Shown here: positions 1 through 64,000 of the stretch, piece after piece
How positions within the stretch are numbered: position 1 is the stretch's first letter
How the letters are laid out: the number at the start of each line of letters is the position of its first letter
Assembly (NCBI GenBank): GCA_002415845.1
Contig: DIAR01000010.1
Span: forward strand, 12,920 to 76,919
Reading direction: 5' to 3'
DNA from: Candidatus Woesebacteria bacterium UBA5073
GTDB lineage: Bacteria > Patescibacteriota > Microgenomatia > UBA8517
Length of the DNA: 64,000 bases
Translations under genes and position numbers: made by a program
The notes under the pieces: model-generated
What the model was told of the DNA's origin: nothing
Database searches by the model: none
Seen by the model: the letters and a program-made list of their open reading frames with translations, nothing else

Positions 1-125
1 CTTTCCTCATAAACTCTGACGGCTTGAGCCAATAAGGCTAGATTTTCTTTTTCTTCAAAACCTTTAGGCAGAGTTGTCTCTTCCAATTTAGTTCCTTTAA
101 CGGAATAGGTTATAACTTTAAGCAT
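1..125 (-). CDS. rplD: 50S ribosomal protein L4, N-terminal part (runs off window start)
   Basis: Minus-strand ATG at 125-123 translates to MLKVITYSVKGTKLEETTLPKGFEEKENLALLAQAVRVYEE, an L4-like N-terminus. It overlaps the rplC stop by 8 nt (ATGCTTAA), the usual S10-operon order. Confidence 0.6.
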   Translation of the reverse strand, partial: MLKVITYSVKGTKLEETTLPKGFEEKENLALLAQAVRVYEE

Positions 126-903
126 TGGCAACTTCCTCCTTCTTTTCTTCCGGCTTTACGGCCTGACTTCCTTCAGTTTTTACTTCACCTTCGGCTTCCG
201 GTTCACCTTCAACAATGGCGGCCTGGACTTCAACGATACCTTCCAACTTGCCTTTGGAAACTCTTTTTAAGATTAAGGGGGCTCCGGTAACTCCAGGAAC
301 AGGGCCTGATACTTCCATCTCATTTGTCTCATCGTCTAAAGACACCACCTGTAGGTTTTTAACGGTTACCCGATCACTACCCATTCTGCCGGCCATGTGT
401 TTGCCTTTGTAAATTCTACCCGGAGTTGTTCCTGCACCAATTGAACCGGGAGCTCTTTCTCGATCAGATTGTCCGTGGGTTCTGGGACCACCATGAAAAT
501 GCCACCTTTTGACGGCTCCGGCAAAACCTTTGCCTTTGGATATTCCGGTGACATTGATAACATCCCCTAAACTAAAAATATCAGAGAGGGTTATTGTGTC
601 TCCGATTTTGATAGCTTCATTTTGTTTATTTTGGGGTTCTTTATCAAACTTAACTTCGAGAAGATAGCGGGGGGCGGTATTGTTCTTAATGATGGTTTTA
701 AGATGTCCCTGAAGAGCTTTACTTACATTCTTGGTCGTCCTTTCACCTACACCCAATTGCAGGCCCCAATAGCCGTCTTTTTCCATCGTTTTAACCTGGG
801 TAACCACGCAAGGGGCAACCTTGACCTTGGTGACGGTTACTCTTCGACCCTCAACAAAGGTTTGGCTCATTTTTTCTTTTAAACCGATAATGGTATTAAG
901 CAT
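118..903 (-). CDS. rplC: 50S ribosomal protein L3 with acidic C-terminal tail
   Basis: The six-frame ORF is 118-915. ATG at 903 gives MLNTIIGLKEKMSQTF, the typical L3 start; the alternative is GTG at 915. The GISKGKGFAG...HGGPRTHGQS...GRMGSDRVTVKNL core is conserved. The C-terminus carries an EGEPEAEGEVKTEGS...KKEEVANA low-complexity tail. Confidence 0.9.
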   Translation of the reverse strand: MLNTIIGLKEKMSQTFVEGRRVTVTKVKVAPCVVTQVKTMEKDGYWGLQLGVGERTTKNVSKALQGHLKTIIKNNTAPRYLLEVKFDKEPQNKQNEAIKIGDTITLSDIFSLGDVINVTGISKGKGFAGAVKRWHFHGGPRTHGQSDRERAPGSIGAGTTPGRIYKGKHMAGRMGSDRVTVKNLQVVSLDDETNEMEVSGPVPGVTGAPLILKRVSKGKLEGIVEVQAAIVEGEPEAEGEVKTEGSQAVKPEEKKEEVANA

Positions 904-922
904 GATTTTAAGCACAAAAAAA

Positions 923-945
923 GGTGCCGGAGCACCTTACCTTCC
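923..945 (-). terminator. Short GC hairpin (ggtgc-cgga-gcacc) followed by U7 on the minus strand, about 10 nt upstream of the rplC start; possible attenuator or partial terminator between rpsJ and rplC
   Basis: Plus strand aaaaaaaggtgccggagcacctt. The minus strand reads GGTGCTCCGGCACC TTTTTTT GTG: a 5-bp stem, a 4-nt loop, then a T-run. Confidence 0.3.
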
Positions 946-1047
946 TTAGGCACTTCCTGCTTACCTTAAGTGGTTAATCTTTTAAGATCACCTCCACGAT
1001 AGGGCAAATTATAGCAAAGCTGAGGCGGGTAAGCAAGTGAGGAACCC

Positions 1048-1356
1048 TTACATCTTGATCTCGATGGAGACTCCGGCGGGAAGTTCGAGATTGGACAAGG
1101 AATCAATGGTTCTTTCGGACGGATCGACCAGGTCGATGAGCCTTTTGTGAACCAAAACTTCAAAGTGTTCCTGAGCGTCTTTATCGGTAAAAGGCGATTC
1201 TTTAACCGCCATAACCGTTCTTTTTGTGGGTAAGGGGATGGGACCGACGATTTTTGCACCCGTTGCCAGAGCTGTATCCAATATTTTAGCCGCCGCTTCG
1301 TCGAGAACGCGGTGGTCATAACTCTTTAGTTTGACTCGAAGTCTACCTGCTGGCAT
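1048..1356 (-). CDS. rpsJ: 30S ribosomal protein S10
   Basis: 102 aa. RLRVKLKSYDHRVLDEAAAKI...GPIPLPT is the canonical S10 sequence. Confidence 0.95.
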   Translation of the reverse strand: MPAGRLRVKLKSYDHRVLDEAAAKILDTALATGAKIVGPIPLPTKRTVMAVKESPFTDKDAQEHFEVLVHKRLIDLVDPSERTIDSLSNLELPAGVSIEIKM

Positions 1357-1379
1357 TTTGGGTTAAGGTACTAAAAATA

Positions 1380-2579
1380 TTAAGCAATTATTTTGGTGAT
1401 GGCTCCGGCTCCAACCGTGCTGCCACCTTCTCTGATTGCAAATCTAAAGCCTTCTTCCATGGCGACCGGTGAAATCAATTTAACTTTCATTTTGGCACTG
1501 TCTCCAGGCATAACCATTTCAATTCCTTCAGGAAGAGTCACTTCTCCTGTTATATCAGAAGTCTTAATGTAGAATTGTGGTTTGTAACCGGTAAAGAAAG
1601 GTGTATGTCGTCCACCCTCTTCTTTGGAAAGAATATAAACTTCGGCTTCAAAATCGGTGTGAGGGGTAATTGAACCCGGTTTGGCCAAGACCTGACCACG
1701 TTCAACATCGTCTTTTTCAACACCTCGAAGAAGAACTCCGACGTTGTCGCCGGCCAAAGTTTCATCCAAGGTCTTTCTGAACATCTCAAGACCGGTAACA
1801 ACCGTTTTCTTGGTGTCTTTAAGACCGACAATCTCGATTTCCTCGTTAATCTTTAAGGTTCCTCTTTCAACTCTTCCGGTCACGACCGTGCCTCGTCCTT
1901 TAATAGCAAAGACGTCTTCAACCGGCATTAAGAACGGTTTTTCAGAATCACGAACAGGATCAGGAATGTAGTTATCAACCGCATCCATCAAAGCTACGAT
2001 TTGTTTTTCGGCTTCGGCATCACCCTCCAAGGCTTTCAAGGCGGAACCCCTGATTATCGGGACTTCATCGCCAGGAAACTCGTATTTCTTTAAAAGTTCC
2101 CTGACATCGGCTTCGACCAAATCAATGATTTCTGGATCGTCAACCGTGTCAACTTTGTTTAAGAAAACAACGATAGCCGGAACATTGACCTGTCTGGCCA
2201 AAATAACGTGCTCTCTGGTTTGAGGCATTGGACCGTCGGCGGCTGAGATAACCAAAATAGCACCGTCCATTTGGGCGGCACCGGTAATCATGTTTTTGAT
2301 GTAATCAGCATGACCAGGAGCATCAATATGAGCATAATGCCTCTTGGCTGTTTCATATTCAATGTGGGAAATGTTAATCGTAACGCCTCTTTCTTTTTCT
2401 TCAGGAGCGTTATCGATTTCGTCGAACTTGTAGGCTTTGGTGTTATTACCCGGTTGCTTGGATAAAACCGTGCTGATGGCGGCGGTTAAAGTGGTTTTTC
2501 CATGATCAACATGACCAATCGTACCGACATTTACGTGTGGTTTGGTTCTGTCAAATTTTTGTTTAGCTTCGCCTGCCAT
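1380..2579 (-). CDS. tuf: Elongation factor Tu
   Basis: 399 aa. [11 protein letters not shown]1 motif, DAPGHADY and NKVD G-domain motifs, full-length EF-Tu. Confidence 0.97.
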
Positions 2580-2683
2580 GATAGTGTATTATAATATCTT
2601 TCCTTTAAAGAAACAAGGGCACTAAAAGCCCTTACTAACTCATATTATAGCCAAGGCTAATTGTGCCTGTCAAGAAGAGGTTT

Positions 2684-4855
2684 TTACTGTCCCCTTGCCA
2701 TGACCACCTTGCCGGCTTTGGCCACAATACCTTCGGTAATATTCTTCGGAACTTCCTCATAGTGGGACGGCTCCATATAGTATGAAGCCCTGCCTTGAGA
2801 AAGAGATCTTAACTTCGTTGCATAACCGGACAGTTCGGCCAAAGGAGCCTGGGCGTTGATAATCGTCATCATGCCCTTCTTTTCCGTTCCCTGGATTTGA
2901 GCTCTCTTGGATGATAAATCACCAATGACATCACCCATAAATTCCTCTGGTGTTGAAACTTCAACCTTCATCACCGGCTCCAAAAGAATCATGTCGGCTC
3001 TTCTGGCCGCTTCTTCCAGTGCCAAGGATCCGGCAATCTTAAAGGCTATTTCTGAAGAATCAACATCATGGAAAGAACCGTCAAAGACGGCTACTTTCAT
3101 ATCAACCATCGGGAAACCGGCCAAAATACCGTTTTCCATCTTTTCTTTGACACCTTTTTCAATCGGTGAAATAAATTCCTGAGGAATGGCTCCACCTTTG
3201 ATTTCGCTTTTAAATTCAAAGCCTTCTCCTCGTCCTTTAGGTTCAATTCTGAGTAAACAATGTCCATACTGTCCCCGGCCTCCGGTTTGTCTGATATATT
3301 TACCTTCTCCTTCGGCAATCTTTTTGATTGTTTCTTTATAAGCAACCTGGGGCGCACCGGTTGTAGCTTCAACGTTAAATTCCCGCTTCATCCGGTCAAC
3401 CAAAACTTCCAGTTGTAATTCCCCCATTCCGGCAATAATCGTTTGTCCGGTTTCCTGATTGGATTTAATCCTGAAGGTCGGATCCTCATCAGATAATTTC
3501 CCTAAAGCGATACCCATCTTCTCCTGATCGGATTTGGTTGCCGGCTCAATGGCCAACGAGATAACCGGTTCGGGAAAATTAATCGATTCCAAAGTAATTA
3601 GATGCCCCGGATCGCAAACCGTATCTCCGGTGGTAGTTTCTTTAATACCGACCGCAGCCACGATTTCTCCGGCAAAAGCCGTTTCAATCAATTCTCTTTG
3701 ATCGGCATGCAAAAGGACCAATTTTCCGATTCTTTCTTCTTTTTGCCTGGTGGCATTGTAAATAACCTGACCGGATGACAGTTTGCCAGAGTAAATTCTC
3801 AAATAAACCAAACGGCCGACATGCGGATCGGTCATAACTTTAAAAGCCAAACCTGAAAAAGGAGCTTCATTTTTTCTTTCCCGAACTGCTTTCTCCCCGG
3901 TTTTGGTGTCAATTCCCTCAACAGCCGGTAAATCCAAAGGTGAAGGCAGAAATTCAACGACACCGTTTAAAAGAAGTTGAGCTTCGGCCGTTCTGTTGTC
4001 GCCACCGAAAATCGGGAAGAATTTGCCGGAAATAACGCCTTTTCGAATGGCGCCTTTAAGCTCGTCATCGGTTGGTTCCTGGCCTTCCAGGTATTTATTT
4101 AAGGTTACATCATCATATTCGGACACTTTTTCAATTAAAAGGTGGCGGTATTTTTTGGCTTCCTCTAAAAACTCAGCCGGAATTTCTTCCTCAGTTAAGG
4201 CTGCATCCTCAACGGCTTTATAAGTTAAAGCCTTCATCTTAATTAAATCAACCACACCCCGGTGTTCATGTTCCTGGCCAATCGGAATAATAACCGGTGC
4301 GGCATTGGCGCCTAATCTTTCCTTAATTGATTTAAGGCTGCCTTCAAAATCGGCCCCGATCAGATTTAATTTGTTCAAAACACAGATTCTGGGAACATTG
4401 TAGCGGTCGGCCTGTCGCCAAACGGTTTCCGATTGGGATTCAACTCCGGTTCGACCGTCAAAAACCATGATGGCGCCGTCCAAAACCCTCAAAGATCTTT
4501 CGACTTCAGCCGTAAAATCAATGTGTCCCGGGGTATCGATAATATTAATTCGGTAATGACCTTCGGGAACGGATGAAGCTTTCTTTAAATCCCAAAAAGT
4601 GGTGATAGCGGCCGAAACAATCGTAATTCCTCTTTCTCGCTCTTGTGCCATCCAGTCGGTAACGGTCGTTCCCTCGTCAACCGAACCTTGTTTGTAGGTT
4701 TTTCCGGTTTCAAAAAGAATTCGCTCTGTAGTGGTTGTTTTTCCGGCGTCGATATGGGCAATAATCCCGATGTTTCTGATTCTTTCCAAAGGAACTTCAC
4801 GATCCTTAGTGATCGTCATGACCATTGCCGATTTTTTCTTTTGTACTTCTGCCAT
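2684..4855 (-). CDS. fusA: Elongation factor G
   Basis: 723 aa. [20 protein letters not shown], and EF-G domains III-V are conserved. Confidence 0.97.
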
Positions 4856-4884
4856 TGTTCTATTCTATAAAAGGTGAATTATCT

Positions 4885-5364
4885 TTACCACCTGAAGTGG
4901 GCAAAAGCCCGATTGGCTTCGGCCATTTTTTCCATTTCCAGTCTTTTCTTAACGGCAGCCCCCTCACCTTTTTGGGCATCAATTATCTCGGCCGCCAATT
5001 TGGCAGCAAAAGTGTGGTATTCCGAATTGCTTCTGGCCCTGGCGGCTATAATCAACCATCTTAAGGCTAAAGAATCCCTTCTTTCTCCCCGGACACTCAT
5101 CGGGACCTGATAGGCGGCACCGCCGACTCTTCGGGGCCTGACTTCCATCGTCGGTCTGATTTTTTCCATGGCTTCATCAAAAACCTTTGTTGGCTCTTCT
5201 TTGGTTTTTTCGGCGATCAGCTCAAAAGCACCGTAAACTTCTTTTTGGGCAACCGATTTCTTGCCATCATGCATCGTCCGGTTAATAAGCTTGGTCACTA
5301 CTTTGCTTTTATAAATCGGGTCAACTTCAACGTCTCTGACTCGTGCTTGTCCACGTCTGGCCAT
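4885..5364 (-). CDS. rpsG: 30S ribosomal protein S7
   Basis: 159 aa. Typical S7 sequence (KLINRTMHDGKKSVAQK...AAYQVPMSVRGERR). Confidence 0.95.
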   Translation of the reverse strand: MARRGQARVRDVEVDPIYKSKVVTKLINRTMHDGKKSVAQKEVYGAFELIAEKTKEEPTKVFDEAMEKIRPTMEVRPRRVGGAAYQVPMSVRGERRDSLALRWLIIAARARSNSEYHTFAAKLAAEIIDAQKGEGAAVKKRLEMEKMAEANRAFAHFRW

Positions 5365-5367
5365 ATT

Positions 5368-5826
5368 TTACGGTGTAACCGGTGCTTCAGCGGCCGGAGC
5401 GGCTGCTTTTTTCGGTGCACTTCCTTTCTTTGTTCCATAACGGCTTCGACCCTGTTGTCGGCCAACCACACCCGTCGTGTCAAATTTACCCCGAACGACA
5501 TGGTATTTAACACCCGGTAAGTCTTTAACCCTTCCACCCCTGACCATGACAATTGAATGTTCGGCCAATTCATGACCTTCACCCATGATGTAGGCGGTAA
5601 TTTCCTGTTTATTGGATAATCTGACTCTGGCCACTTTCCGCAAAGCGGAATTTGGTTTCTTCGGGGTCATCGTTCTGACAGAAAGAACAACTCCTCTTTT
5701 AAACGGAGAGGACTGCTCGGAAAACTTTCGTTCTCTGGCATTAAACCACTTGCTCAAAGAGACGGTCTTTTTCTTTTTGAGAATTCTTTTTCGGCCTTTT
5801 CTGACTAATTGTGAGACGGTTGGCAT
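5368..5826 (-). CDS. rpsL: 30S ribosomal protein S12, with an N-terminal insertion and an Ala/Pro-rich C-terminal extension
   Basis: 152 aa. [12 protein letters not shown]...[20 protein letters not shown]...[19 protein letters not shown] is the S12 core. There is an extra K-rich segment after the N-terminus and a [18 protein letters not shown] tail. Confidence 0.93.
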
Positions 5827-5834
5827 AAAAATTA

Positions 5835-8800
5835 TTATATCTTACCTTCGGCAATCTTGGCCCGATCATAACTGACAGGAATCAACCTGCCGATAATAAC
5901 GTTCTCTTTAAGACCGACCAACCTGTCTTCTTTACCCTGAAGGGCGGCGTTGGCCAAAACATCGGTGGTTTGTTCAAATGATGCGGCCGACAGCCAGCTT
6001 TCGGTATATAAGGCACGTCTGGTGATGCCTAAAACAACCTGTTGAGCCGAAGCCGGTTCACCGCCAGCAGCCAACACTCTTTCGTTTTCTTCTTCAAAGG
6101 AAGCTTTGTCGGTTAAATCACTCGGTAAGAAATGAGTATCACCCGGTGTAACAATTCTGACCTCATCGCTCATTTTTCGGATAATCGTTTCAAAATGGCG
6201 ATCGTTAATCGGAATTCCCTGAGATTCATAAACTTTTTGGATTTCGTTAACAACATATTCTTGGGAAGCTCTTAAACCTTTAATCGAAAGGATTTCTTTG
6301 ATATCTAAGGCTCCGGCCGCCAGTTGAGCTCCGGCTTCAATTAATTGTTTATCTTCAACCGCCAGTTTAATCGTTTTGGGAATAATGTATTCTCTTTCCT
6401 CTTTTGGTTTGGTATTAACCGAGGTAACGGTTACTTTCCAACCCTCATCGGTTTCAAGAACTTTAACTTTTCCGGAAATTTCGGATAAGGGGGACAAGAC
6501 TTTCGGAATTCTGGCTTCAAATAATTCTTCCACCCGGGGAAGTCCCTGGGTCACGTCAAGACCGATAATTCCTCCCATGTGTTTGGTCTTTAAGGTCAAC
6601 TGTGTTCCCGGTTCTCCAATTGACTGGGCGGCAATAACCCCAACAGGAGTACCTATTTCAACCATCTTTTTATTTGACAAATCCAAACCGTAACAGGCGG
6701 CACACATACCGTATCTGGAAGTACAGGTTAAGGGCGATCTGATAATAACTTCAGCGATACCGTCAAGGTCGATTTGGTTGGCTTTGACTTCATCAATCAA
6801 TCCATCTTTTTCAACAATTACTTTTTTACTCTTGGGAGAAATAATCTCGTTTAGGGAAATTCGGCCAACGATTCTTTGCACAAAGCTGGCTGATCGGATA
6901 GACTTTTTAATAACCAAGCCTTCTTTGGTACCGCAGTCATATTGCCTGACAATCAAGTCGTGCGCCACATCGACCAATCTTCGGGTCAAATATCCGGCAT
7001 CGGCTGTCTTAATGGCCGTATCAGTTAAACCTTTTCTGGAACCTCTTGAGGAGGTAACGTATTCAAAAACCGAAAGACCTTCTCTAAAATTAGCCTTAAT
7101 CGGCAATTCGACAATTTTGCCTAAGGGGTCAACAATCAAACCTCTCATGGCGGCCAATTGTTTAACCTGATCCTTTGAAGCACGTCCGACCTTGGCTTCA
7201 ATAACCACCTTGATTGGTGAATTTTTGTCCATTGCCTCCCAGGTTTTGTCGGCCAAATCTTCAGAGACTTCAATCCAAACTTCCTGCGAAAGTCGTTTCT
7301 TTTCTTCAGCCGTAATCAAACCGGTGGCAAAATTATTTTCAATCTCAGAAACCCGATTTTCGGCCAACTTAATCAATTGGGCCTTTTCGGGTAAAACCTT
7401 GGCATCGAAAATACCAAAGGAAATACCGGATAAAGTACAACCGAAAAAGCCAAGCTGTTTAATAGCATCAATCATTTCAACAACCCTTTCTTTCGAAACA
7501 ACCGAATAGGCTTTGGTAAATAAAGTTTTAATAATCGTGGACGTAACCTGTTCATTAACAAAGTCAAAACTTTCGGGTAAAACTTCATTGAAAAGAACCC
7601 GACCGGCCGTGGTTTCGATAATTTTTCCGCCCAGGCGAACATTTATTTTTTGACGGGGATGAATTCTTCCCGTTTGATAGGCAAAAACAACTTCCTCTTT
7701 GTCGGCAAAAGTACCTTTATAAGCTTCGATTCTTGAATCCTCGCTGGTTAAATAGAACACACCCAAAGCCATTTCTTTGGAAGCCGGAGTTGAAACCGGT
7801 GCGCCGTCGGACGGTCTTAAAAGATTATGTTCCGGTAGCATCAGGTTCTTGGCTTCATCAATCGCTTTTTGCGATAAAGGAACATGAACGGCCATTTGGT
7901 CTCCGTCAAAGTCGGCATTGAAACCGGCACAGACGGCGGGATGAAGTCTGATGGCATTTCCTTCAATCAATAAAGGATAGAAAGCCTGCATGGAAAGCTT
8001 ATGTAAGGTCGGAGCACGGTTAAGAATAACCGGATGATTTTGGGTAATTTCTTCCAAGATATCAAAGACTTCGGGCGGACGTCTATCAAGCATGTTTTTG
8101 GCACTTCGAACGTTCGGGGCAATACCACGGGTTATCATCTCCCGCAAAACAAAAGGCTTAAACATTTCCAAGGCCATTTCCTTAGGCAAACCACATTGGG
8201 AAATCTTTAATTCCGGTCCAACGATAATAACAGAACGGCCCGAATAATCGACTCTTTTACCCAATAAGTTTTGTCTGAAACGTCCCTGTTTTCCACGAAG
8301 CATATCGGAAAGAGATCGAAGAGTCTGTTTGCCCCTGCCTCTTCTGACGGCTTTTCTTTGTGATGCATCGACCAAAGAATCAACGGCTTCCTGAAGCATT
8401 CTTTTTTCATTTCTCAAAATAATCTCCGGAGCACCCAAAGAAATTAAGTGTTTCAGACGGTTGTTGCGGTTAATTACCCTTCGGTAAAGATCATTTAAGT
8501 CGGAGGTGGCAAACCTGCCTCCCGACAACTGAACCATTGGTCGCAAGTCCGGAGGAAGTACCGGTAAAACTCTAAGAACCATCCAGGACGGATTAATCTT
8601 GGCTCTTTTCAAACCATCGGCCAATTTTAATCTCTTGGCCAATTTAACAAACTTGGCGCTTGAACCTTTGGTTTCTTCGATTTCCTTTCGCAAGGAAACA
8701 ACCAATTCTTCAACGTTAATTTTTTCGATAGCTGAAAGGACGGCATCGGCGCCCATCTTGGCGGTCACAAAGTCGGTGGCATCATAGTTAGCCAAACCGT

Positions 8801-9563
8801 CATATTCTTCTTCGGATAAAACGGAAAGAACGGCTACATTCTTAACAATGGAGGTTAAATTTTCAAAAACCTGACCGGTTTTATCCAAAGTGCTCTTTTC
8901 TTCCTCGGAAAGGGCCGTTTCTTTCTTCCTTAAATCCAAATCAACTTCCGACTTGGCCAGGGCCAATTGTTCTTTGTCTTTAATTTTGGCCGTAATTTTT
9001 TCTTTGGCTTCCTTTGATTCCGTTCCCAAAATCTCTTTGCGGGTTTTGAACTCTTCGTTGATTTCGGTAAATCTTTCGTCACAAACTTTTTGTAGGGCTT
9101 TAATGGTTTCTTTTCTCTTCTCTTCATCAACGGCCGTAACCAAATAACGGGCAAAATAAATAACCTGCTCGATGGCTCTGGGCGGAATACCCAAAATCAA
9201 AGAAATCTTGGAAGGTGCTCCTTTGAAAAACCAAACATGGGCAACCGGGGTGGCTAAGGTAATATGCCCCATTCTTTCCCGTCTGACTCTGGATTGAGTT
9301 ACCTCAACACCGCATTTATCACAAACCACTCCCTTATATCTGATCCTTTTGTATTTGCCGCAGTAACATTCCCAATCCTTGGTCGGACCAAAGATGCGTT
9401 CATCAAAAAGACCGTCTTTTTCCGGCTTTAAGGTTCGGTAATTAATTGTTTCCGGTTTGGTTACCTCACCACGCGACCAGGCCCTGATATCCTCCGGGGA
9501 GGCCAAGGTAATAACCAAACTCTTAAAATCGGCTAATGTTTTCAAATCTGATAATGGTTCCAT
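5835..9563 (-). CDS. rpoC: DNA-directed RNA polymerase subunit beta-prime
   Basis: 1242 aa. Zn-binding [27 protein letters not shown] catalytic motif, trigger loop and bridge helix are present. The start lies 2 nt after the rpoB stop (TAA-AT-ATG). Confidence 0.97.
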
Positions 9564-9565
9564 AT

Positions 9566-12500
9566 TTATTCAGCTTTCTCTGCAACGACTGGTTCTTCAA
9601 TTTCCATCGGACCTTCCGATTTTACCAGTTCTTCAGTGGCAATGATTTCAGCACCCGCAGCGACGGCTAATTCCTGCCCTTTTTCCACGTTTTCTTCATC
9701 TTCTTTGGCAACCACGGCTCCTTTGGCATCAACCAAAAGACCCAAAGAGTTTAATTCTCTGATCAAAACCTTAAAAGATTCCGGAACGGTGGCTTCAGGA
9801 ATATCCACACCTTTAACAATTGACTCGAAAGCTTTGGCCCGGCCTAAGACATCGTCTGATTTAATGGTCAACATTTCCTGCAAAATATAAGGGGCACGGT
9901 GTGCTTCCAAGGCCCAGACTTCCATTTCTCCGAGTCTTTGACCTCCCATTTGAGCTTTTCCGCCCAACGGCTGTTGAGTAACCAAAGAGTATGGACCGGT
10001 TGAACGGGCGTGAGTTTTATCTTCAACCATGTGGATAAGCTTCATGATGTAACCAATTCCGACAACTGTTTCTTCCTTAAAAGGTTCTCCGGTTCGGCCG
10101 TCAATCAACCTGGTCTTTCCGGATACCGGCAACCCGGCCTTTTTAAGTTGGTCGGAAATTAAATCTTCGGGAAGCTTGTCAAAAACCGGCAAACCGCCCT
10201 TTTCGTTCCCTTTGGATAAAGCCCAACCCAAGTGACACTCTAAAAGTTGTCCCAGGTTCATACGAGCCAAAACGGATAAGGGAGAAATAATAATATCAAT
10301 CGGTGTTCCGTCTTCCATATAAGGCATATTGGCCAGAGGCATAATCTTGGCGATAACGCCTTTATTGCCATGTCTGCCGGCGACTTTGTCTCCGACGGTA
10401 ATCTTTCTCATTTGGGCAACTCTGACAATCACTTTTTTGATAACTCCGGGGCCCAGCTCATCACCATTGTCTTTATCCAAAATCCGAACATCAACCACAA
10501 TACCCTTCTCACCATGAGGAATTCGAAGCGAAGTGTCTCTGACTTCCCTGGCTTTTTCACCGAAAATGGCTCTCAAAAGTCGCTCTTCAGAGGTTAATTC
10601 CGTTTCCCCTTTGGGAGCAATTTTTCCAACCAAAATATCATTTGGTCCGACTTCGGCACCGACAACGACAATTCCGTCTTCAGCTAAATTAGATAGCTCT
10701 GTTTCGGCTACATTGGGAATATCCCGGGTCAGTTCTTCCGGACCCAGCTTGGTATCAACGACATCGGCTTCGTATTCTTCAATATGAATTGAGGTTAAAA
10801 GGTCATCTTTAACCAACCTGTCCGAAACCATAATGGCGTCTTCAAAACCATATCCACTGTAGGACATATAACCGATTACCATGTTTCGGCCTAAAGAAAG
10901 CTCTCCGCCTTCAATAGCCGGTCCGTCGGCCAAAATATCGCCTTCTTTAACTTTTTGTCCTTCGGCCACGGTGGTTTTTTGGTTATAGCAGGTTGAATGG
11001 GCGGTTCTTTTGAATTTAGTCAAATGATAAACTTCGGTTTTGCCGTCGTCTTTAACTTCCGTATCTTCATAAGTCACATCATCCGTCTTTTTATCCAATT
11101 TAACTTCAATTCTTTCTCCGTCGGCAAAGACAACTTTTCCGGCGTGTCTGGCGGTTGTTACCCGACCCATCCCTTTGGCAATTTCGCTTTCAATACCTGT
11201 TCCAACCACCGGTGATTCAGGATTAACCAAAGGTACCGATTGACATTGCATGTTCGAACCCATTAAAGCTCGGTTACCTTCGTCGTGTGAGAGGAAAGGA
11301 ATAAGGGAAGCCGAAGCTCCAACCACCTGTCTCGGGGTAACATCGATATAGTCGATTAAATCGGCCGGCCCTTCGGTAAAAACACCCTTGTAACGGAAAG
11401 GAACTCTTTCGTCCAAAACCATACCGTCCGCATCAATGTTGATACCGGAATGGGTAATATGGAAATTTTCCTCATCGTCGGCTGCCAAGTAAACAATATC
11501 ATCCAAAATCTTAACCGAGGTCTTTTTGCCTTTTTGGATCTTTTCGACTTTGCGATAAGGGGTTTCGATAAAACCGAATTCATTAACCTTGGCATAAAGA
11601 GCCAAATAAGTAACCAAACCGATATTCGGTCCTTCGGGGGATCTGACCGGATCGATTTTACCGTATTGGGATGAATTAACGTCACGGATGGAGAATGAGG
11701 CTCTTTCCCGATTGATTCCGCCCTGTCCCAAAACCGAAACACGTCTTAAGTTGTCGATTTCCGATAAGGGATTAGTGTCGTCCAAAATGGTCGACAGCTG
11801 ATTTGAACGGAAAAATTCGTTTAAGGAAGCAATCAAAGGCCTGGCATTAATCAAATTAGCAGGTAGTGGTTTATCATCGGGTGAAATAAGGCTCATCTTT
11901 TCCTTAACCGATCTCTCCAACCTTAAAAGTCCGATTCTGAAAGCGTTAACAGCCACTAATTCTCCGACTCTTCTCAATCTTCGGTTGGCCAAATGATCAA
12001 TGTCGTCAACCCTGCCAATACCGTTTTGAAGTCCAATTAAGTATTTAAGGGTTTCGATAATGTCCTGTTTGGTCAAAATCCAGGTTGATTTCTCGTTCGG
12101 AAGAGTTAAGGATAGTCTTTTGTTAATCTTATATCTGCCAACTTTACCCAAATCATAACGCCTGGAATCAAAAAAGAGGGAATCAAAAAGGCTTTCGGCA
12201 TTTTCTAAAATAGCCGGTTCCCCGGGGCGCATCTTTCGGTAAATTTCCAAAATAGCGTCTTCCTGGCCTTTGGATGAATCTTTCGTGATAGTGGCGTTAA
12301 TGTATTTATGTTGGGCATCTTTATCGACATCTTTAAAGTAATTTAAAAGTTCACTGTCCGATTCAACACCCATGGCCCGAAGAAGGGCGGTAGCCGAGAC
12401 TTTTCTTTTTCTGTCGATTCTGGCGGCAATAACATCATTCCTGCCAACTTCAAATTCAAGCCAGGAACCATGAAGGGGTCTAACTTCTGCTTTATAAAGA

Positions 12501-12955
12501 ATCCGGCCGGATGACGGATCAAGCTCACCGGAAAAATAAACGCCAGGACTTCTGACGATTTGGTTGATAACGGCTCTTTCGATGCCGTTAACAATAAAGG
12601 TTCCTTTTGAGGTCATTTGCGGCAAATCACCCATAAAGACTTCTTGTTCGACTTCTTTACCGGTTTTTTTGTTGATTAATGTGGCTTGAATCTTGAGGGG
12701 AGAGGAAAAGTTAATACCTTTATCTTGAGCAATTCTGGGGGAAATTGAAGGTTCTCCAAGGGTATGTTTGCCTAAAATTAATTGCCAGTTTTTGCCGGTA
12801 AAATCATCAATTGGGGAAATATTAACCAATTCCTGGGCAATACCTTCAGTTAAAAACCAATTCCAAGACTCCCTTTGAACAAAGGAAAGGTCAAGTTTGG
12901 GTAAGTTTTTTTCTACTTTTCCGAAATTGATTCTGGCTTGGGTTTTTACCGACAT
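9566..12955 (-). CDS. rpoB: DNA-directed RNA polymerase subunit beta
   Basis: 1129 aa. Conserved rpoB blocks (GDKVAGRHGNKGV, NMQRQAVPL-like region, and others). Confidence 0.97.
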   Translation of the reverse strand: MSVKTQARINFGKVEKNLPKLDLSFVQRESWNWFLTEGIAQELVNISPIDDFTGKNWQLILGKHTLGEPSISPRIAQDKGINFSSPLKIQATLINKKTGKEVEQEVFMGDLPQMTSKGTFIVNGIERAVINQIVRSPGVYFSGELDPSSGRILYKAEVRPLHGSWLEFEVGRNDVIAARIDRKRKVSATALLRAMGVESDSELLNYFKDVDKDAQHKYINATITKDSSKGQEDAILEIYRKMRPGEPAILENAESLFDSLFFDSRRYDLGKVGRYKINKRLSLTLPNEKSTWILTKQDIIETLKYLIGLQNGIGRVDDIDHLANRRLRRVGELVAVNAFRIGLLRLERSVKEKMSLISPDDKPLPANLINARPLIASLNEFFRSNQLSTILDDTNPLSEIDNLRRVSVLGQGGINRERASFSIRDVNSSQYGKIDPVRSPEGPNIGLVTYLALYAKVNEFGFIETPYRKVEKIQKGKKTSVKILDDIVYLAADDEENFHITHSGINIDADGMVLDERVPFRYKGVFTEGPADLIDYIDVTPRQVVGASASLIPFLSHDEGNRALMGSNMQCQSVPLVNPESPVVGTGIESEIAKGMGRVTTARHAGKVVFADGERIEVKLDKKTDDVTYEDTEVKDDGKTEVYHLTKFKRTAHSTCYNQKTTVAEGQKVKEGDILADGPAIEGGELSLGRNMVIGYMSYSGYGFEDAIMVSDRLVKDDLLTSIHIEEYEADVVDTKLGPEELTRDIPNVAETELSNLAEDGIVVVGAEVGPNDILVGKIAPKGETELTSEERLLRAIFGEKAREVRDTSLRIPHGEKGIVVDVRILDKDNGDELGPGVIKKVIVRVAQMRKITVGDKVAGRHGNKGVIAKIMPLANMPYMEDGTPIDIIISPLSVLARMNLGQLLECHLGWALSKGNEKGGLPVFDKLPEDLISDQLKKAGLPVSGKTRLIDGRTGEPFKEETVVGIGYIMKLIHMVEDKTHARSTGPYSLVTQQPLGGKAQMGGQRLGEMEVWALEAHRAPYILQEMLTIKSDDVLGRAKAFESIVKGVDIPEATVPESFKVLIRELNSLGLLVDAKGAVVAKEDEENVEKGQELAVAAGAEIIATEELVKSEGPMEIEEPVVAEKAE

Positions 12956-13065
12956 CTTAAATTCATAGAAAATTCCCGCGGATAGACGCGGGGCGAGCGT
13001 AACAATGAGTACGCCTAAGCAGGGATTATATCTAAGTCACCTGCCTTGTCAAGCAGTAATTTTTC

Positions 13066-14064
13066 CTACTTTCCGATATATTTTCCAACGTTAAGGTTGT
13101 GTTCTTCCAGGGTTTTGGCATAGTGGATTACCCCTTTGGTATCATGGAGATAATAAAGATAATTAGAGTCTTCAGGATAAACGGCGGCTTTTATTGAAGA
13201 AAGGCCGGGATTACAGATCGGAGCCGGCGGTAAACCTTTAACCTTATAAGTATTAAAGGGTGAGCTGAATTGTCGGTCGCCCAAAAGAATGGTTGGCCAC
13301 CACTGGCAACCAATCGTTGTGGCTTTGCACCTTAAGTTGGCCAGCACATATTGAACAGAAGCGTCTACCTGTAGGGGCATCCCCAGCTTGATCCTACTAT
13401 ATAGTATGCCGGCCACGACCGGTCTTTCCGCATTTCCCCGGCTTTCCCTCTCCACCAAAGAAGCCATTGTCACAACCTGGCTTAAATCGTAATCAGATGA
13501 GGCAATATCATTTTTAACCTTATCGTCAACCCTTTTATCAAAAGTGTTAAGCATCATCTTAACAACAGCCGAAGCGGAAGCGTTTTTCGGAAAAAGGTAG
13601 GTATCGGGAAATAAATAACCTTCCTTACCGGATGAAGCCGTCAAGAACTCTTTTCTAAAAAGTTCTTTTTCCATCTCTTTAATCTCCAAGCCGGCCACAA
13701 ACTTCTCCATGATTTCCTCACGTCTTAAGCCCTCAGGAACGGTAACCCAAACTTCCTCCGGTCCGTGAGTTAGCCTCTCGACAATTTTAGGAATGGAAAG
13801 ATTTGGTGAAAGGTTAAACTCCCCGGCAAAAAGTTTAGTTTGTTTTCCCACCAATTGTACGTAAATCTTAAAAACTAAAGGACTTTTGATAAGATTGGCT
13901 TTTTGCAGTTTGGTTCCTACCTGCAGGGCCGAAAGACCTTTTGGAATAACAACGGTTACAACTGCTTTTTCAGAGGATATGGGTTTTAAATTAAGATAGA
14001 AATAGACACCGCCAATCGCCAATAGCAAGAAAAAAGAAAAAAAGACAATTAAAATCCGTTTCAT
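13066..14064 (-). CDS. mltG: Endolytic murein transglycosylase MltG/YceG family
   Basis: 332 aa. N-terminal TM helix, then a YceG-like domain (GYLFPDTY, LVERES...). Sits in the conserved alaS-ruvX-mltG synteny. Confidence 0.85.
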   Translation of the reverse strand: MKRILIVFFSFFLLLAIGGVYFYLNLKPISSEKAVVTVVIPKGLSALQVGTKLQKANLIKSPLVFKIYVQLVGKQTKLFAGEFNLSPNLSIPKIVERLTHGPEEVWVTVPEGLRREEIMEKFVAGLEIKEMEKELFRKEFLTASSGKEGYLFPDTYLFPKNASASAVVKMMLNTFDKRVDDKVKNDIASSDYDLSQVVTMASLVERESRGNAERPVVAGILYSRIKLGMPLQVDASVQYVLANLRCKATTIGCQWWPTILLGDRQFSSPFNTYKVKGLPPAPICNPGLSSIKAAVYPEDSNYLYYLHDTKGVIHYAKTLEEHNLNVGKYIGK

Positions 14065-14070
14065 TAAGAT

Positions 14071-14271
14071 TTAGACTTCTTCGAGAAGAGCCCGTCGGTA
14101 CTTTTTGGTTTTGGTATCGTGGATAAAGATTCGGCCACAAGCACAAACAACTTTTTCTTCACCTTCACTTTTTTTCTCGGCCTTACCTTCACTTAACTCT
14201 TTGCCACAACCGACACAGCGGCCTTGCGACAAGAGCCAAGCTTGAATCGGAGCGATAACGTTTTTGAACAT
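14071..14271 (-). CDS. Small zinc-ribbon protein (hypothetical)
   Basis: 66 aa. Two CxxC-type pairs (CVGCGK ... CACGR). Lies between ruvX and mltG. Confidence 0.4.
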   Translation of the reverse strand: MFKNVIAPIQAWLLSQGRCVGCGKELSEGKAEKKSEGEEKVVCACGRIFIHDTKTKKYRRALLEEV

Positions 14272-14315
14272 AAGTCAGATTAGTATACCATAATGTTCTT
14301 TTGTCAAAAGTGTTA

Positions 14316-14696
14316 TTATTTTTCCAAATAATTCTGAAGCATCACCGAAGCTGCAAAAGCATCCTCAAGAGCCGTTCTTTTTTGTCTTTTCATCCCTGCC
14401 TCTTTGGATAATTGTTGTGCTTCTTGGGTTGAAAGTGTTTCGTCAAAATATTCAATCGGGATGGCAATTTCTTTTTTTAATTTTTCGGTAAATTGCTTGG
14501 TCTTTTCGGCTGTCTTTTCCTCCGAAAGGCCGATAATTATTTTTTCTATTTTGTCTTCGGTAATTATTTCCACCAGCCGTTCAACAAATTTATCCCAGGT
14601 TTCAAACCTGACTACGCCCAAAGGCTCGGCAATTTTGGAGGTAGCCATGGCCAAACCAATTTTTGCCTCACCGTAATCAATCCCTAAGATATTCAT
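14316..14696 (-). CDS. ruvX: Putative pre-16S rRNA nuclease / Holliday junction resolvase-like YqgF
   Basis: 126 aa. MNILGIDYGEAKIGLAM start and the RNase H-like fold pattern of YqgF/RuvX. Confidence 0.85.
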   Translation of the reverse strand: MNILGIDYGEAKIGLAMATSKIAEPLGVVRFETWDKFVERLVEIITEDKIEKIIIGLSEEKTAEKTKQFTEKLKKEIAIPIEYFDETLSTQEAQQLSKEAGMKRQKRTALEDAFAASVMLQNYLEK

Positions 14697-14697
14697 C

Positions 14698-15360
14698 TTA
14701 ATCAGTATATATCCTGGCCCTGACGATTAATCTTTTTAATTTCCTCGGATCCCCAGGCGGAACACAGGTTACCAGAGTTAAAAAAGAATCGCTGGCATTT
14801 TGCTCCAAAACCTGAATATCGGTCGGAAGAACCTCAAACAGATCTTCAACTCTATATTTAAAAGTAATTCCATCGTAATTGAGAACAATATCATCACCTT
14901 TCTTTAAGGTCGGAATAGTCGAAAAAATGGAAATGTAATCCTTTGGATTATAAAAAATAGGCAGGATTGAATGACCAAAGATAACCGCATTACCTTTTTT
15001 CCCTGGCAGGGCAGTTCCTGGATATTGAATAAGGCTTTTGCCTAAATCATCGCCACCAATTGCCACCGTCGCATTGTCAATTTTAAGTTTTGGAATCGAA
15101 AGGGTATAAAAAGAAACATTGGAAGCATTAAACTCTGCCTGATCGGCTCCGCCCACAAACCAATTGCTGGCCCGGGTGTAATCAAGATTGTCATTTTCAA
15201 CAACGGCCTTATTTTCAACCTCTGGACTAATTAGTTTTGGGTATCTGACCTTAGAGGCAGTTTCATAACCAACAATGGGCAGAATCACGGCTGCCAGAAT
15301 TCCTAAACCCGAGAGGGCAAAAACAACGGCAAAAATACGAAAAAGGATTTTATTCTTCAT
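14698..15360 (-). CDS. Sortase-family transpeptidase
   Basis: 220 aa. N-terminal TM anchor. Catalytic His region (AVIFGHS) and active-site TLVTC motif (TLxTC). The start lies 3 nt after the upstream gene's stop. Confidence 0.75.
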   Translation of the reverse strand: MKNKILFRIFAVVFALSGLGILAAVILPIVGYETASKVRYPKLISPEVENKAVVENDNLDYTRASNWFVGGADQAEFNASNVSFYTLSIPKLKIDNATVAIGGDDLGKSLIQYPGTALPGKKGNAVIFGHSILPIFYNPKDYISIFSTIPTLKKGDDIVLNYDGITFKYRVEDLFEVLPTDIQVLEQNASDSFLTLVTCVPPGDPRKLKRLIVRARIYTD

Positions 15361-15363
15361 TAA

Positions 15364-17568
15364 TTATCTTTCGGCTGAAACAATCACGGTGATATTTTTC
15401 AAAACCCGAGGCATGGTTTTTAATTTACCGGGGAAGCTGGGTTTTATTTTAATATTGGCTCTGGTATATCCGGCAACAGCCGTGGCCAAATAAGGATCAA
15501 TTAGGGCCGGATATTTACCCAAAACACTACTTGTTATTTCATCAACCTTCACCTCAGGCAAAAGATTGACACTAAGAATTGTTGTTAGCTCGTAAACACC
15601 TTCTTCCCCTTTAACTAACTCATATTCCGTATCGATTTGCCCCTCTTTAAGAGCATAACCGGTTGGAATTTTACTGTTCAAAGCTTTTTTGGCCAGTTCA
15701 AACATATCGGTCTTGGCAACGGAAACACCGGAAACCGAAACTTTTAAGGATAATTTTAAATTGGTTGCTTCATCGCCAACCTTAGCGCTAAAAACTTTAC
15801 TGACAACCTCGGGTACAAAAGTGGCATTAATTAAAATCCGATCATCGGCTATTTGCTGACCTAAACTCTTAATCGCTTTTTCGGTCAATTCATTGGTTAA
15901 TTCTTTTTCCAACTTGGCCTGATCCTCAGAAGAGACGGAGGGAATTTCCCGGCTTGAACCTCCGGAAAAATTCTGGGTAGTAAGAGCATCAACTTCGCTT
16001 TTCGGATAGTTACCGATTTTAAAAACTTCATTTGCTCCCAGATTATATTCGGAGCCGATATCATAGGCAGCCACATCAACACTGCCCTCACCCGGCGTGC
16101 TGGGCGACAGTGCCGCCGAGACGGAAGCACTGGAAGTAGTGGTAAATTTCAAATCGGAAGCTGAATAAAGAATTGTTCCGGCCGGAAGATTGATAACCGC
16201 CGCTGTTCCGTTTTGGATTTTGACACTGCCTTTGGCTTTTTCTCCAATTGTCTTTGTTCCGGAAGTACTGGTTGTTTTTTCACCCGACTCTTCGGAGGTA
16301 TAGAGTTTTCCAGCCAAAAGACTGCCGTCAAAATCCGACTGGCTTTCGTTGATGTCAACCGAAAGGGTTAAATTTTCTTCCAAAATTTTGGGTGAAACAA
16401 AAATTTCCAGGGTGGCTTTGGGAATAAACCACCAGAAAAGAAAACCACCAACCAGAAAAACAACGGCTGCAATTAAGAGAGCAATTGTTGGTTTTTTCTT
16501 CACTACCCCTCCCAATCTTCTGTTTTCAACAATATTTTTTTTCTTAAAAGAAATCGGGAAGGCCGGTAGTTTTATCTTTTTCCAAAAAGCCAATTTCGAC
16601 AATATACCCGAAGGTTGGGTAGCAGTCGCCACTGGTTGAGACTGAGGTTGCTGGGGTACTTCTCCAATTGGCTCTGCTTTTGGTTTTTCGGTTATGTCTT
16701 CGTCAACCACAAAACCTAAATCTTCCGGGTGGACATCGGTCTCGGGAACTTGAACGTTGGCTGTTTCTTCCGGATAGGCTTCCATCTTTTCTTCTTCTTT
16801 CTTCACCCCTTCAACCTGAGAAATATTAGACATTTCGGAAGCCCCCGCCAGGGCAGTTGCCACTACTTTTTTATCGGCTTCAATGATTTCAATCTTGGGA
16901 GTATGTAAAAATTTAATCTTTTCATTTTCGTTCCAGGAAGCGGAAAGCAGGTTTTGCCTTATCTCCTCCAACTCTCCTCCCCGACCGTTATAAATTAAAA
17001 ACCTTGACGGCAGTGTTTCTCCGGTTACAAAACGGGAAAGGCCTTCAACCACATCGTCATAAACGGAAAGACTCCTTTGAACTGAAGCCGTACCAACCAA
17101 GTTGCCCAATTTAAAAACAGCCAATTCCAAATTTTCGCTACCGACTTCCAAAACAACTGCACTTAAAGGAGAGCCTTCTTCGGCTTTCATCAGGTGAGCT
17201 ATGGCTTCCGGCAGGACAACAAAGCCGGTTGGTTCCAGTGACAGTTCGGTACAGATTTTTTTAACCTGCTCCAAAAACTCGGGTTTAATCTGACCGTCGG
17301 TTACCCAAAAAGGAGGAACACCAAAAACCGTTTTTGATGGTTCCCCTACTTCTTCTGGTAAATTTTGAATGGCGGCCGACAAAACAGTGTCTGACGCAGA
17401 AATTAAATCATCCTCCGTTTCCCAAGGAGTGGCAGGAGAAACGGCCACCATTTCCGCCTTTTCGTTTTCAATTTTCCAAACACCGGCCTGAATCCAACCG
17501 GTTTCAATTACTAGTGCCCAATAATGTTCTTGGGCAGTACCTTTCGATAAAATACTTTTTAAATCCAT
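15364..17568 (-). CDS. Large single-pass membrane protein: N-terminal actin-fold (FtsA/PilM-like) cytoplasmic domain, one TM helix, about 350-aa extracytoplasmic domain
   Basis: 734 aa. The N-terminus (ALVIETGWIQAGVWKIE ... AVVLEVGSENLELAVFKLG) has the two glycine-rich phosphate-loop-like segments of the actin-fold (ASKHA) superfamily. The TM helix is IALLIAAVVFLVGGFLFWWFI, followed by a Ser/Thr-rich extracytoplasmic region. No recognisable C-terminal sorting signal. Confidence 0.35.
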   Translation of the reverse strand: MDLKSILSKGTAQEHYWALVIETGWIQAGVWKIENEKAEMVAVSPATPWETEDDLISASDTVLSAAIQNLPEEVGEPSKTVFGVPPFWVTDGQIKPEFLEQVKKICTELSLEPTGFVVLPEAIAHLMKAEEGSPLSAVVLEVGSENLELAVFKLGNLVGTASVQRSLSVYDDVVEGLSRFVTGETLPSRFLIYNGRGGELEEIRQNLLSASWNENEKIKFLHTPKIEIIEADKKVVATALAGASEMSNISQVEGVKKEEEKMEAYPEETANVQVPETDVHPEDLGFVVDEDITEKPKAEPIGEVPQQPQSQPVATATQPSGILSKLAFWKKIKLPAFPISFKKKNIVENRRLGGVVKKKPTIALLIAAVVFLVGGFLFWWFIPKATLEIFVSPKILEENLTLSVDINESQSDFDGSLLAGKLYTSEESGEKTTSTSGTKTIGEKAKGSVKIQNGTAAVINLPAGTILYSASDLKFTTTSSASVSAALSPSTPGEGSVDVAAYDIGSEYNLGANEVFKIGNYPKSEVDALTTQNFSGGSSREIPSVSSEDQAKLEKELTNELTEKAIKSLGQQIADDRILINATFVPEVVSKVFSAKVGDEATNLKLSLKVSVSGVSVAKTDMFELAKKALNSKIPTGYALKEGQIDTEYELVKGEEGVYELTTILSVNLLPEVKVDEITSSVLGKYPALIDPYLATAVAGYTRANIKIKPSFPGKLKTMPRVLKNITVIVSAER

Positions 17569-17583
17569 AGCAAAACTTCGGAA

Positions 17584-19341
17584 TTATTCTTTGGCAATGT
17601 AAATTCTGACTACCCCACCGCCAATTTTCTCCTGTTTAATTATTCTAACACGCCCGATTTCGGACGTATCTTCAACATGCGGTCCGCCACACACCTCTTT
17701 GGAGAAAAAGTCGGTGTTGGAATTGCCGATTGTATACACTTTAACCTTCTCTCCATATTTTTCACCAAAGAAGGCCAAAGCGCCTTTTTCCTTGGCTTCT
17801 TTAAGACTCATGGTTTCTACCTTAACAGGTAATTTTTTGGTAATTTGCTCGTTTATTAAATCGGAAACGGCTTTTAACTGCTCTTCGGTTAACTTTTCCG
17901 GATGGGAAAAATCAAATCTAAGCCGTTCGGAGGTAATATTGGAGCCTTTTTGCGAAATATGATTTCCCAATACTTTCCTTAAAGCCGCATGCAGTAAATG
18001 AGTTGTCGTATGAAATTGAGTTACTTCCTCCGACGCATCGGACAAACCGCCCTTAAACATGCCGGCCGAAGCTGTCTTGGATAGATTTTTGTGTTTGGCA
18101 AACTCTTCGGCAAAAACTTTTCGATTAATTTTCTGTCCCCGATCCAGCGCAATTTCTTCGGTTAATTCCAATGGAAAACCATAAGTTTCGTATAAGAAGA
18201 AAGCGTTTTTACCATCCAGCTCACCTATCTTTTCAATTTCTTTTAAACCCTTTTCCAGTGTCTGACTAAATTTATTCTCTTCTTCCTTAATTACAGCAAT
18301 AATCTCTTTTTCTTTTTCCTTTAAGGTTGGGTAGGCTTTTTTATAAGAATTAATAACCGCTTGAGCCACTTTCTCCAAGAATGGTTTGGCAATTTTTAAC
18401 TTTTTACCCCAGCGGACCGCCCTTCTTATTAATCTTCTTAACACATAGCCCTGAAGTTTATTGCCGGGAATTACCCCTTCAGCCGCTAAAAAAACGGAAG
18501 CTCTGATATGATCGGCAATAATCCGGAAAGCTTTAGTCTCGTCTTCATAATCCTTGCCTGAAATTTCTTTGATGGCCAAGATTATTTCACCCCATAAATC
18601 CTTAACTAAATAATCATCCGCTAAACCATTTAAAACAGCCGTAGTCCGGTCAACGCCCATCCCCGTATCAACATTGTTTTGTTTTAGAGGAATGTATTTC
18701 CCCTCACTGGTTTTGGCATACTGCATAAAAACGTTGTTCCAGATTTCCACAAACCGACCGCAGTTATCACCCGGACGACAATTACTGCTACAACTTTTCT
18801 CCCCTGTCTCAAAGAAAATCTCCGTATCCGGTCCACAAGGTCCCGTTTCCCCTGCCGGCCCCCACCAGTTATCTTCTTTGGATAGAAAATAAATTCTTTT
18901 TTCCGGAATACCAAGCTTTTTCCAAATCTCGGCCGATTCCGTATCTTTGGGAGCATCTTCATCACCCGCAAAACAAGTTATGGCCAGTTTATCTTTATTA
19001 ATTTTTAAAACCTCGGTTAAAAACTCAAAAGAATTTTTGATTGATTCTTCCTTCCAATAATCACCCAACGACCAATTACCAAGCATCTCAAAAAAAGTGT
19101 GGTGGGTGGTATCACCAACTTCATCAATATCGTCCGTGCGAAGACAAATTTGGTTGTTAGTTAACCTTTTTCCGGCAGGATGCTCCTCACCTAAAAAGTA
19201 AGGGACCAGAGGGTGCATGCCGGCGGTCGTAAATAAAACCGTCGGATCGTTTTCCGGAATTAAAGAAGCTGAGGGAATGACACTATGGCCCTTTTCTTTA
19301 AAAAATTGCAAATACTTTTCAACCAACTCTCTTGAAGTCAT
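17584..19341 (-). CDS. alaS: Alanine--tRNA ligase, short form (catalytic, tRNA-recognition and editing domains; no C-Ala domain)
   Basis: 585 aa. N-terminal class II AlaRS core (FTTAGMHPLVPYF, HHTFFEMLGNWS). Editing-domain HTTTHLLHAAL and CGGPHV motifs. Confidence 0.9.
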   Translation of the reverse strand: MTSRELVEKYLQFFKEKGHSVIPSASLIPENDPTVLFTTAGMHPLVPYFLGEEHPAGKRLTNNQICLRTDDIDEVGDTTHHTFFEMLGNWSLGDYWKEESIKNSFEFLTEVLKINKDKLAITCFAGDEDAPKDTESAEIWKKLGIPEKRIYFLSKEDNWWGPAGETGPCGPDTEIFFETGEKSCSSNCRPGDNCGRFVEIWNNVFMQYAKTSEGKYIPLKQNNVDTGMGVDRTTAVLNGLADDYLVKDLWGEIILAIKEISGKDYEDETKAFRIIADHIRASVFLAAEGVIPGNKLQGYVLRRLIRRAVRWGKKLKIAKPFLEKVAQAVINSYKKAYPTLKEKEKEIIAVIKEEENKFSQTLEKGLKEIEKIGELDGKNAFFLYETYGFPLELTEEIALDRGQKINRKVFAEEFAKHKNLSKTASAGMFKGGLSDASEEVTQFHTTTHLLHAALRKVLGNHISQKGSNITSERLRFDFSHPEKLTEEQLKAVSDLINEQITKKLPVKVETMSLKEAKEKGALAFFGEKYGEKVKVYTIGNSNTDFFSKEVCGGPHVEDTSEIGRVRIIKQEKIGGGVVRIYIAKE

Positions 19342-19370
19342 GGCTAAATTATACCTTTAATTTGAGGGCC

Positions 19371-19631
19371 TTATCCAGAAGAAGGTGGCGTAGGTTGGTC
19401 CTGGCCGTAAGATTCAAGCTTTTTATTCCTCTTTAAGATTTCCAAAACACCAGTTAACTTCTCGGGCCTTATCAATCCTCCACCCAAAATCGCATCTTCC
19501 AAAATTGAATTGAGTCTTTTAATGGCTTTTCTCAAGTCAACAATAATTAAAAAAACCTGAACACCAACGACCACCAAAAGAAAGGTCAGGGCGATAACAA
19601 CCACAATTAATAATGTTTGAACGTTATCCAT
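19371..19631 (-). CDS. Small membrane protein (hypothetical)
   Basis: 86 aa. One strongly hydrophobic helix (LLIVVVIALTFLLVVVGVQVFLIIV). Confidence 0.35.
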   Translation of the reverse strand: MDNVQTLLIVVVIALTFLLVVVGVQVFLIIVDLRKAIKRLNSILEDAILGGGLIRPEKLTGVLEILKRNKKLESYGQDQPTPPSSG

Positions 19632-19636
19632 GGTCT

Positions 19637-20260
19637 TTAAAGTTCAGGCCTTATTGTACGCTTTAAAGTAGTTTCTTTTCCAGACCGAGAAACAGCTTTA
19701 ACGACAATTTCAGTTGTTCCTTCATAAATCTGAATTTCGGTTTTAAATTGTCCTTCATCCTCAACCAAAACCGGCTGATTATTTACTTTTAAAACCACGT
19801 CCTGATCGGTTTTTCCCAAAACCCAAACATTACGGCTTCGAACCACTTCTCCCTCTTTGGGTTCAGTAATCTCTAGAGAAGGTGGTGAAACAAACTTTTT
19901 GTATTGATAACCCAGATAGCTAAAAACCAGAAGTAAAACCAAACTAATACCAACAACAAAAGTAATTTTTGGAGACCAGATAAACTTGTTAACCACATCC
20001 GGCTTCGGGTTAACCGAAAGATCTTTAGGCGGATAATCCCGCCTGAGAATGGCGGCCATTTGTTTTTCGTTTAAATCCAAAAACTTGGCAATGTTTTTAA
20101 CAAAACCTAAAACCACGGCAAAATCGGGTAAGGTCTGCCAATCGTTGTTTTCAAGACTTTCAATAAACTCCTTTTTTATCTTGGTCTCATCTTCAACTTT
20201 TGACAAAGAGAATCTTTTTTTCAAACGGGCTTCCTTTAAGTAGCTGCCGACGGTCTTCAT
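19637..20260 (-). CDS. RodZ-like HTH membrane protein
   Basis: 207 aa. N-terminal XRE/RodZ-type HTH (SLSKVEDETKIKKEFIESLENNDWQTLP), a central TM helix and a C-terminal beta-rich domain. Confidence 0.55.
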   Translation of the reverse strand: MKTVGSYLKEARLKKRFSLSKVEDETKIKKEFIESLENNDWQTLPDFAVVLGFVKNIAKFLDLNEKQMAAILRRDYPPKDLSVNPKPDVVNKFIWSPKITFVVGISLVLLLVFSYLGYQYKKFVSPPSLEITEPKEGEVVRSRNVWVLGKTDQDVVLKVNNQPVLVEDEGQFKTEIQIYEGTTEIVVKAVSRSGKETTLKRTIRPEL

Positions 20261-20273
20261 ATACTTTCTAAAA

Positions 20274-22376
20274 TTAGTTTAGTTCCGGTCCTTGGTTTGT
20301 TTTGGCGGATGAGGCAAAGAAATCTTCCGCATTTTTAATCATCACTTCTCTGGGTTTTGAGCCTTCAGCCGGACCAACCACACCGGCCGATTGCAGCTGG
20401 TCAATTAACCTAGCGGCTCTGGCATAGCCGATGGAAAGTCTTCTTTGTAAAAGTGAGGCTGAAGCCCTTTCGTATTGGCAAACTTCCCGAACCGCATCTT
20501 TAAAGAAGGGATCAATATCGCCGACTATTCCGGGAACAGCAGCCATACCGGATTTGGTCATCGTCGTCACCTCTTCGGTATATTGCGGCATAACGCCCTG
20601 GTTTTTAAGGAAGGCCACCAGTCCCGAAACTTCCTTGTCGGAAACAAAAGCGCCCTGAATTCTGACCGGCTTGGCCTGTTCCGGCGGCAGGAAAAGCATA
20701 TCACCTTTGCCTAAAAGTTTCTCTGCCCCTTGGGTATCCAAAATAACCCGTGAGTCAACCTGGGATGAAACGGCAAAAGCGATTCGGCAAGGAATGTTGG
20801 CTTTAATTAAACCGGTAATGACATCAACCGAAGGCCTCTGTGTGGCCAAAATCATATGAATTCCCGTCGCCCGGCTCATCTGGGCAATCCTCGTGATGGC
20901 ATCCTCAACTTCAACCGGAGAGAAAAGCATAATATCGGCCAACTCATCAATGAATAAAACAATGTAAGGCAAGGCCTGAAAACCGGACATTTCGTTATAG
21001 CCGTCAATGTTTCTGGCTCCGGCTTGAGCAAAGAGTTTATAGCGTCTGTCCATTTCGGCCAGAATCCATCGAAGAGCCGAAATAACTTTTTCCGGTTCGA
21101 CAATAACCGGCGTCAATAAATGCGGAATACCGTTGTAACCGGTCAGTTCAACTCTTTTCGGATCAACCAAAATTAATTTCACTTCGGAAGGCGAAGCCCT
21201 AAAAAGAAAAGAGTTTAAGAAAGCATTAATACAGACTGACTTGCCGGAGCCGGTTTGACCGGCAATCAAAACATGGGGCATTTTCCCGATATCGGCCACC
21301 ACTGGTTTTCCGGAAACATCCAACCCCAAAGAAACGGCCAACTTGGAACGATTGTTCTTCATCACTTCCGACTCCATCATCTTTTTTAGAGGCACAAATT
21401 CCGGAGCCCTGTTTGGCAGTTCAATTCCAACCAGTGCCCGGCCGGGAATGGGGGCTTCAATTCTGATTGTTCCGGTCGGAGCGGCAAGAGCTAAAGCCAA
21501 ATCTCTTTCCAGGGAAGTAATTTTGGAAAGCTTGGTCCCGAGAGCCACTTCCAGGGCATATTGGGTAACGGCCGGACCAAGATTAACCTCAACCACCCTG
21601 GCCGTAATACCAAAACTCTCCAGTGTTTTTTCAATAATGGCGGCATTGCCTTTGATATCACCCCTGTCGGCTTTACCCGATTCAACATCACTTAAGATGT
21701 CCAAGGGTGGATACTTCCACACTTTATCTTCTCCCGGAACATTACTGACCAATTTGGCCTCTAAAGCTTCTACGGCCACACTTGGTTTTCCACCTGGTTT
21801 AGGAGCTTGGTTTGGATAATTACTGCCACCCGAGACTTTCATTCCGCCTTTGGGCAGAATTTTCCCAAATCTTGCATCGCCAACTGAGTACTTCTTGACC
21901 TGACCAAAAAGAGAAATAAAGAAATTAATTACCTGTTCAAAAGAAGTATTAAAAAGAACAATCAAGCCGACAATTGATGTCCCAAGAAAAATGATGAAAG
22001 CACCGAAACCGGTGACCATTGAGGCAATCCCTTCCCAAGCCATCCTACCCACATTACCGGCCCGACCTAAGGTTGCAATGGAAATGAAAAACAATAAACT
22101 ACCCACCACCACATTGGGCTGGCTTAGGGGAATCTTTATTTTGGAAAGCATGAAGGCAAAAGAAAGAAAAACAAACGGGAAAAAAATAGTGGCCCAAGAG
22201 AAATTGGCCATCAGCAAATCGTTTAATTTAATTAAAGCCAAGCCTTGACGGGAAAAGGAAATAATAACTAAAGCAGCCAGGGCAAAAAAGAAAATTTGGA
22301 CAATGGAAAAAATAGTCGACTTCTTAAGTTTTAAATTAAATGCTCGTTTAACTAATTTTCTTTTCTTTCTTTGCAT
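20274..22376 (-). CDS. ftsK: DNA translocase FtsK/SpoIIIE
   Basis: 700 aa. N-terminal TM helices, Walker A LIAGQTGSGKSV, Walker B FIDELAD, C-terminal gamma winged-helix domain. Confidence 0.92.
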   Translation of the reverse strand: MQRKKRKLVKRAFNLKLKKSTIFSIVQIFFFALAALVIISFSRQGLALIKLNDLLMANFSWATIFFPFVFLSFAFMLSKIKIPLSQPNVVVGSLLFFISIATLGRAGNVGRMAWEGIASMVTGFGAFIIFLGTSIVGLIVLFNTSFEQVINFFISLFGQVKKYSVGDARFGKILPKGGMKVSGGSNYPNQAPKPGGKPSVAVEALEAKLVSNVPGEDKVWKYPPLDILSDVESGKADRGDIKGNAAIIEKTLESFGITARVVEVNLGPAVTQYALEVALGTKLSKITSLERDLALALAAPTGTIRIEAPIPGRALVGIELPNRAPEFVPLKKMMESEVMKNNRSKLAVSLGLDVSGKPVVADIGKMPHVLIAGQTGSGKSVCINAFLNSFLFRASPSEVKLILVDPKRVELTGYNGIPHLLTPVIVEPEKVISALRWILAEMDRRYKLFAQAGARNIDGYNEMSGFQALPYIVLFIDELADIMLFSPVEVEDAITRIAQMSRATGIHMILATQRPSVDVITGLIKANIPCRIAFAVSSQVDSRVILDTQGAEKLLGKGDMLFLPPEQAKPVRIQGAFVSDKEVSGLVAFLKNQGVMPQYTEEVTTMTKSGMAAVPGIVGDIDPFFKDAVREVCQYERASASLLQRRLSIGYARAARLIDQLQSAGVVGPAEGSKPREVMIKNAEDFFASSAKTNQGPELN

Positions 22377-22432
22377 AGTAGTTACTACTTAAATTACATT
22401 ATAGCGAAGAAGAAAAAAAGTAGATAGAGAAA

Positions 22433-24088
22433 TTATATTTCTACTACCACAGGAAGCACCATCGGTCTTCTGCCGATTTCTTCATAGAAGTAGCGCTCCA
22501 GAAAGTCTGAAGTCATTTCTCGCAGCATCTTGGCGTCAAGTTTATTTCTTTTAACGATTCTTTCTTCAAGAAGTCTGGCTCCTCTTTCCAAGAAGCCCTT
22601 TCCTTTTTTCTCAAAAACAAAGCCCCGACTGATAATTTCCGGAGTATCAACTAATTTGCCGGCAAATTTATCCAGGTGAAGCATGACAATGGCTACCCCT
22701 TCATGGGCCAAAACCTGTCTGTCCCGAAGAACTACACTTCCCACATCACCAATTCCCAAACCGTCAACCAAAACATTTTTGACATGAATCCGGCCCGAGA
22801 TTTTAGCGCTTTTATTGGAAAACTCGATGATATCACCGGCTCCCGGTTCAAAAATATTCTGTTTGGGAGCTCCCATCCTTTGGGCGATACCGGAATAGGC
22901 ATGCATGTGTCTGACGGTTCCACCTATCGGAATGAAATACTTGGGTCGAACTAAGGCAAAAAGCATTTCAACGTCTTTTTCCGAACCGTGTCCCGAAACA
23001 TGCAAATCTTCCTGCATATCGTAGTAATGAACTTCAACATCCAAAGCAATCAGTTTATCCACCACCGCGTCAACATTGGTTTTTGATCCGGGTGGTGCAG
23101 GATCGGAAGAGAAAACAACAACATCGCCTGGCTCAACTGATAAAAACTGATGTTCGCCTATCGCAACCCTATAAAGAGCGCTTCCCGGTTGACCATAACT
23201 GCCGGAAATAATGTACATAATCCGATCCTTTGGTAATTTATTGGCTTCTTTTTGGGTAACGACCAAATCGGCGGGGTAGCTTAAATAGCCTAGGTTCTTG
23301 GCAATTTCGGCTTTCCTATCAATTGACCTTCCGACAAAAACGACTTTTCGTCCCAACTTCATGGCGACATTTAAGGCCTGCTTCATTCTGGAAATATTTG
23401 AGGAAATGGTCGTGAAGTAAACCTGTCCTTTGGCTCCCCTGACAATGGTTTCGATTCTTGATTCGATTTCTCTTTCGCTTTCGGTATAGCCGGGTGCGGT
23501 TGAACCAATACAATCGGAGGCCAAGGCCAGTGCTCCACCAGAAGCTAATTGTGCCAGTTTGGCTACATCAAACGGTCTACCGTCAACCGGCGTCCAGTCA
23601 AATTTATAATCCGGAACATGAAATAATCTGCCTTCAGGTGTATCAATCGCAAAACCAACGCCATCGGGAACCGAATGCGAAACCCTGAAAGGGGTAACTT
23701 TAAAGACACCAAAAGTTAGGGTGTCTTTCTCCGGATCAAAAACATTAATTTTGTTCTTCGGCCCCTCTTCATAATCGGCTAATTTATCTTCAATAAAGCC
23801 GGCCACCAGTTTAGTGGCATAAATCGGAGCATTTATTTCGGGTGGCAAAAAAGGAATGGCTCCCAAATGATCTTCATGAGCATGAGAAATAAGAATGGCT
23901 CTAATCTTGCTGGCGTTTTCCTTCAGGTAGGTAAAATCGGGAATAACCAAATCAACGCCGTACATTTCCGACTCCGGAAAGCCGACACCACAGTCAACGA
24001 CAATAATATCGTTCCCGTATTCATAGACATAAAGGTTTTCCGTAACGTTGGTTGTACCCGAAAGGGCAATTAATTTAAGTGAACTCAT
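22433..24088 (-). CDS. rnj: Ribonuclease J
   Basis: 551 aa. Metallo-beta-lactamase HAHEDH motif, beta-CASP and C-terminal domain. Confidence 0.9.
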   Translation of the reverse strand: MSSLKLIALSGTTNVTENLYVYEYGNDIIVVDCGVGFPESEMYGVDLVIPDFTYLKENASKIRAILISHAHEDHLGAIPFLPPEINAPIYATKLVAGFIEDKLADYEEGPKNKINVFDPEKDTLTFGVFKVTPFRVSHSVPDGVGFAIDTPEGRLFHVPDYKFDWTPVDGRPFDVAKLAQLASGGALALASDCIGSTAPGYTESEREIESRIETIVRGAKGQVYFTTISSNISRMKQALNVAMKLGRKVVFVGRSIDRKAEIAKNLGYLSYPADLVVTQKEANKLPKDRIMYIISGSYGQPGSALYRVAIGEHQFLSVEPGDVVVFSSDPAPPGSKTNVDAVVDKLIALDVEVHYYDMQEDLHVSGHGSEKDVEMLFALVRPKYFIPIGGTVRHMHAYSGIAQRMGAPKQNIFEPGAGDIIEFSNKSAKISGRIHVKNVLVDGLGIGDVGSVVLRDRQVLAHEGVAIVMLHLDKFAGKLVDTPEIISRGFVFEKKGKGFLERGARLLEERIVKRNKLDAKMLREMTSDFLERYFYEEIGRRPMVLPVVVEI

Positions 24089-24708
24089 ATAATTTCTAAC
24101 TGTTCTGTTTGTGTTGTTTTTTCTTTGTTTTCTTTAATTTCATTTAATAATTCCGGAATTTTTAAAAAGTCTTCTTTAATCTGAAGCATGACATCGTTTC
24201 TTCTTAAAGCGGCTGCCGGATGATACATTGGCAATACAACAATTTCTTTACCGTTTAATTGTATACGATGAACTTTACCGTGAACAGAGCTAATCTTTAC
24301 CCCCGGGATAAACTTGCCCATCGAAAACCGGCCCAAGGTCACAATAATTTTTGGATCAATAACACTAATCATTTCATCGATATACGGTTTGAAAGCGGCA
24401 ATCTCGGCATCTTCAGGATCTCTGTTTTCGGGCGGTCTGAAACAAACGACATTGGAAATGAAAACTTCCTTTCTCTCTAATTCAATTGAATGAAGTAACT
24501 TATCTAATAGTATCCCTGCGTTACCGACAAACGGTCGGCCCTTCTGATCTTCCCAGTAGCCTGGGCCTTCACCCAAAAAGAAAACTTTCGTCTCCGGATT
24601 ACCTTCACCAAAAACCATACAGGTTGCCGTTTTCCTTAAAGGCAATGTTTTATCCGCAGCCATTTTGGCTCTTAATTTAAGCAGTTGGTCTTTTTTCGTT
24701 GAATTCAT
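24085..24708 (-). CDS. Uracil-DNA glycosylase, family 4-like (apparently lacking the full Fe-S cysteine set)
   Basis: 207 aa. GEGPG motif A and HPAAAL motif B. Only two Cys residues where family 4 normally has four. Confidence 0.75.
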   Translation of the reverse strand: MNSTKKDQLLKLRAKMAADKTLPLRKTATCMVFGEGNPETKVFFLGEGPGYWEDQKGRPFVGNAGILLDKLLHSIELERKEVFISNVVCFRPPENRDPEDAEIAAFKPYIDEMISVIDPKIIVTLGRFSMGKFIPGVKISSVHGKVHRIQLNGKEIVVLPMYHPAAALRRNDVMLQIKEDFLKIPELLNEIKENKEKTTQTEQLEII

Positions 24709-24720
24709 TAAATAATTATT

Positions 24721-25767
24721 TTACTGGGGAAGGAAAGTTTTAACATTCTCCGGAGTTATTTTAAACGTTTTTCCTTTTCCTTCAACTATCATCATCGCCA
24801 CCTTTCGAACAATGCTATCAATCGTTCTCTCCAGAGTTCTGATACCGGCATCATAACCCAGAGGCCTCACAATATTGGTCCAAACGGTCTCATCAATCGT
24901 TAAAACATCAGGTGTAATTCCGGCCGTTTTAATGGCTTTAGGCAAAACATATTTTTGGCCAATAGTAATTTTTTCGATATCAGAATAAGAAGGCATCATG
25001 ATCGGTTCAAGTCTGTCCAGAACGGCCGTTGAGATGTTAGTCGTATTATTGGCCGTGGCGATAAACAAAGCGTTAGAAAGATCAAAAGGATAATCAATGT
25101 AATGGTCAACAAAACTGTGATTTTGTTCCGGATCCAAAAGCTCAACCAACACACCCATGATGGAAGCCCTACCTAAATCAGTTACTCGGTCAATTTCATC
25201 CAGAAGGATTACCGGGTTGGCACTTTGGGTTAATTTTAAGGCTTTGATAATTTTCCCCGGTTCGGCTTCGGAATGCATCCTTGATTGGCCTCTTAAATCC
25301 AATGGATCACCCATTCCGCCGAAAGGAATACGGGCAAACTTGCGGCCCAGGGCTTCGGCAATTGAATAGGCAATGGTTGTTTTACCGGTACCCACCAGTC
25401 CCACAAAACAAAGAATCGGCGCCCGGTAAATATCGGCACTCTCGCCTTTCTCCTGTTTTAATTTCATAACCGAAATATATTCCAGAATTCTCTCTTTAAT
25501 TTCGGATAAACCAAAATGGTGTGTATCCAAAATCTGTCTGGCGTTATTAAGATCAAGGTTGTCCTGGGTTTTGGCACTCCACGGCAGAGCCGTAATCCAA
25601 TCAATGTATTTTTCAATCCGGTCAAATTCCGGTAAAAAAGTGGGTGAGTCAGTTAACTTGGTTAATTGGGAAAGTCTCACTAAAACACTCTCAGTTAGCT
25701 TATCAGGAAGTTTGGCCTTTTTAATAGTTTCGGCCAATATATCAATATCTTTTGCGGCAGTATCCAT
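24721..25767 (-). CDS. Lon-like AAA+ ATPase module, with no N-terminal LON domain and no S16 protease domain
   Basis: 348 aa. Aligns by eye to the Lon AAA+ region: HHFGLSEIKERILEYISV, Walker A GLVGTGKTT, RGQSRMHSEAEPGKIIKAL, Walker B ILLDEIDRV, LLDPEQNHSFVDHYID, LDRLEPI sensor region. The ORF ends at the end of the AAA lid, before where the S16 KDGPSAG domain would start. Confidence 0.7.
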   Translation of the reverse strand: MDTAAKDIDILAETIKKAKLPDKLTESVLVRLSQLTKLTDSPTFLPEFDRIEKYIDWITALPWSAKTQDNLDLNNARQILDTHHFGLSEIKERILEYISVMKLKQEKGESADIYRAPILCFVGLVGTGKTTIAYSIAEALGRKFARIPFGGMGDPLDLRGQSRMHSEAEPGKIIKALKLTQSANPVILLDEIDRVTDLGRASIMGVLVELLDPEQNHSFVDHYIDYPFDLSNALFIATANNTTNISTAVLDRLEPIMMPSYSDIEKITIGQKYVLPKAIKTAGITPDVLTIDETVWTNIVRPLGYDAGIRTLERTIDSIVRKVAMMIVEGKGKTFKITPENVKTFLPQ

Positions 25768-25794
25768 AACAACTTAACTTTAACACTTTTGGGC

Positions 25795-28080
25795 TTATCT
25801 TGAGAAGTCTTTCTTCTTGTCGTCTAAAAATCGGCTCGTCGGGAAATGAGGACCAGACGATCTTCGATTATCACTTCCAAATCTTCGCTCGCCTCCGCCC
25901 CTGTCATATCTTCTGGGAGCACTTCCTCCTCGGCCAAAACTTTGACCGGGACGTTCATAATGTCTTTCTCCGCCACCGAAACCTCCACCTTGTTTTTTCT
26001 CTTTGTCGTGTGCCGGATCCATCAGCATGGAAAGATTAATTCTGCCCAAATCGTCGATTTCCTTAACCCTAACTTGAACTTTGTCCCCGATTTGCACAAC
26101 TTCGTTCGGATCTTTGACAAAATCTTCCTTCATGTCGGAAACATGAACCAAACCGTCTTTCCCTGGAAGGATTTCGACAAAGGCACCAAAAGGCTGAATT
26201 CTTTTAACTTCGCCCTCATAAATTTCTCCGGCGACAACTTCTTTAATCAAGCCTTCAACCATAGCAACGGCTTTATCAACCGAATCGCTATCCATTCCGG
26301 AGATGTTGGCGCTGCCGTCATCTTCAACTTCAACCTGGGCTCCTGATTCGGCAATAATCTTTTTAATCATCTTGCCACCCGGACCAATAACTTCACCGAT
26401 TTTTTCAACCGGGATCTTAACCACTTTAATCTTCGGGGCAAAGTTGGAAATCTTGGTTCTTGGTTCACCTAAGGTTTCGAGCATGAACTTTAAAATGGTT
26501 TCTCGGGCAACTTTTGCCTGACTAATAGCATCTTTCAAAATAGCCGGCGTTAGGTTTAAAGTTTTTACATCCAACTGCATGGCCGTGACACCTTTTTTGG
26601 TACCGGTAACTTTAAAGTCCATGTCACCCAAATGATCTTCCATACCGATAATATCGGAAAGGACAGCATACTTTTTCGGTGTGTCGATAATCAAACCCAT
26701 GGCAATTCCGGAAACCGGTGAGGTTATAGGAACTCCCGCATCCATTAAAGAAAGGGTTGAACCGCAGGTCGAAGCCATTGAGGTTGAACCGTTGGAACTC
26801 ATAACTTCAGAAACTACCCTAATCGTATAGGGGAATTTATCGGAAGTTGGAATAACCGGCTCCAAAGCACGTTCAGCCAAGGCACCATGTCCAATTTCTC
26901 GTCTTGAAGGCGATCCGACTCTGCCCGCTTCACCGGAGGAAAAAGGCGGCATGGCATAGTGATGAATATATCTTTTTGATTCTTCGCCTTCGGCCGATTC
27001 AATCAACTGTTCCATGGCCGGCGTACCCAAGGTGGTAATGGTTAAAACTTGAGTCTGACCTCTTTGAAAAATAGCACTACCGTGAGTTCTGGGTAAAATT
27101 CCAACCTGACCGAAAAGTTTTCTGATTTCGGTGTGTTTTCTGCCATCCGGTCTTTTTCCGGCCAAAATAAGTTCCCTAACCCGATCCCGCATAATGGCAT
27201 CAAAGGCACCGACAACCACTTCAGGTTTTGTCTCTTCCAACTCTTCAATTAAAGCTTTTTTGGCTTCGTTGTATTCAACCTGTTCACCCTCATGACCGGC
27301 CCAGTCTTTAATTAAATCGTCTAATTTTTCTCCAATCAACTTTTTAACTTTTGACTTTAGCTCGGTGGTTATTTCCTCTGCAGGCAAGACTTCCTTTTTC
27401 TTGCCAACTTCAGCAGCAAAATCATTGATAAACTTTAAAACTTTATCAGCTTCCTTCTTGGCAAATTCAATACCACCCAAAATATCCTTTTCCGGGACTT
27501 CATTGGCACCGGCTTCAATCATGACGACGGCTTTATCGGTTGCAGAAACAACCAAATCCATATCGGAGAAAGCCATTTCCGAAACTACAGGATTAACAAA
27601 ATAGGTTCCTTCTTTAAGACCGACTCTTAAAGTGGCTGTCGGACCCATCCAAGGAATATTCGAAACGGAAAGGGCGGCCGAAGCTGCAATGGCTGAGAGA
27701 ATCATCGGATCATTTTCAATATCAACCGATAAAACGGTGATAATGACCTGAACTTCTTTTTTGTAAGTTGAAGGGAAAAGGGGTCTAATCGTTCGATCAA
27801 TGAGTCTAGCCGATAAAATCTCGTCATCGGAAGGTCGGCCTTCTCTTTTAACCCAGCGGCTGCCTTTAATACGACCTCCCGCATAGAGTTTTTCCATGTA
27901 ATCAACGGTTAAAGGAAAGTAACCCAAATCAACTTTCAGAGGAGCTCCAACAACCGTAGCCAAGACAACGGTTTCACCATATCGAGCCAAAACGGCACCT
28001 GAGGCTTGTTCAGCTAATAGTCCTGTGGAGAGGGTTAATTTTCTGCCCCCTAATTCAATTTCTTTTTCGATTTTTTTCAT
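25795..28080 (-). CDS. pnp: Polyribonucleotide nucleotidyltransferase (PNPase) with Gly/Arg-rich C-terminal tail
   Basis: 761 aa. Two RNase PH domains, KH and S1 domains. C-terminal roughly 70 aa are low-complexity: GGGFGGGERHYERPGQSFGRGGSAPRRYDRGGGERRFGSDNRR. Confidence 0.95.
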   Translation of the reverse strand: MKKIEKEIELGGRKLTLSTGLLAEQASGAVLARYGETVVLATVVGAPLKVDLGYFPLTVDYMEKLYAGGRIKGSRWVKREGRPSDDEILSARLIDRTIRPLFPSTYKKEVQVIITVLSVDIENDPMILSAIAASAALSVSNIPWMGPTATLRVGLKEGTYFVNPVVSEMAFSDMDLVVSATDKAVVMIEAGANEVPEKDILGGIEFAKKEADKVLKFINDFAAEVGKKKEVLPAEEITTELKSKVKKLIGEKLDDLIKDWAGHEGEQVEYNEAKKALIEELEETKPEVVVGAFDAIMRDRVRELILAGKRPDGRKHTEIRKLFGQVGILPRTHGSAIFQRGQTQVLTITTLGTPAMEQLIESAEGEESKRYIHHYAMPPFSSGEAGRVGSPSRREIGHGALAERALEPVIPTSDKFPYTIRVVSEVMSSNGSTSMASTCGSTLSLMDAGVPITSPVSGIAMGLIIDTPKKYAVLSDIIGMEDHLGDMDFKVTGTKKGVTAMQLDVKTLNLTPAILKDAISQAKVARETILKFMLETLGEPRTKISNFAPKIKVVKIPVEKIGEVIGPGGKMIKKIIAESGAQVEVEDDGSANISGMDSDSVDKAVAMVEGLIKEVVAGEIYEGEVKRIQPFGAFVEILPGKDGLVHVSDMKEDFVKDPNEVVQIGDKVQVRVKEIDDLGRINLSMLMDPAHDKEKKQGGGFGGGERHYERPGQSFGRGGSAPRRYDRGGGERRFGSDNRRSSGPHFPTSRFLDDKKKDFSR

Positions 28081-28089
28081 CTAAAACTT

Positions 28090-28359
28090 TTATTTTTCTA
28101 ATTTCAAATCTTTAATGAGGTTCTTGTAGCGGTCCTCATCACGCTTTCGAAGATAACTTAACAGTCTTCTTCTTTTGGCTACCATACTCAAAAGTCCTCT
28201 TCTTGAATGAACATCTTTGGAGTGTTCTTTTAAGTGAGCAATGAGTTTGTCAATCTGGGCTGAAAGAAGGGCGATTTGTACTTCCGGAGAACCGGTGTCG
28301 CCTCTTTCCCGCGCATACTTTTTTATTAAGCCGATTTTTTCGTCACCTTTAAGTGCCAT
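28090..28359 (-). CDS. rpsO: 30S ribosomal protein S15
   Basis: 89 aa. [38 protein letters not shown] is the S15 sequence. Confidence 0.95.
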
Positions 28360-28462
28360 AGCGTCATGTTTGACAAAGTAGATCTTTAAAAGGTTAAAGG
28401 ATAAACCTTGTCGACATCAGGGTGTATTCTAACATACCAAAACGGGAATTACAAAAGGCAAT

Positions 28463-29362
28463 TTAACTGACTGAGGTTCCCTTATAAATCTTGGGCTCCA
28501 GCCAATCCTTCGGAGCCGGCTTTGCATCTTCGGGTTCTTCCTGAATTGGTGCAGCCTGGCTAAAAACCGGCTGTTCAGGAACCGTTTTTTCAAAAACAGG
28601 TTTTTCACCGGGAATTGAACCCATCGGATAATTATCCCGGGAAATTCTTTCCGACAAAACTCTTCGCCCCCCGGCTTTCATTAAGTTGGCCATAGCAACA
28701 AAGGTTTCGGCCGTCACTTCAAAGCTTTTCAAGCCCCGGCTGCCCTCTTCAATTCCGGCAATCAGGTTGGTCGCAATATCCGCTCCCAGATCAAAATTAC
28801 CTTCAAAGATAAGGGCTGAGACAATCTCAGAAACCGACGCGGCGGGCCTGGCAAAAGAAAGAACATTTTCATTTCCGGTTAAAGCCAGGGCTTTCGTTCC
28901 AATATGTAAAATTTTGGCATCAGCCAAATCTTTACCAAGAATCGGAAAGTGGGAAGAATTGGCTCCACCAACCAAAATAATCGTATCGGCCGAAATACCC
29001 GAATAGGAAATATCGACCTGGTCTTTGGTTGGAGCCATAAAACCGCTTTTCGGAACAACCGTTAACTTAAACTCACCGTTCTCAATATCATAGCTGACCT
29101 TCTCAATATCGGCCGCTTTATAGCCGGCAAATTTCATGGTCATGTTTTTATTTCCCAAATCCTGGGTAATCTTATCAACCCCAACCAGGCGGTGAAACTC
29201 AACCAGCATGTCAGCCGGACAGGAAATGCTTGTTTCTTTTTTGGTTGAAAGGGAAAGATAAAGTCCCAACGCAGCCGCCACTTGGTCAAAATAAGGCTTG
29301 GTTGGGAGCATAACAAGAACAGAGTTGGAGGCATTTATGATCTGCGAGAATGAATTTTCCAT
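28463..29362 (-). CDS. Hypothetical protein in the infB-rpsO operon; possibly a degenerate DHH-family (NrnA/CnpB-like) protein
   Basis: 299 aa. Sits where rbfA, truB or a DHH phosphoesterase lie in other bacteria. N-terminal LVMLPTKPYFDQVAAALGLYLSL and central TIILVGGANSSH resemble DHH motifs I and II with the catalytic Asp/His positions substituted. This is a weak, by-eye assignment. Confidence 0.3.
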   Translation of the reverse strand: MENSFSQIINASNSVLVMLPTKPYFDQVAAALGLYLSLSTKKETSISCPADMLVEFHRLVGVDKITQDLGNKNMTMKFAGYKAADIEKVSYDIENGEFKLTVVPKSGFMAPTKDQVDISYSGISADTIILVGGANSSHFPILGKDLADAKILHIGTKALALTGNENVLSFARPAASVSEIVSALIFEGNFDLGADIATNLIAGIEEGSRGLKSFEVTAETFVAMANLMKAGGRRVLSERISRDNYPMGSIPGEKPVFEKTVPEQPVFSQAAPIQEEPEDAKPAPKDWLEPKIYKGTSVS

Positions 29363-29370
29363 GATTTGTC

Positions 29371-30771
29371 TTAGGCGACCGATACTAACATATCGCCTTT
29401 AGCAAAATCAAGCTGGGGCTCAATTAAGACCCCAAATTCCTCACCCTGGGAAACTTCGGACACTTCCTGTTTTTGTTTTTTGAGGGAGATCGCTCTGACT
29501 TTTCCGATTTCTTTCTCATCGCGCATTAATAAGAGTTTGGTATTTTTGCTGATTTTCCCGCTCAAAATCTTACAGCCGGCAATTTTTTTGTTGTTGAAGG
29601 GGAAAATGGCCACAATTTCAGCCTTCCCCAAGATAACCGTTTTACCTTTTTGAACCAAAGCTTCCAATGCCTCAAAAAGTTCATAAATAATATCAAAGCT
29701 CTTAATGGTTACGCCTTCGGCTTCGGCCAATTTTGAAACGCCGGATGAAGCTTTGGCCTCAAAAGCAAAAATTAAACCGCCCGAGGATTTAGCCATTAAA
29801 ACATCCGATTCATAAATATCACCGACGCTGGCTTCAACCACAATTGCACCGGCAGGAAGATTATTTAAAACCGCTTCCAAGGCCCCTTTATTTTCAGCTT
29901 TGATAACCACGCCAACTTCTTCTTTGCCAACCTTAATTCGGTTTTGTTTCTCCTCTTTTTTAGCAAAGGCCGTTTCTGAAGATGCGATTCTCGAACCAAC
30001 CTCGGGTAGAATTTCAAAACCCAGAACTTGTCCGGCAAAACCGGGAAGAATTTCTTTAGCCCCGCCCTTTTCAGTTAAAATTCCCCTCACCTTAAAACTG
30101 CCCGCATCGGAAAAGAGGCTATCGCCGACCTTGACACTGCCGTTTCGAACAATAACACTGGCCGAAATTCCCCTTTGGTCTTTAACACTTTCAATAACCA
30201 AAGCTTCCAGCGCATCTTCCTTATTGGCTTTAATCTCGTTAACATCAGCCACTAAGGAGATTAATTCCAAGAGTTCTTCAATCCCTTTCCCGGTTTTAGC
30301 CGAAACACCTAAATAAGGCGTGTCACCACCCCGGCCTTCAAACAAAACATTTTCTTTCTCAAGTTGTCCTAAAACCGATTCGATGTTGGTCGACGGCAAA
30401 TCGATTTTAGTTAAAGCAACAATAAAAGGAATTTCGGCTTCTCTTATAAAGGACAGGGCTTCTTTAGTTTGCGGCATCACTCCATCCCCGGCAGCTACAA
30501 CCAAAATAGCAATATCGGCCACCTTGGCCCCACGTGATCTCATCTTGGAAAAAGCAGCATGACCGGGAGTATCAATAAAGGTAATCATCTTTCCCTCTTT
30601 GGTTTTGACTTCCGAAGCTCCGATTTTTTGGGTAATGCCACCTTTTTCTTTTAAGGCCACGCGGGTTTTCCGGATGGTATCCAAAAGAGTGGTTTTGCCA
30701 TGATCAACATGTCCGAGGATGGTGACAATCGGCGGACGAACAGAACTACTGGTTTTTTTATCTTTTTCCAT
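29371..30771 (-). CDS. infB: Translation initiation factor IF-2, short form (G domain onward)
   Basis: 466 aa. [27 protein letters not shown] and the downstream beta-barrel domains. The long N-terminal region of classical bacterial IF2 is absent. Confidence 0.9.
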   Translation of the reverse strand: MEKDKKTSSSVRPPIVTILGHVDHGKTTLLDTIRKTRVALKEKGGITQKIGASEVKTKEGKMITFIDTPGHAAFSKMRSRGAKVADIAILVVAAGDGVMPQTKEALSFIREAEIPFIVALTKIDLPSTNIESVLGQLEKENVLFEGRGGDTPYLGVSAKTGKGIEELLELISLVADVNEIKANKEDALEALVIESVKDQRGISASVIVRNGSVKVGDSLFSDAGSFKVRGILTEKGGAKEILPGFAGQVLGFEILPEVGSRIASSETAFAKKEEKQNRIKVGKEEVGVVIKAENKGALEAVLNNLPAGAIVVEASVGDIYESDVLMAKSSGGLIFAFEAKASSGVSKLAEAEGVTIKSFDIIYELFEALEALVQKGKTVILGKAEIVAIFPFNNKKIAGCKILSGKISKNTKLLLMRDEKEIGKVRAISLKKQKQEVSEVSQGEEFGVLIEPQLDFAKGDMLVSVA

Positions 30772-30851
30772 ATTATTTTTAAACTTATCTGAAGAAACAG
30801 AAGGTTAATTAACGAAAACTAAAGAATCTTTTTAAAGAAACATTAAGTTTT

Positions 30852-32018
30852 TCATTTGGCTTCGTCGGTTTTAACTTCTTCCGTAACCTCAGGAACTATC
30901 TCTTCCTGTTTTTCTTCTTTTTCCTTAACTTCTTCTTTCACTTCTTTTTTAGCCTTTTTGGCTTTTGGTTCTTTCTTGACCTTTTCTTCTTTCACTTCTT
31001 CTTTTTCCTCAGTTTCCTTTTTGACTTTCTTGACGCCTTTAACGGGGAGGGCTTCAACTTCAATTCTCCAGCCGGTTAATTTGGCAGCCAACCTGACGTT
31101 TTGTCCGTCTTTACCGATAGCCATCGACAATTGGTCTTCAGGAGCCTTAACTTTGGCAATCATATTTTCTTTGTCCAGGGTAACGACCAAATTTTCGGCC
31201 GGGGAAAGGGCACCGGCAATCAATTCTTTGACATCTTCGGAGTATGGAATCAAATCAACTCTTTCGCCACCCAATTCGTTGGTGACGGCCTGAACTCGAA
31301 CGCCTTTTTGGCCGACACAGCTGCCGACCGGATCAACCCCGGACTGGGTTGAGGTAACGGCAATTTTGGTTCTGATGCCTGCTTCTCTGGCAATAGTCTT
31401 AATAGAAACGCTACCCGAAGCAATTTCCGGTACTTCTCTGGCAAACAGTTTTTCAACGAAGAGTGGATCGGCTCTTGAAAGAATCAACTCTTTCCCTTTA
31501 AGGGTTTCTTCAATCGCTTTCAAAAGAAAAGTTTGCCTTTGGTTGGCGGTTAGTCTTTCATTGGGAATTCGTTCTTCGGCCGGCATGATGGCTTCGGTTC
31601 GACCGATATCAACGCGAACGTTGGGGCCATCAAATCTCAAGATCATTCCGGAAATTAAGCTTCCAATCCGATCGGAAAAGTCGGCCATAATGGCACCTTT
31701 TTCGGCTTCTCTGATTTTTTGGTGAATAACCTGCTTGGCGGTCTGGGCGGCAATGCGTCCAAAACCTGGAGGTGTCACATCTTTCTTGGCTTCTGGCTTC
31801 TCAAGTGGCCAGGCAAAAACTTTGGCTTCACCGTTGATGGGGTTTATCTCAACGTCAAAATCCATTTCTTCCGTTTCCTCACCCCGTTCTTTGGCGTCTC
31901 TTCGGTAAGCTGCAATAATCGCTTGCTTAATCGTGTCGATAATCACGTTAGCATCAAGACCCCGCTCGGTCGCGATGGCCTTTAAAGCTTGAGCAAATTC
32001 TGTTCTTGGCGTTTGCAT
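30852..32018 (-). CDS. nusA: Transcription termination/antitermination factor NusA with K/E-rich C-terminal tail
   Basis: The track ORF extends to 32066, but that extension translates a terminator hairpin. MQTPRTEFAQALKAIATERGL at 32018 is the typical NusA start. S1 and two KH domains follow, then a KKVKKETEEKEEVKEEKVKKEPKAKKAKKE tail. Confidence 0.9.
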   Translation of the reverse strand: MQTPRTEFAQALKAIATERGLDANVIIDTIKQAIIAAYRRDAKERGEETEEMDFDVEINPINGEAKVFAWPLEKPEAKKDVTPPGFGRIAAQTAKQVIHQKIREAEKGAIMADFSDRIGSLISGMILRFDGPNVRVDIGRTEAIMPAEERIPNERLTANQRQTFLLKAIEETLKGKELILSRADPLFVEKLFAREVPEIASGSVSIKTIAREAGIRTKIAVTSTQSGVDPVGSCVGQKGVRVQAVTNELGGERVDLIPYSEDVKELIAGALSPAENLVVTLDKENMIAKVKAPEDQLSMAIGKDGQNVRLAAKLTGWRIEVEALPVKGVKKVKKETEEKEEVKEEKVKKEPKAKKAKKEVKEEVKEKEEKQEEIVPEVTEEVKTDEAK

Positions 32019-32035
32019 GTTTATATTTTTAAAAA

Positions 32036-32064
32036 AAAGGGTGGGACTTTCTTCCCACCACCCC
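32036..32064 (-). terminator. Rho-independent terminator downstream of dnaJ, upstream of nusA
   Basis: Minus strand reads gGTGGGAagaaagTCCCACCc followed by TTTTTTTT: a 7-bp GC stem, a 6-nt loop, then a T8 run. Confidence 0.7.
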
Positions 32065-32121
32065 ACAAACCTAAATAATCTAACGCTTAGTTTACCTTAG
32101 AAGGAAAAAGAAGTCAAACCT

Positions 32122-32994
32122 CTAGAAGCCACGGTCTTTGAGTTCCTCAATCACCTTTTTTTGTTCTCTGTTTAGTTTTTCGGGCGTTATGACGTTAATT
32201 TTGACATACTCATCACCATGTCCCCGGTGTCTTAAACTTTTAATGCCTCTTTCCCGAAGTCTAACCATGATACCGGATTGGGTTCCCGGCCTGATTTTTA
32301 GTTTTAACTCCCCGTCAATCGTCGGAACTTTAATGTCGCCACCAAAAACGGCCATGGAAAAGGGGATCCCGACCTTAACATAAACGTCTTCACCATCTCT
32401 TTCAAAAAGTTCATCCTGCTTAACATTCAGGGAAAGAATAAAATCGTTAAAGTTAATCCGGGATCCCTCATCGACTCCGGCCGGTATTTTAATCTTTCTC
32501 TTTTTTCCCTCAACGATCACTTCCCGTTCACACCCCTTAACCGCTTCCATAAAATCAAGCGTTAGGGAATAGCGGGGAATTTGTCTTGCCTGCCTAAAAG
32601 GACTGCCTCCTCCGAAAAATTGTTCAAATATATCAAAGGGGTCACCGAAATCAAAACTGGCAAAAGGATTTCCCTGTCCTCCACCACTGTTGGAATAATA
32701 AGTATAGGAAGAAAAAGGATTTCCCTGTCCTCCACCTGAGAAAGGACTGCCTCCACCGGGCGCAAAAGCACTGTGTCCATACTGGTCATAAGCACTTCTT
32801 TTTTGGGTATCGGATAACACCTGATAGGCTTCGTTTATCTCTTTGAAGCGTTTTTCGGCAGCTTCCTTCTCGTCTTTGTGTCGATCGGGGTGCCATTCAA
32901 GAGCTTGTTTCCTATATGCTTTTTTTATTTCTTCAGCTGAGGCGCCTTTAGAAACCCCTAAAATATCGTAGTAATCTGATTTTGAAGCGGCCAC
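32122..32994 (-). CDS. dnaJ: DnaJ-family co-chaperone (J domain, G/F region and C-terminal domains; no zinc-finger repeats; CbpA/type II-like)
   Basis: 290 aa. DYYDILGVSKGASAEEIKKAYRKQALEWHPDR with the HPD motif, a Gly/Phe-rich linker, and no CxxCxGxG repeats. Confidence 0.85.
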   Translation of the reverse strand: MAASKSDYYDILGVSKGASAEEIKKAYRKQALEWHPDRHKDEKEAAEKRFKEINEAYQVLSDTQKRSAYDQYGHSAFAPGGGSPFSGGGQGNPFSSYTYYSNSGGGQGNPFASFDFGDPFDIFEQFFGGGSPFRQARQIPRYSLTLDFMEAVKGCEREVIVEGKKRKIKIPAGVDEGSRINFNDFILSLNVKQDELFERDGEDVYVKVGIPFSMAVFGGDIKVPTIDGELKLKIRPGTQSGIMVRLRERGIKSLRHRGHGDEYVKINVITPEKLNREQKKVIEELKDRGF

Positions 32995-32998
32995 ACTA

Positions 32999-34891
32999 TT
33001 ATTCTACAACTTCCCCTTCTTCAACCTTTTCGTCCTTTTTGTCTTCTTTTTTTTCTTCCTTTTTATCCTCTTTACTCTCTTCCTTCTTTTCTTCCGGTTT
33101 TTGATACATCGCTTGACCGATTTGAGAAAGAGTCTCGGAGAGATCTTTGACTTTAGTTTCAATTTCTTCTTTGCTTCCCTTTTCCAAAGTCTCTTTAACG
33201 GCTTTAATTTTTTCTTCCACTTTCTCTTTAATATCCTTCGGAGCTTTCTCTCCTGCATCTTTTAAGGCTTTCTCGGCGGTTGATACCATAGCATCAGCCT
33301 GGTTCTTGGTTTGAATGAGTTCCGCTTTCTTGGTGTCTTCCTCTTTGTGCTTTTCGGCTTCTTCCTGCATTCTTTTAACCTCATCGTCAGAAAGTCCAAC
33401 CGCACCTGTTATCTTGATGTTTTGGGTTTTACCTGTCGCTTTGTCTTTGGCCGTAACCGTTAAGATTCCCGAGGCATCCATATCAAAAGTAACTTCAACC
33501 TGAGGTACACCTCTGGGGGCCGGGGGAATTCCGTCTAAGATAAATCTGCCTAATGATTTATTGTCCGGTGAAAGTGGTCTTTCTCCCTGAGTGACATTGA
33601 TTTCCACCTGGGTCTGATTATCGGCTGCGGTTGAAAACACTTCGGTCTTGCTGGTTGGAATAGTCATGTTTCTTGGAATCATGGGAGTGGCTACATTGCC
33701 CAAGGTTTCAATCGCTAAAGTTAAGGGGGTCACATCCAATAAAAGAATGTCTTTGACTTCCCCACCCAATACTCCGGCCTGAATGGCGGCCCCAACCGCT
33801 ACGACTTCATCCGGGTTAACGCTTTTATTCGGTTCTTTGCCAAAGAAACTTTTAACGGTTTCTATAACTTTAGGCATTCTGGTCATTCCGCCAACCAAAA
33901 TAACTTCATCAATGTCTTTGGTTTCCAGTTTGGCATCTTTAAGACATGCATTAACCGGAGCCATTGTTTTTTCAATTAAGTCTTCGACCAAACCTTCCAA
34001 TTTAGCTCTGGTTAACTTCATAGACAAATGAAGCGGGTTGCCGTCTTTCTGGGTAATGTAGGCCTGATTAATTTCGACTTCGTTGGCAGCCGAGAGTTCA
34101 ATCTTGGCTTTTTCGGCGGCGTCTCTGACTCGCTGTAGGGCTTGTTTGTCGGCTTTCAAATCAACGGCAAACTCTTTTTTAAATTCAGACACAATGTAGT
34201 CAACAATGACTTCATCAAAATCATCGCCTCCGAGGTGGGTATCACCGTTGGTGGCTTTAACTTCAAAAACACCATCCCCCAATTCAAGAATAGAAATATC
34301 AAAAGTGCCTCCACCCAAATCATAAACGGCAATCTTTTCGTTTTTCTTTTTATCAAGGCCATATGCCAAGGCAGCGGCTGTTGGTTCATTAATGATTCGC
34401 TCCACCTTTAAGCCCGCTATCTCTCCTGCTTGTTTGGTCGCCTGTCTTTGCGCATCATCAAAATAAGCCGGAACGGTAATAACGGCTCCCGTTACTTCTT
34501 CACCCAAATGGGCTTCGGCATCTTTTTTGAGCTTCATTAAAATTCTGGCTGAAATTTCCTGAGGGGTATAGTTTTTACCTTCAACTTCAACATCAGCCAT
34601 ACCGTCTTTTCCGCTTTTAACTTCATAAGGAACCATCTCAATCGTTCTTTTGACTTCTTTGTCTTCAAACCTTCGGCCCATGATTCTTTTAATGGAGTAA
34701 ATCGTGTTTTTGGGGTTTAAGATAACCTGTCTTTTGGCCACATCGCCAACTAAATTTTTAACCGGTTCAACAACCGACGGCGTAATGTTACGGCCCGTAT
34801 CGGCAGCCGGAATAACTTTTGGTCGGCCACCTTCCATAACGGCCACGCAAGAATTGGTTGTTCCTAAATCAATACCGATAATTTTTCCCAT
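32999..34891 (-). CDS. dnaK: Chaperone DnaK (Hsp70) with K/E/D-rich C-terminal tail
   Basis: 630 aa. [21 protein letters not shown] and other Hsp70 signatures. Tail [29 protein letters not shown]. Confidence 0.97.
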
Positions 34892-34893
34892 TT

Positions 34894-35331
34894 TTATTTT
34901 TCCTCCTTTTTAACTCTCACTTTGGTGTGTCTGATCACCGGGCCTTCGATAAATCTCCAGCCGGTTAATAATATCTCGTCAACCTTAGCTTTTCCTTTAG
35001 AAAGTGGGTTACCAACAACTTCGATAGCTTCGTGAATTTCCGGATTAAACTCATCCCCAACCTTAACTTTAATTTCTTCAATCCCTTCACTTATTAGGGC
35101 TTTCTCAAATTCCTCAACCGTTAAGGCAATGCCCGGATCTTTAACATGAGCCTGTGACTTTTTAATTATATCCAAAACCGGCAATAATTTAACAACCAGT
35201 CGCAAATTGGAAACCTTTTCAAAGATTTGTTTTTCTTTCTCAACTCTTTTTCGCAAATTATCATAATCAGCCAGGGCCCTAGCCAATTGACCGCTTAACA
35301 TTATTTCTTTAGTTTTTATATCTTTTTTCAT
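34894..35331 (-). CDS. grpE: Nucleotide exchange factor GrpE (short)
   Basis: 145 aa. GrpE coiled-coil and beta-domain pattern (ADYDNLRKR...). Position fits the hrcA-grpE-dnaK-dnaJ operon. Confidence 0.8.
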
Positions 35332-35364
35332 ATTGGTTTTATTATTTATTTATTATATTTAATC

Positions 35365-36090
35365 TTAACCGATTTCTTCAATTAAGCCCTTAAAATACCG
35401 TAAAATCGGAATAACCGTTGGGTAACTTAATCTGACCGGTCCGATTATGCCCAAAGCACCCTTTTTCCCTTTAACGTCAAAGTGGGTAGTGACCACACCA
35501 ATCGGTGATAATTCCGGCCAACCCATTTCTTCACCGAATAAAACATCGATCGGGCTTCCAGATGGGGCTTTTTGAAAAAAAAGTTCCCTGACCCGGTCAA
35601 CTTCTTCCAACATACCAAACAAGCTGGCACAAACCCGAATATCGGCAAACTCGGGATTAACAAAAATATTGGCATAACCTGCATGCCAAATCTTCCCTTC
35701 ATCGGTAGCGGCAATCGCCAGACTTTTAGTTCTTTCAGCCAAAGCATGGGTAGCTTCTTCCAAAAGGGAATCTAAATTGTTTCTTGAGTCCCAAACCTCT
35801 TCTTTGGTTTTAACCTCGTCGGCCAAACTCATTTGCCGTTCTTCCATTAATTGGTCAATGTAAAATTTCATGGCGGTGGGGGTCGGAATTCGACCGGCTG
35901 AAGTATGGGGTTGCTTTAAATAATTTAATTTGGTCAGTTCAACCATTTCATTTCTAATGGTTGCGGGAGAAACTCCTAAATTATATTTTTTGTCCAGGTT
36001 TTCCGAACCAACCGGACCAGCTTGTTCAATGTATTCGTCAATTAAAGCTTTTAAGATTTGTGTTTGTCTGGCACTTAATCCTTCAGTCAT
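35365..36090 (-). CDS. hrcA: Heat-inducible transcription repressor HrcA (short)
   Basis: 241 aa. LSARQTQILKALIDEYIEQAGPVGSE winged-helix N-terminus. A CIRCE operator lies immediately upstream. Confidence 0.85.
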   Translation of the reverse strand: MTEGLSARQTQILKALIDEYIEQAGPVGSENLDKKYNLGVSPATIRNEMVELTKLNYLKQPHTSAGRIPTPTAMKFYIDQLMEERQMSLADEVKTKEEVWDSRNNLDSLLEEATHALAERTKSLAIAATDEGKIWHAGYANIFVNPEFADIRVCASLFGMLEEVDRVRELFFQKAPSGSPIDVLFGEEMGWPELSPIGVVTTHFDVKGKKGALGIIGPVRLSYPTVIPILRYFKGLIEEIG

Positions 36091-36092
36091 AA

Positions 36093-36119
36093 TTAGCAGT
36101 AATGTAGCATGAGTGCTAA
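36093..36119 (-). promoter_or_regulatory. CIRCE operator (HrcA binding site) overlapping the hrcA promoter
   Basis: Minus strand reads TTAGCACTC-atgctacat-TACTGCTAA; the plus strand reads TTAGCAGTA-N9-GAGTGCTAA. The consensus is TTAGCACTC-N9-GAGTGCTAA. The ATG follows 2 nt downstream. Confidence 0.85.
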
Positions 36120-36129
36120 GTCATGTCAA
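36101..36129 (-). promoter_or_regulatory. Sigma-70-type promoter for the hrcA operon (-35 TTGACA, 17-nt spacer, -10 TACATT)
   Basis: Minus strand reads cTTGACAtgacttagcactcatgcTACATTactgctaatt ATG. The CIRCE half-sites sit in the spacer and at -10/+1, implying a nearly leaderless transcript. Confidence 0.5.
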
Positions 36130-36136
36130 GAGGTTT

Positions 36137-37855
36137 TTAATCAGTGTCGCCTGTCGGTGGGGCTATCGGCTCTTCTTCTTTAGTCGAAATCGGCCCGACT
36201 TTTCGGGAAATGAAGCGTTTCATTAGATTAAAGAAAAAACCAACCTCTTTGGACTTTAACAAAACCGAAATGCCCAAATAAACGATTCCGCCCAGGATAA
36301 TAACAACAATTGTTAGGATTAAAAGGTTGGTGGTGTAGCGGGTATCCAAAACAAATTTCTCAAAATGGATATTCTCAATCCCTAAGCCACCCATAAAAGA
36401 AAGTCTTTTAACCCAAACCGAACGGTCAAAAAATTTCAGGATAAAAAACATGACCAAACCGGAACAAACCGAAGAAAAAATAACTTTTAAGATTTCTAAT
36501 AATTGTTTGGCAACTATCCCATCACCAACTCTTTTTAGAATTAAGCAAAACAGTGTGGTTGCCTGAATAAAAGAACCCAAGGTGAAAGCTGCCGCCAGTC
36601 CCCAAGCGGGAAGGTGAAAAACCCGAATGAGAACAAAGTCGGCAATGATGTTAACGGTAATGGCGGATAAAGAAATGATGACTGGCGTCTTGGTGTCATG
36701 CAGGGCATAAAAGGCTCTAGCCAATAAAGCGGAGGTGACCTGAAAGACAACTCCAACGGCAAAGGCTGATACAACCATCCCCGTTTGAACCGTCGCCTCC
36801 CAGGAAAAAAGGTCCGTTCCATAAATAAGTCTGACAATCGGAATTCTTAAAACAATCAAGGTAACGGCAATTGGAGTAACCAAAAAAACCATCTGATTGA
36901 GGGCATTAAAAAGGGTTTTTTTGAATTCCACCGGATTGTCGGCTTGTCTGGAAAGAGTCGGCAGGGCCGCTTTGGCAATTGAGGTTCCAAAGAGACCAAC
37001 CGGCAAAAGCTGGATTGAATTACCAAAAGTAAAAAAAGTATATGAGGCAGTGGAAATCATGGAAGCCAAGAAAAGTTCGACTGATTTGGCTACTTGTAAA
37101 AAGGACACTTCAATAATCCTAGGAAGTGCCAACTTCCCGATCTTTCTAACTTCATCTGTCAATTTTAAACTAAAATGAAAACGAAAACCGAGTTTAATCG
37201 CCAGGGGCAACTGAATTAAAAAGTGAAGACCGGCCCCAATCACCACGCCGTAAACCGGCGCCATCAAGCCATATTTGGGAGCAAAAAAGATGGTTCCCAA
37301 AATAATCCCCAAGTTATAAAAAAGAGGGGCAATAGCCGGAACCAGAAAGCGCCGCAAGGATTCCAACACGGCCGTCATGACATAGGAGATAACAAAAAAA
37401 CCCTGAGCCGCAAATAATAATCGGGTCATTAAAACAATCTTGTCCCGATGTTCCAAACTAAACCCCGGCGTCAAAATACCGTACAGCTGGTTGGCGAAAA
37501 CAATAATAACAACGGCCAGAACCAAAAAGATGAGCATCCCGATATTGGCCACCGTTGAAGCAATTTGCCAGGCTTCTTTCCGACCTTTTTTCAAAGCTCT
37601 GGTAAAAACCGGAATAAAGGCCGAAGAAAAAGTGCCGAAAATCAAAACCTCAAAAACCAGATCGGGTAAACGGAAGGCAGCAAAAAACAAAGACAAATCA
37701 CCGGGAACAAAAAAATGGGCCAGTGTTCTTTGCCTTACCAGGCCTAAAACTCGGGAGGCCACTACCATCAACATAATAATGGTGGCGGCTGATAAGACCG
37801 AAGACTGTTGGGAAAGAAAAATCTTTTTTCCTTTGTTAATAAGTTTATTGACCAT
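36137..37855 (-). CDS. murJ: Lipid II flippase MurJ/MviN
   Basis: 572 aa. Polytopic, with a typical MurJ N-terminus (LSAATIIMLMVVASRVLGLVRQRTLAHFF) and 14 predicted helices. Confidence 0.85.
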   Translation of the reverse strand: MVNKLINKGKKIFLSQQSSVLSAATIIMLMVVASRVLGLVRQRTLAHFFVPGDLSLFFAAFRLPDLVFEVLIFGTFSSAFIPVFTRALKKGRKEAWQIASTVANIGMLIFLVLAVVIIVFANQLYGILTPGFSLEHRDKIVLMTRLLFAAQGFFVISYVMTAVLESLRRFLVPAIAPLFYNLGIILGTIFFAPKYGLMAPVYGVVIGAGLHFLIQLPLAIKLGFRFHFSLKLTDEVRKIGKLALPRIIEVSFLQVAKSVELFLASMISTASYTFFTFGNSIQLLPVGLFGTSIAKAALPTLSRQADNPVEFKKTLFNALNQMVFLVTPIAVTLIVLRIPIVRLIYGTDLFSWEATVQTGMVVSAFAVGVVFQVTSALLARAFYALHDTKTPVIISLSAITVNIIADFVLIRVFHLPAWGLAAAFTLGSFIQATTLFCLILKRVGDGIVAKQLLEILKVIFSSVCSGLVMFFILKFFDRSVWVKRLSFMGGLGIENIHFEKFVLDTRYTTNLLILTIVVIILGGIVYLGISVLLKSKEVGFFFNLMKRFISRKVGPISTKEEEPIAPPTGDTD

Positions 37856-37861
37856 ACGCGA

Positions 37862-37890
37862 TTGAATTTACGATTATTTTCGATTATACT
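37862..37890 (+). promoter_or_regulatory. Candidate sigma-70-type promoter for rpsT (TTGAAT, 17 nt, TATACT)
   Basis: TTGAAT at 37862-37867 and TATACT at 37885-37890, about 50 nt upstream of the rpsT ATG, in the divergent murJ/rpsT intergenic region. Confidence 0.35.
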
Positions 37891-37939
37891 TCCATTTTGG
37901 AGAAACAAGAATAAGAAATTCTCTAAAAATTTTATAAAA

Positions 37940-38236
37940 ATGCCAGTAACCAAAACAGCCAAAAGAGCCCTCAGAAGCTCAAAAAGAAAGAGTGAAGTTA
38001 ACGCCAAAATTGCCGCCCAATTGGCGGTTTTAATGCGTCAAGCCAAAAAAACCAAATCGGCCGAAAAAATTAGAATGGCTATGTCCTTGGCCGATCGTGC
38101 CGCCAAGAAAAAGGCCATTCATGCCAATAAAGCTTCACGAATTAAAAAGGTTTTGGCCAAATTAATGCCTAAGGTTTCCGTTAAAACCGCTGCTAAAAAA
38201 ACCGTTAAAAAGACCCCTGTTAAGAAAAGTAAATAA
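37940..38236 (+). CDS. rpsT: 30S ribosomal protein S20 with Lys-rich C-terminal extension
   Basis: The track ORF starts at 37808, but MPVTKTAKRALRSSKRKSEVNAKIAAQL at 37940 is the S20 N-terminus. Tail KVSVKTAAKKTVKKTPVKKSK. Confidence 0.85.
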   Translation: MPVTKTAKRALRSSKRKSEVNAKIAAQLAVLMRQAKKTKSAEKIRMAMSLADRAAKKKAIHANKASRIKKVLAKLMPKVSVKTAAKKTVKKTPVKKSK

Positions 38237-38282
38237 TCCCCTTTTTCCCTTTCGGTCAGCCTCAGCAATATGATATAGTGGT

Positions 38283-38858
38283 TTGATGGCTGCCCTTAAA
38301 AAAGTAATTAAAATTAATCTTTTACCCCAAGAAGAATTTGCCAAAAGTACTTTTGGGCGAATCTTAACTTGGGCCTTATCCGGTTTCAGAGTCATCGTTA
38401 TTGCCGTGGAACTGATAGTGATGGCGGCTTTCCTTTCCCGCTTTTGGCTCGACGCTAAAATTAACGATTTAAACGATGTTATCCGGCAAAAACAAGCTTT
38501 AATTTCTTCCCAAGGCGAGTTTGAAAAGAAATTCAGGGATATTCAAACCAGAATCACCATTTTTAGCGGAGCCAAAGCCATGGCTTCTACCCCCTCAACC
38601 GAACTGGAAAAAATTGCCGCTTTTCTGCCAATGGATGTTGCCCTTTCTTCATTTACCTTTAATGAAGGAAAGGTTCAGATAAAAGGTGTTGCCGGCAGTG
38701 AAATTTCGGTTGCCCAATTAATGGCCAATTTGGAAGGAACCAAGCAATACAAAGAGGTTCTTTTAACTTCCGTCGGCAATGACCCAAAAAATGAAGCCAT
38801 GATTACTTTTATCCTGGATTTAACACTGGGAACAACCGAACAAAAGAAAGGAACTTAA
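38283..38858 (+). CDS. pilN: Type IV pilus assembly protein PilN-like
   Basis: 191 aa. N-terminal KINLLPQEE motif characteristic of PilN, a single TM helix, a coiled-coil segment and a periplasmic domain. Confidence 0.5.
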   Translation: MMAALKKVIKINLLPQEEFAKSTFGRILTWALSGFRVIVIAVELIVMAAFLSRFWLDAKINDLNDVIRQKQALISSQGEFEKKFRDIQTRITIFSGAKAMASTPSTELEKIAAFLPMDVALSSFTFNEGKVQIKGVAGSEISVAQLMANLEGTKQYKEVLLTSVGNDPKNEAMITFILDLTLGTTEQKKGT

Positions 38859-38861
38859 AGA

Positions 38862-39512
38862 ATGGCACCTAATTGGCGAAAAGAATATTCCCGTTATCAA
38901 ATCATCTTTGCAAAGGTTTTGGAAGTTTATCGAAAAAGACCGGACGTCAAAACTTTTCTTGAACTACTTCTGACTCTTTCGACTGTGGCTATTTTTACTG
39001 TTTTTGCTTTAAAACCAACTGTCATTACCATTATTCAACTTCTAAAAGACATTAAAACCAAGGAAACGGTCATTGTACAAATGGATACCAAAATCAAAGC
39101 CTTGGCTAGTGCCCAAAACCTTTTTTCCCAAGAAGCCAGAAGAATCGTTTATGTTACCAAGTCAGTTCCGGAAAAAGCCTTACCGGAAAACCTTGTCCGT
39201 GAATTGGAGGGTTTGGCCCAAAAGAACGCCGTCACCCTAAACAGTGTTTCAATTAACGAATTAACCCTTCTTGGGGTAAGTACCGAAAAGGTTAATCCAA
39301 AGGAACAAATTTTTCTTCAGGGAGCCAGTGGGCTAGCTTTTACCGCCAACACAAATGCCGACTTTACCGTCCTGCTACCTTTCTTAAAAGATTTGGAAAA
39401 GTTTTTGCGGCCGGTTGTTCTTGACAGCTTTTCCATAGCCACGGGTGTCAATCAAGAAACCAAAACAATCAACATGTCTATTTCAGGCAAGGTTCCGTAT
39501 TTGAGTAAATAA
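38862..39512 (+). CDS. pilO: Type IV pilus assembly protein PilO-like
   Basis: 216 aa. Short N-terminus, TM helix (LLLTLSTVAIFTVFAL), coiled-coil and a C-terminal alpha/beta domain. Lies immediately after the pilN-like gene, separated by 3 nt. Confidence 0.4.
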   Translation: MAPNWRKEYSRYQIIFAKVLEVYRKRPDVKTFLELLLTLSTVAIFTVFALKPTVITIIQLLKDIKTKETVIVQMDTKIKALASAQNLFSQEARRIVYVTKSVPEKALPENLVRELEGLAQKNAVTLNSVSINELTLLGVSTEKVNPKEQIFLQGASGLAFTANTNADFTVLLPFLKDLEKFLRPVVLDSFSIATGVNQETKTINMSISGKVPYLSK

Positions 39513-39514
39513 TT

Positions 39515-39847
39515 ATGCCCAAAAAACAAAAACCATTTTTTGTAAGAATTGTTATCCTTTCAACCGTCACGGCCATTGTCTGGGTTGGATCAACTATTTA
39601 TAAAACCGTTTCAAAAAAAGAGGAGCCGAACATTCCCGTCCAGATATTAGAACCCCTGACTCCGACTTTAGACAAAAAGGTACTTGACGAATTAGAGAAT
39701 CGGGTGTTTCTTGAAGAGAGCACAATCCCTGAAACAAGGGTTGAGGTTGGTGTTCAAGCAGCAACACCAAAACCGGTTGAAACGATTGCCCCGGAGGAAA
39801 CACCTGTGGCGACCGAATCAGGAGAAGAAGCAGGAGAAGAAATATGA
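39515..39847 (+). CDS. Small single-pass membrane protein, acidic Pro/Glu-rich C-terminus (hypothetical; PilP-like position)
   Basis: 110 aa. N-terminal TM helix (FFVRIVILSTVTAIVWVG). Overlaps the next gene by 4 nt. Confidence 0.35.
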   Translation: MPKKQKPFFVRIVILSTVTAIVWVGSTIYKTVSKKEEPNIPVQILEPLTPTLDKKVLDELENRVFLEESTIPETRVEVGVQAATPKPVETIAPEETPVATESGEEAGEEI

Positions 39848-41166
39848 AAAAAAGAAATAAAATCCCGACGGTTATTGGTTTCTTTGTCCTTGTCTTTGGA
39901 CTGGCAGCCGGAGTTTTTCTGGTTCAAACTAAACAACTTTTTAAGACCAGTGCCTCGCTTGATACTACCCCCTCTTCGGTTCAGATTTCCAACACGACCG
40001 ACAGTTCTTTTACAATTACCTGGCTTACTTCCAAGGAAACAACGGCTTTTGTTAAGTTGGGTGACAGTGCCAGTCTTGATCAAACTTTAACCGATGAAAT
40101 TGCCAACCCGTCTTTTACCCATTCGATAACCGCAAAGAATTTAACACCGGGGACTCCCTACTTTTTTAAAATCAATTCCGACGGAACTGATTTTGACAAC
40201 AACACTACTCCCTGGCAAGCCCAAACCGGACCTACCTTAACGGGAACGGCCGGCTTTAGCGTTAATGCTTCCGGAACGGTTTTGGACCAAACTTCAACTC
40301 CGGTTGAAAAGGCTTTGGTTTTCTTAAATATCGGTGGAGGGGTAACTCTTTCCGGAGTAACTTCCCAAAATGGCACCTGGGTTATTCCTATTAACGGCGT
40401 TAGATTATCCGATCTGTCGGGTTATCTTAATGTTGACCCGACCCAAACTTTAATTGAGATTTCGGTTAATGCCGGACCAAACGGAATTTCAACCGCCCAA
40501 ATATATCCTCAATCGGTGGCGGCCGTCTCAACTATGGTTTTGGGGCAAGTTCATGATTTCCGAAACCTGGCCCCGGCCAATGCCGGAGGCGTTCCTTCAT
40601 CCTCACTGGAAGCACCGCTTGAAACAACCGAGTCTTCAAGTTTTAATGTTGGTGATAAAGTTTCGACACCCTCGGCCAAAAAAGTAACTCTGGATAACAT
40701 TGATAACGGTGAAATCGTTAATACCCAAGACCCAGAATTCTTTGGTAAAGCACCGGCCGGAACAACCCTAACCATTACCGTTGAATCGGACGATCCGGTA
40801 ACCGAAACGGTTAAAGCTTCCGCAACTGGAACGTGGAATTGGGATCCGCCTAAAGATTTAACTCCGGGAGAACATAAAATTACCGTTAAATGGAAAGACA
40901 CCAGCGGTATTTGGCAAACCATAACCCGCACCTTTATTGTTTCAGCATCCGAAGGTCCGGCTTTTGTTTCCACCCCTTCAGCTACTTTAAAAGCAACTAA
41001 AACGGCAACACCAACAGCGACAAAAAAACCAACCGCTAAACCCTCTCCCACCGGGGCAGCCGACATCCCCGAATCTGGCAGCTTGACACCTACTCTCATC
41101 CTTTCTATTATGGGGGTAGGCGCAATTGCTATGGCTTTATTGTTTTGGAAGAAAGCCGAATATTAA
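39844..41166 (+). CDS. Secreted multidomain surface protein (FN3-like, carboxypeptidase-regulatory/CnaB-like and Ig-like domains) with C-terminal IPESG sorting-signal-like tail
   Basis: 440 aa. N-terminal signal or anchor helix. An FN3-like segment (SVQISNTTDSSFTITWLT...PGTPYFFKI), then a SGTVLDQTSTPVEKALVFL transthyretin-like domain, then an Ig-like domain. The C-terminus reads IPESGSLTPT, a 20-residue hydrophobic helix, then KKAEY. Confidence 0.6.
   Translation: MKKRNKIPTVIGFFVLVFGLAAGVFLVQTKQLFKTSASLDTTPSSVQISNTTDSSFTITWLTSKETTAFVKLGDSASLDQTLTDEIANPSFTHSITAKNLTPGTPYFFKINSDGTDFDNNTTPWQAQTGPTLTGTAGFSVNASGTVLDQTSTPVEKALVFLNIGGGVTLSGVTSQNGTWVIPINGVRLSDLSGYLNVDPTQTLIEISVNAGPNGISTAQIYPQSVAAVSTMVLGQVHDFRNLAPANAGGVPSSSLEAPLETTESSSFNVGDKVSTPSAKKVTLDNIDNGEIVNTQDPEFFGKAPAGTTLTITVESDDPVTETVKASATGTWNWDPPKDLTPGEHKITVKWKDTSGIWQTITRTFIVSASEGPAFVSTPSATLKATKTATPTATKKPTAKPSPTGAADIPESGSLTPTLILSIMGVGAIAMALLFWKKAEY
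41065..41163 (+). other. C-terminal tripartite sorting-signal-like segment: IPESG, hydrophobic helix, KKAEY
   Basis: Read directly from the translation. The DNA atccccgaatctgg is nearly identical to the equivalent site in the 43368-44039 gene. Confidence 0.5.
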
Positions 41167-41173
41167 AAACTAA

Positions 41174-42778
41174 ATGCCCAACGACCAGCCCGATCAAACC
41201 AACCCAATAAACACACTGCCCGTTAATCCACAACCGGTCACCCCACCAATTCCAGAACCAGCTGTTGTTACACCGCCAATGGATATTCCCCCAATGCCGG
41301 AACAATCAATGGAAACACCGATGGCAGACGGTTCAGCCGCTCCGTCAGTTGATATGCCACCAATGGTGACAGGCGGAGGACCAACCAAAACCAAGAAAAA
41401 ATTCGGAGGGGGAAAGTTTATTCCTACTATCTTAGGACTATTAATTCTCACCGGAGCCGTTAGTGCCGGAGCATATCTTGTTAGACAAAATCAGGATGTA
41501 AGAGAAAAAGCAGCTGGTGCTTGCGATGCTAGTCATGTTGGCGACAGGGAAATTACTAGTTGTACAACCACCGATGGATGTTCGGGGCAAATGACAAGTA
41601 CTTGCATTATGAATGGTCCAAATCTTTATTATTGGGTTGACGGCACTTGTGTCAAAAATGATGCAAATTGTCCAGAACCTGAGGTAACTTGTGTAAATAA
41701 AAATCAGAGTTGTGCCACACAACCCTGTTGTGAAGGCCAAGGAACTTGCCAAACTACCCCTTATGGAAAAGTCTGTGCAGATCCAACCTGTACTGCCGGA
41801 CAAACCAAATGTCAGGCCGAGGGATCGTCGTTCTTTGAATATACATGTCAGAATGGAGGTTTTGTTAAAACAAAGACTTGTCCTGAAGGATGTAGCGGAA
41901 ACGTTTGTGCAAATACGGCAACTTGTGTAAATCTTAGCCAAACTTGTAGTGATTCAAAACCCTGTTGTGAAGGCCAAGGAACTTGCCAAACTACCCCTTA
42001 TGGAAAAGTCTGTGCACAACCAACCTGTACTGCCGGACAAACCAAATGTCAGGCCGAGGGATCGTCTTATTTCCAATATAATTGTGACAATGGAGGTTTT
42101 GTTAAAACAAAAAATTGTGGAACTGCAGGATGCAATGGAAACGTTTGTGCGACAAGTTCGAACACTTGTACAACTACTGGTGATTGTGTGTCTTTCTGCA
42201 ATCCGGACAACCCAGCATGTTGTGGTGGCGGAAGCGACTTGCAAAATTGTAGCGAACCTGGGTGTAAGTCGGCCAGTTGTCAGTTAAACCAGGGGAAAAA
42301 GGAATGTTATTGCACCGGCACAAATTTATGTACAAATTGGATCGAAAATTGGAGTGTTTGTACGACAGCCGGAAACACGAATTCTTGTACGCCAAACAGT
42401 AAAAAATGTTATCAAACCAGATTTTGTGCCACCCCGGGAATTAATGAATATCAAATTGCTGAATGTGATTGTGGAACTGTTGTAGTTTATCCACAGTGTA
42501 GTGCCGTTAAAGCTTATAAAACCGACTGGACTGCCCTTAATACGACTCAGCTTTCAGCTCTTGCTCCCGGAACAGTGGTTAGATTTACGGTTTTAGGAGC
42601 CAACGGTACTTTTACCCAAGCCAGATTTAAAATAACCGGAGACACTACCTGGAGAACACCGGTTACGACCAAGAAACTTAGTACCGATGAGTTTTATACG
42701 GAATACACTATACCGACAACAGGTGGAACAATTACGGTTGAAGCCCAGGTGGGAACATCAACCGATGCTTGGTATTAA
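41174..42778 (+). CDS. Cysteine-rich type II membrane protein: Pro-rich cytoplasmic N-terminus, one TM helix, large extracellular Cys-rich domain with two tandem roughly 80-aa repeats
   Basis: 534 aa. N-terminal MPNDQPDQ...PPMVTGGG...KKKFGGGK, then the TM helix FIPTILGLLILTGAVSAGAYLV, then the YLVRQNQDVREKAAGA motif. About 60 Cys residues follow. Repeat 1 is CVNKNQSCATQPCCEGQGTCQTTPYGKVCADPTCTAGQTKCQAEGSSFFEYTCQNGGFVKTKTC; repeat 2 is CVNLSQTCSDSKPCCEGQGTCQTTPYGKVCAQPTCTAGQTKCQAEGSSYFQYNCDNGGFVKTKNC. Confidence 0.6.
   Translation: MPNDQPDQTNPINTLPVNPQPVTPPIPEPAVVTPPMDIPPMPEQSMETPMADGSAAPSVDMPPMVTGGGPTKTKKKFGGGKFIPTILGLLILTGAVSAGAYLVRQNQDVREKAAGACDASHVGDREITSCTTTDGCSGQMTSTCIMNGPNLYYWVDGTCVKNDANCPEPEVTCVNKNQSCATQPCCEGQGTCQTTPYGKVCADPTCTAGQTKCQAEGSSFFEYTCQNGGFVKTKTCPEGCSGNVCANTATCVNLSQTCSDSKPCCEGQGTCQTTPYGKVCAQPTCTAGQTKCQAEGSSYFQYNCDNGGFVKTKNCGTAGCNGNVCATSSNTCTTTGDCVSFCNPDNPACCGGGSDLQNCSEPGCKSASCQLNQGKKECYCTGTNLCTNWIENWSVCTTAGNTNSCTPNSKKCYQTRFCATPGINEYQIAECDCGTVVVYPQCSAVKAYKTDWTALNTTQLSALAPGTVVRFTVLGANGTFTQARFKITGDTTWRTPVTTKKLSTDEFYTEYTIPTTGGTITVEAQVGTSTDAWY
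41690..42170 (+). repeat. Intragenic tandem direct duplication, two copies of about 240 bp with long identical nucleotide stretches
   Basis: For example, ccctgttgtgaaggccaaggaacttgccaaactaccccttatggaaaagtctgtgca occurs at about 41721 and again at about 41961. actgccggacaaaccaaatgtcaggccgagggatcgtc also occurs twice. This explains the near-duplicate spurious ORFs at 41712-41930 and 41949-42287. Confidence 0.85.
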
Positions 42779-42784
42779 AAATAT

Positions 42785-43342
42785 ATGAATAATTCTAAAA
42801 AGAAAATCTCAAGTTTTGTAATTCTGTTTGCCACGGTTATTTTGGCAGGTGTTGCCATCTTTACGGCTGTAAGACTTTATCAATTAAGACAACAGGCCGT
42901 TGCCCCTAATGTTCCTACCAGTAAACCAAAGGCAGCTGATAATGCCAGCAGTTGTCTTTTAACTTTTACCATTTCCGTTTCCTCGACTTCCCCGTCGCCG
43001 ACGGCAACATCGTCCTCTCAACCGACACCAACGGCTACGGCAGTGGCGACAGTGACCCCCACTCCAACCTCAACCGGTGGAACACCAAACAATTGTGGTG
43101 GCACCTGCGGCTCAAATGCCAACTGCAACTCGGCCCTTATTTGTTATTCCGGTTTTTGCCGAAATCCATCTTGTACTTCAGACACCGATTGTGTCTGCGG
43201 AACAACAGCGCCGACACCCACTAAAACAGCTGCACCAACCGAAGAACCTTCCTTACCAGATGCCGGAGTATCAACACCAACCCTCTTTGGCTTTGGAGCA
43301 GGCATAATTCTTCTGATTGTCTCTCTTGCTCTTGCCCTTTAG
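42785..43342 (+). CDS. Small secreted Thr/Pro-rich protein with an 8-Cys knot-like module and C-terminal LPDAG sorting-signal-like tail
   Basis: 185 aa. N-terminal anchor or signal (FVILFATVILAGVAIFTAV) followed by RLYQLRQQA. A T/P-rich linker. The Cys-rich module is NNCGGTCGSNANCNSALICYSGFCRNPSCTSDTDCVCG. The C-terminus is LPDAGVSTPTLFGFGAGIILLIVSLALAL. Confidence 0.55.
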   Translation: MNNSKKKISSFVILFATVILAGVAIFTAVRLYQLRQQAVAPNVPTSKPKAADNASSCLLTFTISVSSTSPSPTATSSSQPTPTATAVATVTPTPTSTGGTPNNCGGTCGSNANCNSALICYSGFCRNPSCTSDTDCVCGTTAPTPTKTAAPTEEPSLPDAGVSTPTLFGFGAGIILLIVSLALAL

Positions 43343-43367
43343 TCTCTTTTATCGGTATAGTTAAAAC

Positions 43368-44039
43368 ATGCCAACAGATAATCAGAATCCTGCCAATCCT
43401 CTGCCACCTGAAGCACCGATGATGGTAACGGGTGGAGGGAAAGCTAAACAAAAAGTAAATTTCAAAACCATTGCCCTGATTATCGGTATATTTGTCCTTT
43501 TGGGTGGAATCGGTACCGGCTATTACCTTCTTCAACAAAATCAAGACATCAGAAAAAGAGCCCAGGGTGGTGAGGAACAGTGCACCGTATCCCAATGTCC
43601 ATCTGACGACGATCCAAATCGTCTGGCTGAATGTTCTGATTTGGATAATACATATAATATTTCTGTTTGTAGCGAAGAAAGGGCGGGTCAAATTGTTACT
43701 TGTGACGGAGAACCTTTTTGTTGTCCTTATGCTGGTGGAGACTGGACAAACGACACAACTGAATGTGGAAGCTCCCGAACAGCAACACCCACGGCAACGG
43801 CAAAACCAACTGCTACAGCTACCGCTGCATCTGGTGCAACTTTAACTCCTACCCCGACATCAACCGGCTCAAGCGGTGTTAAAACCCCTACCCCAACACC
43901 AACACCAAGAAAAACCGGGTCGACCACCACAACCGCAACACCCGCACCCATCCCCGAATCCGGTGTTTCTACTCCAACCATTGTCGGACTTGGTTTAGGA
44001 GCCCTGCTTCTTCTTGTTTCGCTTGCCCTAGCTATCTAA
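43368..44039 (+). CDS. Small secreted Cys-rich, Thr/Pro-rich protein; paralogous N-terminal anchor module (MVTGGG, TM, YLLQQNQDIRKRAQGG) and C-terminal IPESG sorting-signal-like tail
   Basis: 223 aa. N-terminal MPTDNQNPANPLPPEAPMMVTGGGKAKQK, the TM helix, then YLLQQNQDIRKRAQGG; compare the 41174 gene. A Cys-rich module with 10 Cys, a T/P/A-rich linker, and the C-terminus IPESGVSTPTIVGLGLGALLLLVSLALAI. Confidence 0.55.
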   Translation: MPTDNQNPANPLPPEAPMMVTGGGKAKQKVNFKTIALIIGIFVLLGGIGTGYYLLQQNQDIRKRAQGGEEQCTVSQCPSDDDPNRLAECSDLDNTYNISVCSEERAGQIVTCDGEPFCCPYAGGDWTNDTTECGSSRTATPTATAKPTATATAASGATLTPTPTSTGSSGVKTPTPTPTPRKTGSTTTTATPAPIPESGVSTPTIVGLGLGALLLLVSLALAI

Positions 44040-44043
44040 AGAG

Positions 44044-46497
44044 TTATCTCCAGGAGATTAACCAATAATATGATTTATCCAACCAAAGAGGAATTTGAAG
44101 TCCTGCCCAATGGGGATAAAAATAGAAAAACAACAGAAGGGTAATTCCCAGAACCGGAAGGATCAGTTTTTCATTTTTTCTTAAAACAAAACCGGACGCC
44201 AGACACATAAAAGGAACCGCGGGCAAATAGTGATAGAAAAACATAATCCTGGGCGACATCATCCAGGGAACAAAAAAGATCAGATAAGAAAAGATAACCA
44301 AAGCCAGCTTTTTATTCTTTTCGATAAAAGCATAATAAAAAGACATGATAACGGAAGTTAAACCAAACCAAAAGACGGCCGGATTCCCGAGATTATAGAT
44401 TCTGGCTACATATCCATTAACTTCATCGCTGGTATACAAATAGACCGGCCGAATCAAGAAAGGCCAACTTAAAGCCTGTGAGGTATACGGATGTGTCGCT
44501 TTCAAACCGGTATGGTACCACCACATCTGTTTTTGGACTCCCCAAAAAATATCCAAGCCGTGGCCCGTTAAAAACATGGGCGTATAAGAAGCCAAATAAA
44601 TAAGAAGCGGCACAACAGCAAAAGAAAAAAGGGACAGATCAAATTTTTTCTTTCTGGATAACCAAATCAGAAAAAGAATCGGCAGACAATACAAAGATGA
44701 CCACTTGGAAGCAAGGGCTAAACCAAAGGCAACGGCTGAAAGAAAATTCTTTTTTTGTAAGAAGAGATAAACCGTCAAAAGAATGAAAAACAAAACATAA
44801 CTGTCATTCATCCCTATCCGGCTCATCGTTAAAAACAAACCGTCCATAGAAAAAAAGAATGAGGCAATAAGCGCCAGTATTTCATCTTTGAATAATTTCT
44901 TGGCCAAGAAGTAAACCAGGATTGTGCTTCCGACGCCCAAAAGAGCTCCCGGAATTCGCCAGCCAAAAGCGTTCTCACCAAAGACAAGCATCCCCAACCA
45001 CATCCCCAATTTAGCCAACGGCGGATGCGTCCATTCATAGGCAAAACCTTCCGGTGGTGTGTTCCACCATTCCCAAGCAGCTACATTACCATTAAGCATT
45101 TGTCTGGCGGTAAAAGCATGATAAACCTCATCAAAATACTCGCTCTCTGGTTTATTCAAAAACAAAACTCGGGAAAAAAAAGCAAAGACAACAATTAAAA
45201 CAAAAAAGATTTTGATTAGTTTGGGATTTAATTTAATTTTGGGGAATCCTGCTTTTTCTTTGGGTAGCTTAAAACTTTTATTTTTAATGGAAAGATAAAA
45301 GTTTTTAATTTTCAACAGATAATTGGCCTTTTGTCCCAAAATTACTTCTTTTAAAAGAAGAGAGAAAGCAGCCAAATTAGCGATAATAAAAAGCTTGATA
45401 ATCGGTTCTGAGAAAATCTCCTTAAAATCATTAGTAATCCAAACATAGGAATAGGCCAGATTGGCAACATAAGTTAGTGATAAAACCAGATAAACCAGAA
45501 TCAGGTTGGGTAGGGAAATTGCAGCCACTAAAAGCGGTGCCAAAATTGGCAAAAGGTGTCTTTCGTGCATACGGGTCAAAAACAAAAAGGCCGACAAAAG
45601 AACTAAGGCAACCGGCAAATATTTATCTTCCCTATTCTTGGACTTTAAAAGATAAACGCCAAAAGTTAATGAAACCAAAAAGAGGCCAACGTACGATAAC
45701 GGTATTTGGGTCAGGTCTGATTTCCAGAAACCAAAAAGGCCCCAGAAATTAAAGGCATTAACCGAACCGTACGGATACTGGTTCAAAGTTACGGAAAGTC
45801 TTTCCGCTATAAAAGATAAAAGCGGTTGTCCATCCAGGAATGGAACAAAGCCTAAAGAAAAAATTGCTAAACCAACAACCCCATATAAGACAAGGTTGAC
45901 TATTTTTGTTTTGTTTTTAATTAAAAAATAAATTATGACCGGTAAAATAAATCCTGCCTGTGGTTTAATCAGCGTTCCCAACGATAAGGTAATGGCCGAG
46001 AAAAGCCAGTTCTTTTCCAAAAGATAAACGGCCAAAAGAATAAACAGAGCCGAAAGAGAATCAACCTGACCCCAAAGAGTTGAGTTGGTAATAATCGCCG
46101 GATTAAAAAAATAAAGACTGGCTAAAATTAGACTCCATTTCTCCTCCAGTTTTTTTCTGGCAATTTTAAAAATCAAAAAGCCGGTCAATAAATCCGCCAT
46201 AATCGCCGGCAATTTATAAAGTAGCACTTGGGGAAGAATTGATAGTTGGTTTATCTTTCCTAAAAGAAACAACAAATAGGGATACCCCGGAAGGTAATCC
46301 GACCAGCCCAAATAATATTTAGAAAAACCTTCATCAACCAAAATATTGCTCCAGGCCAAAAAGGTATTGAAGTCAAGTTGTAGCGTTCCGAAAAAGGAAA
46401 GAACAATCCTTAAGGTAAGAGCCGTCAGGATTAAAAACAGAATCTTGCTTTCAAGCAGTTTATTTAACTTCGTAAATTTTAACGCTATTGTTTTCAT
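44044..46497 (-). CDS. Two-module polytopic membrane protein; the C-terminal half is a GT-C glycosyltransferase of the PMT/ArnT (GT39/GT83) type
   Basis: 817 aa with more than 20 predicted helices. The second half carries a PMT-like first-loop motif (SEYFDEVYHAFTARQM ... EWTHPPLAKLG ... RIPGALLGVGSTILVYFLAKKLF ... MNDSY). The N-terminal half is another polytopic domain (NILVDEGFSKYYLGWSDYLPGYPY). Confidence 0.55.
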   Translation of the reverse strand: MKTIALKFTKLNKLLESKILFLILTALTLRIVLSFFGTLQLDFNTFLAWSNILVDEGFSKYYLGWSDYLPGYPYLLFLLGKINQLSILPQVLLYKLPAIMADLLTGFLIFKIARKKLEEKWSLILASLYFFNPAIITNSTLWGQVDSLSALFILLAVYLLEKNWLFSAITLSLGTLIKPQAGFILPVIIYFLIKNKTKIVNLVLYGVVGLAIFSLGFVPFLDGQPLLSFIAERLSVTLNQYPYGSVNAFNFWGLFGFWKSDLTQIPLSYVGLFLVSLTFGVYLLKSKNREDKYLPVALVLLSAFLFLTRMHERHLLPILAPLLVAAISLPNLILVYLVLSLTYVANLAYSYVWITNDFKEIFSEPIIKLFIIANLAAFSLLLKEVILGQKANYLLKIKNFYLSIKNKSFKLPKEKAGFPKIKLNPKLIKIFFVLIVVFAFFSRVLFLNKPESEYFDEVYHAFTARQMLNGNVAAWEWWNTPPEGFAYEWTHPPLAKLGMWLGMLVFGENAFGWRIPGALLGVGSTILVYFLAKKLFKDEILALIASFFFSMDGLFLTMSRIGMNDSYVLFFILLTVYLFLQKKNFLSAVAFGLALASKWSSLYCLPILFLIWLSRKKKFDLSLFSFAVVPLLIYLASYTPMFLTGHGLDIFWGVQKQMWWYHTGLKATHPYTSQALSWPFLIRPVYLYTSDEVNGYVARIYNLGNPAVFWFGLTSVIMSFYYAFIEKNKKLALVIFSYLIFFVPWMMSPRIMFFYHYLPAVPFMCLASGFVLRKNEKLILPVLGITLLLFFYFYPHWAGLQIPLWLDKSYYWLISWR

Positions 46498-48424
46498 AGA
46501 CTTTTTTTATATTTTGGTTGTTGTCAAAAAGAGTTTCGCTGTTCGGATTTTTATCCCTTTCCTCACCACCCAAGTAAATATACCTTGCATTATACTTGGC
46601 AAGAACGGTTTTTGTGTAATTAAAATCATCGGCTTTTTGATACAGGGACTCAATATCTTCAAGCCTGGCAAAAACATTATCCTCACCCGTATTATAACCG
46701 TGTGAATACGGCCAGTTAATATAGGAAAGAACCCTCAGCCTTCCCCCGATTTCCGAAACGGCCGAATGAACGGTCGGGTAAGTTATAAAAACCGATTTCT
46801 GGGGCGTAGCCCTTCTTATAAAAAGACCGGCCGCAAGTTCATCAAGAGAATAGCCCATGTTTTTATTTAAGGTGCTGTTAGTCAGGGTTAAAAAGGAGGA
46901 AAAGGTGGTCACCAAAATAAGAAGGCCGAACAAAATTTCCAAAACCAATTTCTTTCTAAAAATAAGATCCAAAAACCAAAAAGAAACAATCGACATAAAA
47001 ACAACCATGAAATAAAAAAACTTAAACATGTCGCCTTTGTAAATCGTAAAGCGAACGAAATACGGTATAGCGAAAAAAACTAAAGACAACGAAACAAGAA
47101 GGAAGAATTCTTTTTTAATTGGTTTCTTTTGAAAAAATCGGACAATTACCCAAAATAAAGACAAAAGGGTCAGGAAAAAAGGCAAACCGAAATTAGAAGC
47201 AATAAACCTTAAGTGCCAAAAAATGTTTTTCTCTCTTTCCCAAGGACCAAAGGAAAAATTTTCTTTAACCAGACTAAAAAAGGATTGCTGATTAACGCTT
47301 CTGTTCGAAAATAAAAGATAGCAGGAAGCAAAAACAGCCAAAAAGATTAAGGCACTCTTAACAAAAAACTTAAATTTCTTTTTTTGAAAGAAAAAAAGGG
47401 TGGTAATCGTAAAGACAATCAAAGAAACAACAACCGCAAAAAATTGAAACTTAATTAAAAAACCGGCGATCAAACCAGCTAGAAAAATAATTCTAAGATC
47501 CTTCTTCTTATAAGCGAAAATTGATAAAAGTAAAATGATAATTACGGCCGGAAGGCCAATCATCATCGGTCGATTTTGCAAAAAGTAATCAGCCATGTTG
47601 GCCATCTGAAAAAGCTGATCATATTCCATCGAATATTCATGACTGGAAAGAAGCCCAACTATATTTTTTATTAGAGACAATTTGCCAAAGTTCTGCCAAA
47701 AATCGTAAATGAATTTAACAAAAAGATAACTACTGAAAAGAGTTCCAGAAAAGGCCGAGGCCAAAGCAATTATTTTCTTTTTGGTTAACTCATACACCAA
47801 GCCGTAAATTGAAAGAGTAAAAATCAGGGCAAAAAAGGGATTGTCATAAACTAAAATTCTTGGGAAAAAACGGCCATAAAGAGTGGAAATAATGGCCGAA
47901 TGAAAATCGGCAAAGTAGTAATAAGACAGGGAAACACCGCTGTAATAGGGCGCTTGGGGTGGAAAATTGCCCTGGGTAAGACTTTGAATAATTCCCTGAT
48001 GCATGGCCGTGTCCTGCCAATTAACCGAGGCCATAACAATGTAACCTTCATACTCAGTGAAGATGGCGGGATATAAAGCCAGAAAGAACAAGAGAAAGAT
48101 AAAAACGCCCATAAACAAAGCCTCTTTATGATTTTGAAAATATTTTTTAAAAACCCGTCCGATACTTTTGTAAGAACAAACCAGCCAGGGAATAAAAAAG
48201 GCGAAAGAAAGAAGAATTGAATAACGGGAAAAACCAACCAATAAACTAACCAAGTACACCAAATAAGAGGACAGAATCACGCTTAAAAGAAAGATCGATG
48301 GTAGTTTAATCCTTACCGGAAGCTTAGGAAAAAACGTTTCGATTACATAGAAACCCGGAATGAAAAAGGTAAAGATAAAACCCAAGATTAAAAGACTGTG
48401 GTCTATGATATTGCCGGCCATCAT
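46460..48424 (-). CDS. Polytopic membrane protein with C-terminal soluble domain; probable GT-C-fold glycosyltransferase-like (family undetermined)
   Basis: 654 aa. About 13 hydrophobic helices, then a roughly 140-aa hydrophilic C-terminal domain. Overlaps the downstream gene by 38 nt. Confidence 0.35.
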   Translation of the reverse strand: MMAGNIIDHSLLILGFIFTFFIPGFYVIETFFPKLPVRIKLPSIFLLSVILSSYLVYLVSLLVGFSRYSILLSFAFFIPWLVCSYKSIGRVFKKYFQNHKEALFMGVFIFLLFFLALYPAIFTEYEGYIVMASVNWQDTAMHQGIIQSLTQGNFPPQAPYYSGVSLSYYYFADFHSAIISTLYGRFFPRILVYDNPFFALIFTLSIYGLVYELTKKKIIALASAFSGTLFSSYLFVKFIYDFWQNFGKLSLIKNIVGLLSSHEYSMEYDQLFQMANMADYFLQNRPMMIGLPAVIIILLLSIFAYKKKDLRIIFLAGLIAGFLIKFQFFAVVVSLIVFTITTLFFFQKKKFKFFVKSALIFLAVFASCYLLFSNRSVNQQSFFSLVKENFSFGPWEREKNIFWHLRFIASNFGLPFFLTLLSLFWVIVRFFQKKPIKKEFFLLVSLSLVFFAIPYFVRFTIYKGDMFKFFYFMVVFMSIVSFWFLDLIFRKKLVLEILFGLLILVTTFSSFLTLTNSTLNKNMGYSLDELAAGLFIRRATPQKSVFITYPTVHSAVSEIGGRLRVLSYINWPYSHGYNTGEDNVFARLEDIESLYQKADDFNYTKTVLAKYNARYIYLGGEERDKNPNSETLFDNNQNIKKVYENNSVKIYEVK

Positions 48425-48442
48425 ATTATTATATAAAGAATC

Positions 48443-49603
48443 ATGTTAAAAAAATGGGGTTTTTGGTTTCTTTTGTTTTTGGGACTCCTTTTAATTATTT
48501 ATTGGGCTACTTCGCCCGGTAATACACCGTATAACTATTTTGTTAAGTTGAGTGAAGCTTTCCTGAAAGGCCAATACTGGTTAACCGATAACCCGCCCTG
48601 GCTTAACGAATTAATTAGCGGTCCAAACGGTAAATACTTTATTCCATATCCGCCCATGCCGGCGATACTTGCCCTTCCTTTTGTTTTTATTTTCGGTGGG
48701 GAATTCCCCCAGCAAATTCTTGGCCACCTGCTGGGTGTCGGCATTGTTCTTTTCACCGTTAAATCCGCCCTTCTTGTTAAGAAAAATTATAAAATTGCCG
48801 TTTATATTGGTCTTTTAACCGGTCTTGGAACAATTGTTTGGTATTTGGCCTCCAACGGTTCCGTCTGGTATCTGGGACAAATTTCGGCGGCTTTTTTCCT
48901 CACTGTGGCCATCAACGAAACCCTGGATAAAAAAAGGCCTTTTGTTGTAGGCCTTCTTATCGGAGCAGCCTACCTTTCCCGGGTTAATACTTTTGTCTGT
49001 CTACCTTTTTTCTTTTTCCTAATGATTAAAGACAAACGTTTTTTCAAGAAAAGTATTCTGCTTGCCCTGGGATTATTGCCTTTTTTGGGTTTTAATTTTC
49101 TCTATAATTTTCTGCGTTTCGATGTTATTTGGGATAAAGGTTATAGCCTAATCCCCGGTGTTTTATCAGAACCATGGTATCAAAAAGGTCTTGTTTCCCT
49201 TTCTTATATTCCCAGGCACTTAAAAATTCTTTTTCTTTCCTTACCAAAATTCATAAATAAATTTCCTTTTGTTTATCCTTCCTGGGGAGGCCTAGCAATT
49301 TGGATAACGACACCGGCTTTTATTTATGCTTTATGGGCTCCCTGGAAAGAAAAACTGACAAAACTTTCTTGGTTGGCTATCGCCTTAATCTCAATTATCA
49401 TTTTCTCCCACGGAACAACCGGCTTTACTCAATTCGGATATCGCTTTGCGGTTGATTTTTATCCTTTCCTTCTTCTCTTAACCATTAAAGGAATTGCTAA
49501 AACGGGCTTAAAATGGCATCACTGGGTTTTACTCACCTTAAGTATATTGGTTAATTTCTGGGGTGTTCTTTTTATTAATAAATTAGGGTTTGTCAGTTTC
49601 TAG
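48443..49603 (+). CDS. Polytopic membrane protein, possible GT-C/DUF2029-like glycosyltransferase (hypothetical)
   Basis: 386 aa with roughly 9-11 predicted TM helices. No soluble domain. Confidence 0.3.
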   Translation: MLKKWGFWFLLFLGLLLIIYWATSPGNTPYNYFVKLSEAFLKGQYWLTDNPPWLNELISGPNGKYFIPYPPMPAILALPFVFIFGGEFPQQILGHLLGVGIVLFTVKSALLVKKNYKIAVYIGLLTGLGTIVWYLASNGSVWYLGQISAAFFLTVAINETLDKKRPFVVGLLIGAAYLSRVNTFVCLPFFFFLMIKDKRFFKKSILLALGLLPFLGFNFLYNFLRFDVIWDKGYSLIPGVLSEPWYQKGLVSLSYIPRHLKILFLSLPKFINKFPFVYPSWGGLAIWITTPAFIYALWAPWKEKLTKLSWLAIALISIIIFSHGTTGFTQFGYRFAVDFYPFLLLLTIKGIAKTGLKWHHWVLLTLSILVNFWGVLFINKLGFVSF

Positions 49604-50666
49604 TCAGAAGATCGCTTACCCAAGCGTTCACTTTCGTCCAATCTCCGTCTTTGGGAATAAAAACATATTGATTGTCATATTCTGTGGTTGGTTTGGGATT
49701 AACTAAAAAGTCCTCGGATAAAACAACCGATCGGATATGACTACTCGCCTCTAAAAACTTTCGTCCCAAGATAGCCACCGCCGATGAATCAATATCCGTC
49801 TCGACCGAATTTACAAAAACTTTCCAAATACCAAACATTTTTTTAGGCGAAAGAAAAACAGACGGGTTTAACATTTTTGTTTTAATGGCCGAAAGCATTT
49901 TTTGCTGACGGGCTTCCCTGGCTAAATCCGTTCCCTCAACACCTGAAGAGTTCCTCGACCGGACATACTTTAAAGCCGTTGTTCCATCCATATGCATTTT
50001 TCCTTTTTCAAAAGTTATTGTTTCATAACGGCACTTATATTCCTTATCCCCGTCACATAAATCGTTTTCTTTACCATAAATGGGATATTTTTCATCGGTA
50101 AAAGAATTTTCAACCATGACGTCAATTCCTCCGATCACATCGATTGCTTTGGTAAAACCGGAAAAATCAATTACCAGCCCGTAATGAATCGGTTGTCCCA
50201 CAATTTCCCCAACCAGTGATTTAGCTAAATCCATTCCGCCCCATTCTTCTTTTTGTTTTCCCCAAAAATAGGCACTGTTTAACTTGGCCCTAATTTCCGG
50301 TACCCAGATATCTCTTGGTAAAGAAACCATTACGAGGGATGGTTTCTCAATGGAAAGCGAGGCGAAAATAATCGTGTCGGTTAAGTCGGGGGCCGTAAAA
50401 CCAGTTCCGCTTCGTCCCAGAATTAAAATATTGGTTCTCCCGGCAAAAGTTTTAATTTTTGTTTCCGGCGTAAACAAGAAATCGGTGATCAGGTGGCGAT
50501 TATTATATTTACCAAAAAAGAAACCGGCAAAAAGAAGAACGGAAACAAGGGAAACAAAAATGAGAAGAATTAGATTGAGCATCGCCTGTTTTTTTCTTCC
50601 CCCAATAGCCCCAACATCACCCTGCCTTTGATCTTTAGAATTGCTATACTGCATCGATATGACCAT
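49593..50666 (-). CDS. LytR-CpsA-Psr (LCP) family phosphotransferase (cell-wall glycopolymer ligase)
   Basis: 357 aa. N-terminal TM helix, then the LCP core: NILILGRSG...DTIIFASL...SLPRDIWV...KLNSAYFWG...IHYGLVIDFSGF..IDVIGGIDV. The true start may be an internal Met, since the annotated 5' end overlaps the divergent pcrA start. Confidence 0.8.
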   Translation of the reverse strand: MVISMQYSNSKDQRQGDVGAIGGRKKQAMLNLILLIFVSLVSVLLFAGFFFGKYNNRHLITDFLFTPETKIKTFAGRTNILILGRSGTGFTAPDLTDTIIFASLSIEKPSLVMVSLPRDIWVPEIRAKLNSAYFWGKQKEEWGGMDLAKSLVGEIVGQPIHYGLVIDFSGFTKAIDVIGGIDVMVENSFTDEKYPIYGKENDLCDGDKEYKCRYETITFEKGKMHMDGTTALKYVRSRNSSGVEGTDLAREARQQKMLSAIKTKMLNPSVFLSPKKMFGIWKVFVNSVETDIDSSAVAILGRKFLEASSHIRSVVLSEDFLVNPKPTTEYDNQYVFIPKDGDWTKVNAWVSDLLTRN

Positions 50667-52560
50667 TTTATCGCATCAGGAGAGGATTACAAAGCTCCTT
50701 TTAGGCCTCAATAAAGAACAGGAAGAAGCCGTTACAACCAAAGAAAGATTGCTTTTAATTCTGGCAGGGGCCGGCAGCGGCAAAACCAAGGTTCTCACCC
50801 ACCGAATGGCTTATTTTTTAGCCAACGGTTTAAGCCCTGAAAACGTTCTTCTTTTAACTTTCACCAATAAAGCGGCTGAGGAAATGAAAAAAAGAGTGGT
50901 TAACCTGGTTGAAATTGCTCCTTTTTTTGCCGGAACATTTCACTCTTTTTGTGCCAGAATCTTAAGGCTTGATGGTCGAGACATTGGTATTCCCCCCGGC
51001 TTTTTAATTTATGACGAGCAGGATCAAAAAGATGCCGTTAAGGAAATCCTGAAAAATCTAAATTATTCATCCGATTCCTTTAACCCGAAATCAATTCTAA
51101 ATTCAATCTCGGAAATCAAAAATCAAATGCTTTCCCCCACACAGTACGCTGAATTTGCCCAGGGCGACTGGCAGGAAACGGTTCTTAAGGTTTACATTGA
51201 ATACGAAAAGTTCTTAAAAGAAGTCGGGGCCTTGGACTTTGACGACTTGCTCATTAAAACGGTCAAACTTTTTAAAGAAAGTCCCCAAACCTTAAATAAA
51301 TGGCAAAAGCGATTAACCAATATTTTTGTTGATGAATGGCAGGACACCAATAAAATCCAATACACCTTGATTAAACTCTTAATGACCCCAAACACTGACT
51401 TAAGTGTTGTGGGAGACGCTTCCCAATCAATTTATTCCTGGCGCGGAGCCGATTTTAGGAATATCACCAATTTAGTTAAAGACTTTCCAAAAATAAAAAT
51501 CATTAACCTGGAACAAAATTACCGTTCCACCCAAAACATCCTCGATGCCGCCAACGCCGTTATTTCCAAAAATACCGGGCACCCCATCCTTAAACTCTGG
51601 ACCGAAAACGACAAGGGTGAAAAGATAAATATCTACACAGCCAAAAACGGACTGGACGAAGCTGACTTTTTAGTCAATCGAATCGACGAGTTGGTAAAAA
51701 ACAAAATGGCCCTCTCCGATATGGCTGTGTTATTTCGCACCAATGCTCAATCCAGAGTTATTGAAGAAGCCTTTCTGCATAGCGGTATCCCTTATGTTTT
51801 AATCGGGGGTACCCGCTTTTATGACCGTAAGGAAATCAAAGATGTTTTAGCTTACCTTAAACTCTTGGTTAGACCAAAAGACAAAGTTTCCGAAAAAAGA
51901 TTAATCAAACTTGGAAAAAGAAGATTTGATAAATTTCTACTGTTTAAAGACGGGGTGAAAGATCCCGAGAATATGAAGACCTTGGATTTATTGGATTTGA
52001 TTTTGGAAAAAACGGATTATCTCTCGCTTTTTGAAAGAGAGTCGGAAGAAAATTTAGCCCGGTTGGAAAACATCAAGGAACTCCGTTCCGTCGCTACCGA
52101 GTTTTCAGATATCACCGAATTTTTGGAAAACGTAGCTTTAGTTGAAGCCGAACAAAACGCCAAAGGCAGACTTAAAAGAAATCTGGATGCCAATGCCGTT
52201 ACCTTAATGACCCTCCATGCCGCTAAAGGTCTTGAGTTTCCGGTCGTTTTTATTATTGGCTTAGAGGAGGGCTTATTTCCTCACGCCAAAGCTTTAATGG
52301 ACACGGGGCAATTGGAAGAAGAAAGAAGGTTGGCCTATGTCGGTATTACCCGAGCCAAGGATTTGTTGTATCTGTCATACGCCTCTCGAAGGCTTTATTT
52401 TGGCGAAAATGTTTCCAACCCGCCTTCCCGTTTTATAATGGATATACCGGAAAAACTAATAAAAGAAGTCGGAAGCTTTAAGGAGAAAAAAGGAAAAGTT
52501 TCTTCTGAGGATTCCGATTTCTATAGTTTTGACGATATAATCGATAAGTACATCAAATAA
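50641..52560 (+). CDS. pcrA: UvrD/PcrA-family superfamily-1 DNA helicase
   Basis: 639 aa. LNKEQEEAV, Walker A AGAGSGKTKVL, motifs II-VI (DEWQDTN, VGDASQSIYSWRGA, YRST, LMTLHAAKGLEFP, VGITRAK). An alternative start is MTILSHQ at 50659. Confidence 0.9.
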   Translation: MLYCIDMTILSHQERITKLLLGLNKEQEEAVTTKERLLLILAGAGSGKTKVLTHRMAYFLANGLSPENVLLLTFTNKAAEEMKKRVVNLVEIAPFFAGTFHSFCARILRLDGRDIGIPPGFLIYDEQDQKDAVKEILKNLNYSSDSFNPKSILNSISEIKNQMLSPTQYAEFAQGDWQETVLKVYIEYEKFLKEVGALDFDDLLIKTVKLFKESPQTLNKWQKRLTNIFVDEWQDTNKIQYTLIKLLMTPNTDLSVVGDASQSIYSWRGADFRNITNLVKDFPKIKIINLEQNYRSTQNILDAANAVISKNTGHPILKLWTENDKGEKINIYTAKNGLDEADFLVNRIDELVKNKMALSDMAVLFRTNAQSRVIEEAFLHSGIPYVLIGGTRFYDRKEIKDVLAYLKLLVRPKDKVSEKRLIKLGKRRFDKFLLFKDGVKDPENMKTLDLLDLILEKTDYLSLFERESEENLARLENIKELRSVATEFSDITEFLENVALVEAEQNAKGRLKRNLDANAVTLMTLHAAKGLEFPVVFIIGLEEGLFPHAKALMDTGQLEEERRLAYVGITRAKDLLYLSYASRRLYFGENVSNPPSRFIMDIPEKLIKEVGSFKEKKGKVSSEDSDFYSFDDIIDKYIK

Positions 52561-52562
52561 TT

Positions 52563-53525
52563 ATGGAGGAAACAAATAAAGAGGCATTTAACCAAGTAGC
52601 TACCCATCCACTACAGTCCTGGGCTTGGGGCGAATTTCGAAAAGCCTGGGGTAATCAGGTTGTTCGATTCCCCTTCGGTCAAATAACTGTTCACAAACTT
52701 CCTTTCTTACCCTTTTCGATTGCCATGTTTATTAAGGGTCCGAAACCAAACAAAGAAATGTTTTCAGTTTTAAAAGAATATGCCGCCAAAAACAAAATTA
52801 TCTTTATTCGAATGGAACCGAATATTGAAAAGGACGAAAAAATAATCTCTTTCCTAAAACAAAATCGTTGTCAGCCGGGACGAAGGCTTTTTACACCAAC
52901 CACTTTCTTAATTGATTTGGCCAAATCCGAGGAAGAACTTCTGAAAAGTTTCTCTTCCAAAACCCGCTATAACATCAGACTAGCCCAAAAACACGGCGTT
53001 ACTGTTTCCGAAGATAATTCCGAGAAAGCTTTTAAGGCTTATTTAAGATTAACCGAAGAAACAACAACCAGACAAGGTTTTTATGCCCATTCACAAAAAT
53101 ATCATCAGTTAATGTGGAATACTTTGCGGAAGGAAAACATTGCCCACCTTCTCACTGCTTCTTATAAAGGAGAATTTATTACCACCTGGATTCTTTTTGT
53201 CTGGAAAGATCATCTTTATTACCCTTATGGCGCCTCAACCGAAAAGTTTAAAAACGTTATGGCTAATAATTTAATGATGTGGGAAGCCATAAAACTTGGG
53301 AGGAAATTAAACCTTACCACTTTTGATTTGTGGGGCCGGGAAGAGGGCAAGGGCTTCACTAAATTTAAAGAAGGTTACAACCCCAAAGTGTTTGCATTTA
53401 TCGGCACTTGGGATTTAATCACTAGCCCACTTTATTACCCCTACACCATCCTGGAAAAGTTAAGGTGGGTTGTCTTAAAAGCTTTAGCCAAATTAGGTTT
53501 TGCCAAAGCCAAATTTAATGCCTGA
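52563..53525 (+). CDS. FemABX-family aminoacyl-tRNA-dependent peptidyltransferase (peptidoglycan cross-bridge formation)
   Basis: 320 aa. SKTRYNIRLAQKHGV motif, then the WGREEGKGFTKFKEGYNPKV C-terminal motif, similar to the GLYRFKKGFGG motif of Fem proteins. Confidence 0.6.
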   Translation: MEETNKEAFNQVATHPLQSWAWGEFRKAWGNQVVRFPFGQITVHKLPFLPFSIAMFIKGPKPNKEMFSVLKEYAAKNKIIFIRMEPNIEKDEKIISFLKQNRCQPGRRLFTPTTFLIDLAKSEEELLKSFSSKTRYNIRLAQKHGVTVSEDNSEKAFKAYLRLTEETTTRQGFYAHSQKYHQLMWNTLRKENIAHLLTASYKGEFITTWILFVWKDHLYYPYGASTEKFKNVMANNLMMWEAIKLGRKLNLTTFDLWGREEGKGFTKFKEGYNPKVFAFIGTWDLITSPLYYPYTILEKLRWVVLKALAKLGFAKAKFNA

Positions 53526-54315
53526 TATTCGTCAAACCCCGGCCTATGCCCAATATTTAACAAAGATTGGTTGGACAGTTGAAACCAACAAAGATGTTAA
53601 TTACTTCATAAAAAAACTGCCTTTGTTGGGAAGCGTCCTTAAAATTCAAAGACCGGAAAAACTGGATTTTAAATTTATTAAAAGTCTGGGAAAAAAATAT
53701 CACGTTTTTCAAACTATTATCGAACCCCATAAAAAGTTATTTTCGCAACATGGTTTTAAACAAATAAAATCTACTTATTTACCCTCAAAGACTTTAATCC
53801 TTGATTTAACCAAATCGGAAAAGGAAATCTTTAACAATTTCCAAAAAGACGCCAAATCGGCCATTAATAAAAACAAAAAAACAAAAGTTACAGAAATTAA
53901 AAACCTTAAAGCTTTTAGAATTTCTTGGAAGAAGACCGTTACAAATAAAAGATATGTTCCACCTCTTACCCACCTTCAAGCCTTAAAAGAATCTTTTAAG
54001 AAAAAATCATTATTTTTATTGGATTCCGATAATTCTGCCGGGGCCATCTTTTTAATTGGTGATAAAACCGGTTATTACTGGCAAGCCTTCACTAACAAAG
54101 ACGGTAGAAAAAAACAAAAACAATATAAAATCGTTTGGGAAGGAATTGCTTGGGCCAAGAAAAACAAATGCAAAAGGTTTGATTTCGAAGGTATATATGA
54201 CGAAAGGTTTCCTAATAAATCCTGGAAGGGTTTTTCCCACTTCAAAAAAAGTTTTAGTGGAGAAGAAATAAGTTATCCCGGCTGTTTTGTGAAATATAAT
54301 CTATTTAAATTATGA
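53518..54315 (+). CDS. Second FemABX-like peptidyltransferase paralog
   Basis: About 265 aa from MPDIRQ. FQKDAKSAINKNKK corresponds to the K-x-RYNIR region. The C-terminal motif is KGFSHFKKSFSGEEI. Overlaps the upstream Fem gene by 8 nt (ATGCCTGA). Confidence 0.5.
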   Translation: MPDIRQTPAYAQYLTKIGWTVETNKDVNYFIKKLPLLGSVLKIQRPEKLDFKFIKSLGKKYHVFQTIIEPHKKLFSQHGFKQIKSTYLPSKTLILDLTKSEKEIFNNFQKDAKSAINKNKKTKVTEIKNLKAFRISWKKTVTNKRYVPPLTHLQALKESFKKKSLFLLDSDNSAGAIFLIGDKTGYYWQAFTNKDGRKKQKQYKIVWEGIAWAKKNKCKRFDFEGIYDERFPNKSWKGFSHFKKSFSGEEISYPGCFVKYNLFKL

Positions 54316-54635
54316 AGGCCATATCATTAAAACAACCCTGGGCCAATTTGGTTGCTTCTGGTAAAAAAACTATCGAAACCAGAAAATGGTCAACCAATTA
54401 CCGGGGCGATTTGATCATTTGTTCTTCCAAAAAACCTGATATTTATCCCGCCGGTTATGCTCTTTGTATCGTTGAGCTTTATGACGTCAAACCCATGACC
54501 GTTAAAGATGAGAAAAAGGCCTGTATCAAAGTTTACCCTAAAGCCCACAGCTGGTTTTTAAGAAACATCAGATCAATTAAGCCAATCGCACTAGTTAAGG
54601 GTCATCTGGGAATTTATGACTTGAGGTTAAAGTAG
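54312..54635 (+). CDS. ASCH-domain protein
   Basis: 107 aa. MKAISLKQPWANLVASGKKTIETR is typical of the ASCH/PUA-like beta-barrel N-terminus. Confidence 0.55.
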   Translation: MKAISLKQPWANLVASGKKTIETRKWSTNYRGDLIICSSKKPDIYPAGYALCIVELYDVKPMTVKDEKKACIKVYPKAHSWFLRNIRSIKPIALVKGHLGIYDLRLK

Positions 54636-55105
54636 GATAAGATTTTCTCTTTGTTCTCTTCGATTAATTGTTTTTGTTCCGGCCAAAAGAAGGAGGGTAT
54701 ATCATCTAAATCAAACCACTCTAAAATTAAATCTTCTTCACCATCTTGCAGCTTTTGATTTCCTTCCATCTGTTCCGTTGAAAAAAGAAAATAATCTATA
54801 ACTGCCCAAAAACTCTTGTCAAAAGTTAATCGTCCCTTCTGACCTAAATAGGTCAAATATTTTAGTTTGTTTAACCCTGTTTCTTCCTCTATCTCTCTTT
54901 CTGCCGCCTGTTTAACCGACTCGGCATTTTCAATACCACCTTTGGGAATCATGTAATCATGAAATTTTGTATCCCTTATTAAGGCAATTTTAATTTGCTT
55001 ATTTTCCCTTCTTGCCACAATACCCCCCGCAGCCTTTCTCGTTTCAATTCCATCAGGTTTTACAAACCAACTATTATCAATTTTTGTATCAGCCTTCATA
55101 TCCAC
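54614..55105 (-). CDS. NUDIX hydrolase
   Basis: 163 aa. Nudix box GGIENAESVKQAAEREIEEETGL (Gx5Ex7REUxEExGU). Confidence 0.85.
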   Translation of the reverse strand: MDMKADTKIDNSWFVKPDGIETRKAAGGIVARRENKQIKIALIRDTKFHDYMIPKGGIENAESVKQAAEREIEEETGLNKLKYLTYLGQKGRLTFDKSFWAVIDYFLFSTEQMEGNQKLQDGEEDLILEWFDLDDIPSFFWPEQKQLIEENKEKILSYFNLKS

Positions 55106-58037
55106 AGATTAAAGAATACTCACAACTTTTGCAAAGGATGCTTTTGGAACAGGCAAAATCCGAGGTTTCAATTTCTTTTTTGGTTTTGAATATTTCCGTA
55201 ATCGTTTTTTCAAGTTCTTCTTTAGTTCTCACACTTTGAATCTTTTTTTGATTGTCAAAATAATAAAGGGTTAAAACAACATCTTTGGGATCTTTTTCGA
55301 AAGGTTGTCCTTTGATCTTCATTGCCGCCAGCGCATAGAAGTTAAGTTGTAGGTCCTTATCAACATCTTTTTGTGTCGGGACATTAGCACCGGTTTTATA
55401 ATCGATAATTTCGATTCTACCATCAGGTAGGGCGTCAACCCTGTCAATTTTCCCACCGATTTTTAAATATTCTCCATTTAAAGTTAACGGAACAACAAAC
55501 TGCTGTTCCAATAAAAGCGGTAAGTTTTTGGGGTTAAATTCTTTTTTCAAGAAATCGGATAAAAACATCTTCCCTTTTTCCAAAAACTTTTTCTCATGTA
55601 TCTTTCCTTTGTAACCATCCTTAATCCAGTCATCTTTTAAAATTTCGAATAGTAGCTTTTCGGAAGGTTTGGCCCCCTCTTTTACTTTTAAATAAAAATC
55701 CTTCAGGGTTACGTGAATAGTTGAACCAAAACTTAAAGAGGCCGATTGGGGCGTTGGAATTTTATAGAGGTATTTTAATTTATAATGCAAAGGACAATTT
55801 TTAAAAGTTTCAATTTGGGAATAAGACAAATAATCAACATGTAAGGGGGCCTTAGTAATTTTACTTAAAGGTTGTGTTTTATAATCCAAAAAGCTTAATT
55901 GTTTGAGGTTGTCGAGTTTTTGTTCTGATGAAACGGCCTTATCACCTAAAGCTTCAAAAATAAAAGGCGAGAGACGTTTTTCTCTTTTGGCCTCTCCGTA
56001 ATAGTCGGCGGCCGTTAAAAAAAGCCTTTCTTTGGCTCGGGTCATACCAACATAGAAAAGTCGGCGTTCTTCTTCCATATGATAATCCCCAACTGGTAAA
56101 ACTTCTTTAATCAACTCATCCGGTATGGGAATGGTTTCTCTTCGCTCCACTGTTGGGAACCTTTGTCCAACCAGGTTAACCAAAAAAACCACCGGAAATT
56201 CCAATCCCTTGGCGCTGTGAACGGTTAAGATGTTCACGGCGTCAACTTCCGTCCAGTCGTTATCCGAAGCCAACGGTGATTCACCCAGTTCCCGGGATAG
56301 TTCCAAAAAATCAACAACAACAAAGACACTGGCATCTTCATGGTCGACTTCATAGCTTTTCAGCTTGTCAAAAAACTTGGCAACGTTCTTGGCTTTTCTT
56401 TCGGCTTCAACGGAAGCAGGGTTTAAAAGTTTGGGTAAAAGTTTTGTCTCTTCCAGAAAATAGTAAAGAAGTTGTCCGGCCGTTTCTTTTTTCATTAGTC
56501 CCAGGTGTTTATTAATTAAAGCCGTTAGGTATTTAATTTTCTCTTTCCCCTTTTCGGACAGATAAAGTTGGTCGGCTTTCTCACAGGCTTCAAATAAAGA
56601 GAGGTTTGACCTTTTGGCAAAAGCTCCTAAGGTTGCCAAATCACGACCCGGAATATCAAAATATTCAATTGATAATAATCTGAAAAAAGAAACCGAATCT
56701 TCAAAATTGTATAAAACCTTCAAATAAGAAATCAGATCAATGACTTCAGCCTGTTTATACAATCTCCCCGGTCCTAAAAATTGGAAAGGTAAGCCTTTCC
56801 GAGATAAAGCCCTGCCAAAGGGTTCGGCATGATTGTTGGCCCTGACCAAAATCGCAAAATCACGAAAGTCATACTTTTCCTCTCTTATAAGATCGCTAAT
56901 TGTTTTAGCAACTAATTCAGCTTCGTTTTCGACCCGGTCGCAGTGGATAAATTTAACTTCCTCACCGTCTTTGGCCACCAGCGATTTTAATTTCTTGTCG
57001 ATATTTTCAACCACTTCAAGCCGGTCCGGATTATTTTTCTGAATTAAATCATATGAGCGATCCAAAATTTCCTGGGTTGAGCGGTAGTTCTTGGTTAAAA
57101 CGACAATTTTAAGTTTGGGAAAACTTTTCCGAAACTGAACAATATTGGAAACGGCGGCACCGCGGAAACGATAAACGCTTTGATCATCATCGCCGCAAAC
57201 GGTAATGTTTTGGTCTTTACCAACCAATAATTTGGCTAATTCATTTTGAGCAAAGTTAGTATCCTGAAATTCATCAATCAAAATATATTTAAACTGATCA
57301 CGATAAGTTTTTAAAATGTTCTTCCTCTGTCGAAAAAGGTTTAAGGTTTTAATAATCAAATCGCCAAAATCCAAATAACCTTCTTTAATTTTTAATTCGT
57401 CATATGTTTTATAAGCGTTTGAGAGTTCAATTAATTTTTTTAACTCCAACTTATCTTCTTCAGAAAGGTTCTTTTTTGTTTTTTTCTTCTGGATATATTT
57501 GGCGTAATCATCCGGAGTTACATCTTCATCCTGCAGTCGGGAAAAGTGTTGCAACATGCCTTCAATAAATTTATTGGGGTTGCCCAGTGGCCTAAAATAA
57601 TTAAGATTAAAAGAAAATAAATTCTTTCGGATTAAAGCCACAGCTTCGGCTTCGGATAAAAGTTTATAGCGGGGATTTAAACCAATATGCAAGGCTTCTC
57701 TACGCAAGATTCTGTCACAGAAGGAATGGAAAGTGGAAATCCACATTTGGGTATAACCATATGGCATGGCCAGATCAACTCTTTCTTCCATTTCCTTGGC
57801 TGCTTTTTCGGTAAAGGTTAAAGCTAAAATTTCTTCGGGTTTGGCTAACTTGCCGAAAATAAGGTATTTTATTCGCTCGGTAATAACCGTCGTTTTCCCG
57901 GTTCCGGCCCCGGCAATGATTAAGAGCGGCCCGTTTTTGTGTTTAACGGCTTCTAATTGTTCCTTGTTTAATTTCTGTGAGGAAGATACTTTTGCGGCCA
58001 TGTTATTCTTCTGACCTTCCAATTTCTTTTTTAACAT
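55089..58037 (-). CDS. AddA-like helicase-nuclease: UvrD-family SF1 helicase fused to a C-terminal PD-(D/E)xK nuclease with an iron-staple Cys cluster
   Basis: 982 aa. N-terminal LNKEQLEAV and AGAGTGKTTV, then the full UvrD motif set. The C-terminal domain has a Cys upstream (FKNCPLHY), the nuclease motifs GKIDRVD...IIDYKTG, and a terminal C-x5-C-x2-C-x5-C cluster (CSKSILCKSCEYSLIC), as in AddB/Cas4/RecB-family nucleases. Confidence 0.85.
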   Translation of the reverse strand: MLKKKLEGQKNNMAAKVSSSQKLNKEQLEAVKHKNGPLLIIAGAGTGKTTVITERIKYLIFGKLAKPEEILALTFTEKAAKEMEERVDLAMPYGYTQMWISTFHSFCDRILRREALHIGLNPRYKLLSEAEAVALIRKNLFSFNLNYFRPLGNPNKFIEGMLQHFSRLQDEDVTPDDYAKYIQKKKTKKNLSEEDKLELKKLIELSNAYKTYDELKIKEGYLDFGDLIIKTLNLFRQRKNILKTYRDQFKYILIDEFQDTNFAQNELAKLLVGKDQNITVCGDDDQSVYRFRGAAVSNIVQFRKSFPKLKIVVLTKNYRSTQEILDRSYDLIQKNNPDRLEVVENIDKKLKSLVAKDGEEVKFIHCDRVENEAELVAKTISDLIREEKYDFRDFAILVRANNHAEPFGRALSRKGLPFQFLGPGRLYKQAEVIDLISYLKVLYNFEDSVSFFRLLSIEYFDIPGRDLATLGAFAKRSNLSLFEACEKADQLYLSEKGKEKIKYLTALINKHLGLMKKETAGQLLYYFLEETKLLPKLLNPASVEAERKAKNVAKFFDKLKSYEVDHEDASVFVVVDFLELSRELGESPLASDNDWTEVDAVNILTVHSAKGLEFPVVFLVNLVGQRFPTVERRETIPIPDELIKEVLPVGDYHMEEERRLFYVGMTRAKERLFLTAADYYGEAKREKRLSPFIFEALGDKAVSSEQKLDNLKQLSFLDYKTQPLSKITKAPLHVDYLSYSQIETFKNCPLHYKLKYLYKIPTPQSASLSFGSTIHVTLKDFYLKVKEGAKPSEKLLFEILKDDWIKDGYKGKIHEKKFLEKGKMFLSDFLKKEFNPKNLPLLLEQQFVVPLTLNGEYLKIGGKIDRVDALPDGRIEIIDYKTGANVPTQKDVDKDLQLNFYALAAMKIKGQPFEKDPKDVVLTLYYFDNQKKIQSVRTKEELEKTITEIFKTKKEIETSDFACSKSILCKSCEYSLICGYEG

Positions 58038-59001
58038 TTCCGCCCAAATTTTTGGTTGAGGAAATCTTCTGTCCCAATTGCCTGAAAGAAGTCGTTACCG
58101 TACTAATGGTGTTATAAGCGTTGTTAACGTGTTTTTGCAAAACGCCTAAGTTATCCTCAACTTTGTAATAATCTTTTTGAATGGCCCGAAGGGATGCCAA
58201 AATTTCCCTGGCTTTGGCTTCAATCTTTTGACCTTCAAAACTCATAAGGATGGCTCGGAGATATGCATAAAAAGTAGTTGGGGAGACGGGAAGAACTCTT
58301 TTCTCGCTACCATAATCAAACAGTCTTTGGTTGTTAACAACTTCGTAATAAACCGACTCCGACGGAATATACATCAGGGCATAATCAATCGTTCCCTCTT
58401 CGGTTAAGATGTATTTTCGGGAAATATCATCAATGTGTCCCTTAACGTCACCCTCGAAGGCTTTCTCATAAACTTTCTTTTCGGCTTCCGTTTGGGCCGC
58501 ATTTAGTTTCCGGAAGTTTTCCATCGGAAACTTGGAATCAACCGGAATAATACCGCCCGAGGTTTTAATGGCCGCATCAACTTTTTCACCTGACTTAAAA
58601 GTGTATTGAAGATTAAAGGAGGCTTTTGGCAGGAATTGTCCCAAAAGTTCTTTTAAAACCTGTTCGCCGATATTGCCCCTAAGTTTTGGGCTTTGCAAAA
58701 ATTCCTGCAGGTCTTTCATTCCCCGTCCGATTTCGCTCATTTCCCCAATGTTTCTTTTAACATCAGAAATGACCCTGGCTGCATTATCCAGTCTTTCGTT
58801 TAAGGATTGGGTGTTTCTGTCCAGCGAGTCCATCATGATTTTGCGGTCTTCCTTGCCTCCAACCTGAAGCATTTTGATAACTTCCAGGAGTTCGTCCGAA
58901 GGTTTCTGGGACTCCTTCAATTCTGTTAATTTTTTGTTGATAAAAATAGCCAAGATAACCAAAACGGCTAAGACAATTACTAAAACAATAACCGGGTCCA
59001 T
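58003..59001 (-). CDS. rmuC: DNA recombination protein RmuC
   Basis: 332 aa. N-terminal TM helix, coiled coil, then the RmuC core (GNIGEQVLKELL, IPVDSKFPMENF, YALMYIPSESVYYE). Confidence 0.8.
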   Translation of the reverse strand: MDPVIVLVIVLAVLVILAIFINKKLTELKESQKPSDELLEVIKMLQVGGKEDRKIMMDSLDRNTQSLNERLDNAARVISDVKRNIGEMSEIGRGMKDLQEFLQSPKLRGNIGEQVLKELLGQFLPKASFNLQYTFKSGEKVDAAIKTSGGIIPVDSKFPMENFRKLNAAQTEAEKKVYEKAFEGDVKGHIDDISRKYILTEEGTIDYALMYIPSESVYYEVVNNQRLFDYGSEKRVLPVSPTTFYAYLRAILMSFEGQKIEAKAREILASLRAIQKDYYKVEDNLGVLQKHVNNAYNTISTVTTSFRQLGQKISSTKNLGGNVKKEIGRSEE

Positions 59002-59034
59002 AATCTTGCCATTTTAACACCGCTTTGGTTTAAA

Positions 59035-59391
59035 ATGAAACCAGTGAATAAACAAAAACAAAGACAGGAAAACAGAAAAAAAAGAAAAAACTTTCTACCG
59101 ACTCTTCTTTTAACAATCCTTCTTTGGATTTCTCTCTTTTTTTTAATTTATTTTGTTGAACCGGATACTTTTGGCGTTGTTCCTCTCTTTTTCTTTTTAA
59201 TCTTCTTTGCTTTTCTTTTTTCCTTTGCCACTCTTTTAGCCGATTCCAGACGCGGTTTATCAATTTCCGTTTTTTTAACCCTCTTTTTAATCCTGAGGTA
59301 CTTTGGTATTGGGAATATCCTAAATTTACTTTTGTTACTTGGTCTTTTTATCACTTCTGAAGTCTACTTTTTGAAAAACAAATCCTCTTGA
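59035..59391 (+). CDS. Small hydrophobic membrane protein (hypothetical)
   Basis: 118 aa. K/R-rich N-terminus followed by about three TM helices. The stop overlaps the next gene's start (ATGA). Confidence 0.35.
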   Translation: MKPVNKQKQRQENRKKRKNFLPTLLLTILLWISLFFLIYFVEPDTFGVVPLFFFLIFFAFLFSFATLLADSRRGLSISVFLTLFLILRYFGIGNILNLLLLLGLFITSEVYFLKNKSS

Positions 59392-59783
59392 CGGGAAAAC
59401 TTGGGTTGTTATACTTGACGCCAAGTATGAGAACTTCAGGTTTCAAATTAAATCCATCATTTAAAAATCAAATTGAGGTAACCTTCTGTCAGTTAATATC
59501 GGATATCAAAACACCAAAAGAAGCGGAAATCTTTTTTAAAGACTTTTTAAACGAAACCGAATATGAAACCTTTGTTAAAAGATTGGCTATCGCCTACTGG
59601 CTAAAGAAAAAAAGAAGCTATGCAAACATCAAACAAAACCTCAAAGTCTCCAGTGCCACCATTGCCGTTATCCAAACCCTGATGCAGAAACCGGGTTTTA
59701 AGATGGCCCTCAAGAAAATCGAGGCTGACGAGTGGGCCAATGTCTGGGCAGAAAAGATTAAAAAAATAACCCGCCACAAGTAA
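59388..59783 (+). CDS. TrpR-like YerC/YecD-family DNA-binding protein
   Basis: 131 aa. LTPSMRT...FVKRLAIAYWLKKKRSYANIKQNLKVSSATIAVIQ matches the YerC/YecD (Trp repressor-like) pattern. Confidence 0.5.
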   Translation: MTGKLGLLYLTPSMRTSGFKLNPSFKNQIEVTFCQLISDIKTPKEAEIFFKDFLNETEYETFVKRLAIAYWLKKKRSYANIKQNLKVSSATIAVIQTLMQKPGFKMALKKIEADEWANVWAEKIKKITRHK

Positions 59784-59820
59784 TTTGTTTTAAGCCTCAA
59801 ATAAAGCTAAAATACAAGCG

Positions 59821-59846
59821 AACCTCCTTAAAAAGGGAGGTTTTTT
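59821..59846 (+). terminator. Rho-independent terminator
   Basis: aacctcc-ttaaaaag-ggaggtt followed by tttt: a 7-bp stem and an 8-nt loop. Located downstream of the yerC-like gene, before metG. Confidence 0.65.
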
Positions 59847-59875
59847 AATACCAAACTAGTTATACTTATATTGCC

Positions 59876-61294
59876 ATGACTAAAAAATTTTACATTACTG
59901 CCGCCATTCCATACGTTAACGCCGCTCCCCATATCGGCCATGCGCTGGAATTTGTACAAGTGGATGCCTTAAAAAGATACCACCAACTTCAGGGCGTTGA
60001 TGTTATTTCCCTCTCGGGTGGAGACGAAAACGCCCTGAAAAACGTTCAGGCGGCGGAGGCCAAGGGCATTGATATTCAAAGCTTTGTTGACACCAATACC
60101 GAACTCTTTCGTCTTTTGGCCGTTAAACTGAATGCCGAATTTGATGTCTGGCAAAAGGGCAGCGATAAGAAGAACCACTACCCATCCGTTCAGAAACTAT
60201 GGAACCTTTGTAAAAAAGACATTTACAAAAAAACCTATGAGGGCCTTTATTGTGTCGGTTGTGAGGCTTTCTACACCAAGGAAGAATTAAACGACCAGGG
60301 TGAATGCTTTGAACACCCGGGTAAGAAATTAGAAACCGTGGCTGAAGAGAACTACTTCTTTGCCCTGTCCAAATACCAAAACCAATTAATTAAACTAATT
60401 GAAAGCGACAAGCTAAAAATTACCCCCGAAACCAGAAAAAACGAAGCTTTGTCTTTCTTAAAAAATGGTCTTTTGGATATTTCAGTTTCCAGAAGTATCA
60501 AAAGAGCCAAAAACTGGGGCGTACCGGTTCCCGATGATCCTGAGCAGATTATTTATGTTTGGTTTGACGCTTTAAATATTTATCAGTCGGGGATTGGCTT
60601 TGGTTGGGACGAAGTCAAATACGAAAAGTACTGGCCGGCCGATGTTCATGCCATCGGCAAAGGCATCTCTCGCTTCCATACCGTTTACTGGCCGGCTTTT
60701 CTTCTTTCGGCCGGACTCCCCTTGCCAAAAAATATTTTCGTCCACGGTTACCTAACCGTTAACGGCGAGAAAATTTCAAAGACGGTCGGCAACGTCATCG
60801 ATCCCCTACCGTTAATTGAAAAATTTGGTGCTGACCCTATTCGTTATTATTTGCTTTCCAAAGTCTCGCCTTTTTTGGATGGAGATTTTTCCGAAAAAAA
60901 GTTGATCGAAAGTTATAATTCCGATCTGGCTAACGGCTTGGGCAATTTGGTTTCCCGAGTGGCTAAACTATGCGAAAAGGTAAATTTCGAAGTTAAACCC
61001 CAGACAAATGCAGTTTTCCCGGAGGTTACAAAAGCTATTGGGGAATATAAATTTGACGAAACTCTAAAGGCCATCTGGCAAAAAATTTCAGAGGTTGATA
61101 AGAAAATAAATGTTGATGAACCCTGGAAACTGGAAGAAAAAGAGCTTAAAGAAGCTTTAGCTTTTTATGTCTCCCAAATAAAACAAATTGCGTATAACTT
61201 AAAGCCTTTTCTTCCCGAAACAGCCGAAGCAATCGAGAGTATTTTTGCCGGTCCTAAAGTATCAATTGTCAAACCTCTCTTCCCGAGGATTTAA
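59876..61294 (+). CDS. metG: Methionine--tRNA ligase, short (minimal) form
   Basis: 472 aa. HIGH motif (PHIGHALEF), a CVGCE zinc-knuckle remnant, and a KMSKS-like motif (KISKTVGN). Confidence 0.9.
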   Translation: MTKKFYITAAIPYVNAAPHIGHALEFVQVDALKRYHQLQGVDVISLSGGDENALKNVQAAEAKGIDIQSFVDTNTELFRLLAVKLNAEFDVWQKGSDKKNHYPSVQKLWNLCKKDIYKKTYEGLYCVGCEAFYTKEELNDQGECFEHPGKKLETVAEENYFFALSKYQNQLIKLIESDKLKITPETRKNEALSFLKNGLLDISVSRSIKRAKNWGVPVPDDPEQIIYVWFDALNIYQSGIGFGWDEVKYEKYWPADVHAIGKGISRFHTVYWPAFLLSAGLPLPKNIFVHGYLTVNGEKISKTVGNVIDPLPLIEKFGADPIRYYLLSKVSPFLDGDFSEKKLIESYNSDLANGLGNLVSRVAKLCEKVNFEVKPQTNAVFPEVTKAIGEYKFDETLKAIWQKISEVDKKINVDEPWKLEEKELKEALAFYVSQIKQIAYNLKPFLPETAEAIESIFAGPKVSIVKPLFPRI

Positions 61295-61304
61295 TTTTTT
61301 ATTA

Positions 61305-62798
61305 ATGTTTAGAAATTTTATAATTAAACACGACAAAGGCGTTCTGCGGGCCCTGGAGATTTTACCCGGGTTTGTTTCCTGGAACGTGATTCTTTTTCCT
61401 TACTGGGGTATCTTAATTATTCCTAACGTTGTTGCCTATTTTATTCTTCTTTTTAACCTCTATTGGTTTTACCAGTCTTTTCAGACAGCCATTTCGGCCG
61501 TTTTGTCCCATTTAAAAATCCAGGCTTCAATGAACTTTAATTGGTTGGCTGATTTAAAATCTTTTCCCGATTGGAAAAAGGTTCATCACGTTGTCATTAT
61601 TCCTACCTACAAAGAACCGCTGCATATCTTGGAGCGAACCCTTAATTCTTTAGCCGAGCAGGATTTACCCAAAAACCAAATTACGGTTTGTCTGGCGATG
61701 GAGAAAAAAGAACCTGAAGAAGACCGGATAAGAAAGGTTGCCGCCTTAAAAGAAACGTTTGGTAAAACCTTTGCCAATCTCTTTGTCACCGTCCACGAAC
61801 TCGTTTCCGGTGAAGTAGCCGGTAAATCTTCAAACGAAAAGTTTGCCGCCATTTGGCTGAAAAAAGAATTTATCGATAAAGGCAAATTGGATATTAACTA
61901 CATTACCGTTACAAGCTGTGATGCCGATCATAAATACCATCCCAAGCATTTTTCTTGTCTTACTTTTAAATTTCTTGATAACCCAAACCGCTATAAACAT
62001 TTTTGGCAGCCGGCCGTTATGTTTTACAACAATATTTGGGAAATTCCGGCAATCTCTCGGGTTACCAATACCTTTACTTCCATTTGGAACCTGGCCAATC
62101 TTTCCCGGAAAGACAGGCTTATTAATACCGCCAATTATTCCCTTTCCTTTTCCCTTTTGGATAAAGTGGGTTATTGGGACGCCGATAAAATTCCTGAAGA
62201 TTGGGGAATCTTCTTTAAAACTTATTACAAGATGCGGGGTGGAATTGAAGTTGAGCCGATTTATTTGCCCCTCATGGCCGATGCCGCCCAGTCAACCACT
62301 TCTTTTGGCACAATCAAAAGCCAGTATGAACAAATTAAGCGCTGGGCTTGGGGCGTATCGGATGATCCCTGGATAATCAAAAATTACTTTTTAACCCCAG
62401 GAATTCCCTTCTGGGAAAAAACGGCCCGTTTAATCTATGTTATCTGGGCTCATTTTTCCTGGCCGATTAACTGGTTTATTATCACCATCGGCCTAACCTT
62501 ACCTTCACTTTTAAATCCCGCCTTTGCCAGAACGGCTCTTGGTTATTCGGTTCCGAAATTGTCATCTTTTGTCCTAACAATCGCCCTGGCCTTCTTGGCT
62601 ACAACTATCGTAATCGACAGCTTTTATAAACCGAAAAAATCGGAGCATTTGCCTAAATGGCGGATTGTCATTTCGCCTTTGGAATTTATCCTTATGCCGA
62701 TTGCCGGTTTTATCTTCACCGCCCTTCCCGGTCTTGATGCACACACAAGACTGATGCTTGGCAAATACATTGAGTACAAAGTCACGGAGAAAGTTTAA
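61305..62798 (+). CDS. Family-2 membrane glycosyltransferase, processive synthase type (D,D,D,QxxRW)
   Basis: The track ORF starts at 61245, inside metG; ATG at 61305 gives MFRNFIIK. Motifs VVIIPTYKEP, TSCDADH and QIKRWAWG (QxxRW). TM helices flank the catalytic domain. Confidence 0.8.
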   Translation: MFRNFIIKHDKGVLRALEILPGFVSWNVILFPYWGILIIPNVVAYFILLFNLYWFYQSFQTAISAVLSHLKIQASMNFNWLADLKSFPDWKKVHHVVIIPTYKEPLHILERTLNSLAEQDLPKNQITVCLAMEKKEPEEDRIRKVAALKETFGKTFANLFVTVHELVSGEVAGKSSNEKFAAIWLKKEFIDKGKLDINYITVTSCDADHKYHPKHFSCLTFKFLDNPNRYKHFWQPAVMFYNNIWEIPAISRVTNTFTSIWNLANLSRKDRLINTANYSLSFSLLDKVGYWDADKIPEDWGIFFKTYYKMRGGIEVEPIYLPLMADAAQSTTSFGTIKSQYEQIKRWAWGVSDDPWIIKNYFLTPGIPFWEKTARLIYVIWAHFSWPINWFIITIGLTLPSLLNPAFARTALGYSVPKLSSFVLTIALAFLATTIVIDSFYKPKKSEHLPKWRIVISPLEFILMPIAGFIFTALPGLDAHTRLMLGKYIEYKVTEKV

Positions 62799-63730
62799 GC
62801 GCTTCTGAAGTATTCAATCGTTTTTACAAGTCCCTCATCAACTTTAATTCTTGGTTCCCAACCCAAAAGCGTTTTGGCTTTTGAGATATCCGGACAGCGT
62901 TGTTTAGGATCATCGGCCGGAATGTCTTTAAAAACAATCTCCGAAGAACTCCCCGTAATGGCTTTTATTTTCTCGGCCAAAGAAAGCATAGTGTATTCCT
63001 CGGGATTGCCCAAATTAACCACTTCGCCCTTAAGGCCTTCAGTAAACATCAATTTCATTAAGCCCTCTACCAAATCGGAAACAAAACAAAAAGATCTGGT
63101 TTGCTTGCCTTCACCGTAAATCGTTAACGGTTTTTGTTCCAAAGCCTGGTTAATGAAATTTGAGACTACCCGACCGTCGTCTTTTTGCATTCTGGGGCCA
63201 TAGGTATTAAAAATTCTGACAATCCGAGTGTCCAAATCATATTTTTGCCGATAAATATAAACCATTGTTTCGGCAAATCTTTTACCTTCGTCATAACAGC
63301 TTCTGGGACCGTAGGAATTAACATTGCCCCAATAGGTTTCTTTTTGCGGATGTTCTTTAGGGTCACCATAGACTTCCGAAGTTGAAGCCATTAAAAATCT
63401 GGCTTTAGCCTTAACGGCTTCTTTTAAGAGGTTAATTGTGCCCAAACTGTTGGCCAGGGCTGTTTCTTCGGGGTGTTTTTGATAATCAACCGGTGAAGCC
63501 GGAGAGGCTAAATGAAAAATATATGAAGCGCCCGAGCAGTCAATTTGATCACGGGTTACATCAAGGTTTTTGAACTCAAAATTGGAATTACCCTTAAAAG
63601 ATTCCAAATTCTTTTCGCTTCCGGTAATCAGGTTATCGACACATAAAACCTGATAGCCTCTGTTCAAAAGTGCCTCACAAAGATGGCTCCCGATAAACCC
63701 GGCTCCGCCCGTAATCACAATTTTTTCCAT
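62795..63730 (-). CDS. uxs: UDP-glucuronate decarboxylase (UDP-xylose synthase), SDR family
   Basis: 311 aa. ITGGAGFIGSHL Rossmann motif, STSEVYGDP, YDEGKR, and a near-collinear match to eukaryotic and bacterial UXS1 (HPQKETYWGNVNSYGPRSCYDEGKRFAETM, DGRVVSNFI). Confidence 0.85.
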   Translation of the reverse strand: MEKIVITGGAGFIGSHLCEALLNRGYQVLCVDNLITGSEKNLESFKGNSNFEFKNLDVTRDQIDCSGASYIFHLASPASPVDYQKHPEETALANSLGTINLLKEAVKAKARFLMASTSEVYGDPKEHPQKETYWGNVNSYGPRSCYDEGKRFAETMVYIYRQKYDLDTRIVRIFNTYGPRMQKDDGRVVSNFINQALEQKPLTIYGEGKQTRSFCFVSDLVEGLMKLMFTEGLKGEVVNLGNPEEYTMLSLAEKIKAITGSSSEIVFKDIPADDPKQRCPDISKAKTLLGWEPRIKVDEGLVKTIEYFRSA

Positions 63731-63785
63731 ATTTTTCTCTCGCTTATTATATACGAAAGTTAAGCCCCTATGCTAAACTAAATTA

Positions 63786-64000
63786 ATGGAAAAATTGACC
63801 AAACTCCTTCATAAAATCCATACACCTTTATGGCTAACCATCCTTTTAGCCATTATTCTTCTCCTTCGAATTCCCTCCCTTTTTGAACCCTATTATTACG
63901 GTGATGAGATGATTTATCTCTCGCTCGGTCAAGGCATCAGGCAAGGTCTTCACCTCTATAGTCAAATCTTTGACAACAAGCCGCCCTTAATTTACCTGGT
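63786..64000 (+). CDS. GT-C glycosyltransferase (ArnT/PMT-like), N-terminal fragment that runs off the window end
   Basis: ATG at 63786. A TM helix, then YYGDEMIYLSLGQ, which is the DE-x-x-Y first-loop motif of GT39/GT83 enzymes. Confidence 0.5.
   Translation, partial: MEKLTKLLHKIHTPLWLTILLAIILLLRIPSLFEPYYYGDEMIYLSLGQGIRQGLHLYSQIFDNKPPLIYL

Follow-up and report, generated by a model that had tools for sequence, protein, structure and literature searches.

Between alaS and ruvX in Candidatus Woesebacteria bacterium UBA5073 lie two genes, one for a sortase and one for a 734-aa protein, here called X, whose existing annotation reads 'hypothetical' or 'baseplate J/gp47 family protein' and nothing else. 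What kind of protein is X, and does it belong functionally to the sortase beside it? We analyzed a stretch of 64,000 nucleotides (the window), in which the genes of the block are arranged as follows:

17584..19341, minus strand: alaS in a short form of 585 aa, leading the putative operon (NCBIfam NF002436, E 4.5e-248)
15364..17568, minus strand: X (ORF), a 734-aa bitopic protein with an actin-fold domain, a linker, a TM helix and a baseplate-J-like ectodomain
14698..15360, minus strand: sortase (Pfam Sortase), 220 aa, with an N-terminal membrane anchor and a TLVTC motif, class unassigned
13066..14696, minus strand: downstream genes of the block, ruvX to mltG together
14316-14696, minus strand: ruvX (Pfam RuvX, E 3.8e-30)
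14071-14271, minus strand: zn66, a conserved 66-aa Cys4 protein between ruvX and mltG
13066-14064, minus strand: mltG (Pfam YceG, E 3.7e-78)

The preliminary description placed two genes between alaS and ruvX-mltG with gaps of 3 and 1 nt, and both points hold: Pfam and NCBIfam agree on the identities of alaS, ruvX and mltG, and the ORF coordinates leave 3 nt (TTA) between the X stop and the sortase ATG and 1 nt between the sortase stop and the ruvX ATG. It also called the genes co-translated; the spacing is indeed close, and co-translation is suggested by that spacing alone. Upstream, alaS ends 15 nt before the 734-aa ORF, and a promoter-like site that matches at 10/12 positions is located at 19377-19348, directly 5' of alaS. 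The order ruvX, zn66, mltG is kept in related loci, and alaS-X-srt-ruvX-zn66-mltG is predicted to be a compact, putative operon. The ORFs are real genes rather than chance frames, with hundreds of full-length homologues at 30-55% identity. Specifically, a word-index search returned 898 matches to X, with members of uniform length (about 700-800 aa), and the family comprises 2128 representative clusters (50% identity) at E<=1e-30; a protein identical to X is present in public data (P0001).

The AF2 model of X has a mean pLDDT of 79.8, and the protein is organized as follows:

16819..17535, minus strand: minimal ASKHA (actin-like) domain, cytoplasmic, aa 12-250
16498..16818, minus strand: linker, cytoplasmic, disordered (pLDDT 31-58) and poorly conserved, aa 251-357
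16696..16728, minus strand: conserved short linear motif PEDLGFVVDED in the linker, aa 281-291
16426..16494, minus strand: single transmembrane helix, aa 359-381, helical in the AF2 model, with the hydrophobic segment TIALLIAAVVFLVGGFLFWWFI
15367..16419, minus strand: extracytoplasmic domain, aa 384-734, made of a baseplate-J-like beta domain and, after it, alpha/beta modules resembling SIMPL/BP26 proteins
15946..16245, minus strand: Baseplate_J/baseplate wedge subunit sequence match, aa 442-541 (Pfam PF04865 and PHROG phrog_6)

A K/R-rich flank, KKKNIVENRRLGGVVKKKP, stands just before the hydrophobic segment on the cytoplasmic side of the TM helix, which gives X an N-in/C-out topology and agrees with its first description as a bitopic protein. 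The N-domain, earlier proposed to be FtsA/PilM-like, is indeed modeled with an actin fold of that type, and PilM is among the best structural matches. In this model, two RNase-H-like beta-beta-beta-alpha-beta-alpha-beta-alpha subdomains flank a cleft, as in ASKHA proteins, and the approximately 240 aa correspond to the 1A+2A core alone, without the FtsA/PilM subdomains 1C and 2B; about 212 core residues align structurally. The glycine loops attributed to the domain at the outset, on the other hand, are not intact. The PHOSPHATE-1 (DxG[T/S]), PHOSPHATE-2 (DxGGGT) and ADENOSINE (GG) motifs are not conserved: the phosphate-1 equivalent reads IE(P/T)GW, where distant clades have G or N instead of E22, the phosphate-2 equivalent reads VLGVGxxxLE, and the YDGKEGE glycines are not conserved family-wide. 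From these motifs we infer that ATP binding has been lost. Taken together, the model presents the N-domain as an actin fold of the FtsA/PilM/Hsp70 type that is reduced to a minimal form and whose nucleotide-binding motifs are degenerate. By sequence, Pfam gives no match to this domain in any of 34 X members and NCBIfam gives none; phmmer of X against the PDB returns nothing beyond weak glucosyltransferase and TRI-2 matches, and an X profile against the PDB returns spurious HIV gp41 repeat matches and a marginal FtsA match.

The linker that follows is first acidic, then Pro/Gln-rich and finally basic beside the membrane, with a column conservation of 0.06-0.33 and 24-48% gaps. Within this variable surrounding, G285 and F286 of the PEDLGFVVDED motif are >90% conserved among 368 family members, and the F is invariant in distant-clade alignments. 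The motif presumably binds a partner.

On the extracytoplasmic side, PF04865 matches X at E 2.6e-6 with 27.4 bits, above the cutoff of 21.1, covering profile positions 20-113 of 255, and phrog_6, 'baseplate wedge subunit', matches at E 8.1e-6; a precomputed PF04865 match is present in many X homologues. The X ectodomain contains a folded module related to baseplate wedge (J/gp47/gp6) proteins, which occur in phages and in contractile injection systems. The baseplate-like match spans about 100-130 aa of the 734-aa protein and covers about 130 of the roughly 350 ectodomain residues. This domain had been described as Ser/Thr-rich; a slight enrichment is there (19.8% versus 13.7% in the N-domain), in a domain that is folded and not of low complexity. 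Of the folds suggested for comparison, POTRA/FtsQ, PilN/O and SpoIID, none appears alike; the domain consists instead of the baseplate-J/wedge-like beta domain and the SIMPL-like modules.

The sortase matches Pfam Sortase (PF04203) at E 3.8e-23, and its nearest solved relatives at E 6e-10 to 1e-6. The triad H130/C199/R210 is invariant in 108-112 homologous loci, the TLVTC motif fits TLxTC, and the N-terminus is hydrophobic (ILFRIFAVVFALSGLGILAAVILPIV); judged from its sequence, the enzyme is catalytically intact and membrane-anchored. Among the NCBIfam sortase classes, class C (55.3 bits) and class E (48.2 bits) score best against cutoffs of 160, and no A-F cutoff is reached, so this genuine sortase stays unassigned to a class, as originally stated. 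The same window encodes Gram-positive-type wall genes (two FemAB, LCP and MurJ) and a 440-aa surface protein with a C-terminal tripartite signal that is conserved in 120 homologues. The sorting motif here is likely xP[D/E/V]SG + TM + KK. When C-terminal tripartite signals were scanned across X loci, this 440-aa protein was the sole match.

The pairing of X with the sortase, which we checked in related genomes as initially suggested, is found in nearly all of them. In 82 of 87 non-identical loci, drawn from GTDB species representatives and from contigs that carry homologues, a sortase lies <=400 nt downstream of X; about 16 pairs overlap, and the projected gap across homologues is -13 to 165 nt with a median of 17 nt. 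Among divergent loci from a metagenome scan, where X identity falls to 27-38% and rpoB identity to just 57-66%, all 28 with enough downstream sequence keep X-srt, some of them with no alaS detected upstream, and called genes of distant clades agree. Two loci depart from this pattern: in L058 ruvX directly follows X and the sortase is absent there, and in L053 a 4.3-kb insertion splits X from the sortase. Sortase substrates were sought in the insertions that break the block, and those of L053 and L021 carry just a 1440-aa cytosolic ORF and metabolic genes. The usual neighbors of X across loci are alaS, the sortase, ruvX, mltG and rpoB; the ftsK-to-rpoB neighborhood is entirely syntenic in the lineage, and the positional conservation of X equals that of core genes such as ruvX and mltG. 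X-srt is best read as an envelope gene pair specific to the Microgenomates lineage and inherited vertically, present in Woesebacteria and more distant relatives. In line with this, sortase is reported in nearly all Microgenomates but only sporadically in the rest of the CPR (PMC6744442), a pattern that matches the X distribution among named records. Adjacency by itself is nevertheless weak evidence of functional coupling, because the lineage keeps the block from alaS to mltG frozen as a whole. Literature searches (sortase with CPR/Patescibacteria/Woesebacteria; 'baseplate J' with sortase/Patescibacteria; sortase with actin-like) returned no description of the X family or of its pairing with a sortase.

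The architecture of X was at first held to be without precedent, which is incorrect. GspL of the T2SS and BfpC of type IVb pili are both bitopic: a single TM helix links an actin-like domain in the cytoplasm to a domain in the periplasm, a layout that PilM-PilN shows in split form (PMC4471445). GspL and BfpC act across the membrane as non-enzymatic adaptors, and their actin-like domain belongs to the ATPase superfamily but is atypical within it (PMC4471445). X resembles GspL/EpsL and BfpC in this bitopic layout. Distinct from FtsA, X has the 1A+2A core only, degenerate phosphate motifs, a large ectodomain and a true TM helix instead of an amphipathic tail, does not lie beside ftsZ, and has no Pfam FtsA/SHS2_FTSA match in 34 members. 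A further likeness is to housekeeping sortases with accessory membrane factors, in which a membrane-anchored His-Cys-Arg transpeptidase is likewise co-encoded with a membrane protein in bacteria with a Gram-positive-type wall. Actinobacterial SrtA with SafA is one such example; X, however, has 734 aa and several domains and bears no relation to SafA, which is small, and the likely motif here is xP[D/E/V]SG, not LPxTG.

Based on these comparisons, we tentatively propose, at a probability of roughly 0.4, that X and the sortase form a lineage-specific envelope pair in which X is a GspL/BfpC/PilM-PilN-like adaptor positioning or regulating the sortase. As a non-enzymatic transmembrane adaptor in the manner of GspL, BfpC or PilM-PilN, X would dock a cytoplasmic partner through its pseudo-actin domain and linker motif, and its ectodomain, built of folds that oligomerize in baseplates, may form an extracellular platform. 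At wall-synthesis sites, the platform would serve to position or regulate the housekeeping sortase expressed together with X, and there the enzyme would anchor surface proteins bearing the xP[D/E/V]SG + TM + KK signal. We counted in favor of the adaptor the architecture and folds, the degenerate motifs and the residues invariant throughout the family, the linkage, the invariant triad, the published sortase distribution, the wall genes, the sorting-signal protein and the GspL/BfpC precedent; against it, we counted that alaS and ruvX, functionally unrelated to sortase, are equally tightly linked, which allows for frozen synteny, and the exceptions L058 and L053. A bolder and distinctly improbable version holds that a domesticated phage-baseplate wedge domain, fused by way of a membrane anchor to a pseudo-actin domain, makes up a new extracellular ring or platform in Microgenomates that couples a cytoplasmic cue to sortase-catalyzed surface assembly. 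In that version the actin fold and the EDLGF motif would bind the source of the cue, for which the division/elongation machinery and a traffic ATPase are the candidates.

The alternative that survives best, still on the unlikely side, is that X is a lineage-specific division, elongation or wall-biogenesis protein that acts independently of the sortase, with their adjacency a matter of frozen operon synteny; the forms we named are a membrane-spanning FtsA-like tether and an MreC/RodZ-type organizer. The presence of ftsK, a RodZ-like HTH_25 protein and mltG nearby, the conservation of the whole block including the unrelated alaS and ruvX, and the separability of the X-sortase pair in L058 and L053 all suit this explanation. 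However, X aligns over about 212 core residues and no more, and lacks 1C and 2B, the subdomains that in FtsA serve late division protein recruitment and FtsZ binding. Additionally, X lies outside any dcw/ftsZ cluster, its spacing to the sortase is consistently tight, and the pair persists without a detected upstream alaS.

Considerably less probable is a pilus or pseudopilus role, in which X is a GspL/BfpC-type assembly-platform subunit whose actin-like domain docks a PilB-like traffic ATPase, whose ectodomain contacts pilins, and whose neighboring sortase processes or anchors the fiber. The architecture of X resembles that of GspL/BfpC, and in the window pilN (INLLP motif) and a pilO-like gene precede the sorting-signal surface protein and have no pilM immediately upstream of them. 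These pilN and pilO-like genes are nevertheless about 21 kb away, 0 of about 120 X loci have pilus or secretion genes alongside, and X lacks 1C, a subdomain that contributes to the groove for PilN binding. Moreover, a type IV pilus locus of Microgenomates is reported to include a canonical PilM (PMC7143001). The published work on the CPR Pam pilus does not involve X or its sortase.

That X is instead a substrate or acceptor of the sortase, its ectodomain being cleaved or cross-linked to the wall, is very unlikely: it has in its favor the tight gene pairing and the extracellular C-domain and nothing else, and it was rejected for want of a C-terminal sorting signal, as the X C-terminus has neither a hydrophobic segment nor a basic tail and its last residues (...NITVIVSAER) form a folded beta strand, neither LPxTG nor PxSG is conserved at the right position, and the canonical tripartite signal is on a different window protein. 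A prophage or contractile-injection-system baseplate remnant, as public annotation has it, is effectively refuted and was rejected by gene context and architecture, given that the match is limited to about 100-130 of 734 aa, that X, unlike baseplate J/gp47/gp6 proteins (PF04865, PHROG 6), is membrane-anchored, extracellular and fused to an actin fold, with no matched baseplate protein showing a TM helix and actin-fold domain, that no tail/baseplate module genes (gp25/W, gp48/I, hub, tube, sheath) lie beside X across the loci compared and no further phage/tail genes nearby, that the GC content of the locus is unremarkable, and that the housekeeping block is conserved in about 120 divergent genomes.

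The label 'baseplate J/gp47 family protein' is thus misleading for X, and a corrected annotation matters, since the current one could make pipelines miscall X loci as prophage. The X family is large and position-conserved, yet neither Pfam nor NCBIfam picks up its actin-fold domain, and X looks like a cellular housekeeping protein that has put a phage baseplate domain to new use. Within the CPR (Patescibacteria), Microgenomates form a large group of ultra-small bacteria, with no cultured member in the literature consulted, whose envelope biology is inferred almost wholly from genomes, and surface-protein anchoring is likely central to an attached or episymbiotic lifestyle. X as an actin-fold transmembrane adaptor paired with a near-universal sortase offers a testable hypothesis on how surface proteins are anchored in ultra-small cells. 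If the ring or platform version were true, X would be a core envelope machine specific to the CPR and the first transmembrane scaffold dedicated to a housekeeping sortase.

Every gene in this region of the window is encoded on the minus strand. In order of transcription, they are:

20274-22376, minus strand, ftsK
19637-20260, minus strand, RodZ-like HTH_25 membrane protein
19371-19631, minus strand, 86-aa membrane protein
17584-19341, minus strand, alaS, short form
15364-17568, minus strand, X, the 734-aa ORF of a bitopic protein
14698-15360, minus strand, sortase, 220 aa
14316-14696, minus strand, ruvX
14071-14271, minus strand, zn66, a 66-aa Cys4 protein
13066-14064, minus strand, mltG
following mltG, minus strand, rpoB and rpoC

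The junctions are as the preliminary description gave them, with 3 nt (TTA) between the X stop codon and the sortase ATG and 1 nt between the sortase stop codon and the ruvX ATG; the gap from alaS to X is 15 nt. A promoter-like site with 10/12 consensus matches adjoins alaS on its upstream side (19377-19348), and a perfect TTGACA-16-TATAAT lies between mltG and rpoB (13052-13025). These sites, which are consensus matches only and whose total count does not exceed the shuffled expectation, suggest that alaS-X-sortase-ruvX-zn66-mltG may be one transcription unit. The short, 585-aa alaS is an NCBIfam NF002436 equivalog that matches only positions 1-431 of 847 in the canonical TIGR00344 model, together with a SAD domain. 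The zn66 protein, which carries CxxC...CxC, is 57-83% identical (median 71%) across nearly all loci, exceeding the conservation of ruvX, mltG and X, and the 86-aa membrane protein is also highly conserved (median 72% identity within Woesebacteria); neither matched any family. Downstream of the perfect sigma-70 consensus that precedes rpoB, the rpoB leader contains a GC-rich hairpin together with a T-rich run (12992-12975; whole element 12975-13052, minus strand), a possible attenuator.

The AlphaFold2 model of X, built from a 38-sequence alignment, has a mean pLDDT of 79.8 and displays four distinct segments:

aa 12-250, confident, pLDDT about 80-92
aa 251-357, disordered, pLDDT 31-58
aa 359-381, helix
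aa 384-734, confident

Because the hydrophobic helix is preceded by the basic stretch KKKNIVENRRLGGVVKKKP, the N-domain is assigned to the cytoplasm and the C-domain to the cell exterior. Structural matches to the N-domain are listed at 15.5 for Hsp70 nucleotide-binding domains, 15.5 for PilM:PilN, 14.9 for E. coli FtsA and 14.1 for EutJ. The proposed FtsA/PilM-like actin fold therefore holds at the level of fold but not at that of sequence, where the domain goes unrecognised: Pfam searches found nothing in 34 members, and a profile search of the PDB returned only a marginal FtsA match (E 0.003). As read from sequence, the nucleotide-binding motifs are degenerate. Specifically, the phosphate-1 loop is IE(P/T)GW, with the acidic residue replaced by G or N in distant clades, and the phosphate-2 loop is VLGVGxxxLE, not DxGGGT. 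Additionally, GFVVLPEAIAH is similar to EPxAAA, the connect motif of the Hsp70/MreB/FtsA branch, and W31, D60, G83, W88, G115-F116-V117, G155, S166, D172, E175, P187, R189, W212, H222, P224 and E245 are invariant across the family (368 sequences). We infer that the N-domain is a non-catalytic "pseudo-actin" binding module. The only conserved feature of the otherwise variable linker is a short PEDLGF motif, a candidate docking peptide in which G285 and F286 are conserved in >90% of sequences.

The ectodomain, also modelled separately (pLDDT 84), matches Pfam Baseplate_J (PF04865) over aa 442-541 with 27.4 bits against a gathering score of 21.1, and PHROG 6 "baseplate wedge subunit" over the same residues (E 8e-6). 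POTRA, PilN/PilO, GspL/GspM and SpoIID folds are absent from its top 60 matches, and its supposed Ser/Thr richness amounts to a mild enrichment (Ser+Thr 19.8%). Public databases contain a protein identical to X, and close relatives there carry the names Woesebacteria, Microgenomates or Patescibacteria; NCBI annotates several as "baseplate J/gp47 family protein", a misleading name for this family. An exhaustive profile search returned 2128 representative clusters at E<=1e-30, of which the top 150 all span the full length, at about 700-800 aa bar a few shorter entries, and 9614 clusters at E<=1e-3, which probably include true phage baseplate proteins.

The window's ten proteins were placed by tblastn in 80 species-representative genome loci, in contigs for individual homologues and in 32 metagenome loci retrieved with a divergent clade as seed. 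Among the species-representative loci and homologue contigs taken together, a sortase lies <=400 nt downstream of X in 82/87 non-identical X-bearing loci, with a median projected gap of 17 nt and about 16 overlapping pairs. The pair is broken in only two of the loci compared: one (L053) has a 4.3-kb insertion (9204-13526, plus strand) that carries a 1440-aa cytosolic ORF, and the other, a 3-kb contig (L058), has ruvX directly after X and no sortase. In 3/87 loci the contig stops too early downstream of X to judge. In the divergent metagenome set, where X identity is 27-38% and rpoB identity only 57-66%, the pair is kept in 28/28 loci with enough downstream sequence, nearly always followed by ruvX-zn66-mltG. 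It is also kept where no alaS was detected upstream (e.g. L101, L117, L118, L120), so the linkage in related genomes on which the preliminary description depended is borne out. This adjacency supports probable co-expression of X and the sortase. The entire block is syntenically frozen in the lineage, and because alaS and ruvX, which have no functional relation to the sortase, are linked as tightly, adjacency only weakly argues for functional coupling. A role for X in division or elongation, independent of the sortase, is only a little less probable than the adaptor reading given below. Published work reports sortase in nearly all Microgenomates and only patchily in the rest of the CPR (PMC6744442), a distribution similar to the one that X appears to have among named records. 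Many public MAG records under the title "uncultured Gammaproteobacteria bacterium" (L011, L013, L014, L016 and about 25 more loci, CAY*/CAZ*) contain a Woesebacteria-type locus whose rpoB shares 72-82% identity with that of the window, and their organism label looks wrong.

The sortase matches Pfam Sortase (E 3.8e-23) and has a hydrophobic N-terminal anchor and a TLVTC motif. It falls below every NCBIfam class cutoff (class C 55 bits and class E 48 bits at best; cutoffs 160), and the closest solved structures are a mixture of sortases (E 6e-10 to 1e-6), two of which bear a class C label. Since H130, C199 and R210 are invariant across 108-112 homologous loci, the enzyme is almost certainly active. 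Further genes of the window concern the wall, a possible substrate and pilus-like proteins:

49593-54315, LCP (LytR-CpsA-Psr) gene and two adjacent FemAB-family genes
36137-37855, MurJ
38283-39512, plus strand, PilN gene (Pfam E 1.5e-12) and PilO-like ORF
39844-41166, plus strand, 440-aa surface protein with fn3, Big_13 and CarboxypepD_reg domains
41174-42778, plus strand, 534-aa Cys-rich repeat protein with an N-terminal TM helix

Together with a PMT-like glycosyltransferase, the FemAB, LCP and MurJ proteins indicate a wall of Gram-positive type, with the peptide cross-bridges that usually serve as sortase acceptor. The 440-aa protein ends in ...DIPESG-SLTPTLILSIMGVGAIAMALLFWKKAEY; xP[D/E/V]SG, then LTPT..LLSIMG.G, then W[K/R]K recurs in most of the 120 homologues listed and in nearly all 45 C-termini inspected. 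This motif, TM segment and basic tail have the tripartite shape of a sortase signal, and no NCBIfam model reaches its cutoff there; the protein is a candidate substrate and its C-terminus a candidate CPR-type sorting signal. It follows the PilN/PilO-like genes and precedes the 534-aa protein, which has long, internally repeated Cys-rich segments (CVN..SQTC...PCCEGQGTCQTTPYGKVCA.PTCTAGQTKCQAEGSS) and no Pfam or NCBIfam match. The PilN N-terminus has the PilM-binding KINLLP motif; no pilM lies directly upstream.

In layout, X is closest to GspL/BfpC, but it appears to lack the ferredoxin-like periplasmic domain of GspL/BfpC/PilM-type proteins and has no pilus or secretion genes nearby, and a pilus-platform role is improbable. 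FtsA and PilM are the closest structures to its N-domain, which has neither intact nucleotide-binding motifs nor 1C or 2B subdomains. Baseplate J/gp47 is the closest structure to part of the ectodomain, but no tail genes lie near X; the readings of X as a phage remnant or as a sortase substrate have little to recommend them. X falls short of membership in all these families alike, and we found no description of its family or of its pairing with a sortase in the literature; we rate it an actin-fold bitopic adaptor with an unprecedented ectodomain and genomic partner.

GspL, BfpC and PilM-PilN have been described as bitopic or two-part adaptors whose actin-like cytoplasmic domain links partners in the cytoplasm to a platform beyond the membrane (PMC4471445). 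The domain architecture, folds and topology of X are established, as are the intactness of the sortase and the near-universal co-location of the two within a compact gene array. By analogy, X may bind a partner in the cytoplasm through its pseudo-actin core and EDLGF motif. Its baseplate-wedge-like ectodomain, whose fold oligomerises in baseplates, would build a platform, and this platform would position or regulate the co-expressed sortase. We hold this adaptor reading as a whole tentatively, at a probability of roughly 0.4. X, a core gene in a major lineage of uncultivated bacteria, is striking in architecture and conservation; its current annotation misleads, and its function is one that we infer.

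Follow-up and report, generated by a model that had tools for sequence, protein, structure and literature searches.

In every Lon, an ATPase is said to be joined to a protease domain (PMC9569914). A gene that encodes the Lon ATPase alone lies in the stretch of DNA analysed here, whose full 64,000 nucleotides we call the window. The original prediction left two readings side by side, a stand-alone Lon-derived unfoldase or chaperone and a domain-level remnant of lon that happens to be kept in frame. Our findings support the stand-alone protein and reject the remnant, and they cast doubt on the word unfoldase, since the loops with which Lon holds its substrates have been lost from the pore.

Extent and boundaries of the Lon-like ORF

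The gene and its immediate surroundings are laid out as follows.

24721..25767, minus strand: Lon-like ATPase ORF of 348 aa, from an ATG to a TAA, whose three-helix bundle, AAA+ domain and lid derive from LonA, with the N domain and the protease domain absent
25588..25767, minus strand: three-helix bundle, residues 1-60 (AlphaFold2 helices; alignment to EcLon 244 to ~303), corresponding to helices alpha8-alpha10 of EcLon, at the C-terminal side of its HI(CC) domain (PMC6722904, PMC8519571)
24994..25506, minus strand: nucleotide-binding alpha/beta domain of the AAA+ module, residues 88-258 (Pfam AAA 119-257; AlphaFold2 secondary structure)
24730..24981, minus strand: alpha-helical lid (Lon_lid), residues 263-346 (Pfam Lon_lid 280-333)
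25795..28080, minus strand: pnp (PNPase), upstream neighbour on the same strand, 27 nt gap
24085..24708, minus strand: udg, a family-4-type uracil-DNA glycosylase, downstream neighbour on the same strand, 12 nt gap
22433..24088, minus strand: rnj (RNase J), with a 4-nt overlap at the udg stop

The ORF covers only the middle of Lon, as had been proposed. Residues 1-346 align collinearly to E. coli Lon (EcLon) 244-579, and the alignment with B. subtilis Lon is collinear as well. The NCBIfam endopeptidase La equivalog TIGR00763 ('lon') agrees with these limits, with profile positions 252-570 of 795 matched (E 1.9e-99), but the score of 334.2 bits is below the curated equivalog cut-off of 608; PRK10787 likewise scores 241 against a cut-off of 891. 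Pfam identifies AAA (residues 119-257, E 3.7e-17) and Lon_lid (280-333, E 2.8e-11) and no further domain, with no match in the ORF to the LON N domain (PF02190) or to Lon_C (PF05362, the S16 domain with its Ser-Lys dyad). No NCBIfam model specific to a protease-less family was matched. When searched with phmmer against PDB sequences, the protein returns LonA chains only (B. subtilis Lon, E 8e-80), and its identity to solved LonAs is 36-38%. An AlphaFold2 model (mean pLDDT 90.4) places the first three helices at residues 2-17, 22-37 and 44-60, and the top PDB matches of this predicted fold in Foldseek are LonA AAA+ modules (TM 0.81-0.87).

These alignments also permit the two ends to be placed. 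Residue 1 aligns with EcLon 244, and the first ordered residue of the EcLon fragment in PDB 6N2I, A247, lies just before helix alpha8; the protein thus begins essentially where the three-helix bundle does, with its first helix, and not, as originally predicted, inside the long helix that precedes the bundle. [quoted passage not shown]

No missing part of Lon was found nearby. The best tblastn match of the EcLon N region (1-245) and P domain (585-784) to all frames of the 64-kb window has an E value of about 2, in keeping with the earlier statement that no S16 ORF is adjacent. A marginal tblastn match at 14830-14991 was rejected as a Lon part, this locus being a sortase gene. A frameshift immediately downstream that would restore a protease domain was sought and rejected as well, since udg fills the downstream DNA and no frame there has S16 similarity.

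Conservation of the family in CPR bacteria

If this ORF were a decaying fragment, then relatives would not be expected to share its ends. From a search of 5.8 billion proteins, more than 120 clusters were retrieved at 75-81% identity. Their proteins are 347-365 aa long, almost always 348-349, and carry the names Woesebacteria or Patescibacteria where a name is given. More distant members, found at 41-56% identity in an exhaustive search of 50%-identity representatives, end at the lid in every case; in some of them low-complexity sequence extends the N- or C-terminus, but no Pfam domain is recognized in it, and these extensions of the longer members were therefore dismissed as Rosetta-stone fusions. 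No substrate-recognition domain was detected by Pfam in the proteins of the protease-less family. Among the 150 best 50%-identity representatives, no fused or intermediate forms occur.

We also assembled 49 CPR loci, 45 from a scan of GTDB species-representative genomes and four by exact protein look-up, whose proteins are 40-77% identical to that of the window. The ORF ends 0-8 aa past the lid in all of these with the exception of one, which has a 75-aa low-complexity tail. Where labels are given in the scan they include Woese-, Shapiro-, Ames-, Levy-, Davies-, Roizman- and Nomurabacteria and 'Patescibacteria group'. Many scan records carry submitter labels that are obviously wrong. With three N regions and three P domains as tblastn queries, neither an N region nor an S16 partner was found within 10 kb in any of the 49 loci, whereas the same searches recover contiguous N-AAA-P in all 37 non-CPR loci. 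Relatives in which a degenerate ORF accompanies a full-length Lon were not found either. In a neighbor-joining tree of 336 aligned columns, all 100 bootstraps separate the 60 protease-less sequences from 52 canonical LonA sequences. This ATPase is fixed over much of the CPR, namely in Microgenomates-type lineages and some others.

Selection on the gene is evident from two further comparisons, both of which had been suggested as checks. Between orthologues at 77% identity, dN is 0.18 and dS is saturated, and that dN is far below dS can be read only qualitatively, as synonymous sites are saturated in every orthologue pair and copies that are 100% identical have no nucleotide differences. In the 17 genomes that retain the whole neighbourhood, mean identity to the window's proteins is 63.3% for S15, 58.8% for the Lon-like ATPase, 57.5% for FtsK, 52.7% for PNPase, 44.0% for RNase J and 43.5% for IF2. 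Hence the Lon-like ATPase is conserved about as well as S15 and FtsK and better than PNPase, RNase J and IF2, and it is under strong purifying selection.

It is scarcely credible in light of these data that the gene is a decaying lon fragment which by chance is still in frame. The domain boundaries do resemble those of a clean truncation. However, the recurrence of its boundaries across the 49 CPR loci and the close clusters (more than 120), the low dN, and conservation on a par with S15 and FtsK all stand against decay, as do the invariant catalytic residues and the newly gained motif described below. We reject the remnant reading because of this recurrence, the purifying selection and the housekeeping-level conservation.

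ATPase residues, pore loops and gene neighbourhood

The motifs of the ATPase fall at the following positions.

25378..25401, minus strand: Walker A GLVGTGKT, residues 123-130 (K129 invariant; a family-specific Leu for the Pro of LonA)
25255..25293, minus strand: remodelled pore-loop 1, RGQSRMHSEAEPG (LonA counterpart RGHRRTY(I/V)GAMPG)
25195..25212, minus strand: Walker B VILLDE, residues 186-191 (D190 and E191 invariant)
25159..25185, minus strand: pore-loop 2 region VTDLGRASI (the LonA aromatic F/Y/W is Gly here, and G-D-P is A-S-I)
25048..25050, minus strand: sensor-1 Asn240 (EcLon N473), invariant
25012..25014, minus strand: arginine finger Arg252 (EcLon R484), invariant
24838-24840, minus strand: sensor-2 Arg310, inside the lid, invariant

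The Walker A, Walker B and sensor residues are retained as originally reported (K129, D190/E191, N240 and R310), and to these the arginine finger R252 can be added. All six residues are invariant in 137 of 137 family sequences, 120 of them close and 17 distant. The engine of the ATPase thus appears to be intact throughout the family.

The pore loops are a different matter. LonA grips its substrate with a pincer formed by the pore-loop-1 Tyr and Ile/Val together with a pore-loop-2 aromatic, given as Y397/I398 and W431 (PMC8503904, PMC8519571), and in canonical LonA the motif (I/L)(R/K)GHRRTY(I/V)G(A/S)(M/L)PG is practically invariant. At this site the window protein reads LRGQSRMHSEAEPG, with M-H-S-E where LonA has T-Y-(I/V)-G. 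A check of the pore-loop Tyr had been proposed, and its outcome is negative, as the residue is His in the window protein and unconstrained across the family. We compared 69 family members with 101 LonAs and sought positions conserved in at least 90% of LonA sequences and in less than 50% of the family. Seven of the ten positions that emerged are in or next to pore-loop 1 (EcLon 387-400) or are G434 of pore-loop 2; EcLon T397, Y398 and G400, for instance, are conserved in 98-100% of the canonical LonAs and in less than 50% of the family, and G434 behaves alike.

What replaces these residues is itself conserved in part. When 48 CPR loci are compared at the former Tyr position, Phe occurs in nine, His in eight, Ser in eight and Tyr in six, with the remainder varied, so that Phe or Tyr is kept in about a third. 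The residue that follows is Pro in 27 of the 48, Glu or Asp takes the place of the former Gly in 42, and Glu that of the former Met/Leu in 45. As judged from these substitutions, pore-loop 1 is rebuilt and not merely degraded, the outcome being a motif, x-x-P-(D/E)-A-E-P-G, that is both acidic and conserved. Taken as a whole, the module too is more acidic than that of LonA, with a mean pI of 6.1 versus 7.3. The positions that we take to form the basic DNA-binding patch of E. coli Lon are variable even among canonical LonAs, so that they say nothing about this family.

The altered loops bear directly on whether the protein could be a classical stand-alone threading unfoldase or disaggregase, a ClpB or a ClpX that works without a peptidase. 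The ATPase engine and the three-helix bundle are intact, some members have Phe or Tyr in pore-loop 1, and an hrcA-grpE-dnaK-dnaJ operon is located on the same strand about 5 kb upstream of the gene. Nevertheless, the aromatic-hydrophobic-Gly series is not conserved (His in the window protein, Pro at the hydrophobic position and Asp/Glu at the Gly), a substrate-recognition domain is absent, and the sole CIRCE element in the window is at hrcA with none near the Lon-like ATPase gene, for which heat-shock regulation was accordingly rejected. Processive threading is improbable because the Tyr-Ile/Val-Gly pincer and the pore-loop-2 aromatic are missing, and we regard this reading as very unlikely. 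The unfoldase part of the original wording is thereby doubtful, although some grip on polypeptides, and hence real unfolding, is possible in the third or so of species that keep Phe or Tyr.

The same loops argue against a split Lon, in which the ATPase would join a separately encoded S16 protein or another peptidase elsewhere in the genome to form an ATP-dependent protease. Two-component AAA+ proteases do exist, such as ClpX with ClpP. Our S16 scan spans the 64-kb window and the 10-kb flanks in relatives, which leaves room for a distant partner, and the aromatic residue that persists at the Tyr position in some species would suit a motor that feeds a protease. However, S16 or LON-N similarity is found within 10 kb of the gene at none of the 49 CPR loci, intermediate forms are missing from the representatives surveyed, the RRTY(I/V)G series that is invariant in the LonAs examined is unconstrained in this family, and the pore-loop-2 aromatic is gone. 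A motor that feeds a protease is not expected to lose its translocation loops, and for this reason we consider a split Lon decidedly unlikely.

The genomic context is that of a housekeeping gene. In the window, the co-directional order is hrcA-grpE-dnaK-dnaJ-nusA-infB-(299-aa ORF)-rpsO-pnp-[Lon-like ATPase]-udg-rnj-ftsK, and infB-rpsO-pnp-(Lon-like ATPase)-(udg)-rnj-ftsK constitutes a conserved housekeeping block. A co-directional pnp immediately precedes the gene in about 26 of the 49 CPR loci, and udg and/or rnj are within the next two genes in about two-thirds of them, down to 46% identity. Unrelated genes surround it in one subgroup of loci (L020, L027, L029, L036, L039 and L040) and in the most distant members. 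Beyond the generally syntenic block, no conserved partner gene was found across the 49 loci, and scans for promoters and terminators gave nothing above shuffled background. There is no defence or phage signal. PADLOC produces only weak generic P-loop matches (best DolB, E 4.4e-07) to part of the AAA core, and the matches in phage collections are to canonical Lon at 36-43% identity; we thus set aside an origin from either source.

This arrangement invites the proposal that the protein is an accessory ATPase of the RNA-decay or ribosome-associated machinery, which would act on or with PNPase and RNase J, for instance by remodelling the complexes or the basic tails of these enzymes. The frequent adjacency to pnp, udg and rnj speaks for it, and the short intergenic gaps, with no terminator-like signal above background, are compatible with co-transcription. 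Moreover, the PNPase of the window has a basic, Gly/Arg-rich tail that would match the acidic pore of the family. On the other hand, adjacency to pnp and rnj is weak evidence of a functional link because the entire block from infB to ftsK is syntenic, the divergent subgroup and the most distant members lack these neighbours, and an acidic pore speaks against direct binding of RNA. A dedicated role in RNA decay or at the ribosome therefore seems unlikely to us.

Proposed function and relation to known Lon derivatives

We think it probable that the family consists of functional, stand-alone ring ATPases derived from LonA that are non-proteolytic, have an acidic pore, and act as remodellers or chaperones of some kind as opposed to classical threading unfoldases. 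Of the parts of LonA, precisely the three-helix bundle, the nucleotide-binding domain and the lid are kept, whereas the substrate-binding domain at the N-terminus, the long helix and the S16 protease have been lost. Subunits would be expected to assemble into a Lon-like ring and to hydrolyse ATP, because the invariant arginine finger acts in trans and is useful only between subunits. On its own, such a protein could not degrade other proteins. Its ATP-driven ring movements could instead bind, remodel or release client proteins, most likely without degradation, and a ring of Glu/Asp residues in the pore may, more speculatively, suit clients that are basic. We infer oligomeric state, ATPase activity and clients alike from conserved residues and from analogy to LonA. 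The protease domain of Lon helps to hold the hexamer together, and the protease-less family may or may not compensate for the loss of this contribution.

A more far-reaching version of this scenario is that the protein is the sole Lon-type protein of these reduced genomes. In that case a single conversion early in CPR history would have turned the Lon protease into an ATPase that does not degrade, its hydrophobic gripping loops giving way to an acidic P-(D/E)-A-E-P-G pore for basic clients such as the Arg-rich tails of RNA-decay or ribosomal proteins. We offer this only as a tentative possibility, and one that we think is probably not correct in all its parts. If it is true, the family would add a functional class to the Lon derivatives known so far and would amount to a natural experiment that separates ATPase or chaperone activity from proteolysis.

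The proposed remodeller or chaperone differs from LonA (E. coli Lon, B. subtilis LonA and human LONP1; TIGR00763, MEROPS S16.001) in ways that preclude the same name. The three-helix bundle, AAA+ domain and lid are common to both, and the Walker A and B motifs, sensor-1, arginine finger and sensor-2 are at equivalent positions. In contrast, the LON N domain, the long helix and the S16 Ser-Lys protease domain are missing here, and RRTY(I/V)G and the pore-loop-2 aromatic have given way, the former to P-(D/E)-A-E-P-G. Because the N domain, the protease domain, the pore-loop motif and the equivalog score are all wanting, the protein is a Lon-derived AAA+ ATPase and should not be called a Lon protease. 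It belongs to neither of the other established Lon types. LonB has a membrane anchor inside the AAA+ module plus a P domain, and LonC combines a degenerate ATPase with a P domain (PMC9569914), whereas the CPR protein has no P domain, no insertion in its AAA+ module, and intact Walker motifs.

Databases nonetheless usually mislabel such proteins as 'Lon protease'. The clusters described above are annotated 'AAA family ATPase' by NCBI and 'ATP-dependent Lon protease' by JGI. Méheust et al. (2019) recognize a single Lon family, K01338, in their census of CPR protein families; it encompasses 911 CPR and 983 non-CPR genomes, and the full N+AAA+Lon_C architecture is present in only 56% of its members. 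No account of a CPR Lon that lacks the protease turned up in our full-text literature searches, and the census family probably includes this form, lumped in without remark. As a consequence, metabolic reconstructions may credit many CPR bacteria with a protease that is not visibly encoded.

What has been kept in this bacterial radiation, under selection of housekeeping strength, is the motor of Lon with its pore loops rebuilt and its protease gone. If the function that we propose is confirmed, the family would provide a natural system for examining the role of the Lon ATPase beyond proteolysis, including the long-debated chaperone role, and could help to explain protein quality control in the ultra-small cells of the CPR.

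Some precedents for such a protein can be recognized. The closest physical analogue is EcLon(235-584), a limited-proteolysis fragment with nearly identical boundaries (PDB 6N2I). Residues 1-346 of the ORF align with residues 4-339 of the 6N2I chain at a target-normalised TM of 0.87. This fragment binds ADP and packs in crystals as an open helical hexamer (PMC6722904). It is, however, an artificial piece of a protease with canonical pore loops, whereas the CPR protein is natural, is maintained by selection, and has remodelled loops. The closest conceptual analogue is LonC of Meiothermus taiwanensis, another Lon derivative that is left with half of the activities of Lon and for which a chaperone-like role has been reported (PMC3391209, PMC13069640). 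LonC keeps the protease and has an inactive ATPase, and the CPR protein, which keeps the ATPase and has no protease, is its mirror image. The predicted ring can also be likened to stand-alone AAA+ chaperones of the same clade, ClpB/Hsp104 and ClpX without ClpP. These ring ATPases likewise work on proteins that they do not degrade, but they need conserved aromatics in the pore loops as well as dedicated N or M domains, and the CPR family has neither. A further resemblance involves the region at which the CPR protein begins, as a likeness between the HI(CC) region of LonA and the helical domain of ClpB D1 has been noted (PMC6722904).

Genes of the housekeeping block, and alanyl-tRNA synthetase

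28463-29362, minus strand: 299-aa ORF between infB and rpsO
35365-36090, minus strand: hrcA
25795-28080, minus strand: PNPase ORF (pnp)
17584-19341, minus strand: alanyl-tRNA synthetase, 585 aa
29371-30771, minus strand: IF2, 466 aa

No Pfam match was obtained for the 299-aa ORF, which occupies the slot held by rbfA/truB in other bacteria. Its position is conserved across many candidate phyla radiation (CPR) loci, with identities of 26-56%. Directly upstream of hrcA, at 36093-36119, lies a CIRCE-like inverted repeat (TTAGCAGTA-N9-GAGTGCTAA) that is the sole copy, versus 0 matches expected from shuffled sequence; no CIRCE-like repeat was found near the Lon-like gene.

Past its S1 domain, PNPase carries a basic, Gly/Arg-rich C-terminal tail of about 75 aa (25798-26022, minus strand), with 15 glycines and 12 arginines among 74 residues. 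Apparently, some CPR relatives have this tail and others lack it. The alanyl-tRNA synthetase and IF2 of E. coli are far longer than the versions listed here, and the short forms of both proteins are in line with the domain-level trimming that is typical of CPR genomes.

Other genes in the window

14698-15360, minus strand: sortase gene
15364-17568, minus strand: 734-aa ORF with a weak Baseplate_J-like match (E 2.6e-06) and nothing else
50641-52560, plus strand: first UvrD-family helicase gene
55089-58037, minus strand: second UvrD-family helicase gene, a PD-(D/E)XK nuclease fusion (AddA/AddB-like)

The 734-aa ORF adjoins the sortase gene on its upstream side, in surroundings that are otherwise of housekeeping character, and the pair recurs in identical contigs from other samples. 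The two UvrD-family helicase genes are separated by a few kb, and the second is followed by rmuC.

Contig labels and a tandem Lon architecture outside the window

Among the loci of the Lon-like gene from the scan of GTDB species-representative genomes (L010, L011, L013 and others), many contigs whose genes and synteny clearly mark them as CPR carry the public titles 'uncultured Gammaproteobacteria', 'Pseudomonadales' or 'Candidatus Methanoperedens'. The organism names on these MAGs are unreliable.

Among the proteins recovered with the Lon-like protein in the search of 50%-identity representatives, P0121, P0122, P0123 and others have Lon-type AAA+ modules in tandem, two or three per protein, ahead of a single Lon_C protease domain. 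These proteins lack the LON N domain, and the pore loops of some of their AAA+ modules are degenerate or deleted. Tandem AAA+ modules joined to a single Lon_C domain constitute a different Lon architecture.

Follow-up and report, generated by a model that had tools for sequence, protein, structure and literature searches.

Three of four closely packed ORFs in a stretch of DNA from an uncultured, ultra-small Candidatus Woesebacteria (Microgenomates, CPR) bacterium probably encode sortase substrates. Here, the proteins ORF1, ORF3 and ORF4 appear, judged by their sequences, to carry a lineage-specific variant of the Gram-positive LPXTG cell-wall sorting signal, which is most likely read by the genome's own conserved sortase. 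No published description of this variant was found in the literature searched. The whole stretch analyzed, 64 kb in length, is called the window in the following. The original prediction had proposed an undescribed surface-display system. This proposal is not supported, since the tails grade into LPXTG, only LPXTG-type models match them, the tail of one orthologue (P0141) passes the LPXTG_anchor model and a conserved sortase is present. Thus, a lineage-specific variant of a known sortase signal is the more economical reading.

In ORF1 (39844–41166, plus strand) the tail comprises residues 408–440 (nt 41065–41163, plus strand) and reads IPESG-SLTPT-LILSIMGVGAIAMALLFW-KKAEY, a motif followed by a helix and a basic tail, which is termed class I here. 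The tails of ORF3, LPDAG-VSTPT-LFGFGAGIILLIVSLALAL (43253–43339, plus strand), and of ORF4, IPESG-VSTPT-IVGLGLGALLLLVSLALAI (43950–44036, plus strand), are of class II, in which a Gly-rich helix is the end of the protein and a basic tail is absent. The four plus-strand ORFs and the common C-terminal architecture of three of them were therefore present as predicted. In each of the three tails a pentapeptide with Pro at P3 and Gly at P1′ lies shortly ahead of the C-terminal helix, and the P1 residues are Ser, Ala and Ser, respectively, instead of the Thr of the LPXTG signal. ORF2 (41174–42778, plus strand) is without a C-terminal sorting tail, and two six-frame scans of the window, searching for a C-terminal helix and/or [ILVM]Px[STAG]G, revealed no tail genes beyond ORF1, ORF3 and ORF4. 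The near-identical DNA noticed earlier at two of the sites is an exact 14-mer, ATCCCCGAATCYGG, present at 41065 and 43950 and in none of 100 shuffles. The remaining tail DNA differs at synonymous sites, so the likeness is preserved at the peptide level and does not stem from a recent DNA copy.

To what extent such tails are conserved was surveyed in DNA of related Microgenomates totaling about 1.08 Mb, where ORFs were picked solely by the pattern G-x3-[PA][TS]-helix, yielding 111 non-redundant ORFs with such an ending. The Gly at P1′, fixed across the tails, is part of this pattern. Pro at P3 was not imposed by the search and is found in 109 of the 111 tails, against a Pro background of roughly 15–30% in the neighboring linker columns. 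Furthermore, the tails are kept in orthologues whose linkers have drifted until they are unalignable. Tail conservation is far above chance, and the signature recurs in many other proteins of related genomes and is kept across orthologues, so that none of the outcomes named beforehand as speaking against the prediction was seen. Among the cluster representatives of ORF1, however, the P3 Pro is missing in about 9% of the orthologues (e.g., YDSG, LTGSG, IVSG), which counts against a sortase signal.

Class I tails follow [VTIQL]P[DE]SG-xLTPT, helix and basic tail, with Ser at P1 in 44, Thr in eight and Ala in two cases (n = 55); 93 of 128 ORF1 representatives have a Lys or Arg within the last eight amino acids, and the commonest pentapeptide among the metagenome orthologues is a literal VPDSG. 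Class II tails follow LPx[A>S>T>V]G-xx[W/L/T]PT and the closing Gly-rich helix, with P1 being Ala in 32, Ser in 14, Thr in six and Val in three (n = 55). No residue follows the helix in 52 of 55 class II tails, and the helix itself is unusually conserved and Gly-rich (GxGxG). The basic tail of class I resembles classical substrates, whereas class II stops at the helix. Several of these observations count against the sortase reading: Thr, the hallmark P1 residue of most sortase signals, is a minority residue, class II is devoid of a positively charged retention tail, and its conserved GxGxG helix would also fit a retained helix with a function of its own.

Among the ORF1 orthologues, the endings LPETG (L015), IPQTG (L012), IPETG (P0141) and also VPVTG plus basic tail occur, and homologues of ORF4 end in LPVTG, IPETG or VPETG. 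Orthologous tails thus grade continuously from IPESG, VPDSG and LPxAG to the canonical forms LPETG, IPETG and VPVTG, which a basic tail follows. In profile searches (E ≤ 10) the sole curated sorting-signal models matched are of LPXTG type, namely TIGR01167, EF0750_LPXTG and LPXTG_double. Against TIGR01167 (LPXTG_anchor, curated cut-off 15.9 bits) the matching tails reach 10–15 bits, Thr-bearing orthologues 12–15 bits, and the P0141 orthologue alone passes with 16.9 bits. ORF1 scores 10.3 bits, while ORF3 and ORF4 are not matched by this model. The claim that the signal differs from the textbook LPXTG is borne out, and the position of the window tails below the cut-off again counts against the sortase reading. 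PEP-CTERM, VPDSG-CTERM (TIGR03778), PGF-CTERM, GlyGly-CTERM and MYXO-type models gave no match to 20 tails at E ≤ 10, nor did the PEP-, VPDSG-, PGF- and GlyGly-CTERM models to the full proteins at E ≤ 1. Of the resemblances suggested originally, the one to LPxAG-type variants is real; the one to VPDSG-type signals holds for the literal pentapeptide in many ORF1 orthologues but not for the model TIGR03778.

The candidate processing enzyme is the sortase encoded at 14698–15360 on the minus strand, which had been recognized before and is matched by Pfam PF04203 with an E-value of 3.8e-23 (82 bits, cut-off 26.6). It has an N-terminal membrane anchor and the residues His129, Cys198 (within LTLVTC) and Arg213, none of which varies among 34 homologues. 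Searches of the PDB by sequence and by fold lead to sortases of classes A, C, D and E, the fold match having an E-value of ∼1e-7 with a low-confidence model (mean pLDDT 59). Within NCBIfam, the protein stays below all class cut-offs (C 55/160, E 48/160, D 41/165, F 24/166 bits). On sequence level, it falls in no curated class A–F and represents a very conserved Microgenomates family. There are more than 3382 homologues, and the best 120 of these share 63–86% identity and are named Woesebacteria or Patescibacteria. A sortase family present in nearly all Microgenomates has been reported (Meheust et al., 2019, PMC6744442). The core-gene context AlaRS-73x aa-sortase-RuvX-YceG-RpoB is fixed in five of five genomes checked. 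The sortase gene is not adjacent to the block but lies about 25 kb away; GCA_022868165.1, like the window, has both of them on one contig. This distance and the scores below every curated class cut-off count against the sortase reading, as does at least one related genome with a second sortase type and its own adjoining LAATG substrate.

The cargo was described as FN3/Ig-like domains, Cys modules and Thr/Pro linkers, which agrees with the domain analysis. ORF1 consists of an N-terminal anchor, an FN3-like, a CarboxypepD_reg-like and a Big_13 Ig-like domain (Pfam fn3/Pur_ac_phosph_N, CarboxypepD_reg and Big_13) and a Thr/Pro/Ala linker in front of the class I tail. Its family is large and conserved, with 3061 cluster representatives at E ≤ 1e-3, of which 519 remain at E ≤ 1e-30, a size that the original prediction did not include. 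ORF2 displays a Pro-rich cytoplasmic N-region of 85 amino acids, a TM helix with a LVRQNQDVREKA motif, two Cys-rich modules of 79 amino acids each that are 75% identical, and a conserved C-terminal domain. ORF3 (42785–43342, plus strand) has a conserved N-terminal anchor (LAGVAIFTAVRLYQLRQQAVAPN) with a Pro at +1 of AVA|P, a Thr/Pro linker and a small Cys module; in some genomes it is scarcely more than a Thr/Pro thread (L012). ORF4 (43368–44039, plus strand) contains an N-terminal anchor with a QQNQDIRKRA motif, an 8-Cys module of about 65 amino acids and a Thr/Pro linker, and its AF2 model shows a single continuous helix from residue 32 to 68. This protein is accessory: several of the genomes checked lack it in the block, and its homologues are encoded elsewhere at different loci. 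ORF1–4 and their homologues all start with a basic n-region followed by a helix of about 20 amino acids, as expected for an export signal. Searches of Pfam, NCBIfam and PDB folds returned nothing for the Cys modules, in line with the earlier view that they cannot be assigned to a family, and Pfam and NCBIfam scans gave no CnaA/CnaB or pilin-motif signal.

The four ORFs do not form a stand-alone block, as had been thought, but are the distal genes of an operon of seven that starts at 38283. Its conserved order is PilN-like, PilO-like, small TM protein, ORF1, ORF2 and ORF3. MurJ borders it on one side, and beyond the opposite end lie a protein O-mannosyltransferase and an LCP enzyme; neither the upstream nor the downstream genes had entered the original prediction. 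The product of the first gene (38283–38858, plus strand) is a PilN-like membrane protein; it bears an INLLP motif (KINLLPQEEF) near the N-terminus and matches Pfam PilN with 47.8 bits (cut-off 22.8). The gene lies upstream of ORF1 in all 55 metagenome loci with enough upstream sequence and also in five named genomes. The bitopic protein that follows (38862–39512, plus strand) is called PilO-like from position and topology only; it has no Pfam, NCBIfam or PDB sequence match, and its gene follows PilN in 60 of 60 loci. PilN and PilO are alignment proteins of type IV pili; Pfam scans of window ORFs showed no PilM, PilB or PilC domain, the other ORFs being judged from their end sequences alone. 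The third gene (39515–39847, plus strand), whose stop overlaps the start of ORF1, codes for a small N-terminally anchored protein of 110 amino acids, which has an acidic tail and in which an LxPLxPxLD segment is conserved, and was found in 47 of 55 loci by tblastn.

Convergent with the block, a PMT family protein O-mannosyltransferase (44044–46497, minus strand; Pfam PMT_2, PMT and PMT_4TMC) is syntenic in 19 of 23 loci and is likely to glycosylate the Thr/Pro linkers. The LytR-CpsA-Psr (LCP) enzyme (49593–50666, minus strand; Pfam E-value 1.5e-29) is a conserved neighbor by synteny. Two FemAB-family genes (52563–54315, plus strand; Pfam FemAB, E-values 1.5e-25 and 1.2e-07) would build the peptidoglycan cross-bridge, the usual acceptor of sortases. 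The envelope genes of the window (MurJ, MltG/YceG, LCP and two FemAB) are monoderm-like and wall-centered.

Compared to the classical LPXTG system of the Staphylococcus aureus SrtA paradigm (TIGR01167), the proteins share the N-terminal export signal, the pentapeptide with P3 Pro and P1′ Gly right before the C-terminal hydrophobic helix and, in class I, the basic tail. Some orthologues even have the literal LPETG. The genome likewise encodes a Cys transpeptidase that is anchored in the membrane and has a His/Cys/Arg triad, surrounded by wall-building genes. In contrast, P1 is occupied by Ser in class I and by Ala in class II, P4 is Ile, Val, Thr or Gln as often as Leu, the P′ side carries a conserved x-x-[L/W/T]-P-T extension, and class II combines the missing charged tail with the GxGxG helix. 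LPXAG and LPXSG are natural minority variants on surface proteins of Staphylococcus haemolyticus (PMC7137321), as are IPXTG, FPXTG and LPXTS in Streptococcus agalactiae (PMC8225981). The swaps at P1 (Ala, Ser) and P4 (Ile) on surface-exposed proteins are the same, and sortase is the only sorting enzyme in those organisms. There, however, the variants are rare beside an LPXTG majority, whereas Ser or Ala at P1 is the rule for whole families throughout the lineage studied here. A lineage-wide housekeeping sortase reading a systematically shifted pentapeptide, as proposed here, has a counterpart in the class E sortase and LAXTG signal of Actinobacteria (PMC5148588), of which the LAATG substrate beside the second sortase of a related genome is also reminiscent. 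The shift in that system is at P3 (Pro to Ala) and not at P1, and the window sortase does not reach the class E model. In the GspA pathway of Actinomyces oris, an LCP enzyme acts together with the housekeeping sortase on a surface protein that is glycosylated and anchored by sortase. Here, one neighborhood likewise combines a housekeeping sortase, an LCP enzyme and Thr/Pro-rich, probably glycosylated substrates, although the glycosyltransferase beside the block is a PMT-type O-mannosyltransferase and the system is known from its genes.

An unlikely alternative is that the tails simply anchor the C-termini in the membrane and are not processed, the motif being a conserved juxtamembrane element. 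Together with the conserved N-terminal anchor, the proteins would then form extracellular loops attached to the membrane at both ends. The Gly-rich class II helix without a basic tail would fit such an anchor and might perhaps pack via GxGxG against PilN, PilO or fellow proteins of the block. The N-terminal TM and juxtamembrane segments, conserved like the tails, look uncleavable as well, given the long n-region of ORF2, the Pro in ORF3 and the continuous AF2 helix, and the P3 Pro is dispensable in a part of the ORF1 orthologues. Nevertheless, a simple anchor needs no invariant Gly and near-invariant Pro at a fixed five residues before the helix, and in orthologues the motif drifts to the exact LPETG. 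Class I is a complete classical tripartite signal, and the conserved sortase would be left without an evident substrate in these genomes.

There is only a small chance that the sortase, instead of attaching the proteins to the wall, polymerizes them or links them mutually into a fiber or sheath as in Gram-positive sortase-assembled pili, with ORF1 as shaft or base and ORF3 and ORF4 as minor subunits. Class C is the closest curated class by score and is represented among the top PDB matches, one operon holds several substrates, ORF1 is built of Ig-like and transthyretin-like domains, and the two signal classes could mark separate fates like those of pilin and base subunits. The class C score is, however, far below the cut-off with classes A, D and E matching about equally, and the single sortase gene, embedded among core genes, is of housekeeping type and not one of a pilus island. 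In addition, Cna-type domains are not detected by Pfam, and ORF3 is a nearly pure Thr/Pro thread in some genomes, such as L012. Very improbable is a distinct LPXTG-lookalike system in which another, unrecognized enzyme reads the signal, such as an exosortase, a rhombosortase or an intramembrane protease of CPBP type from another part of the genome. VPDSG-CTERM (TIGR03778) is a variant of the PEP-CTERM/exosortase signal, and many ORF1 orthologues have the same literal VPDSG, followed by a helix and basic residues. Class II, with helix-destabilizing Gly and Pro and no basic tail, is similar to rhomboid substrates, and the 64 kb are the only visible part of the genome. On the contrary, none of the CTERM models is matched, and Pfam scans of 28 window ORFs gave no exosortase, archaeosortase or rhomboid domain. 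Exosortases are part of diderm EPS systems, unlike the monoderm-type envelope and sortase seen here, and the literature searched contained no link between such enzymes and CPR.

For the sortase substrate reading, the following route is proposed. ORF1, ORF3 and ORF4 would be inserted via Sec through their conserved N-terminal hydrophobic segment and kept in the membrane by the C-terminal helix. The sortase would then recognize [ILVT]-P-x-[S/A/T]-G, aided by the conserved x-x-[L/W/T]-P-T on the P′ side, cut between P1, here Ser or Ala, and Gly, and transfer the protein to a peptidoglycan precursor. Thr/Pro stalks, probably O-glycosylated by the adjacent PMT, would thereby display domains of Ig/FN3 type or small modules rich in disulfides.

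The block consists of four close-packed genes on the plus strand, namely ORF1 (39844-41166, 440 aa), ORF2 (41174-42778, 534 aa), ORF3 (42785-43342, 185 aa) and ORF4 (43368-44039, 223 aa). The original prediction claimed that three of them share a C-terminal signature, and this signature is present at the ends of ORF1 (IPESG-SLTPT-LILSIMGVGAIAMALLFW-KKAEY), ORF3 (LPDAG-VSTPT-LFGFGAGIILLIVSLALAL) and ORF4 (IPESG-VSTPT-IVGLGLGALLLLVSLALAI), ORF2 being without a C-terminal sorting tail. Two six-frame scans revealed no further gene with such an end in the window. Judged from the sequence, the tails are most probably a sorting signal read by a sortase.

On the DNA level, the 14-mer ATCCCCGAATCYGG is found at sites 41065 and 43950 only and in none of 100 shuffles. 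The codons flanking it differ between the ORF1 and ORF4 tails, whose similarity is thus one preserved in the peptide. A recent gene conversion between both tails was rejected, as the 14-mer is the only common DNA and the other codons diverge. A tandem-repeat scan found no tandem repeats, and the counts of promoters and terminators displayed no excess over shuffles. In many ORF1 orthologues (P0206-P0288) the motif is doubled, with [IV]PxSG coming after PSTESG; the window counterpart is PSPTG-AAD-IPESG (41035-41079). One orthologue is weakly matched by the LPXTG_double model.

The anatomy of the signal became visible in relatives. Here, P4, P3, P1 and P1' denote the pentapeptide positions around the putative cleavage site and the P' side the residues downstream. 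Within 128 cluster representatives of the ORF1 family having a C-terminal helix, P1 is S in 51, A in 39, T in 13, P in 11 and V in 6, while P3 is mostly Pro and truly lacks it in approximately 11 of 128 (about 9%). The P' side reads x-L-T-P-T, and K or R is present within the last 8 residues of 93 of the 128. Every ORF4 homologue ends with [ILV]Px[TS]G-xx[W/L/T]P[TS] followed by a helix, and has no charged tail.

A further set was obtained by selecting ORFs from related DNA (1.08 Mb) with G-x3-[PA][TS]-helix-end as the sole criterion, which resulted in 111 non-redundant tails, 109 of them with Pro at P3. These divide evenly into class I (n=55), the ORF1 type with a basic end, and class II (n=55), the type of ORF3 and ORF4, in which the Gly-rich helix ends the protein. 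Class I displays V18, T13, Q9, I8 and L6 at P4, S44, T8 and A2 at P1 and T53 at P4', and mostly five WKKSEI-like residues follow the helix. For class II the corresponding values are L40, I5 and V5 at P4, A32, S14, T6 and V3 at P1 and W25, L12 and T9 at P4', with no residue after the helix in 52 tails. The Px[S/A]G signal is thus of two classes, one without a charged tail, and the predicted motif holds as a family signature, in which only a minority of tails have Thr at P1. What is newly recognised is a Px[S/A]G signal that spans the lineage and is extended by conserved residues on the P' side. A profile search with a 44-aa tail alignment against a database of 5.8 billion proteins retrieved only 5 short fragments. 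At orthologous tail positions the exact LPETG is found (loci L015 and L093), as well as IPETG (ORF1-family protein P0141), IPQTG (locus L012) and, with a basic tail, VPVTG and TPETG.

Among the curated sorting-signal models, none but those of the LPXTG type matched any of the tails. For many tails the TIGR01167 score is 10-15 bits, and for P0141 it reaches 16.9 bits, over the cut-off of 15.9, and EF0750_LPXTG and LPXTG_double match weakly; VPDSG-type tails match no curated sorting-signal model. A reading of the tails by an exosortase, archaeosortase or rhombosortase is considered improbable, since none of the PEP-, VPDSG-, PGF- and GlyGly-CTERM models matched among the tails and proteins scanned and Pfam, applied to 28 ORFs of the window, detected no domain of the exosortase, archaeosortase, rhomboid or CPBP type. 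The proposal of an undescribed surface-display system is supported in part: the sorting signal stands, whereas the model matches and the continuity with LPXTG speak against a new kind of system. LPXSG and LPXAG are rare variants in staphylococci (PMC7137321) and IPXTG is one in streptococci (PMC8225981). In the literature searched, the coverage of which is incomplete, neither a description of the Px[S/A]G variant nor one of Microgenomates sortase substrates or their recognition motif was found. A sortase family has been reported to occur almost throughout the Microgenomates and a Gram-positive-like envelope has been discussed, the substrates not being described (Meheust et al., 2019, PMC6744442).

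The predicted sortase gene at 14698-15360 is genuine (Pfam Sortase, E 3.8e-23) and lies on the minus strand. Its product contains an N-terminal anchor as well as His129, Cys198 (LTLVTC) and Arg213, which are invariant in 34 homologues. More than 3382 homologues exist, the best 120 being 63-86% identical. The enzyme stays under the cut-off of every class model. Against solved sortases, classes A, C, D and E match about equally, both by sequence and by a low-confidence AF2 model (mean pLDDT 59), and therefore no class is assigned from structure. The genomic context is fixed, with AlaRS, a 73x aa protein, sortase, RuvX, YceG and RpoB as core genes, and in GCA_022868165.1 one contig holds sortase (110.8-123.5 kb) and operon (79.9-100.1 kb), as in the window. 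The 734-aa protein encoded directly upstream (15364-17568, minus strand), which has a weak Baseplate_J-like match, may be a partner of the sortase. Its gene occupies this position in 5 of 5 genomes checked, and in GCA_022868165.1 the stop of the 73x-aa gene overlaps the sortase start.

At 11583-12792 of locus L004, the gene of a secreted 222-aa protein that ends with LAATG, helix and NKHS is followed directly downstream by the gene of another type of sortase, which shares 27% identity with the window enzyme. An ORF4 homologue with the end IPETGTSWPT lies 1.6 kb away. This indicates two sortase/signal pairs in at least some Microgenomates and makes the pairing of the tails with the window enzyme less certain. 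The sortase reading is further weakened by the rarity of Thr at P1, the about 9% of ORF1 orthologues without Pro at P3, the class II tails with a conserved GxGxG helix and no charged tail, the scores of the window tails under the LPXTG model cut-off, and a sortase that is unclassified and distant from the block.

As cargo, ORF1 contains fn3/Pur_ac_phosph_N, CarboxypepD_reg and Big_13 domains (Pfam). Its family is large, a threshold of E<=1e-3 giving 3061 cluster representatives and one of E<=1e-30 giving 519. ORF2 harbors two Cys-rich modules of 79 aa each, 75% identical; these Cys modules and the C-terminal domain of ORF2 have no significant Pfam match, and for ORF2-4 every NCBIfam model stayed under its cut-off. 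The small Cys module of ORF4 is predicted confidently by AF2 (pLDDT 78-91), and the model matches no PDB fold at E<=0.001. In ORF4 homologues the cargo varies, being an 8-Cys module in some and cohesin domains in others. Those members of the ORF1, ORF3 and ORF4 families that were looked up are all nameless or annotated as 'hypothetical'.

The N-terminal segments are unusually conserved and occur in three forms, a TM plus LVRQQQDIREKA, LAGVAIFTAxRLYQLRQQAVAPN (also written RLYQLRQQAVAPN.P) and IPTxIG...LVQxRQIFRLGAS. A TM helix with a polar juxtamembrane motif is present at the N-terminus of ORF2 and of every tail-bearing protein (39844-39960, 41400-41500, 42785-42930 and 43440-43570, as well as L004-L101), and the motif is common to proteins with unrelated cargo such as Cys modules and cohesin domains. 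By their sequence these segments look uncleavable, as the n-regions are long and Pro is found at +1, which suggests either an anchor that stays uncleaved or a second sorting signal at the N-terminus. Accordingly, the mature proteins may connect the membrane with the wall.

The ORF block is part of a conserved, PilN/PilO-linked operon adjoining an O-mannosyltransferase, and it is this operon that bears the signal. Upstream of ORF1, separated by 2-3 nt gaps or a 4-nt overlap, lie a PilN-like gene (38283-38858, +; Pfam PilN 47.8 bits, INLLP motif), a PilO-like gene (38862-39512, +), which has no family match and whose product has no PDB match by sequence, and the gene of a small anchored protein of 110 aa (39515-39847, +). 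In comparison to pilMNOPQ operons, the PilP slot after PilO is here filled by the small protein. The order MurJ(-) / PilN-PilO-small-ORF1-ORF2-ORF3 / PMT(-) ... LCP(-) is repeated in named genomes (loci L010, L012, L013, L014, L015 and L018) and again in metagenome loci. Among 80 of the latter fetched with ORF1, counting only loci whose contig extends far enough, PilN is present in 55/55, PilO in 60/60, MurJ in 44/44, ORF2 in 27/31, ORF3 in 26/31 (BLAST) and both PMT and LCP in 19/23. The related loci are assigned to Candidatus Woesebacteria, Microgenomates or Patescibacteria, and identical or near-identical contigs are metagenome-derived. ORF4 is accessory, being not in the block in several genomes checked, with homologues at other loci. 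The genes for the PilN-like and PilO-like proteins stay with the ORF1-3 genes in every locus seen, and in the window (38283-39847, +) no pilM, pilB, pilC or pilin gene adjoins them; no such domains were found in the window ORFs scanned. A conserved ORF of ~100 aa (YSYYPFDKFFPKSGRWS...GGFYLAPA) follows the ORF3 orthologue after ~300 nt in L066, L072, L091 and L095 and is not present in the window.

The window holds many wall genes, encoding MurJ (36137-37855, -), MltG/YceG (13066-14064), an LCP enzyme (49593-50666, -) and two adjacent FemAB-family proteins (52563-53525 and 53500-54315, both +), which imply a peptidoglycan interpeptide bridge in the source CPR bacterium. Convergent with ORF4 is a PMT-type protein O-mannosyltransferase (44044-46497, -), whose occurrence in a CPR bacterium is notable by itself, followed by a DUF2298 protein (46460-48424, -) and a polytopic membrane protein of 386 aa without Pfam match (48443-49603, +). 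All three adjoin the block in most related loci, and this position points to a locus for the O-glycosylation of proteins that would act on the Thr/Pro linkers.

Mechanistically, the N-terminal hydrophobic segment would direct Sec insertion and the C-terminal helix would retain the protein in the membrane. The sortase would then recognise [ILVT]Px[S/A/T]G, assisted by the conserved P' residues, form a thioacyl at P1 (Ser or Ala) and transfer the protein onto the lipid II cross-bridge, for which the window has FemAB genes. The adjoining PMT would find natural substrates in the Thr/Pro linkers that precede the tails.

Under a bolder reading, which we consider rather improbable, the whole operon would encode one CPR-specific machine, of the envelope or associated with pili, whose glycoproteins are anchored twice, or class II would be a signal in its own right. 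Here, the seven genes (PilN-like, PilO-like, small anchored protein, ORF1, ORF2, ORF3/4) may form a Microgenomates-specific machine, in which type IV pilus alignment proteins are coupled to proteins fixed at both ends, by a conserved uncleaved N-terminal membrane anchor and by a C-terminal wall linkage via the variant signal. The monoderm substitutes for PilP/PilQ may be ORF1 and the small protein, or glycosylated membrane-to-wall tethers may be formed. Tails of class II, which have LPxAG-xxWPT and a Gly-rich helix but no charged end, may have their own fate or enzyme.

A large part of the diversity of bacteria falls to the CPR/Patescibacteria, whose cells live attached to those of others. To our knowledge, almost nothing is known about their surface biology. 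A defined signal would allow sequence-based prediction of the surface proteome for thousands of uncultured genomes, using the pattern [ILVT]Px[S/A/T]G-xx[L/W/T]PT plus helix in two classes, including tails that the curated LPXTG model misses. Furthermore, a sortase naturally preferring Ser or Ala at P1 would be of interest for sortase-mediated ligation. For the organisms themselves, the signal would link the conserved PilN/PilO operon and the O-mannosyltransferase with wall anchoring in a single, testable model for the building of their adhesive surface.

Follow-up and report, generated by a model that had tools for sequence, protein, structure and literature searches.

Two neighbouring genes in a 64-kb stretch of Woesebacteria DNA (the window, all 64,000 nucleotides analysed) encode proteins that open with nearly the same N-terminal segment, raising the question of whether this segment is a dedicated signal, read and processed by a partner, or simply a membrane anchor inherited together. 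The four protein sequences on which the earlier note built its case, p534, p185, p223 and p440, are all encoded exactly where it placed them, and the N-terminal module that it saw in p534 and p223 is real; BLASTP aligns p534 residues 60-116 with p223 residues 15-68 at 46% identity (E 8e-14), a similarity far beyond chance, and finds no further significant segment between the rest of the two proteins. The shared 55-residue module consists of a Lys cluster, a 22-residue Gly-rich helix and the motif QNQD[IV]R-x-[KR]A. At the DNA level the two copies are only about 55% identical, with many synonymous differences; the similarity has therefore been kept at the protein level and does not reflect recent duplication or gene conversion. 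In a six-frame scan of the whole window the strict motif is confined to these two ORFs.

p534 (41174..42778, forward strand, as are all features below unless stated) belongs to a widespread Woesebacteria family; with the support of an AF2 model it can be divided into a Pro-rich leader, the module, a Cys-rich middle region that is hypervariable, and a C-terminal beta-sandwich, which is conserved. Residues 1-71 (41174..41386) are a predicted cytoplasmic, disordered leader rich in Pro, Thr, Ser and Asp, which starts with MPND and contains GSAAP..D and PPMVT; AF2 gives it no secondary structure and a pLDDT of 46-64. Residues 72-81 (41387..41416), the Lys cluster KTKKKFGGGK, match the family logo and would serve as a positive-inside n-region. 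The Gly-rich hydrophobic helix FIPTILGLLILTGAVSAGAYLV occupies residues 82-103 (41417..41482) as judged from AF2 and family conservation; the model itself predicts a helix at residues 83-105, ending at Q105, and leaves the motif as coil. The juxtamembrane motif RQNQDVREKA, delimited by family conservation, covers residues 104-113 (41483..41512), its last residue being the invariant Ala113. At the far end, residues 441-534 (42494..42775) form an Ig-like beta-sandwich that is conserved in the family by pairwise identity and modelled with pLDDT >92. p223 (43368..44039; module HMM 71.8 bits) is a paralog in which the module stands before a small domain with 8 Cys; a Pro/Thr linker comes next, and the C-terminus has a sortase-type signal. 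Its module, delimited by BLASTP and HMM, spans residues 25-65 (43440..43562), with a Lys cluster, helix T34-L55 (43467-43532) and motif QQNQDIRKRA (43533-43562); the C-terminal signal, read from the sequence, is IPESG followed by a hydrophobic tail (43950..44036). An internal start of p534 at the Met of MVTGGG, which would leave an ordinary signal peptide, was considered and rejected: no more than 51% of relatives have a Met at that place, no stop interrupts the frame upstream, about 80% of relatives start with MP[DN][DQ], and a gap of only 7 nt separates the p440 and p534 genes.

An exhaustive search of 1.84 billion proteins with a HMMER profile made from the p534 and p223 modules matches 594 cluster representatives at E<=1e-3 and 124 at E<=1e-10. 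The module is present in all of the best 150 matches of these 594 clusters, and its genome matches all come from Woesebacteria or other Microgenomates; the motif is thus kept in related genomes and not confined to two recent paralogs. The module is carried mainly by one single-copy gene, the p534 ortholog, which keeps its place in the operon in about 40 genomes, and about 130 of the 150 best matches share the p534-family ending ...YTIP...HH.TLGW[KF]. Pairwise identity in this family is 66% in the module, 45% in the C-terminal domain, 27% in the leader and 14% in the Cys-rich middle, so that the comparison of motif with ectodomain which the earlier note had singled out falls clearly to the motif. 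The leaders are about 50-200 residues long (median ~74-80 aa, longest measured 173), contain 21% Pro, begin with MP[DNKT][DQ] in about 80% of cases and follow the consensus GSAAPxxDxxxPPxxT. The Lys-cluster logo reads K79/K84/K92/F83/G/G/K89 (percent per position), and in the helix A/T/I/L/G, L22, G24, G29 and L32 are conserved at 95-100%. Among 168 unique module sequences Ala(-1) and Gln(-7) are invariant, with Leu(-12) in 98% and Glu(-3) in 91%. Over the ten residues that lead up to the invariant Ala the information content alternates with a period of two (3.71/2.94/4.32/2.99/3.22/2.72/3.75/2.78/4.32), and it falls to 1.30 at +1. Position +1 is Ala, Gly or Ser in 63% of the 168 sequences and Pro in none (0/168 vs 7% background), a statistic that is only indicative because the sequences share phylogeny.

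The module precedes at least three ectodomain architectures, those of the p534 family, the p223-like proteins with sortase signals and the p440 fn3 family, in addition to singletons of 106-644 aa. p223-like relatives occur in loci L042, L046, L041, L025 and L026. Scattered small paralogs with the same helix and motif end in sortase-type signals. Unlinked paralogs of the module vary in helix sequence but retain the juxtamembrane motif. The same loci encode about 20 further proteins with an N-terminal anchor, and these lack the motif.

The p534 gene lies in an operon of the order rpsT-pilN-pilO-p110-p440-p534-p185, syntenic in about 40 genomes and reading dnaK-grpE-hrcA-murJ | rpsT-pilN-pilO... 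at this locus. pilN and pilO stand directly upstream of the module genes. The PilN homolog (38283..38858), the first assembly gene in the operon, matches Pfam PilN at E 1.5e-12 (47.8 bits vs a cutoff of 22.8). For the PilO homolog (38862..39512), 35 of 37 orthologs match Pfam PilO, and a profile of the 37 matches Myxococcus xanthus PilO (3jc8) at E 6.6e-8. p110 (39515..39847), a small bitopic protein, is kept in about 34 loci and has no Pfam match. No gene for PilB, PilC, PilD or PilM is found in the operon or the 64-kb window. p440 (39844..41166) is an fn3/Ig-like surface protein (Pfam Pur_ac_phosph_N/fn3, Big_13, CarboxypepD_reg) with a C-terminal IPESG followed by a transmembrane helix and a KK tail. 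Its residues 1-37 (39844..39954), MKKRNK-IPTVIGFFVLVFGLAAGVFLV-QTKQLFKTSA, are a short-leader version of the module signal, confirming the kinship proposed by the earlier note: hhalign aligns module and p440 N-termini with a probability of 97.9% (E 5.3e-13) over 33 gap-free columns, Ala on Ala. The p440 orthologs read K[IL]PTILG...AGVF.....Q.F[KR][LI]GA, that is, a canonical-looking -3/-1 site ([LI]-G-A) behind a short MKKxK n-region; such a short n-region is found only in p440 and some paralogs. At its N-terminus p185 (42785..43342) has a conserved helix of its own, LAGVAIFTAxRLYQLRQQ.VAPN, and at its C-terminus LPDAG with a transmembrane helix. Its LYQLRQQA had been taken for a shorter version of the motif, a claim that must be dropped given an hhalign probability of 1.2%; p110, tried in the same way, gives 0.3%.

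p223 (IPESG), p440 (IPESG) and p185 (LPDAG) each carry a sortase-type pentapeptide followed by a hydrophobic segment, with a basic tail only in p440. None of these window copies matches the LPXTG_anchor model, and relatives with IPETG or LPQSG score 13.8-14.1 bits, under the cutoff of 15.9. A sortase gene at 14698..15360 on the reverse strand (Pfam Sortase E 3.8e-23, TIGR01076 E 1.1e-15) is the candidate enzyme for these [IL]P[ED][SA]G signals. The p223-like proteins, p440 and several unlinked paralogs share one order of parts: a signal, then an N-terminal domain, a stalk rich in Pro and Thr, [IL]Px[ST]G and finally a transmembrane helix. The p534 family has no C-terminal anchor. The dedicated secretion or cleavage system that the earlier note envisaged finds no counterpart among the neighbouring genes: no dedicated peptidase or secretion gene lies beside any module copy, in the loci or among the neighbours of unlinked paralogs, no gene with a signal peptidase I motif was found in the 64-kb window, and SecA2/SecY2 are absent from the window and from the 20-kb loci.

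Searches of Pfam and NCBIfam with p534, p223 and 111 relatives match neither the module nor the C-terminal domain to any family, and we found no earlier description of the module in the literature. Foldseek with the p534 AF2 model returns only generic Ig-like matches in the PDB (best E 0.05); a PDB profile search yields nothing with the whole p534 family and, with the module, only a non-significant resemblance to the ErbB2 transmembrane dimer (E 0.013). A word-indexed protein search retrieves only p223 itself with the p223 N-terminus and six short fragments with the module alignment, one of them labelled HemX by JGI, a label we take as uninformative. The module is an undescribed, highly conserved N-terminal membrane-insertion signal, present in hundreds of related genomes.

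Which known signal does it resemble? Like the accessory-Sec (SecA2/SecY2) signals of serine-rich-repeat adhesins such as GspB, it can be very long, with an extended n-region, and the sortase-anchored cargo and nearby glycosylation genes of that system count among the likenesses. The GspB signal peptide has a long leader and a Gly-rich core, whose Gly residues settle which export route is used, since G75L/G79A/G80C re-routes export (PMC5578698); in GspB-type adhesins the region adjoining the signal takes part in recognition (ref. 19 of PMC5578698, as cited there). Unlike these signals, the module has no KxYKxGKxW motif in its leader consensus and no NCBIfam match, its conserved part is the helix plus a 10-residue strand before the invariant Ala, and it belongs to CPR bacteria, not to Firmicutes. 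With the YSIRK-G/S signals of Gram-positive LPXTG proteins it shares a conserved motif within an export signal, unrelated passenger domains, restriction to a lineage and coupling to sortase substrates. It differs in having no Pfam/NCBIfam YSIRK match (at E<=0.1 for p534 and p223, and none in 111 family members), in bearing its motif in the h- and c-regions rather than at the n/h border, and in its long Pro-rich pro-region. In type IV prepilins (class III), too, a hydrophobic helix comes after a basic stretch and is better conserved than the rest of the protein, which is hypervariable, and the prepilin-like neighbourhood, PilN and PilO directly upstream, is present in about 40 genomes. The earlier note was nevertheless right to exclude a prepilin signal: Gly(-1) and Glu(+5) are both missing, as is Phe(+1). 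The residue before the helix is Lys (89%) or Arg (9%), with Gly only 2-5 positions upstream behind a Phe, p440 orthologs have K-[IL]-P-T and no Gly there, and no acidic residue occurs anywhere in the helix, which has Thr in 98% at the +5 equivalent. The conserved polar motif, moreover, is C-terminal of the helix, and the leader reaches about 200 residues.

An ordinary Gram-positive Sec/signal peptidase I signal has the same n-h-c layout (here the KKKFGGGK cluster, the 22-residue helix and a 10-residue polar stretch), Ala at -1, a small residue and no Pro at +1. The module departs from it in Glu(-3), the 22-residue h-region, the invariant 10-residue c-region, the 50-200 residue leader and its extreme conservation; only the p440 version, with Leu or Ile, has a small or aliphatic residue at -3. 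A lipoprotein signal is rejected, there being no lipobox L-[AS]-[GA]-C and the first Cys lying at a variable +2 to +8 after the invariant Ala, at least 12 residues past the helix; so is a Tat signal, since the n-region carries clustered Lys residues (79-92% per position) and no RR. The Pam pilus of CPR bacteria is encoded in a pam operon with ATP synthase, corB and a tail-fibre-like gene and uses donor-strand pilins (bioRxiv 10.64898/2026.03.03.709456). On the basis of gene context, which differs, we reject a link to it.

With the module, its distribution, its conservation pattern, the synteny and the p440 signal homology established, we tentatively favour the following reading: the module is a specialised Sec-type leader peculiar to this lineage, bound in extended-strand form and cleaved behind the invariant Ala. 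By the positive-inside rule the Lys cluster would hold the N-terminus in the cytoplasm, together with the disordered Pro-rich pro-region of 50-200 residues in the p534 family, and the 22-residue Gly-rich helix would enter the membrane with its N-terminus inside. The decapeptide (Q)QNQDIRE(K)A would emerge on the outer face, where a membrane-associated partner, inferred like the strand-type recognition and the cleavage themselves, may bind it as an extended strand and read the alternate side chains Q-9, Q-7, I-5, E-3 and A-1. A type-I-signal-peptidase-like enzyme would most likely cut after the invariant Ala and free the Cys-rich ectodomain; in the p223-like proteins and p440 the sortase signal at the C-terminus would then serve to attach the ectodomain to the wall. 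The shared recognition or processing site suggested by the earlier note fits the invariant Ala, the period-2 conservation, its abrupt loss after the Ala and the lack of Pro at +1, with cleavage as the putative part. Its view of a dedicated leader on unrelated ectodomains stands as far as the several architectures go; as a general leader it does not, the main carrier being one orthologous gene. Further in favour are the conserved module with its invariant Gln, the Ala shared with p440, the paralogs that vary in the helix but not in the juxtamembrane motif, the precedent of GspB for a long leader with a Gly-rich core that determines the export route, the presence of a sortase gene and the wall-anchored type of layout, signal-stalk-[IL]Px[ST]G-transmembrane, for which the N-terminus must be released if the layout is to make sense. 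The unusual conservation of helix and strand and the fixed place behind pilN-pilO suggest that the leader may also direct proteins to a particular export or assembly site.

Several features speak against such a leader. A hydrophobic helix of 22 residues has the length typical of a stable anchor, the c-region has no helix-breaking Pro or Gly, and 91% of module sequences have at -3 a Glu, which canonical signal peptidase I is not known to accept. Close to the module copies we found neither a peptidase nor SecA2/SecY2 nor any further dedicated gene. Leaders of 50-200 residues with conserved motifs of their own (MPxD, GSAAPxDD, PPVVT) are uncommon in cleaved signals and suggest that this part keeps a function in the cytoplasm. 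Since the p534 family has no C-terminal anchor, cleavage would release its members. The main rival, which we consider rather unlikely, is an uncleaved type-II signal-anchor: a Gly-zipper helix (G-x5-GG-x-GAG), together with the juxtamembrane strand, would attach p534, p440 and the p223-like proteins to the PilN/PilO platform or to each other in a stable membrane complex, with the Pro-rich leader as cytoplasmic tether. A 22-residue helix with small-xxx-small positions conserved at 95-100%, the conserved cytoplasmic motifs of the leader, the Glu(-3) that speaks against signal peptidase I, the ErbB2 dimer as nearest likeness of solved sequence despite its non-significance, and a fixed place in an operon that encodes six bitopic proteins, true PilN and PilO homologs first among them, agree with it, and the period-2 conservation would fit beta-strand addition to a PilN/PilO domain equally well. 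Yet unlinked paralogs keep the juxtamembrane motif and not the helix sequence, any protein that bears both a sortase signal and a Pro/Thr stalk would be held fast at each end, conservation stops exactly at an Ala that never precedes Pro, and the homologous p440 segment resembles an ordinary cleavable signal.

That the similarity merely reflects common descent, by duplication and domain shuffling of an ordinary anchor or signal peptide within one lineage and with no specific recognition, is improbable. The main carrier is indeed one orthologous family, and the paralogs could stem from local duplication inside the operon; ordinary signals and anchors, however, drift fast, whereas the module keeps 66% identity beside an adjoining region with 14%, the two window copies retain their residues despite many synonymous differences, specific polar residues outside the membrane are invariant, and the other anchored proteins of the same loci do without the motif. 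Very improbable indeed is a non-canonical pilin-like helix, forming the polymerisation core of a PilN/PilO-assembled fibre with hypervariable exposed domains, in the manner of type IV pilins and of archaeal proteins with class III signals. A most conserved N-terminal helix before a hypervariable ectodomain, encoded directly behind pilN-pilO, recalls pilins, but the residues at -1 and +5 are wrong, p440 has no Gly at all before its helix, the conserved motif follows the helix instead of preceding it, PilB, PilC, PilD and PilM are missing from operon and window, and several carriers also bear sortase signals. The specialised leader that we favour also has a more far-reaching form, which we consider quite unlikely: the module as address tag of a new Woesebacteria/Microgenomates sorting system, in which a motor-detached PilN/PilO platform would recognise TILG...QNQDIREKA and pass hypervariable Cys-rich adhesins and some sortase substrates to a peptidase that cleaves behind the invariant Ala. 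If true, the tag would do at the N-terminus what the sorting signals LPXTG, PEP-CTERM and GlyGly-CTERM do at the C-terminus.

Almost nothing is known of how CPR bacteria build the cell surface with which they attach to their hosts. A sequence-defined N-terminal tag would let part of the Woesebacteria surface proteome be listed from sequence alone. The proteins that bear this tag include a Cys-rich one that is hypervariable, one with fn3 domains and others of sortase type. The tag goes with a conserved pilN-pilO operon and would point to a dedicated targeting or processing step, and PilN/PilO homologs may here work outside the classical pilus machine. Even if the module is an anchor only, the finding delimits a widespread protein family that had no annotation, along with an envelope operon of six genes that is conserved.

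The N-terminal module of p534, the 534-aa protein encoded at 41174-42778 (+), consists of a Lys cluster, a 22-residue Gly-rich helix and the juxtamembrane motif QNQD[IV]R-x-[KR]A, and it recurs in the 223-aa p223 (43368-44039, +). BLASTP aligns residues 60-116 of p534 with 15-68 of p223 at 46% identity (E 8e-14) and finds no further alignment in the rest of the two proteins; a six-frame scan of the whole window confines the strict motif to these two ORFs. The sequences quoted in an earlier note, which had claimed such a module for this pair, are all correct. In an exhaustive search of 1.84 billion cluster representatives, a profile built from the two module sequences matches 594 proteins at E<=1e-3, 124 of them at E<=1e-10. 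The module is present in all of the best 150 of these 594 matches, contradicting the possibility that the similarity is limited to two recent paralogs. The consensus of the best 150 reads GSAAPxDD-x-PPVVT-xx-PKKKF[GA]GGK[IV]IATILGLFLLVGGVGAGVYL[VT]QQNQDIREKA; among them the module usually lies at residues 50-200, after a Pro/Thr/Ser/Asp-rich leader that begins MP[DNKT][DQ] in ~80%. Given that the C-terminal ~100 residues of p534 (...YTIP...HH.TLGW[KF]) are common to ~130 of the 150, p534 is a typical representative of a large family, and p223 is the unusual carrier.

A genome scan that took a single genome for each species gave 46 loci, every one in a Candidatus Woesebacteria, Microgenomates or Patescibacteria MAG. 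The placeholder title 'Gammaproteobacteria' stands on several of them, yet their gene order is of the CPR type. The full Woesebacteria-type operon with its flanks stands in many 'uncultured Gammaproteobacteria bacterium' records and in one labelled 'Alphaproteobacteria' (together loci L007, L009, L014, L016-L018, L026, L028, L030, L032-L034, L045 and L046); these titles appear to be placeholders or wrong taxonomy. Gene order is near-universal across the 46 loci, with dnaK-grpE-hrcA-murJ on one strand, rpsT-pilN-pilO-p110-p440-p534 family-p185 family on the opposite one and, in nearly all, a convergent PMT-type glycosyltransferase downstream of the p185 family. The module-bearing p534 gene is therefore a single-copy ortholog in a fixed slot of a conserved operon whose six genes encode bitopic proteins, whereas the earlier note had seen a leader placed on unrelated ectodomains; p223 is an additional gene of this window. 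The arrangement rpsT-pilN-pilO-p110-p440-p534-p185, divergent from murJ-hrcA-grpE-dnaK, spans 37940-43342 here and is found in loci L005-L050, in ~40 Woesebacteria/Microgenomates genomes. All products of the operon are bitopic except ribosomal protein S20, each with its own conserved transmembrane helix. Beside its PilN and PilO homologs the operon lacks PilM/B/C/D. In the window, the 440-aa p440 (39844-41166, +) lies directly upstream of p534 and the 185-aa p185 (42785-43342, +) adjoins it. Intergenic spacing of -4 to 25 nt among p440, p534, p185, p223 and the upstream genes places them in a single transcription unit, which also holds a PilN homolog (38283-38858; Pfam PilN 1.5e-12), a PilO homolog (38862-39512; ortholog profile and Pfam PilO) and p110, a 110-aa bitopic protein. 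A profile from 37 PilO orthologs, 35 of which match Pfam PilO, matches Myxococcus PilO (3jc8) at 6.6e-8.

AlphaFold2 modelling of p534 with 111 relatives yields a disordered leader, a helix at 83-105, the motif as low-confidence coil and a middle with a pair of Cys-rich beta-hairpin repeats. The C-terminal beta-sandwich is modelled very confidently (pLDDT above 92), and its structural neighbours are generic Ig-like only. By the positive-inside rule, a probable N-in, C-out topology follows from the Lys cluster ahead of the helix and the net-neutral stretch behind it; the Cys-rich, disulfide-type C-terminal part points the same way. Within the middle, a 79-aa Cys-rich unit is tandemly duplicated (41709-41881 and 41946-42118; 173 nt, 90% identical, 237 nt apart). 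The contig derives from a population in a sediment metagenome; same-population assemblies break within the p534 gene, and loci L001-L004 begin inside it. No database record holds the exact 534-aa product, the nearest entry (P0002) differing by one residue. Two of the 111 proteins of the p534-family alignment carry Hint/intein-type domains in the variable middle (PT-HINT 8.5e-13, Intein_splicing 4.7e-10), and a few others match the Cys-rich modules DUF7107, Dickkopf_N or Stig1.

The module also reaches beyond the p534 family. Every p440 ortholog is matched at its N-terminus by the module HMM, and profile-profile comparison aligns the two over 33 gap-free columns (probability 97.9%, E 5.3e-13), sharing K-I-P-T-I-L-G...A-G-V-F-L...Q-x-F-[KR]-x-x-A, with the family's invariant Ala on the Ala of p440 [LI]GA. 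None of the window's multi-span membrane proteins is matched in this comparison, so composition does not account for the match to p440. Thus p440 is a relative, as had been proposed, but p185, described as a shorter version, is not (1.2% probability); p110 is likewise rejected (0.3%), and both have a conserved helix of their own. Eleven more paralogs occur within the loci, from small proteins of 106-340 aa up to one of 644 aa, some inside the operon and others amid housekeeping genes without a common neighbour. Their helix sequence is variable while L-[VI]-[KRQ]-[QR]-N-Q-D-I-R-E-x-A is retained, and several small ones terminate in IPETG, IPDSG or LPQSG and a hydrophobic tail; the motif is missing from ~20 other N-terminally anchored proteins of the same loci. 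Some genomes have extra genes between p440 and p534 (L012:7773-8819, L019:7828-8805, L030:5818-6786, L031:7786-8766, L048:7658-8635; L005:9217-9537, L008:3844-4437). One type encodes a bitopic protein of ~325 aa that lacks the motif, the other module-bearing proteins of 106-197 aa whose ectodomain opens 'GC-KY..DR.SC'. A 2792-aa protein (L041:1-8377, -), with an N-terminal helix followed by ...NFDFRELA, like the D-phi-R-E-x-A end of the motif, hints that giant surface proteins may carry the box as well.

A C-terminal [IL]P[ED][SA]G with hydrophobic tail is seen in p440 (41065-41163), p185 (43253-43339) and p223 (43950-44036), followed by a basic tail in p440 only; in p185 orthologs it reads LPxxGT[SD]WPT. 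Relatives score 13.8-14.1 bits with the LPXTG_anchor model, just under its threshold of 15.9. The window has a sortase gene (14698-15360, -), immediately followed within 14698-17568 (-) by a 734-aa protein whose sole Pfam match is a Baseplate_J-like segment (27.4 bits, cutoff 21.1), an unusual combination in a CPR genome. Adjoining the operon and syntenic with it, a cluster at 44044-50666 encodes large GT-C type membrane glycosyltransferases of 817 aa (PMT_2/PMT), 654 aa (DUF2298) and 386 aa, together with an LCP-like protein; O-glycosylation would naturally target the Pro/Thr-rich stalks of p185, p223 and p440. The 64-kb window contains no tRNA genes, and GC skew is negative in all 2-kb bins (1-64000) despite several gene-orientation switches.

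Across 109 full-length relatives, mean pairwise identity is 0.66 in the module, as against 0.27 in the leader, 0.14 in the Cys-rich middle and 0.45 in the C-terminal domain, so that conservation of the motif does exceed that of the ectodomain. Helix positions A-T-I-L-G, L22, G24/25, G27-A28-G29 and L32 are 82-100% conserved, which gives a small-xxx-small pattern. Over the ten residues that follow the helix, numbered back from the invariant Ala as -1, information content alternates with period 2 (Q-9 3.71, N 2.94, Q-7 4.32, D 2.99, I-5 3.22, R 2.72, E-3 3.75, K 2.78, A-1 4.32 bits) and drops to 1.30 bits at +1. A(-1) and Q(-7) show no variation in 168 unique sequences, 63% of which have Ala, Gly or Ser at +1. 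Pro, frequent from +3 onward, never occurs at +1 (7% background), the naive p of 4e-6 being only indicative as the sequences are mutually related. This periodicity, together with the predicted coil, indicates that the stretch is probably read in an extended, strand-like form, every second side chain sitting in a groove. Both proteases and beta-strand-docking partners bind peptides in this way. The pattern supports, in kind, the possible shared recognition or processing site that had been suggested.

We favour a specialised cleavable export leader, at somewhat below an even chance, in which processing would occur after the invariant Ala. Conservation ends sharply at this Ala, which never precedes Pro and is homologous to -1 of a canonical-looking site in p440; moreover, p223-like proteins, p440 and several paralogs have a wall-anchored layout that needs a free N-terminus (a signal and an N-terminal domain, then a Pro/Thr stalk, then [IL]Px[ST]G with a hydrophobic tail). 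Against cleavage there stand the Glu at -3, a helix of 22 residues with no helix breaker, a long leader with conserved motifs of its own, and the lack of a dedicated enzyme gene nearby. An uncleaved anchor docking on a PilN/PilO platform comes next, possible though less probable than the cleavable leader. Conservation by descent alone we consider improbable: the module DNA of p534 and p223 is only ~55% identical with many synonymous differences, so the likeness is maintained by protein-level selection and is not the leftover of a recent copy. Least probable is a pilin-like assembly helix; the module has neither Gly at -1 nor Glu at +5, and a prepilin signal is rejected, as the earlier note had held.

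No Pfam or NCBIfam model matches the module, and tests for a lipobox, a Tat signal and a YSIRK signal are negative as well. The nearest functional likeness is to accessory-Sec substrate signals, long and Gly-rich; the module also resembles the YSIRK-type signals of sortase substrates, and it has no sequence motif in common with either. In GspB, three glycines of the hydrophobic core set the export route, and the region beside the signal is reported to be bound by SecA2 (PMC5578698). The CPR Pam pilus, described recently, lies in a gene context unlike that of the module operon, and the searchable literature yielded no earlier description of module or operon. The module thus represents a new form, restricted to one lineage, of export signal or anchor with a conserved motif; its interest, moderate as it stands, would rise should it have a reader or peptidase of its own.
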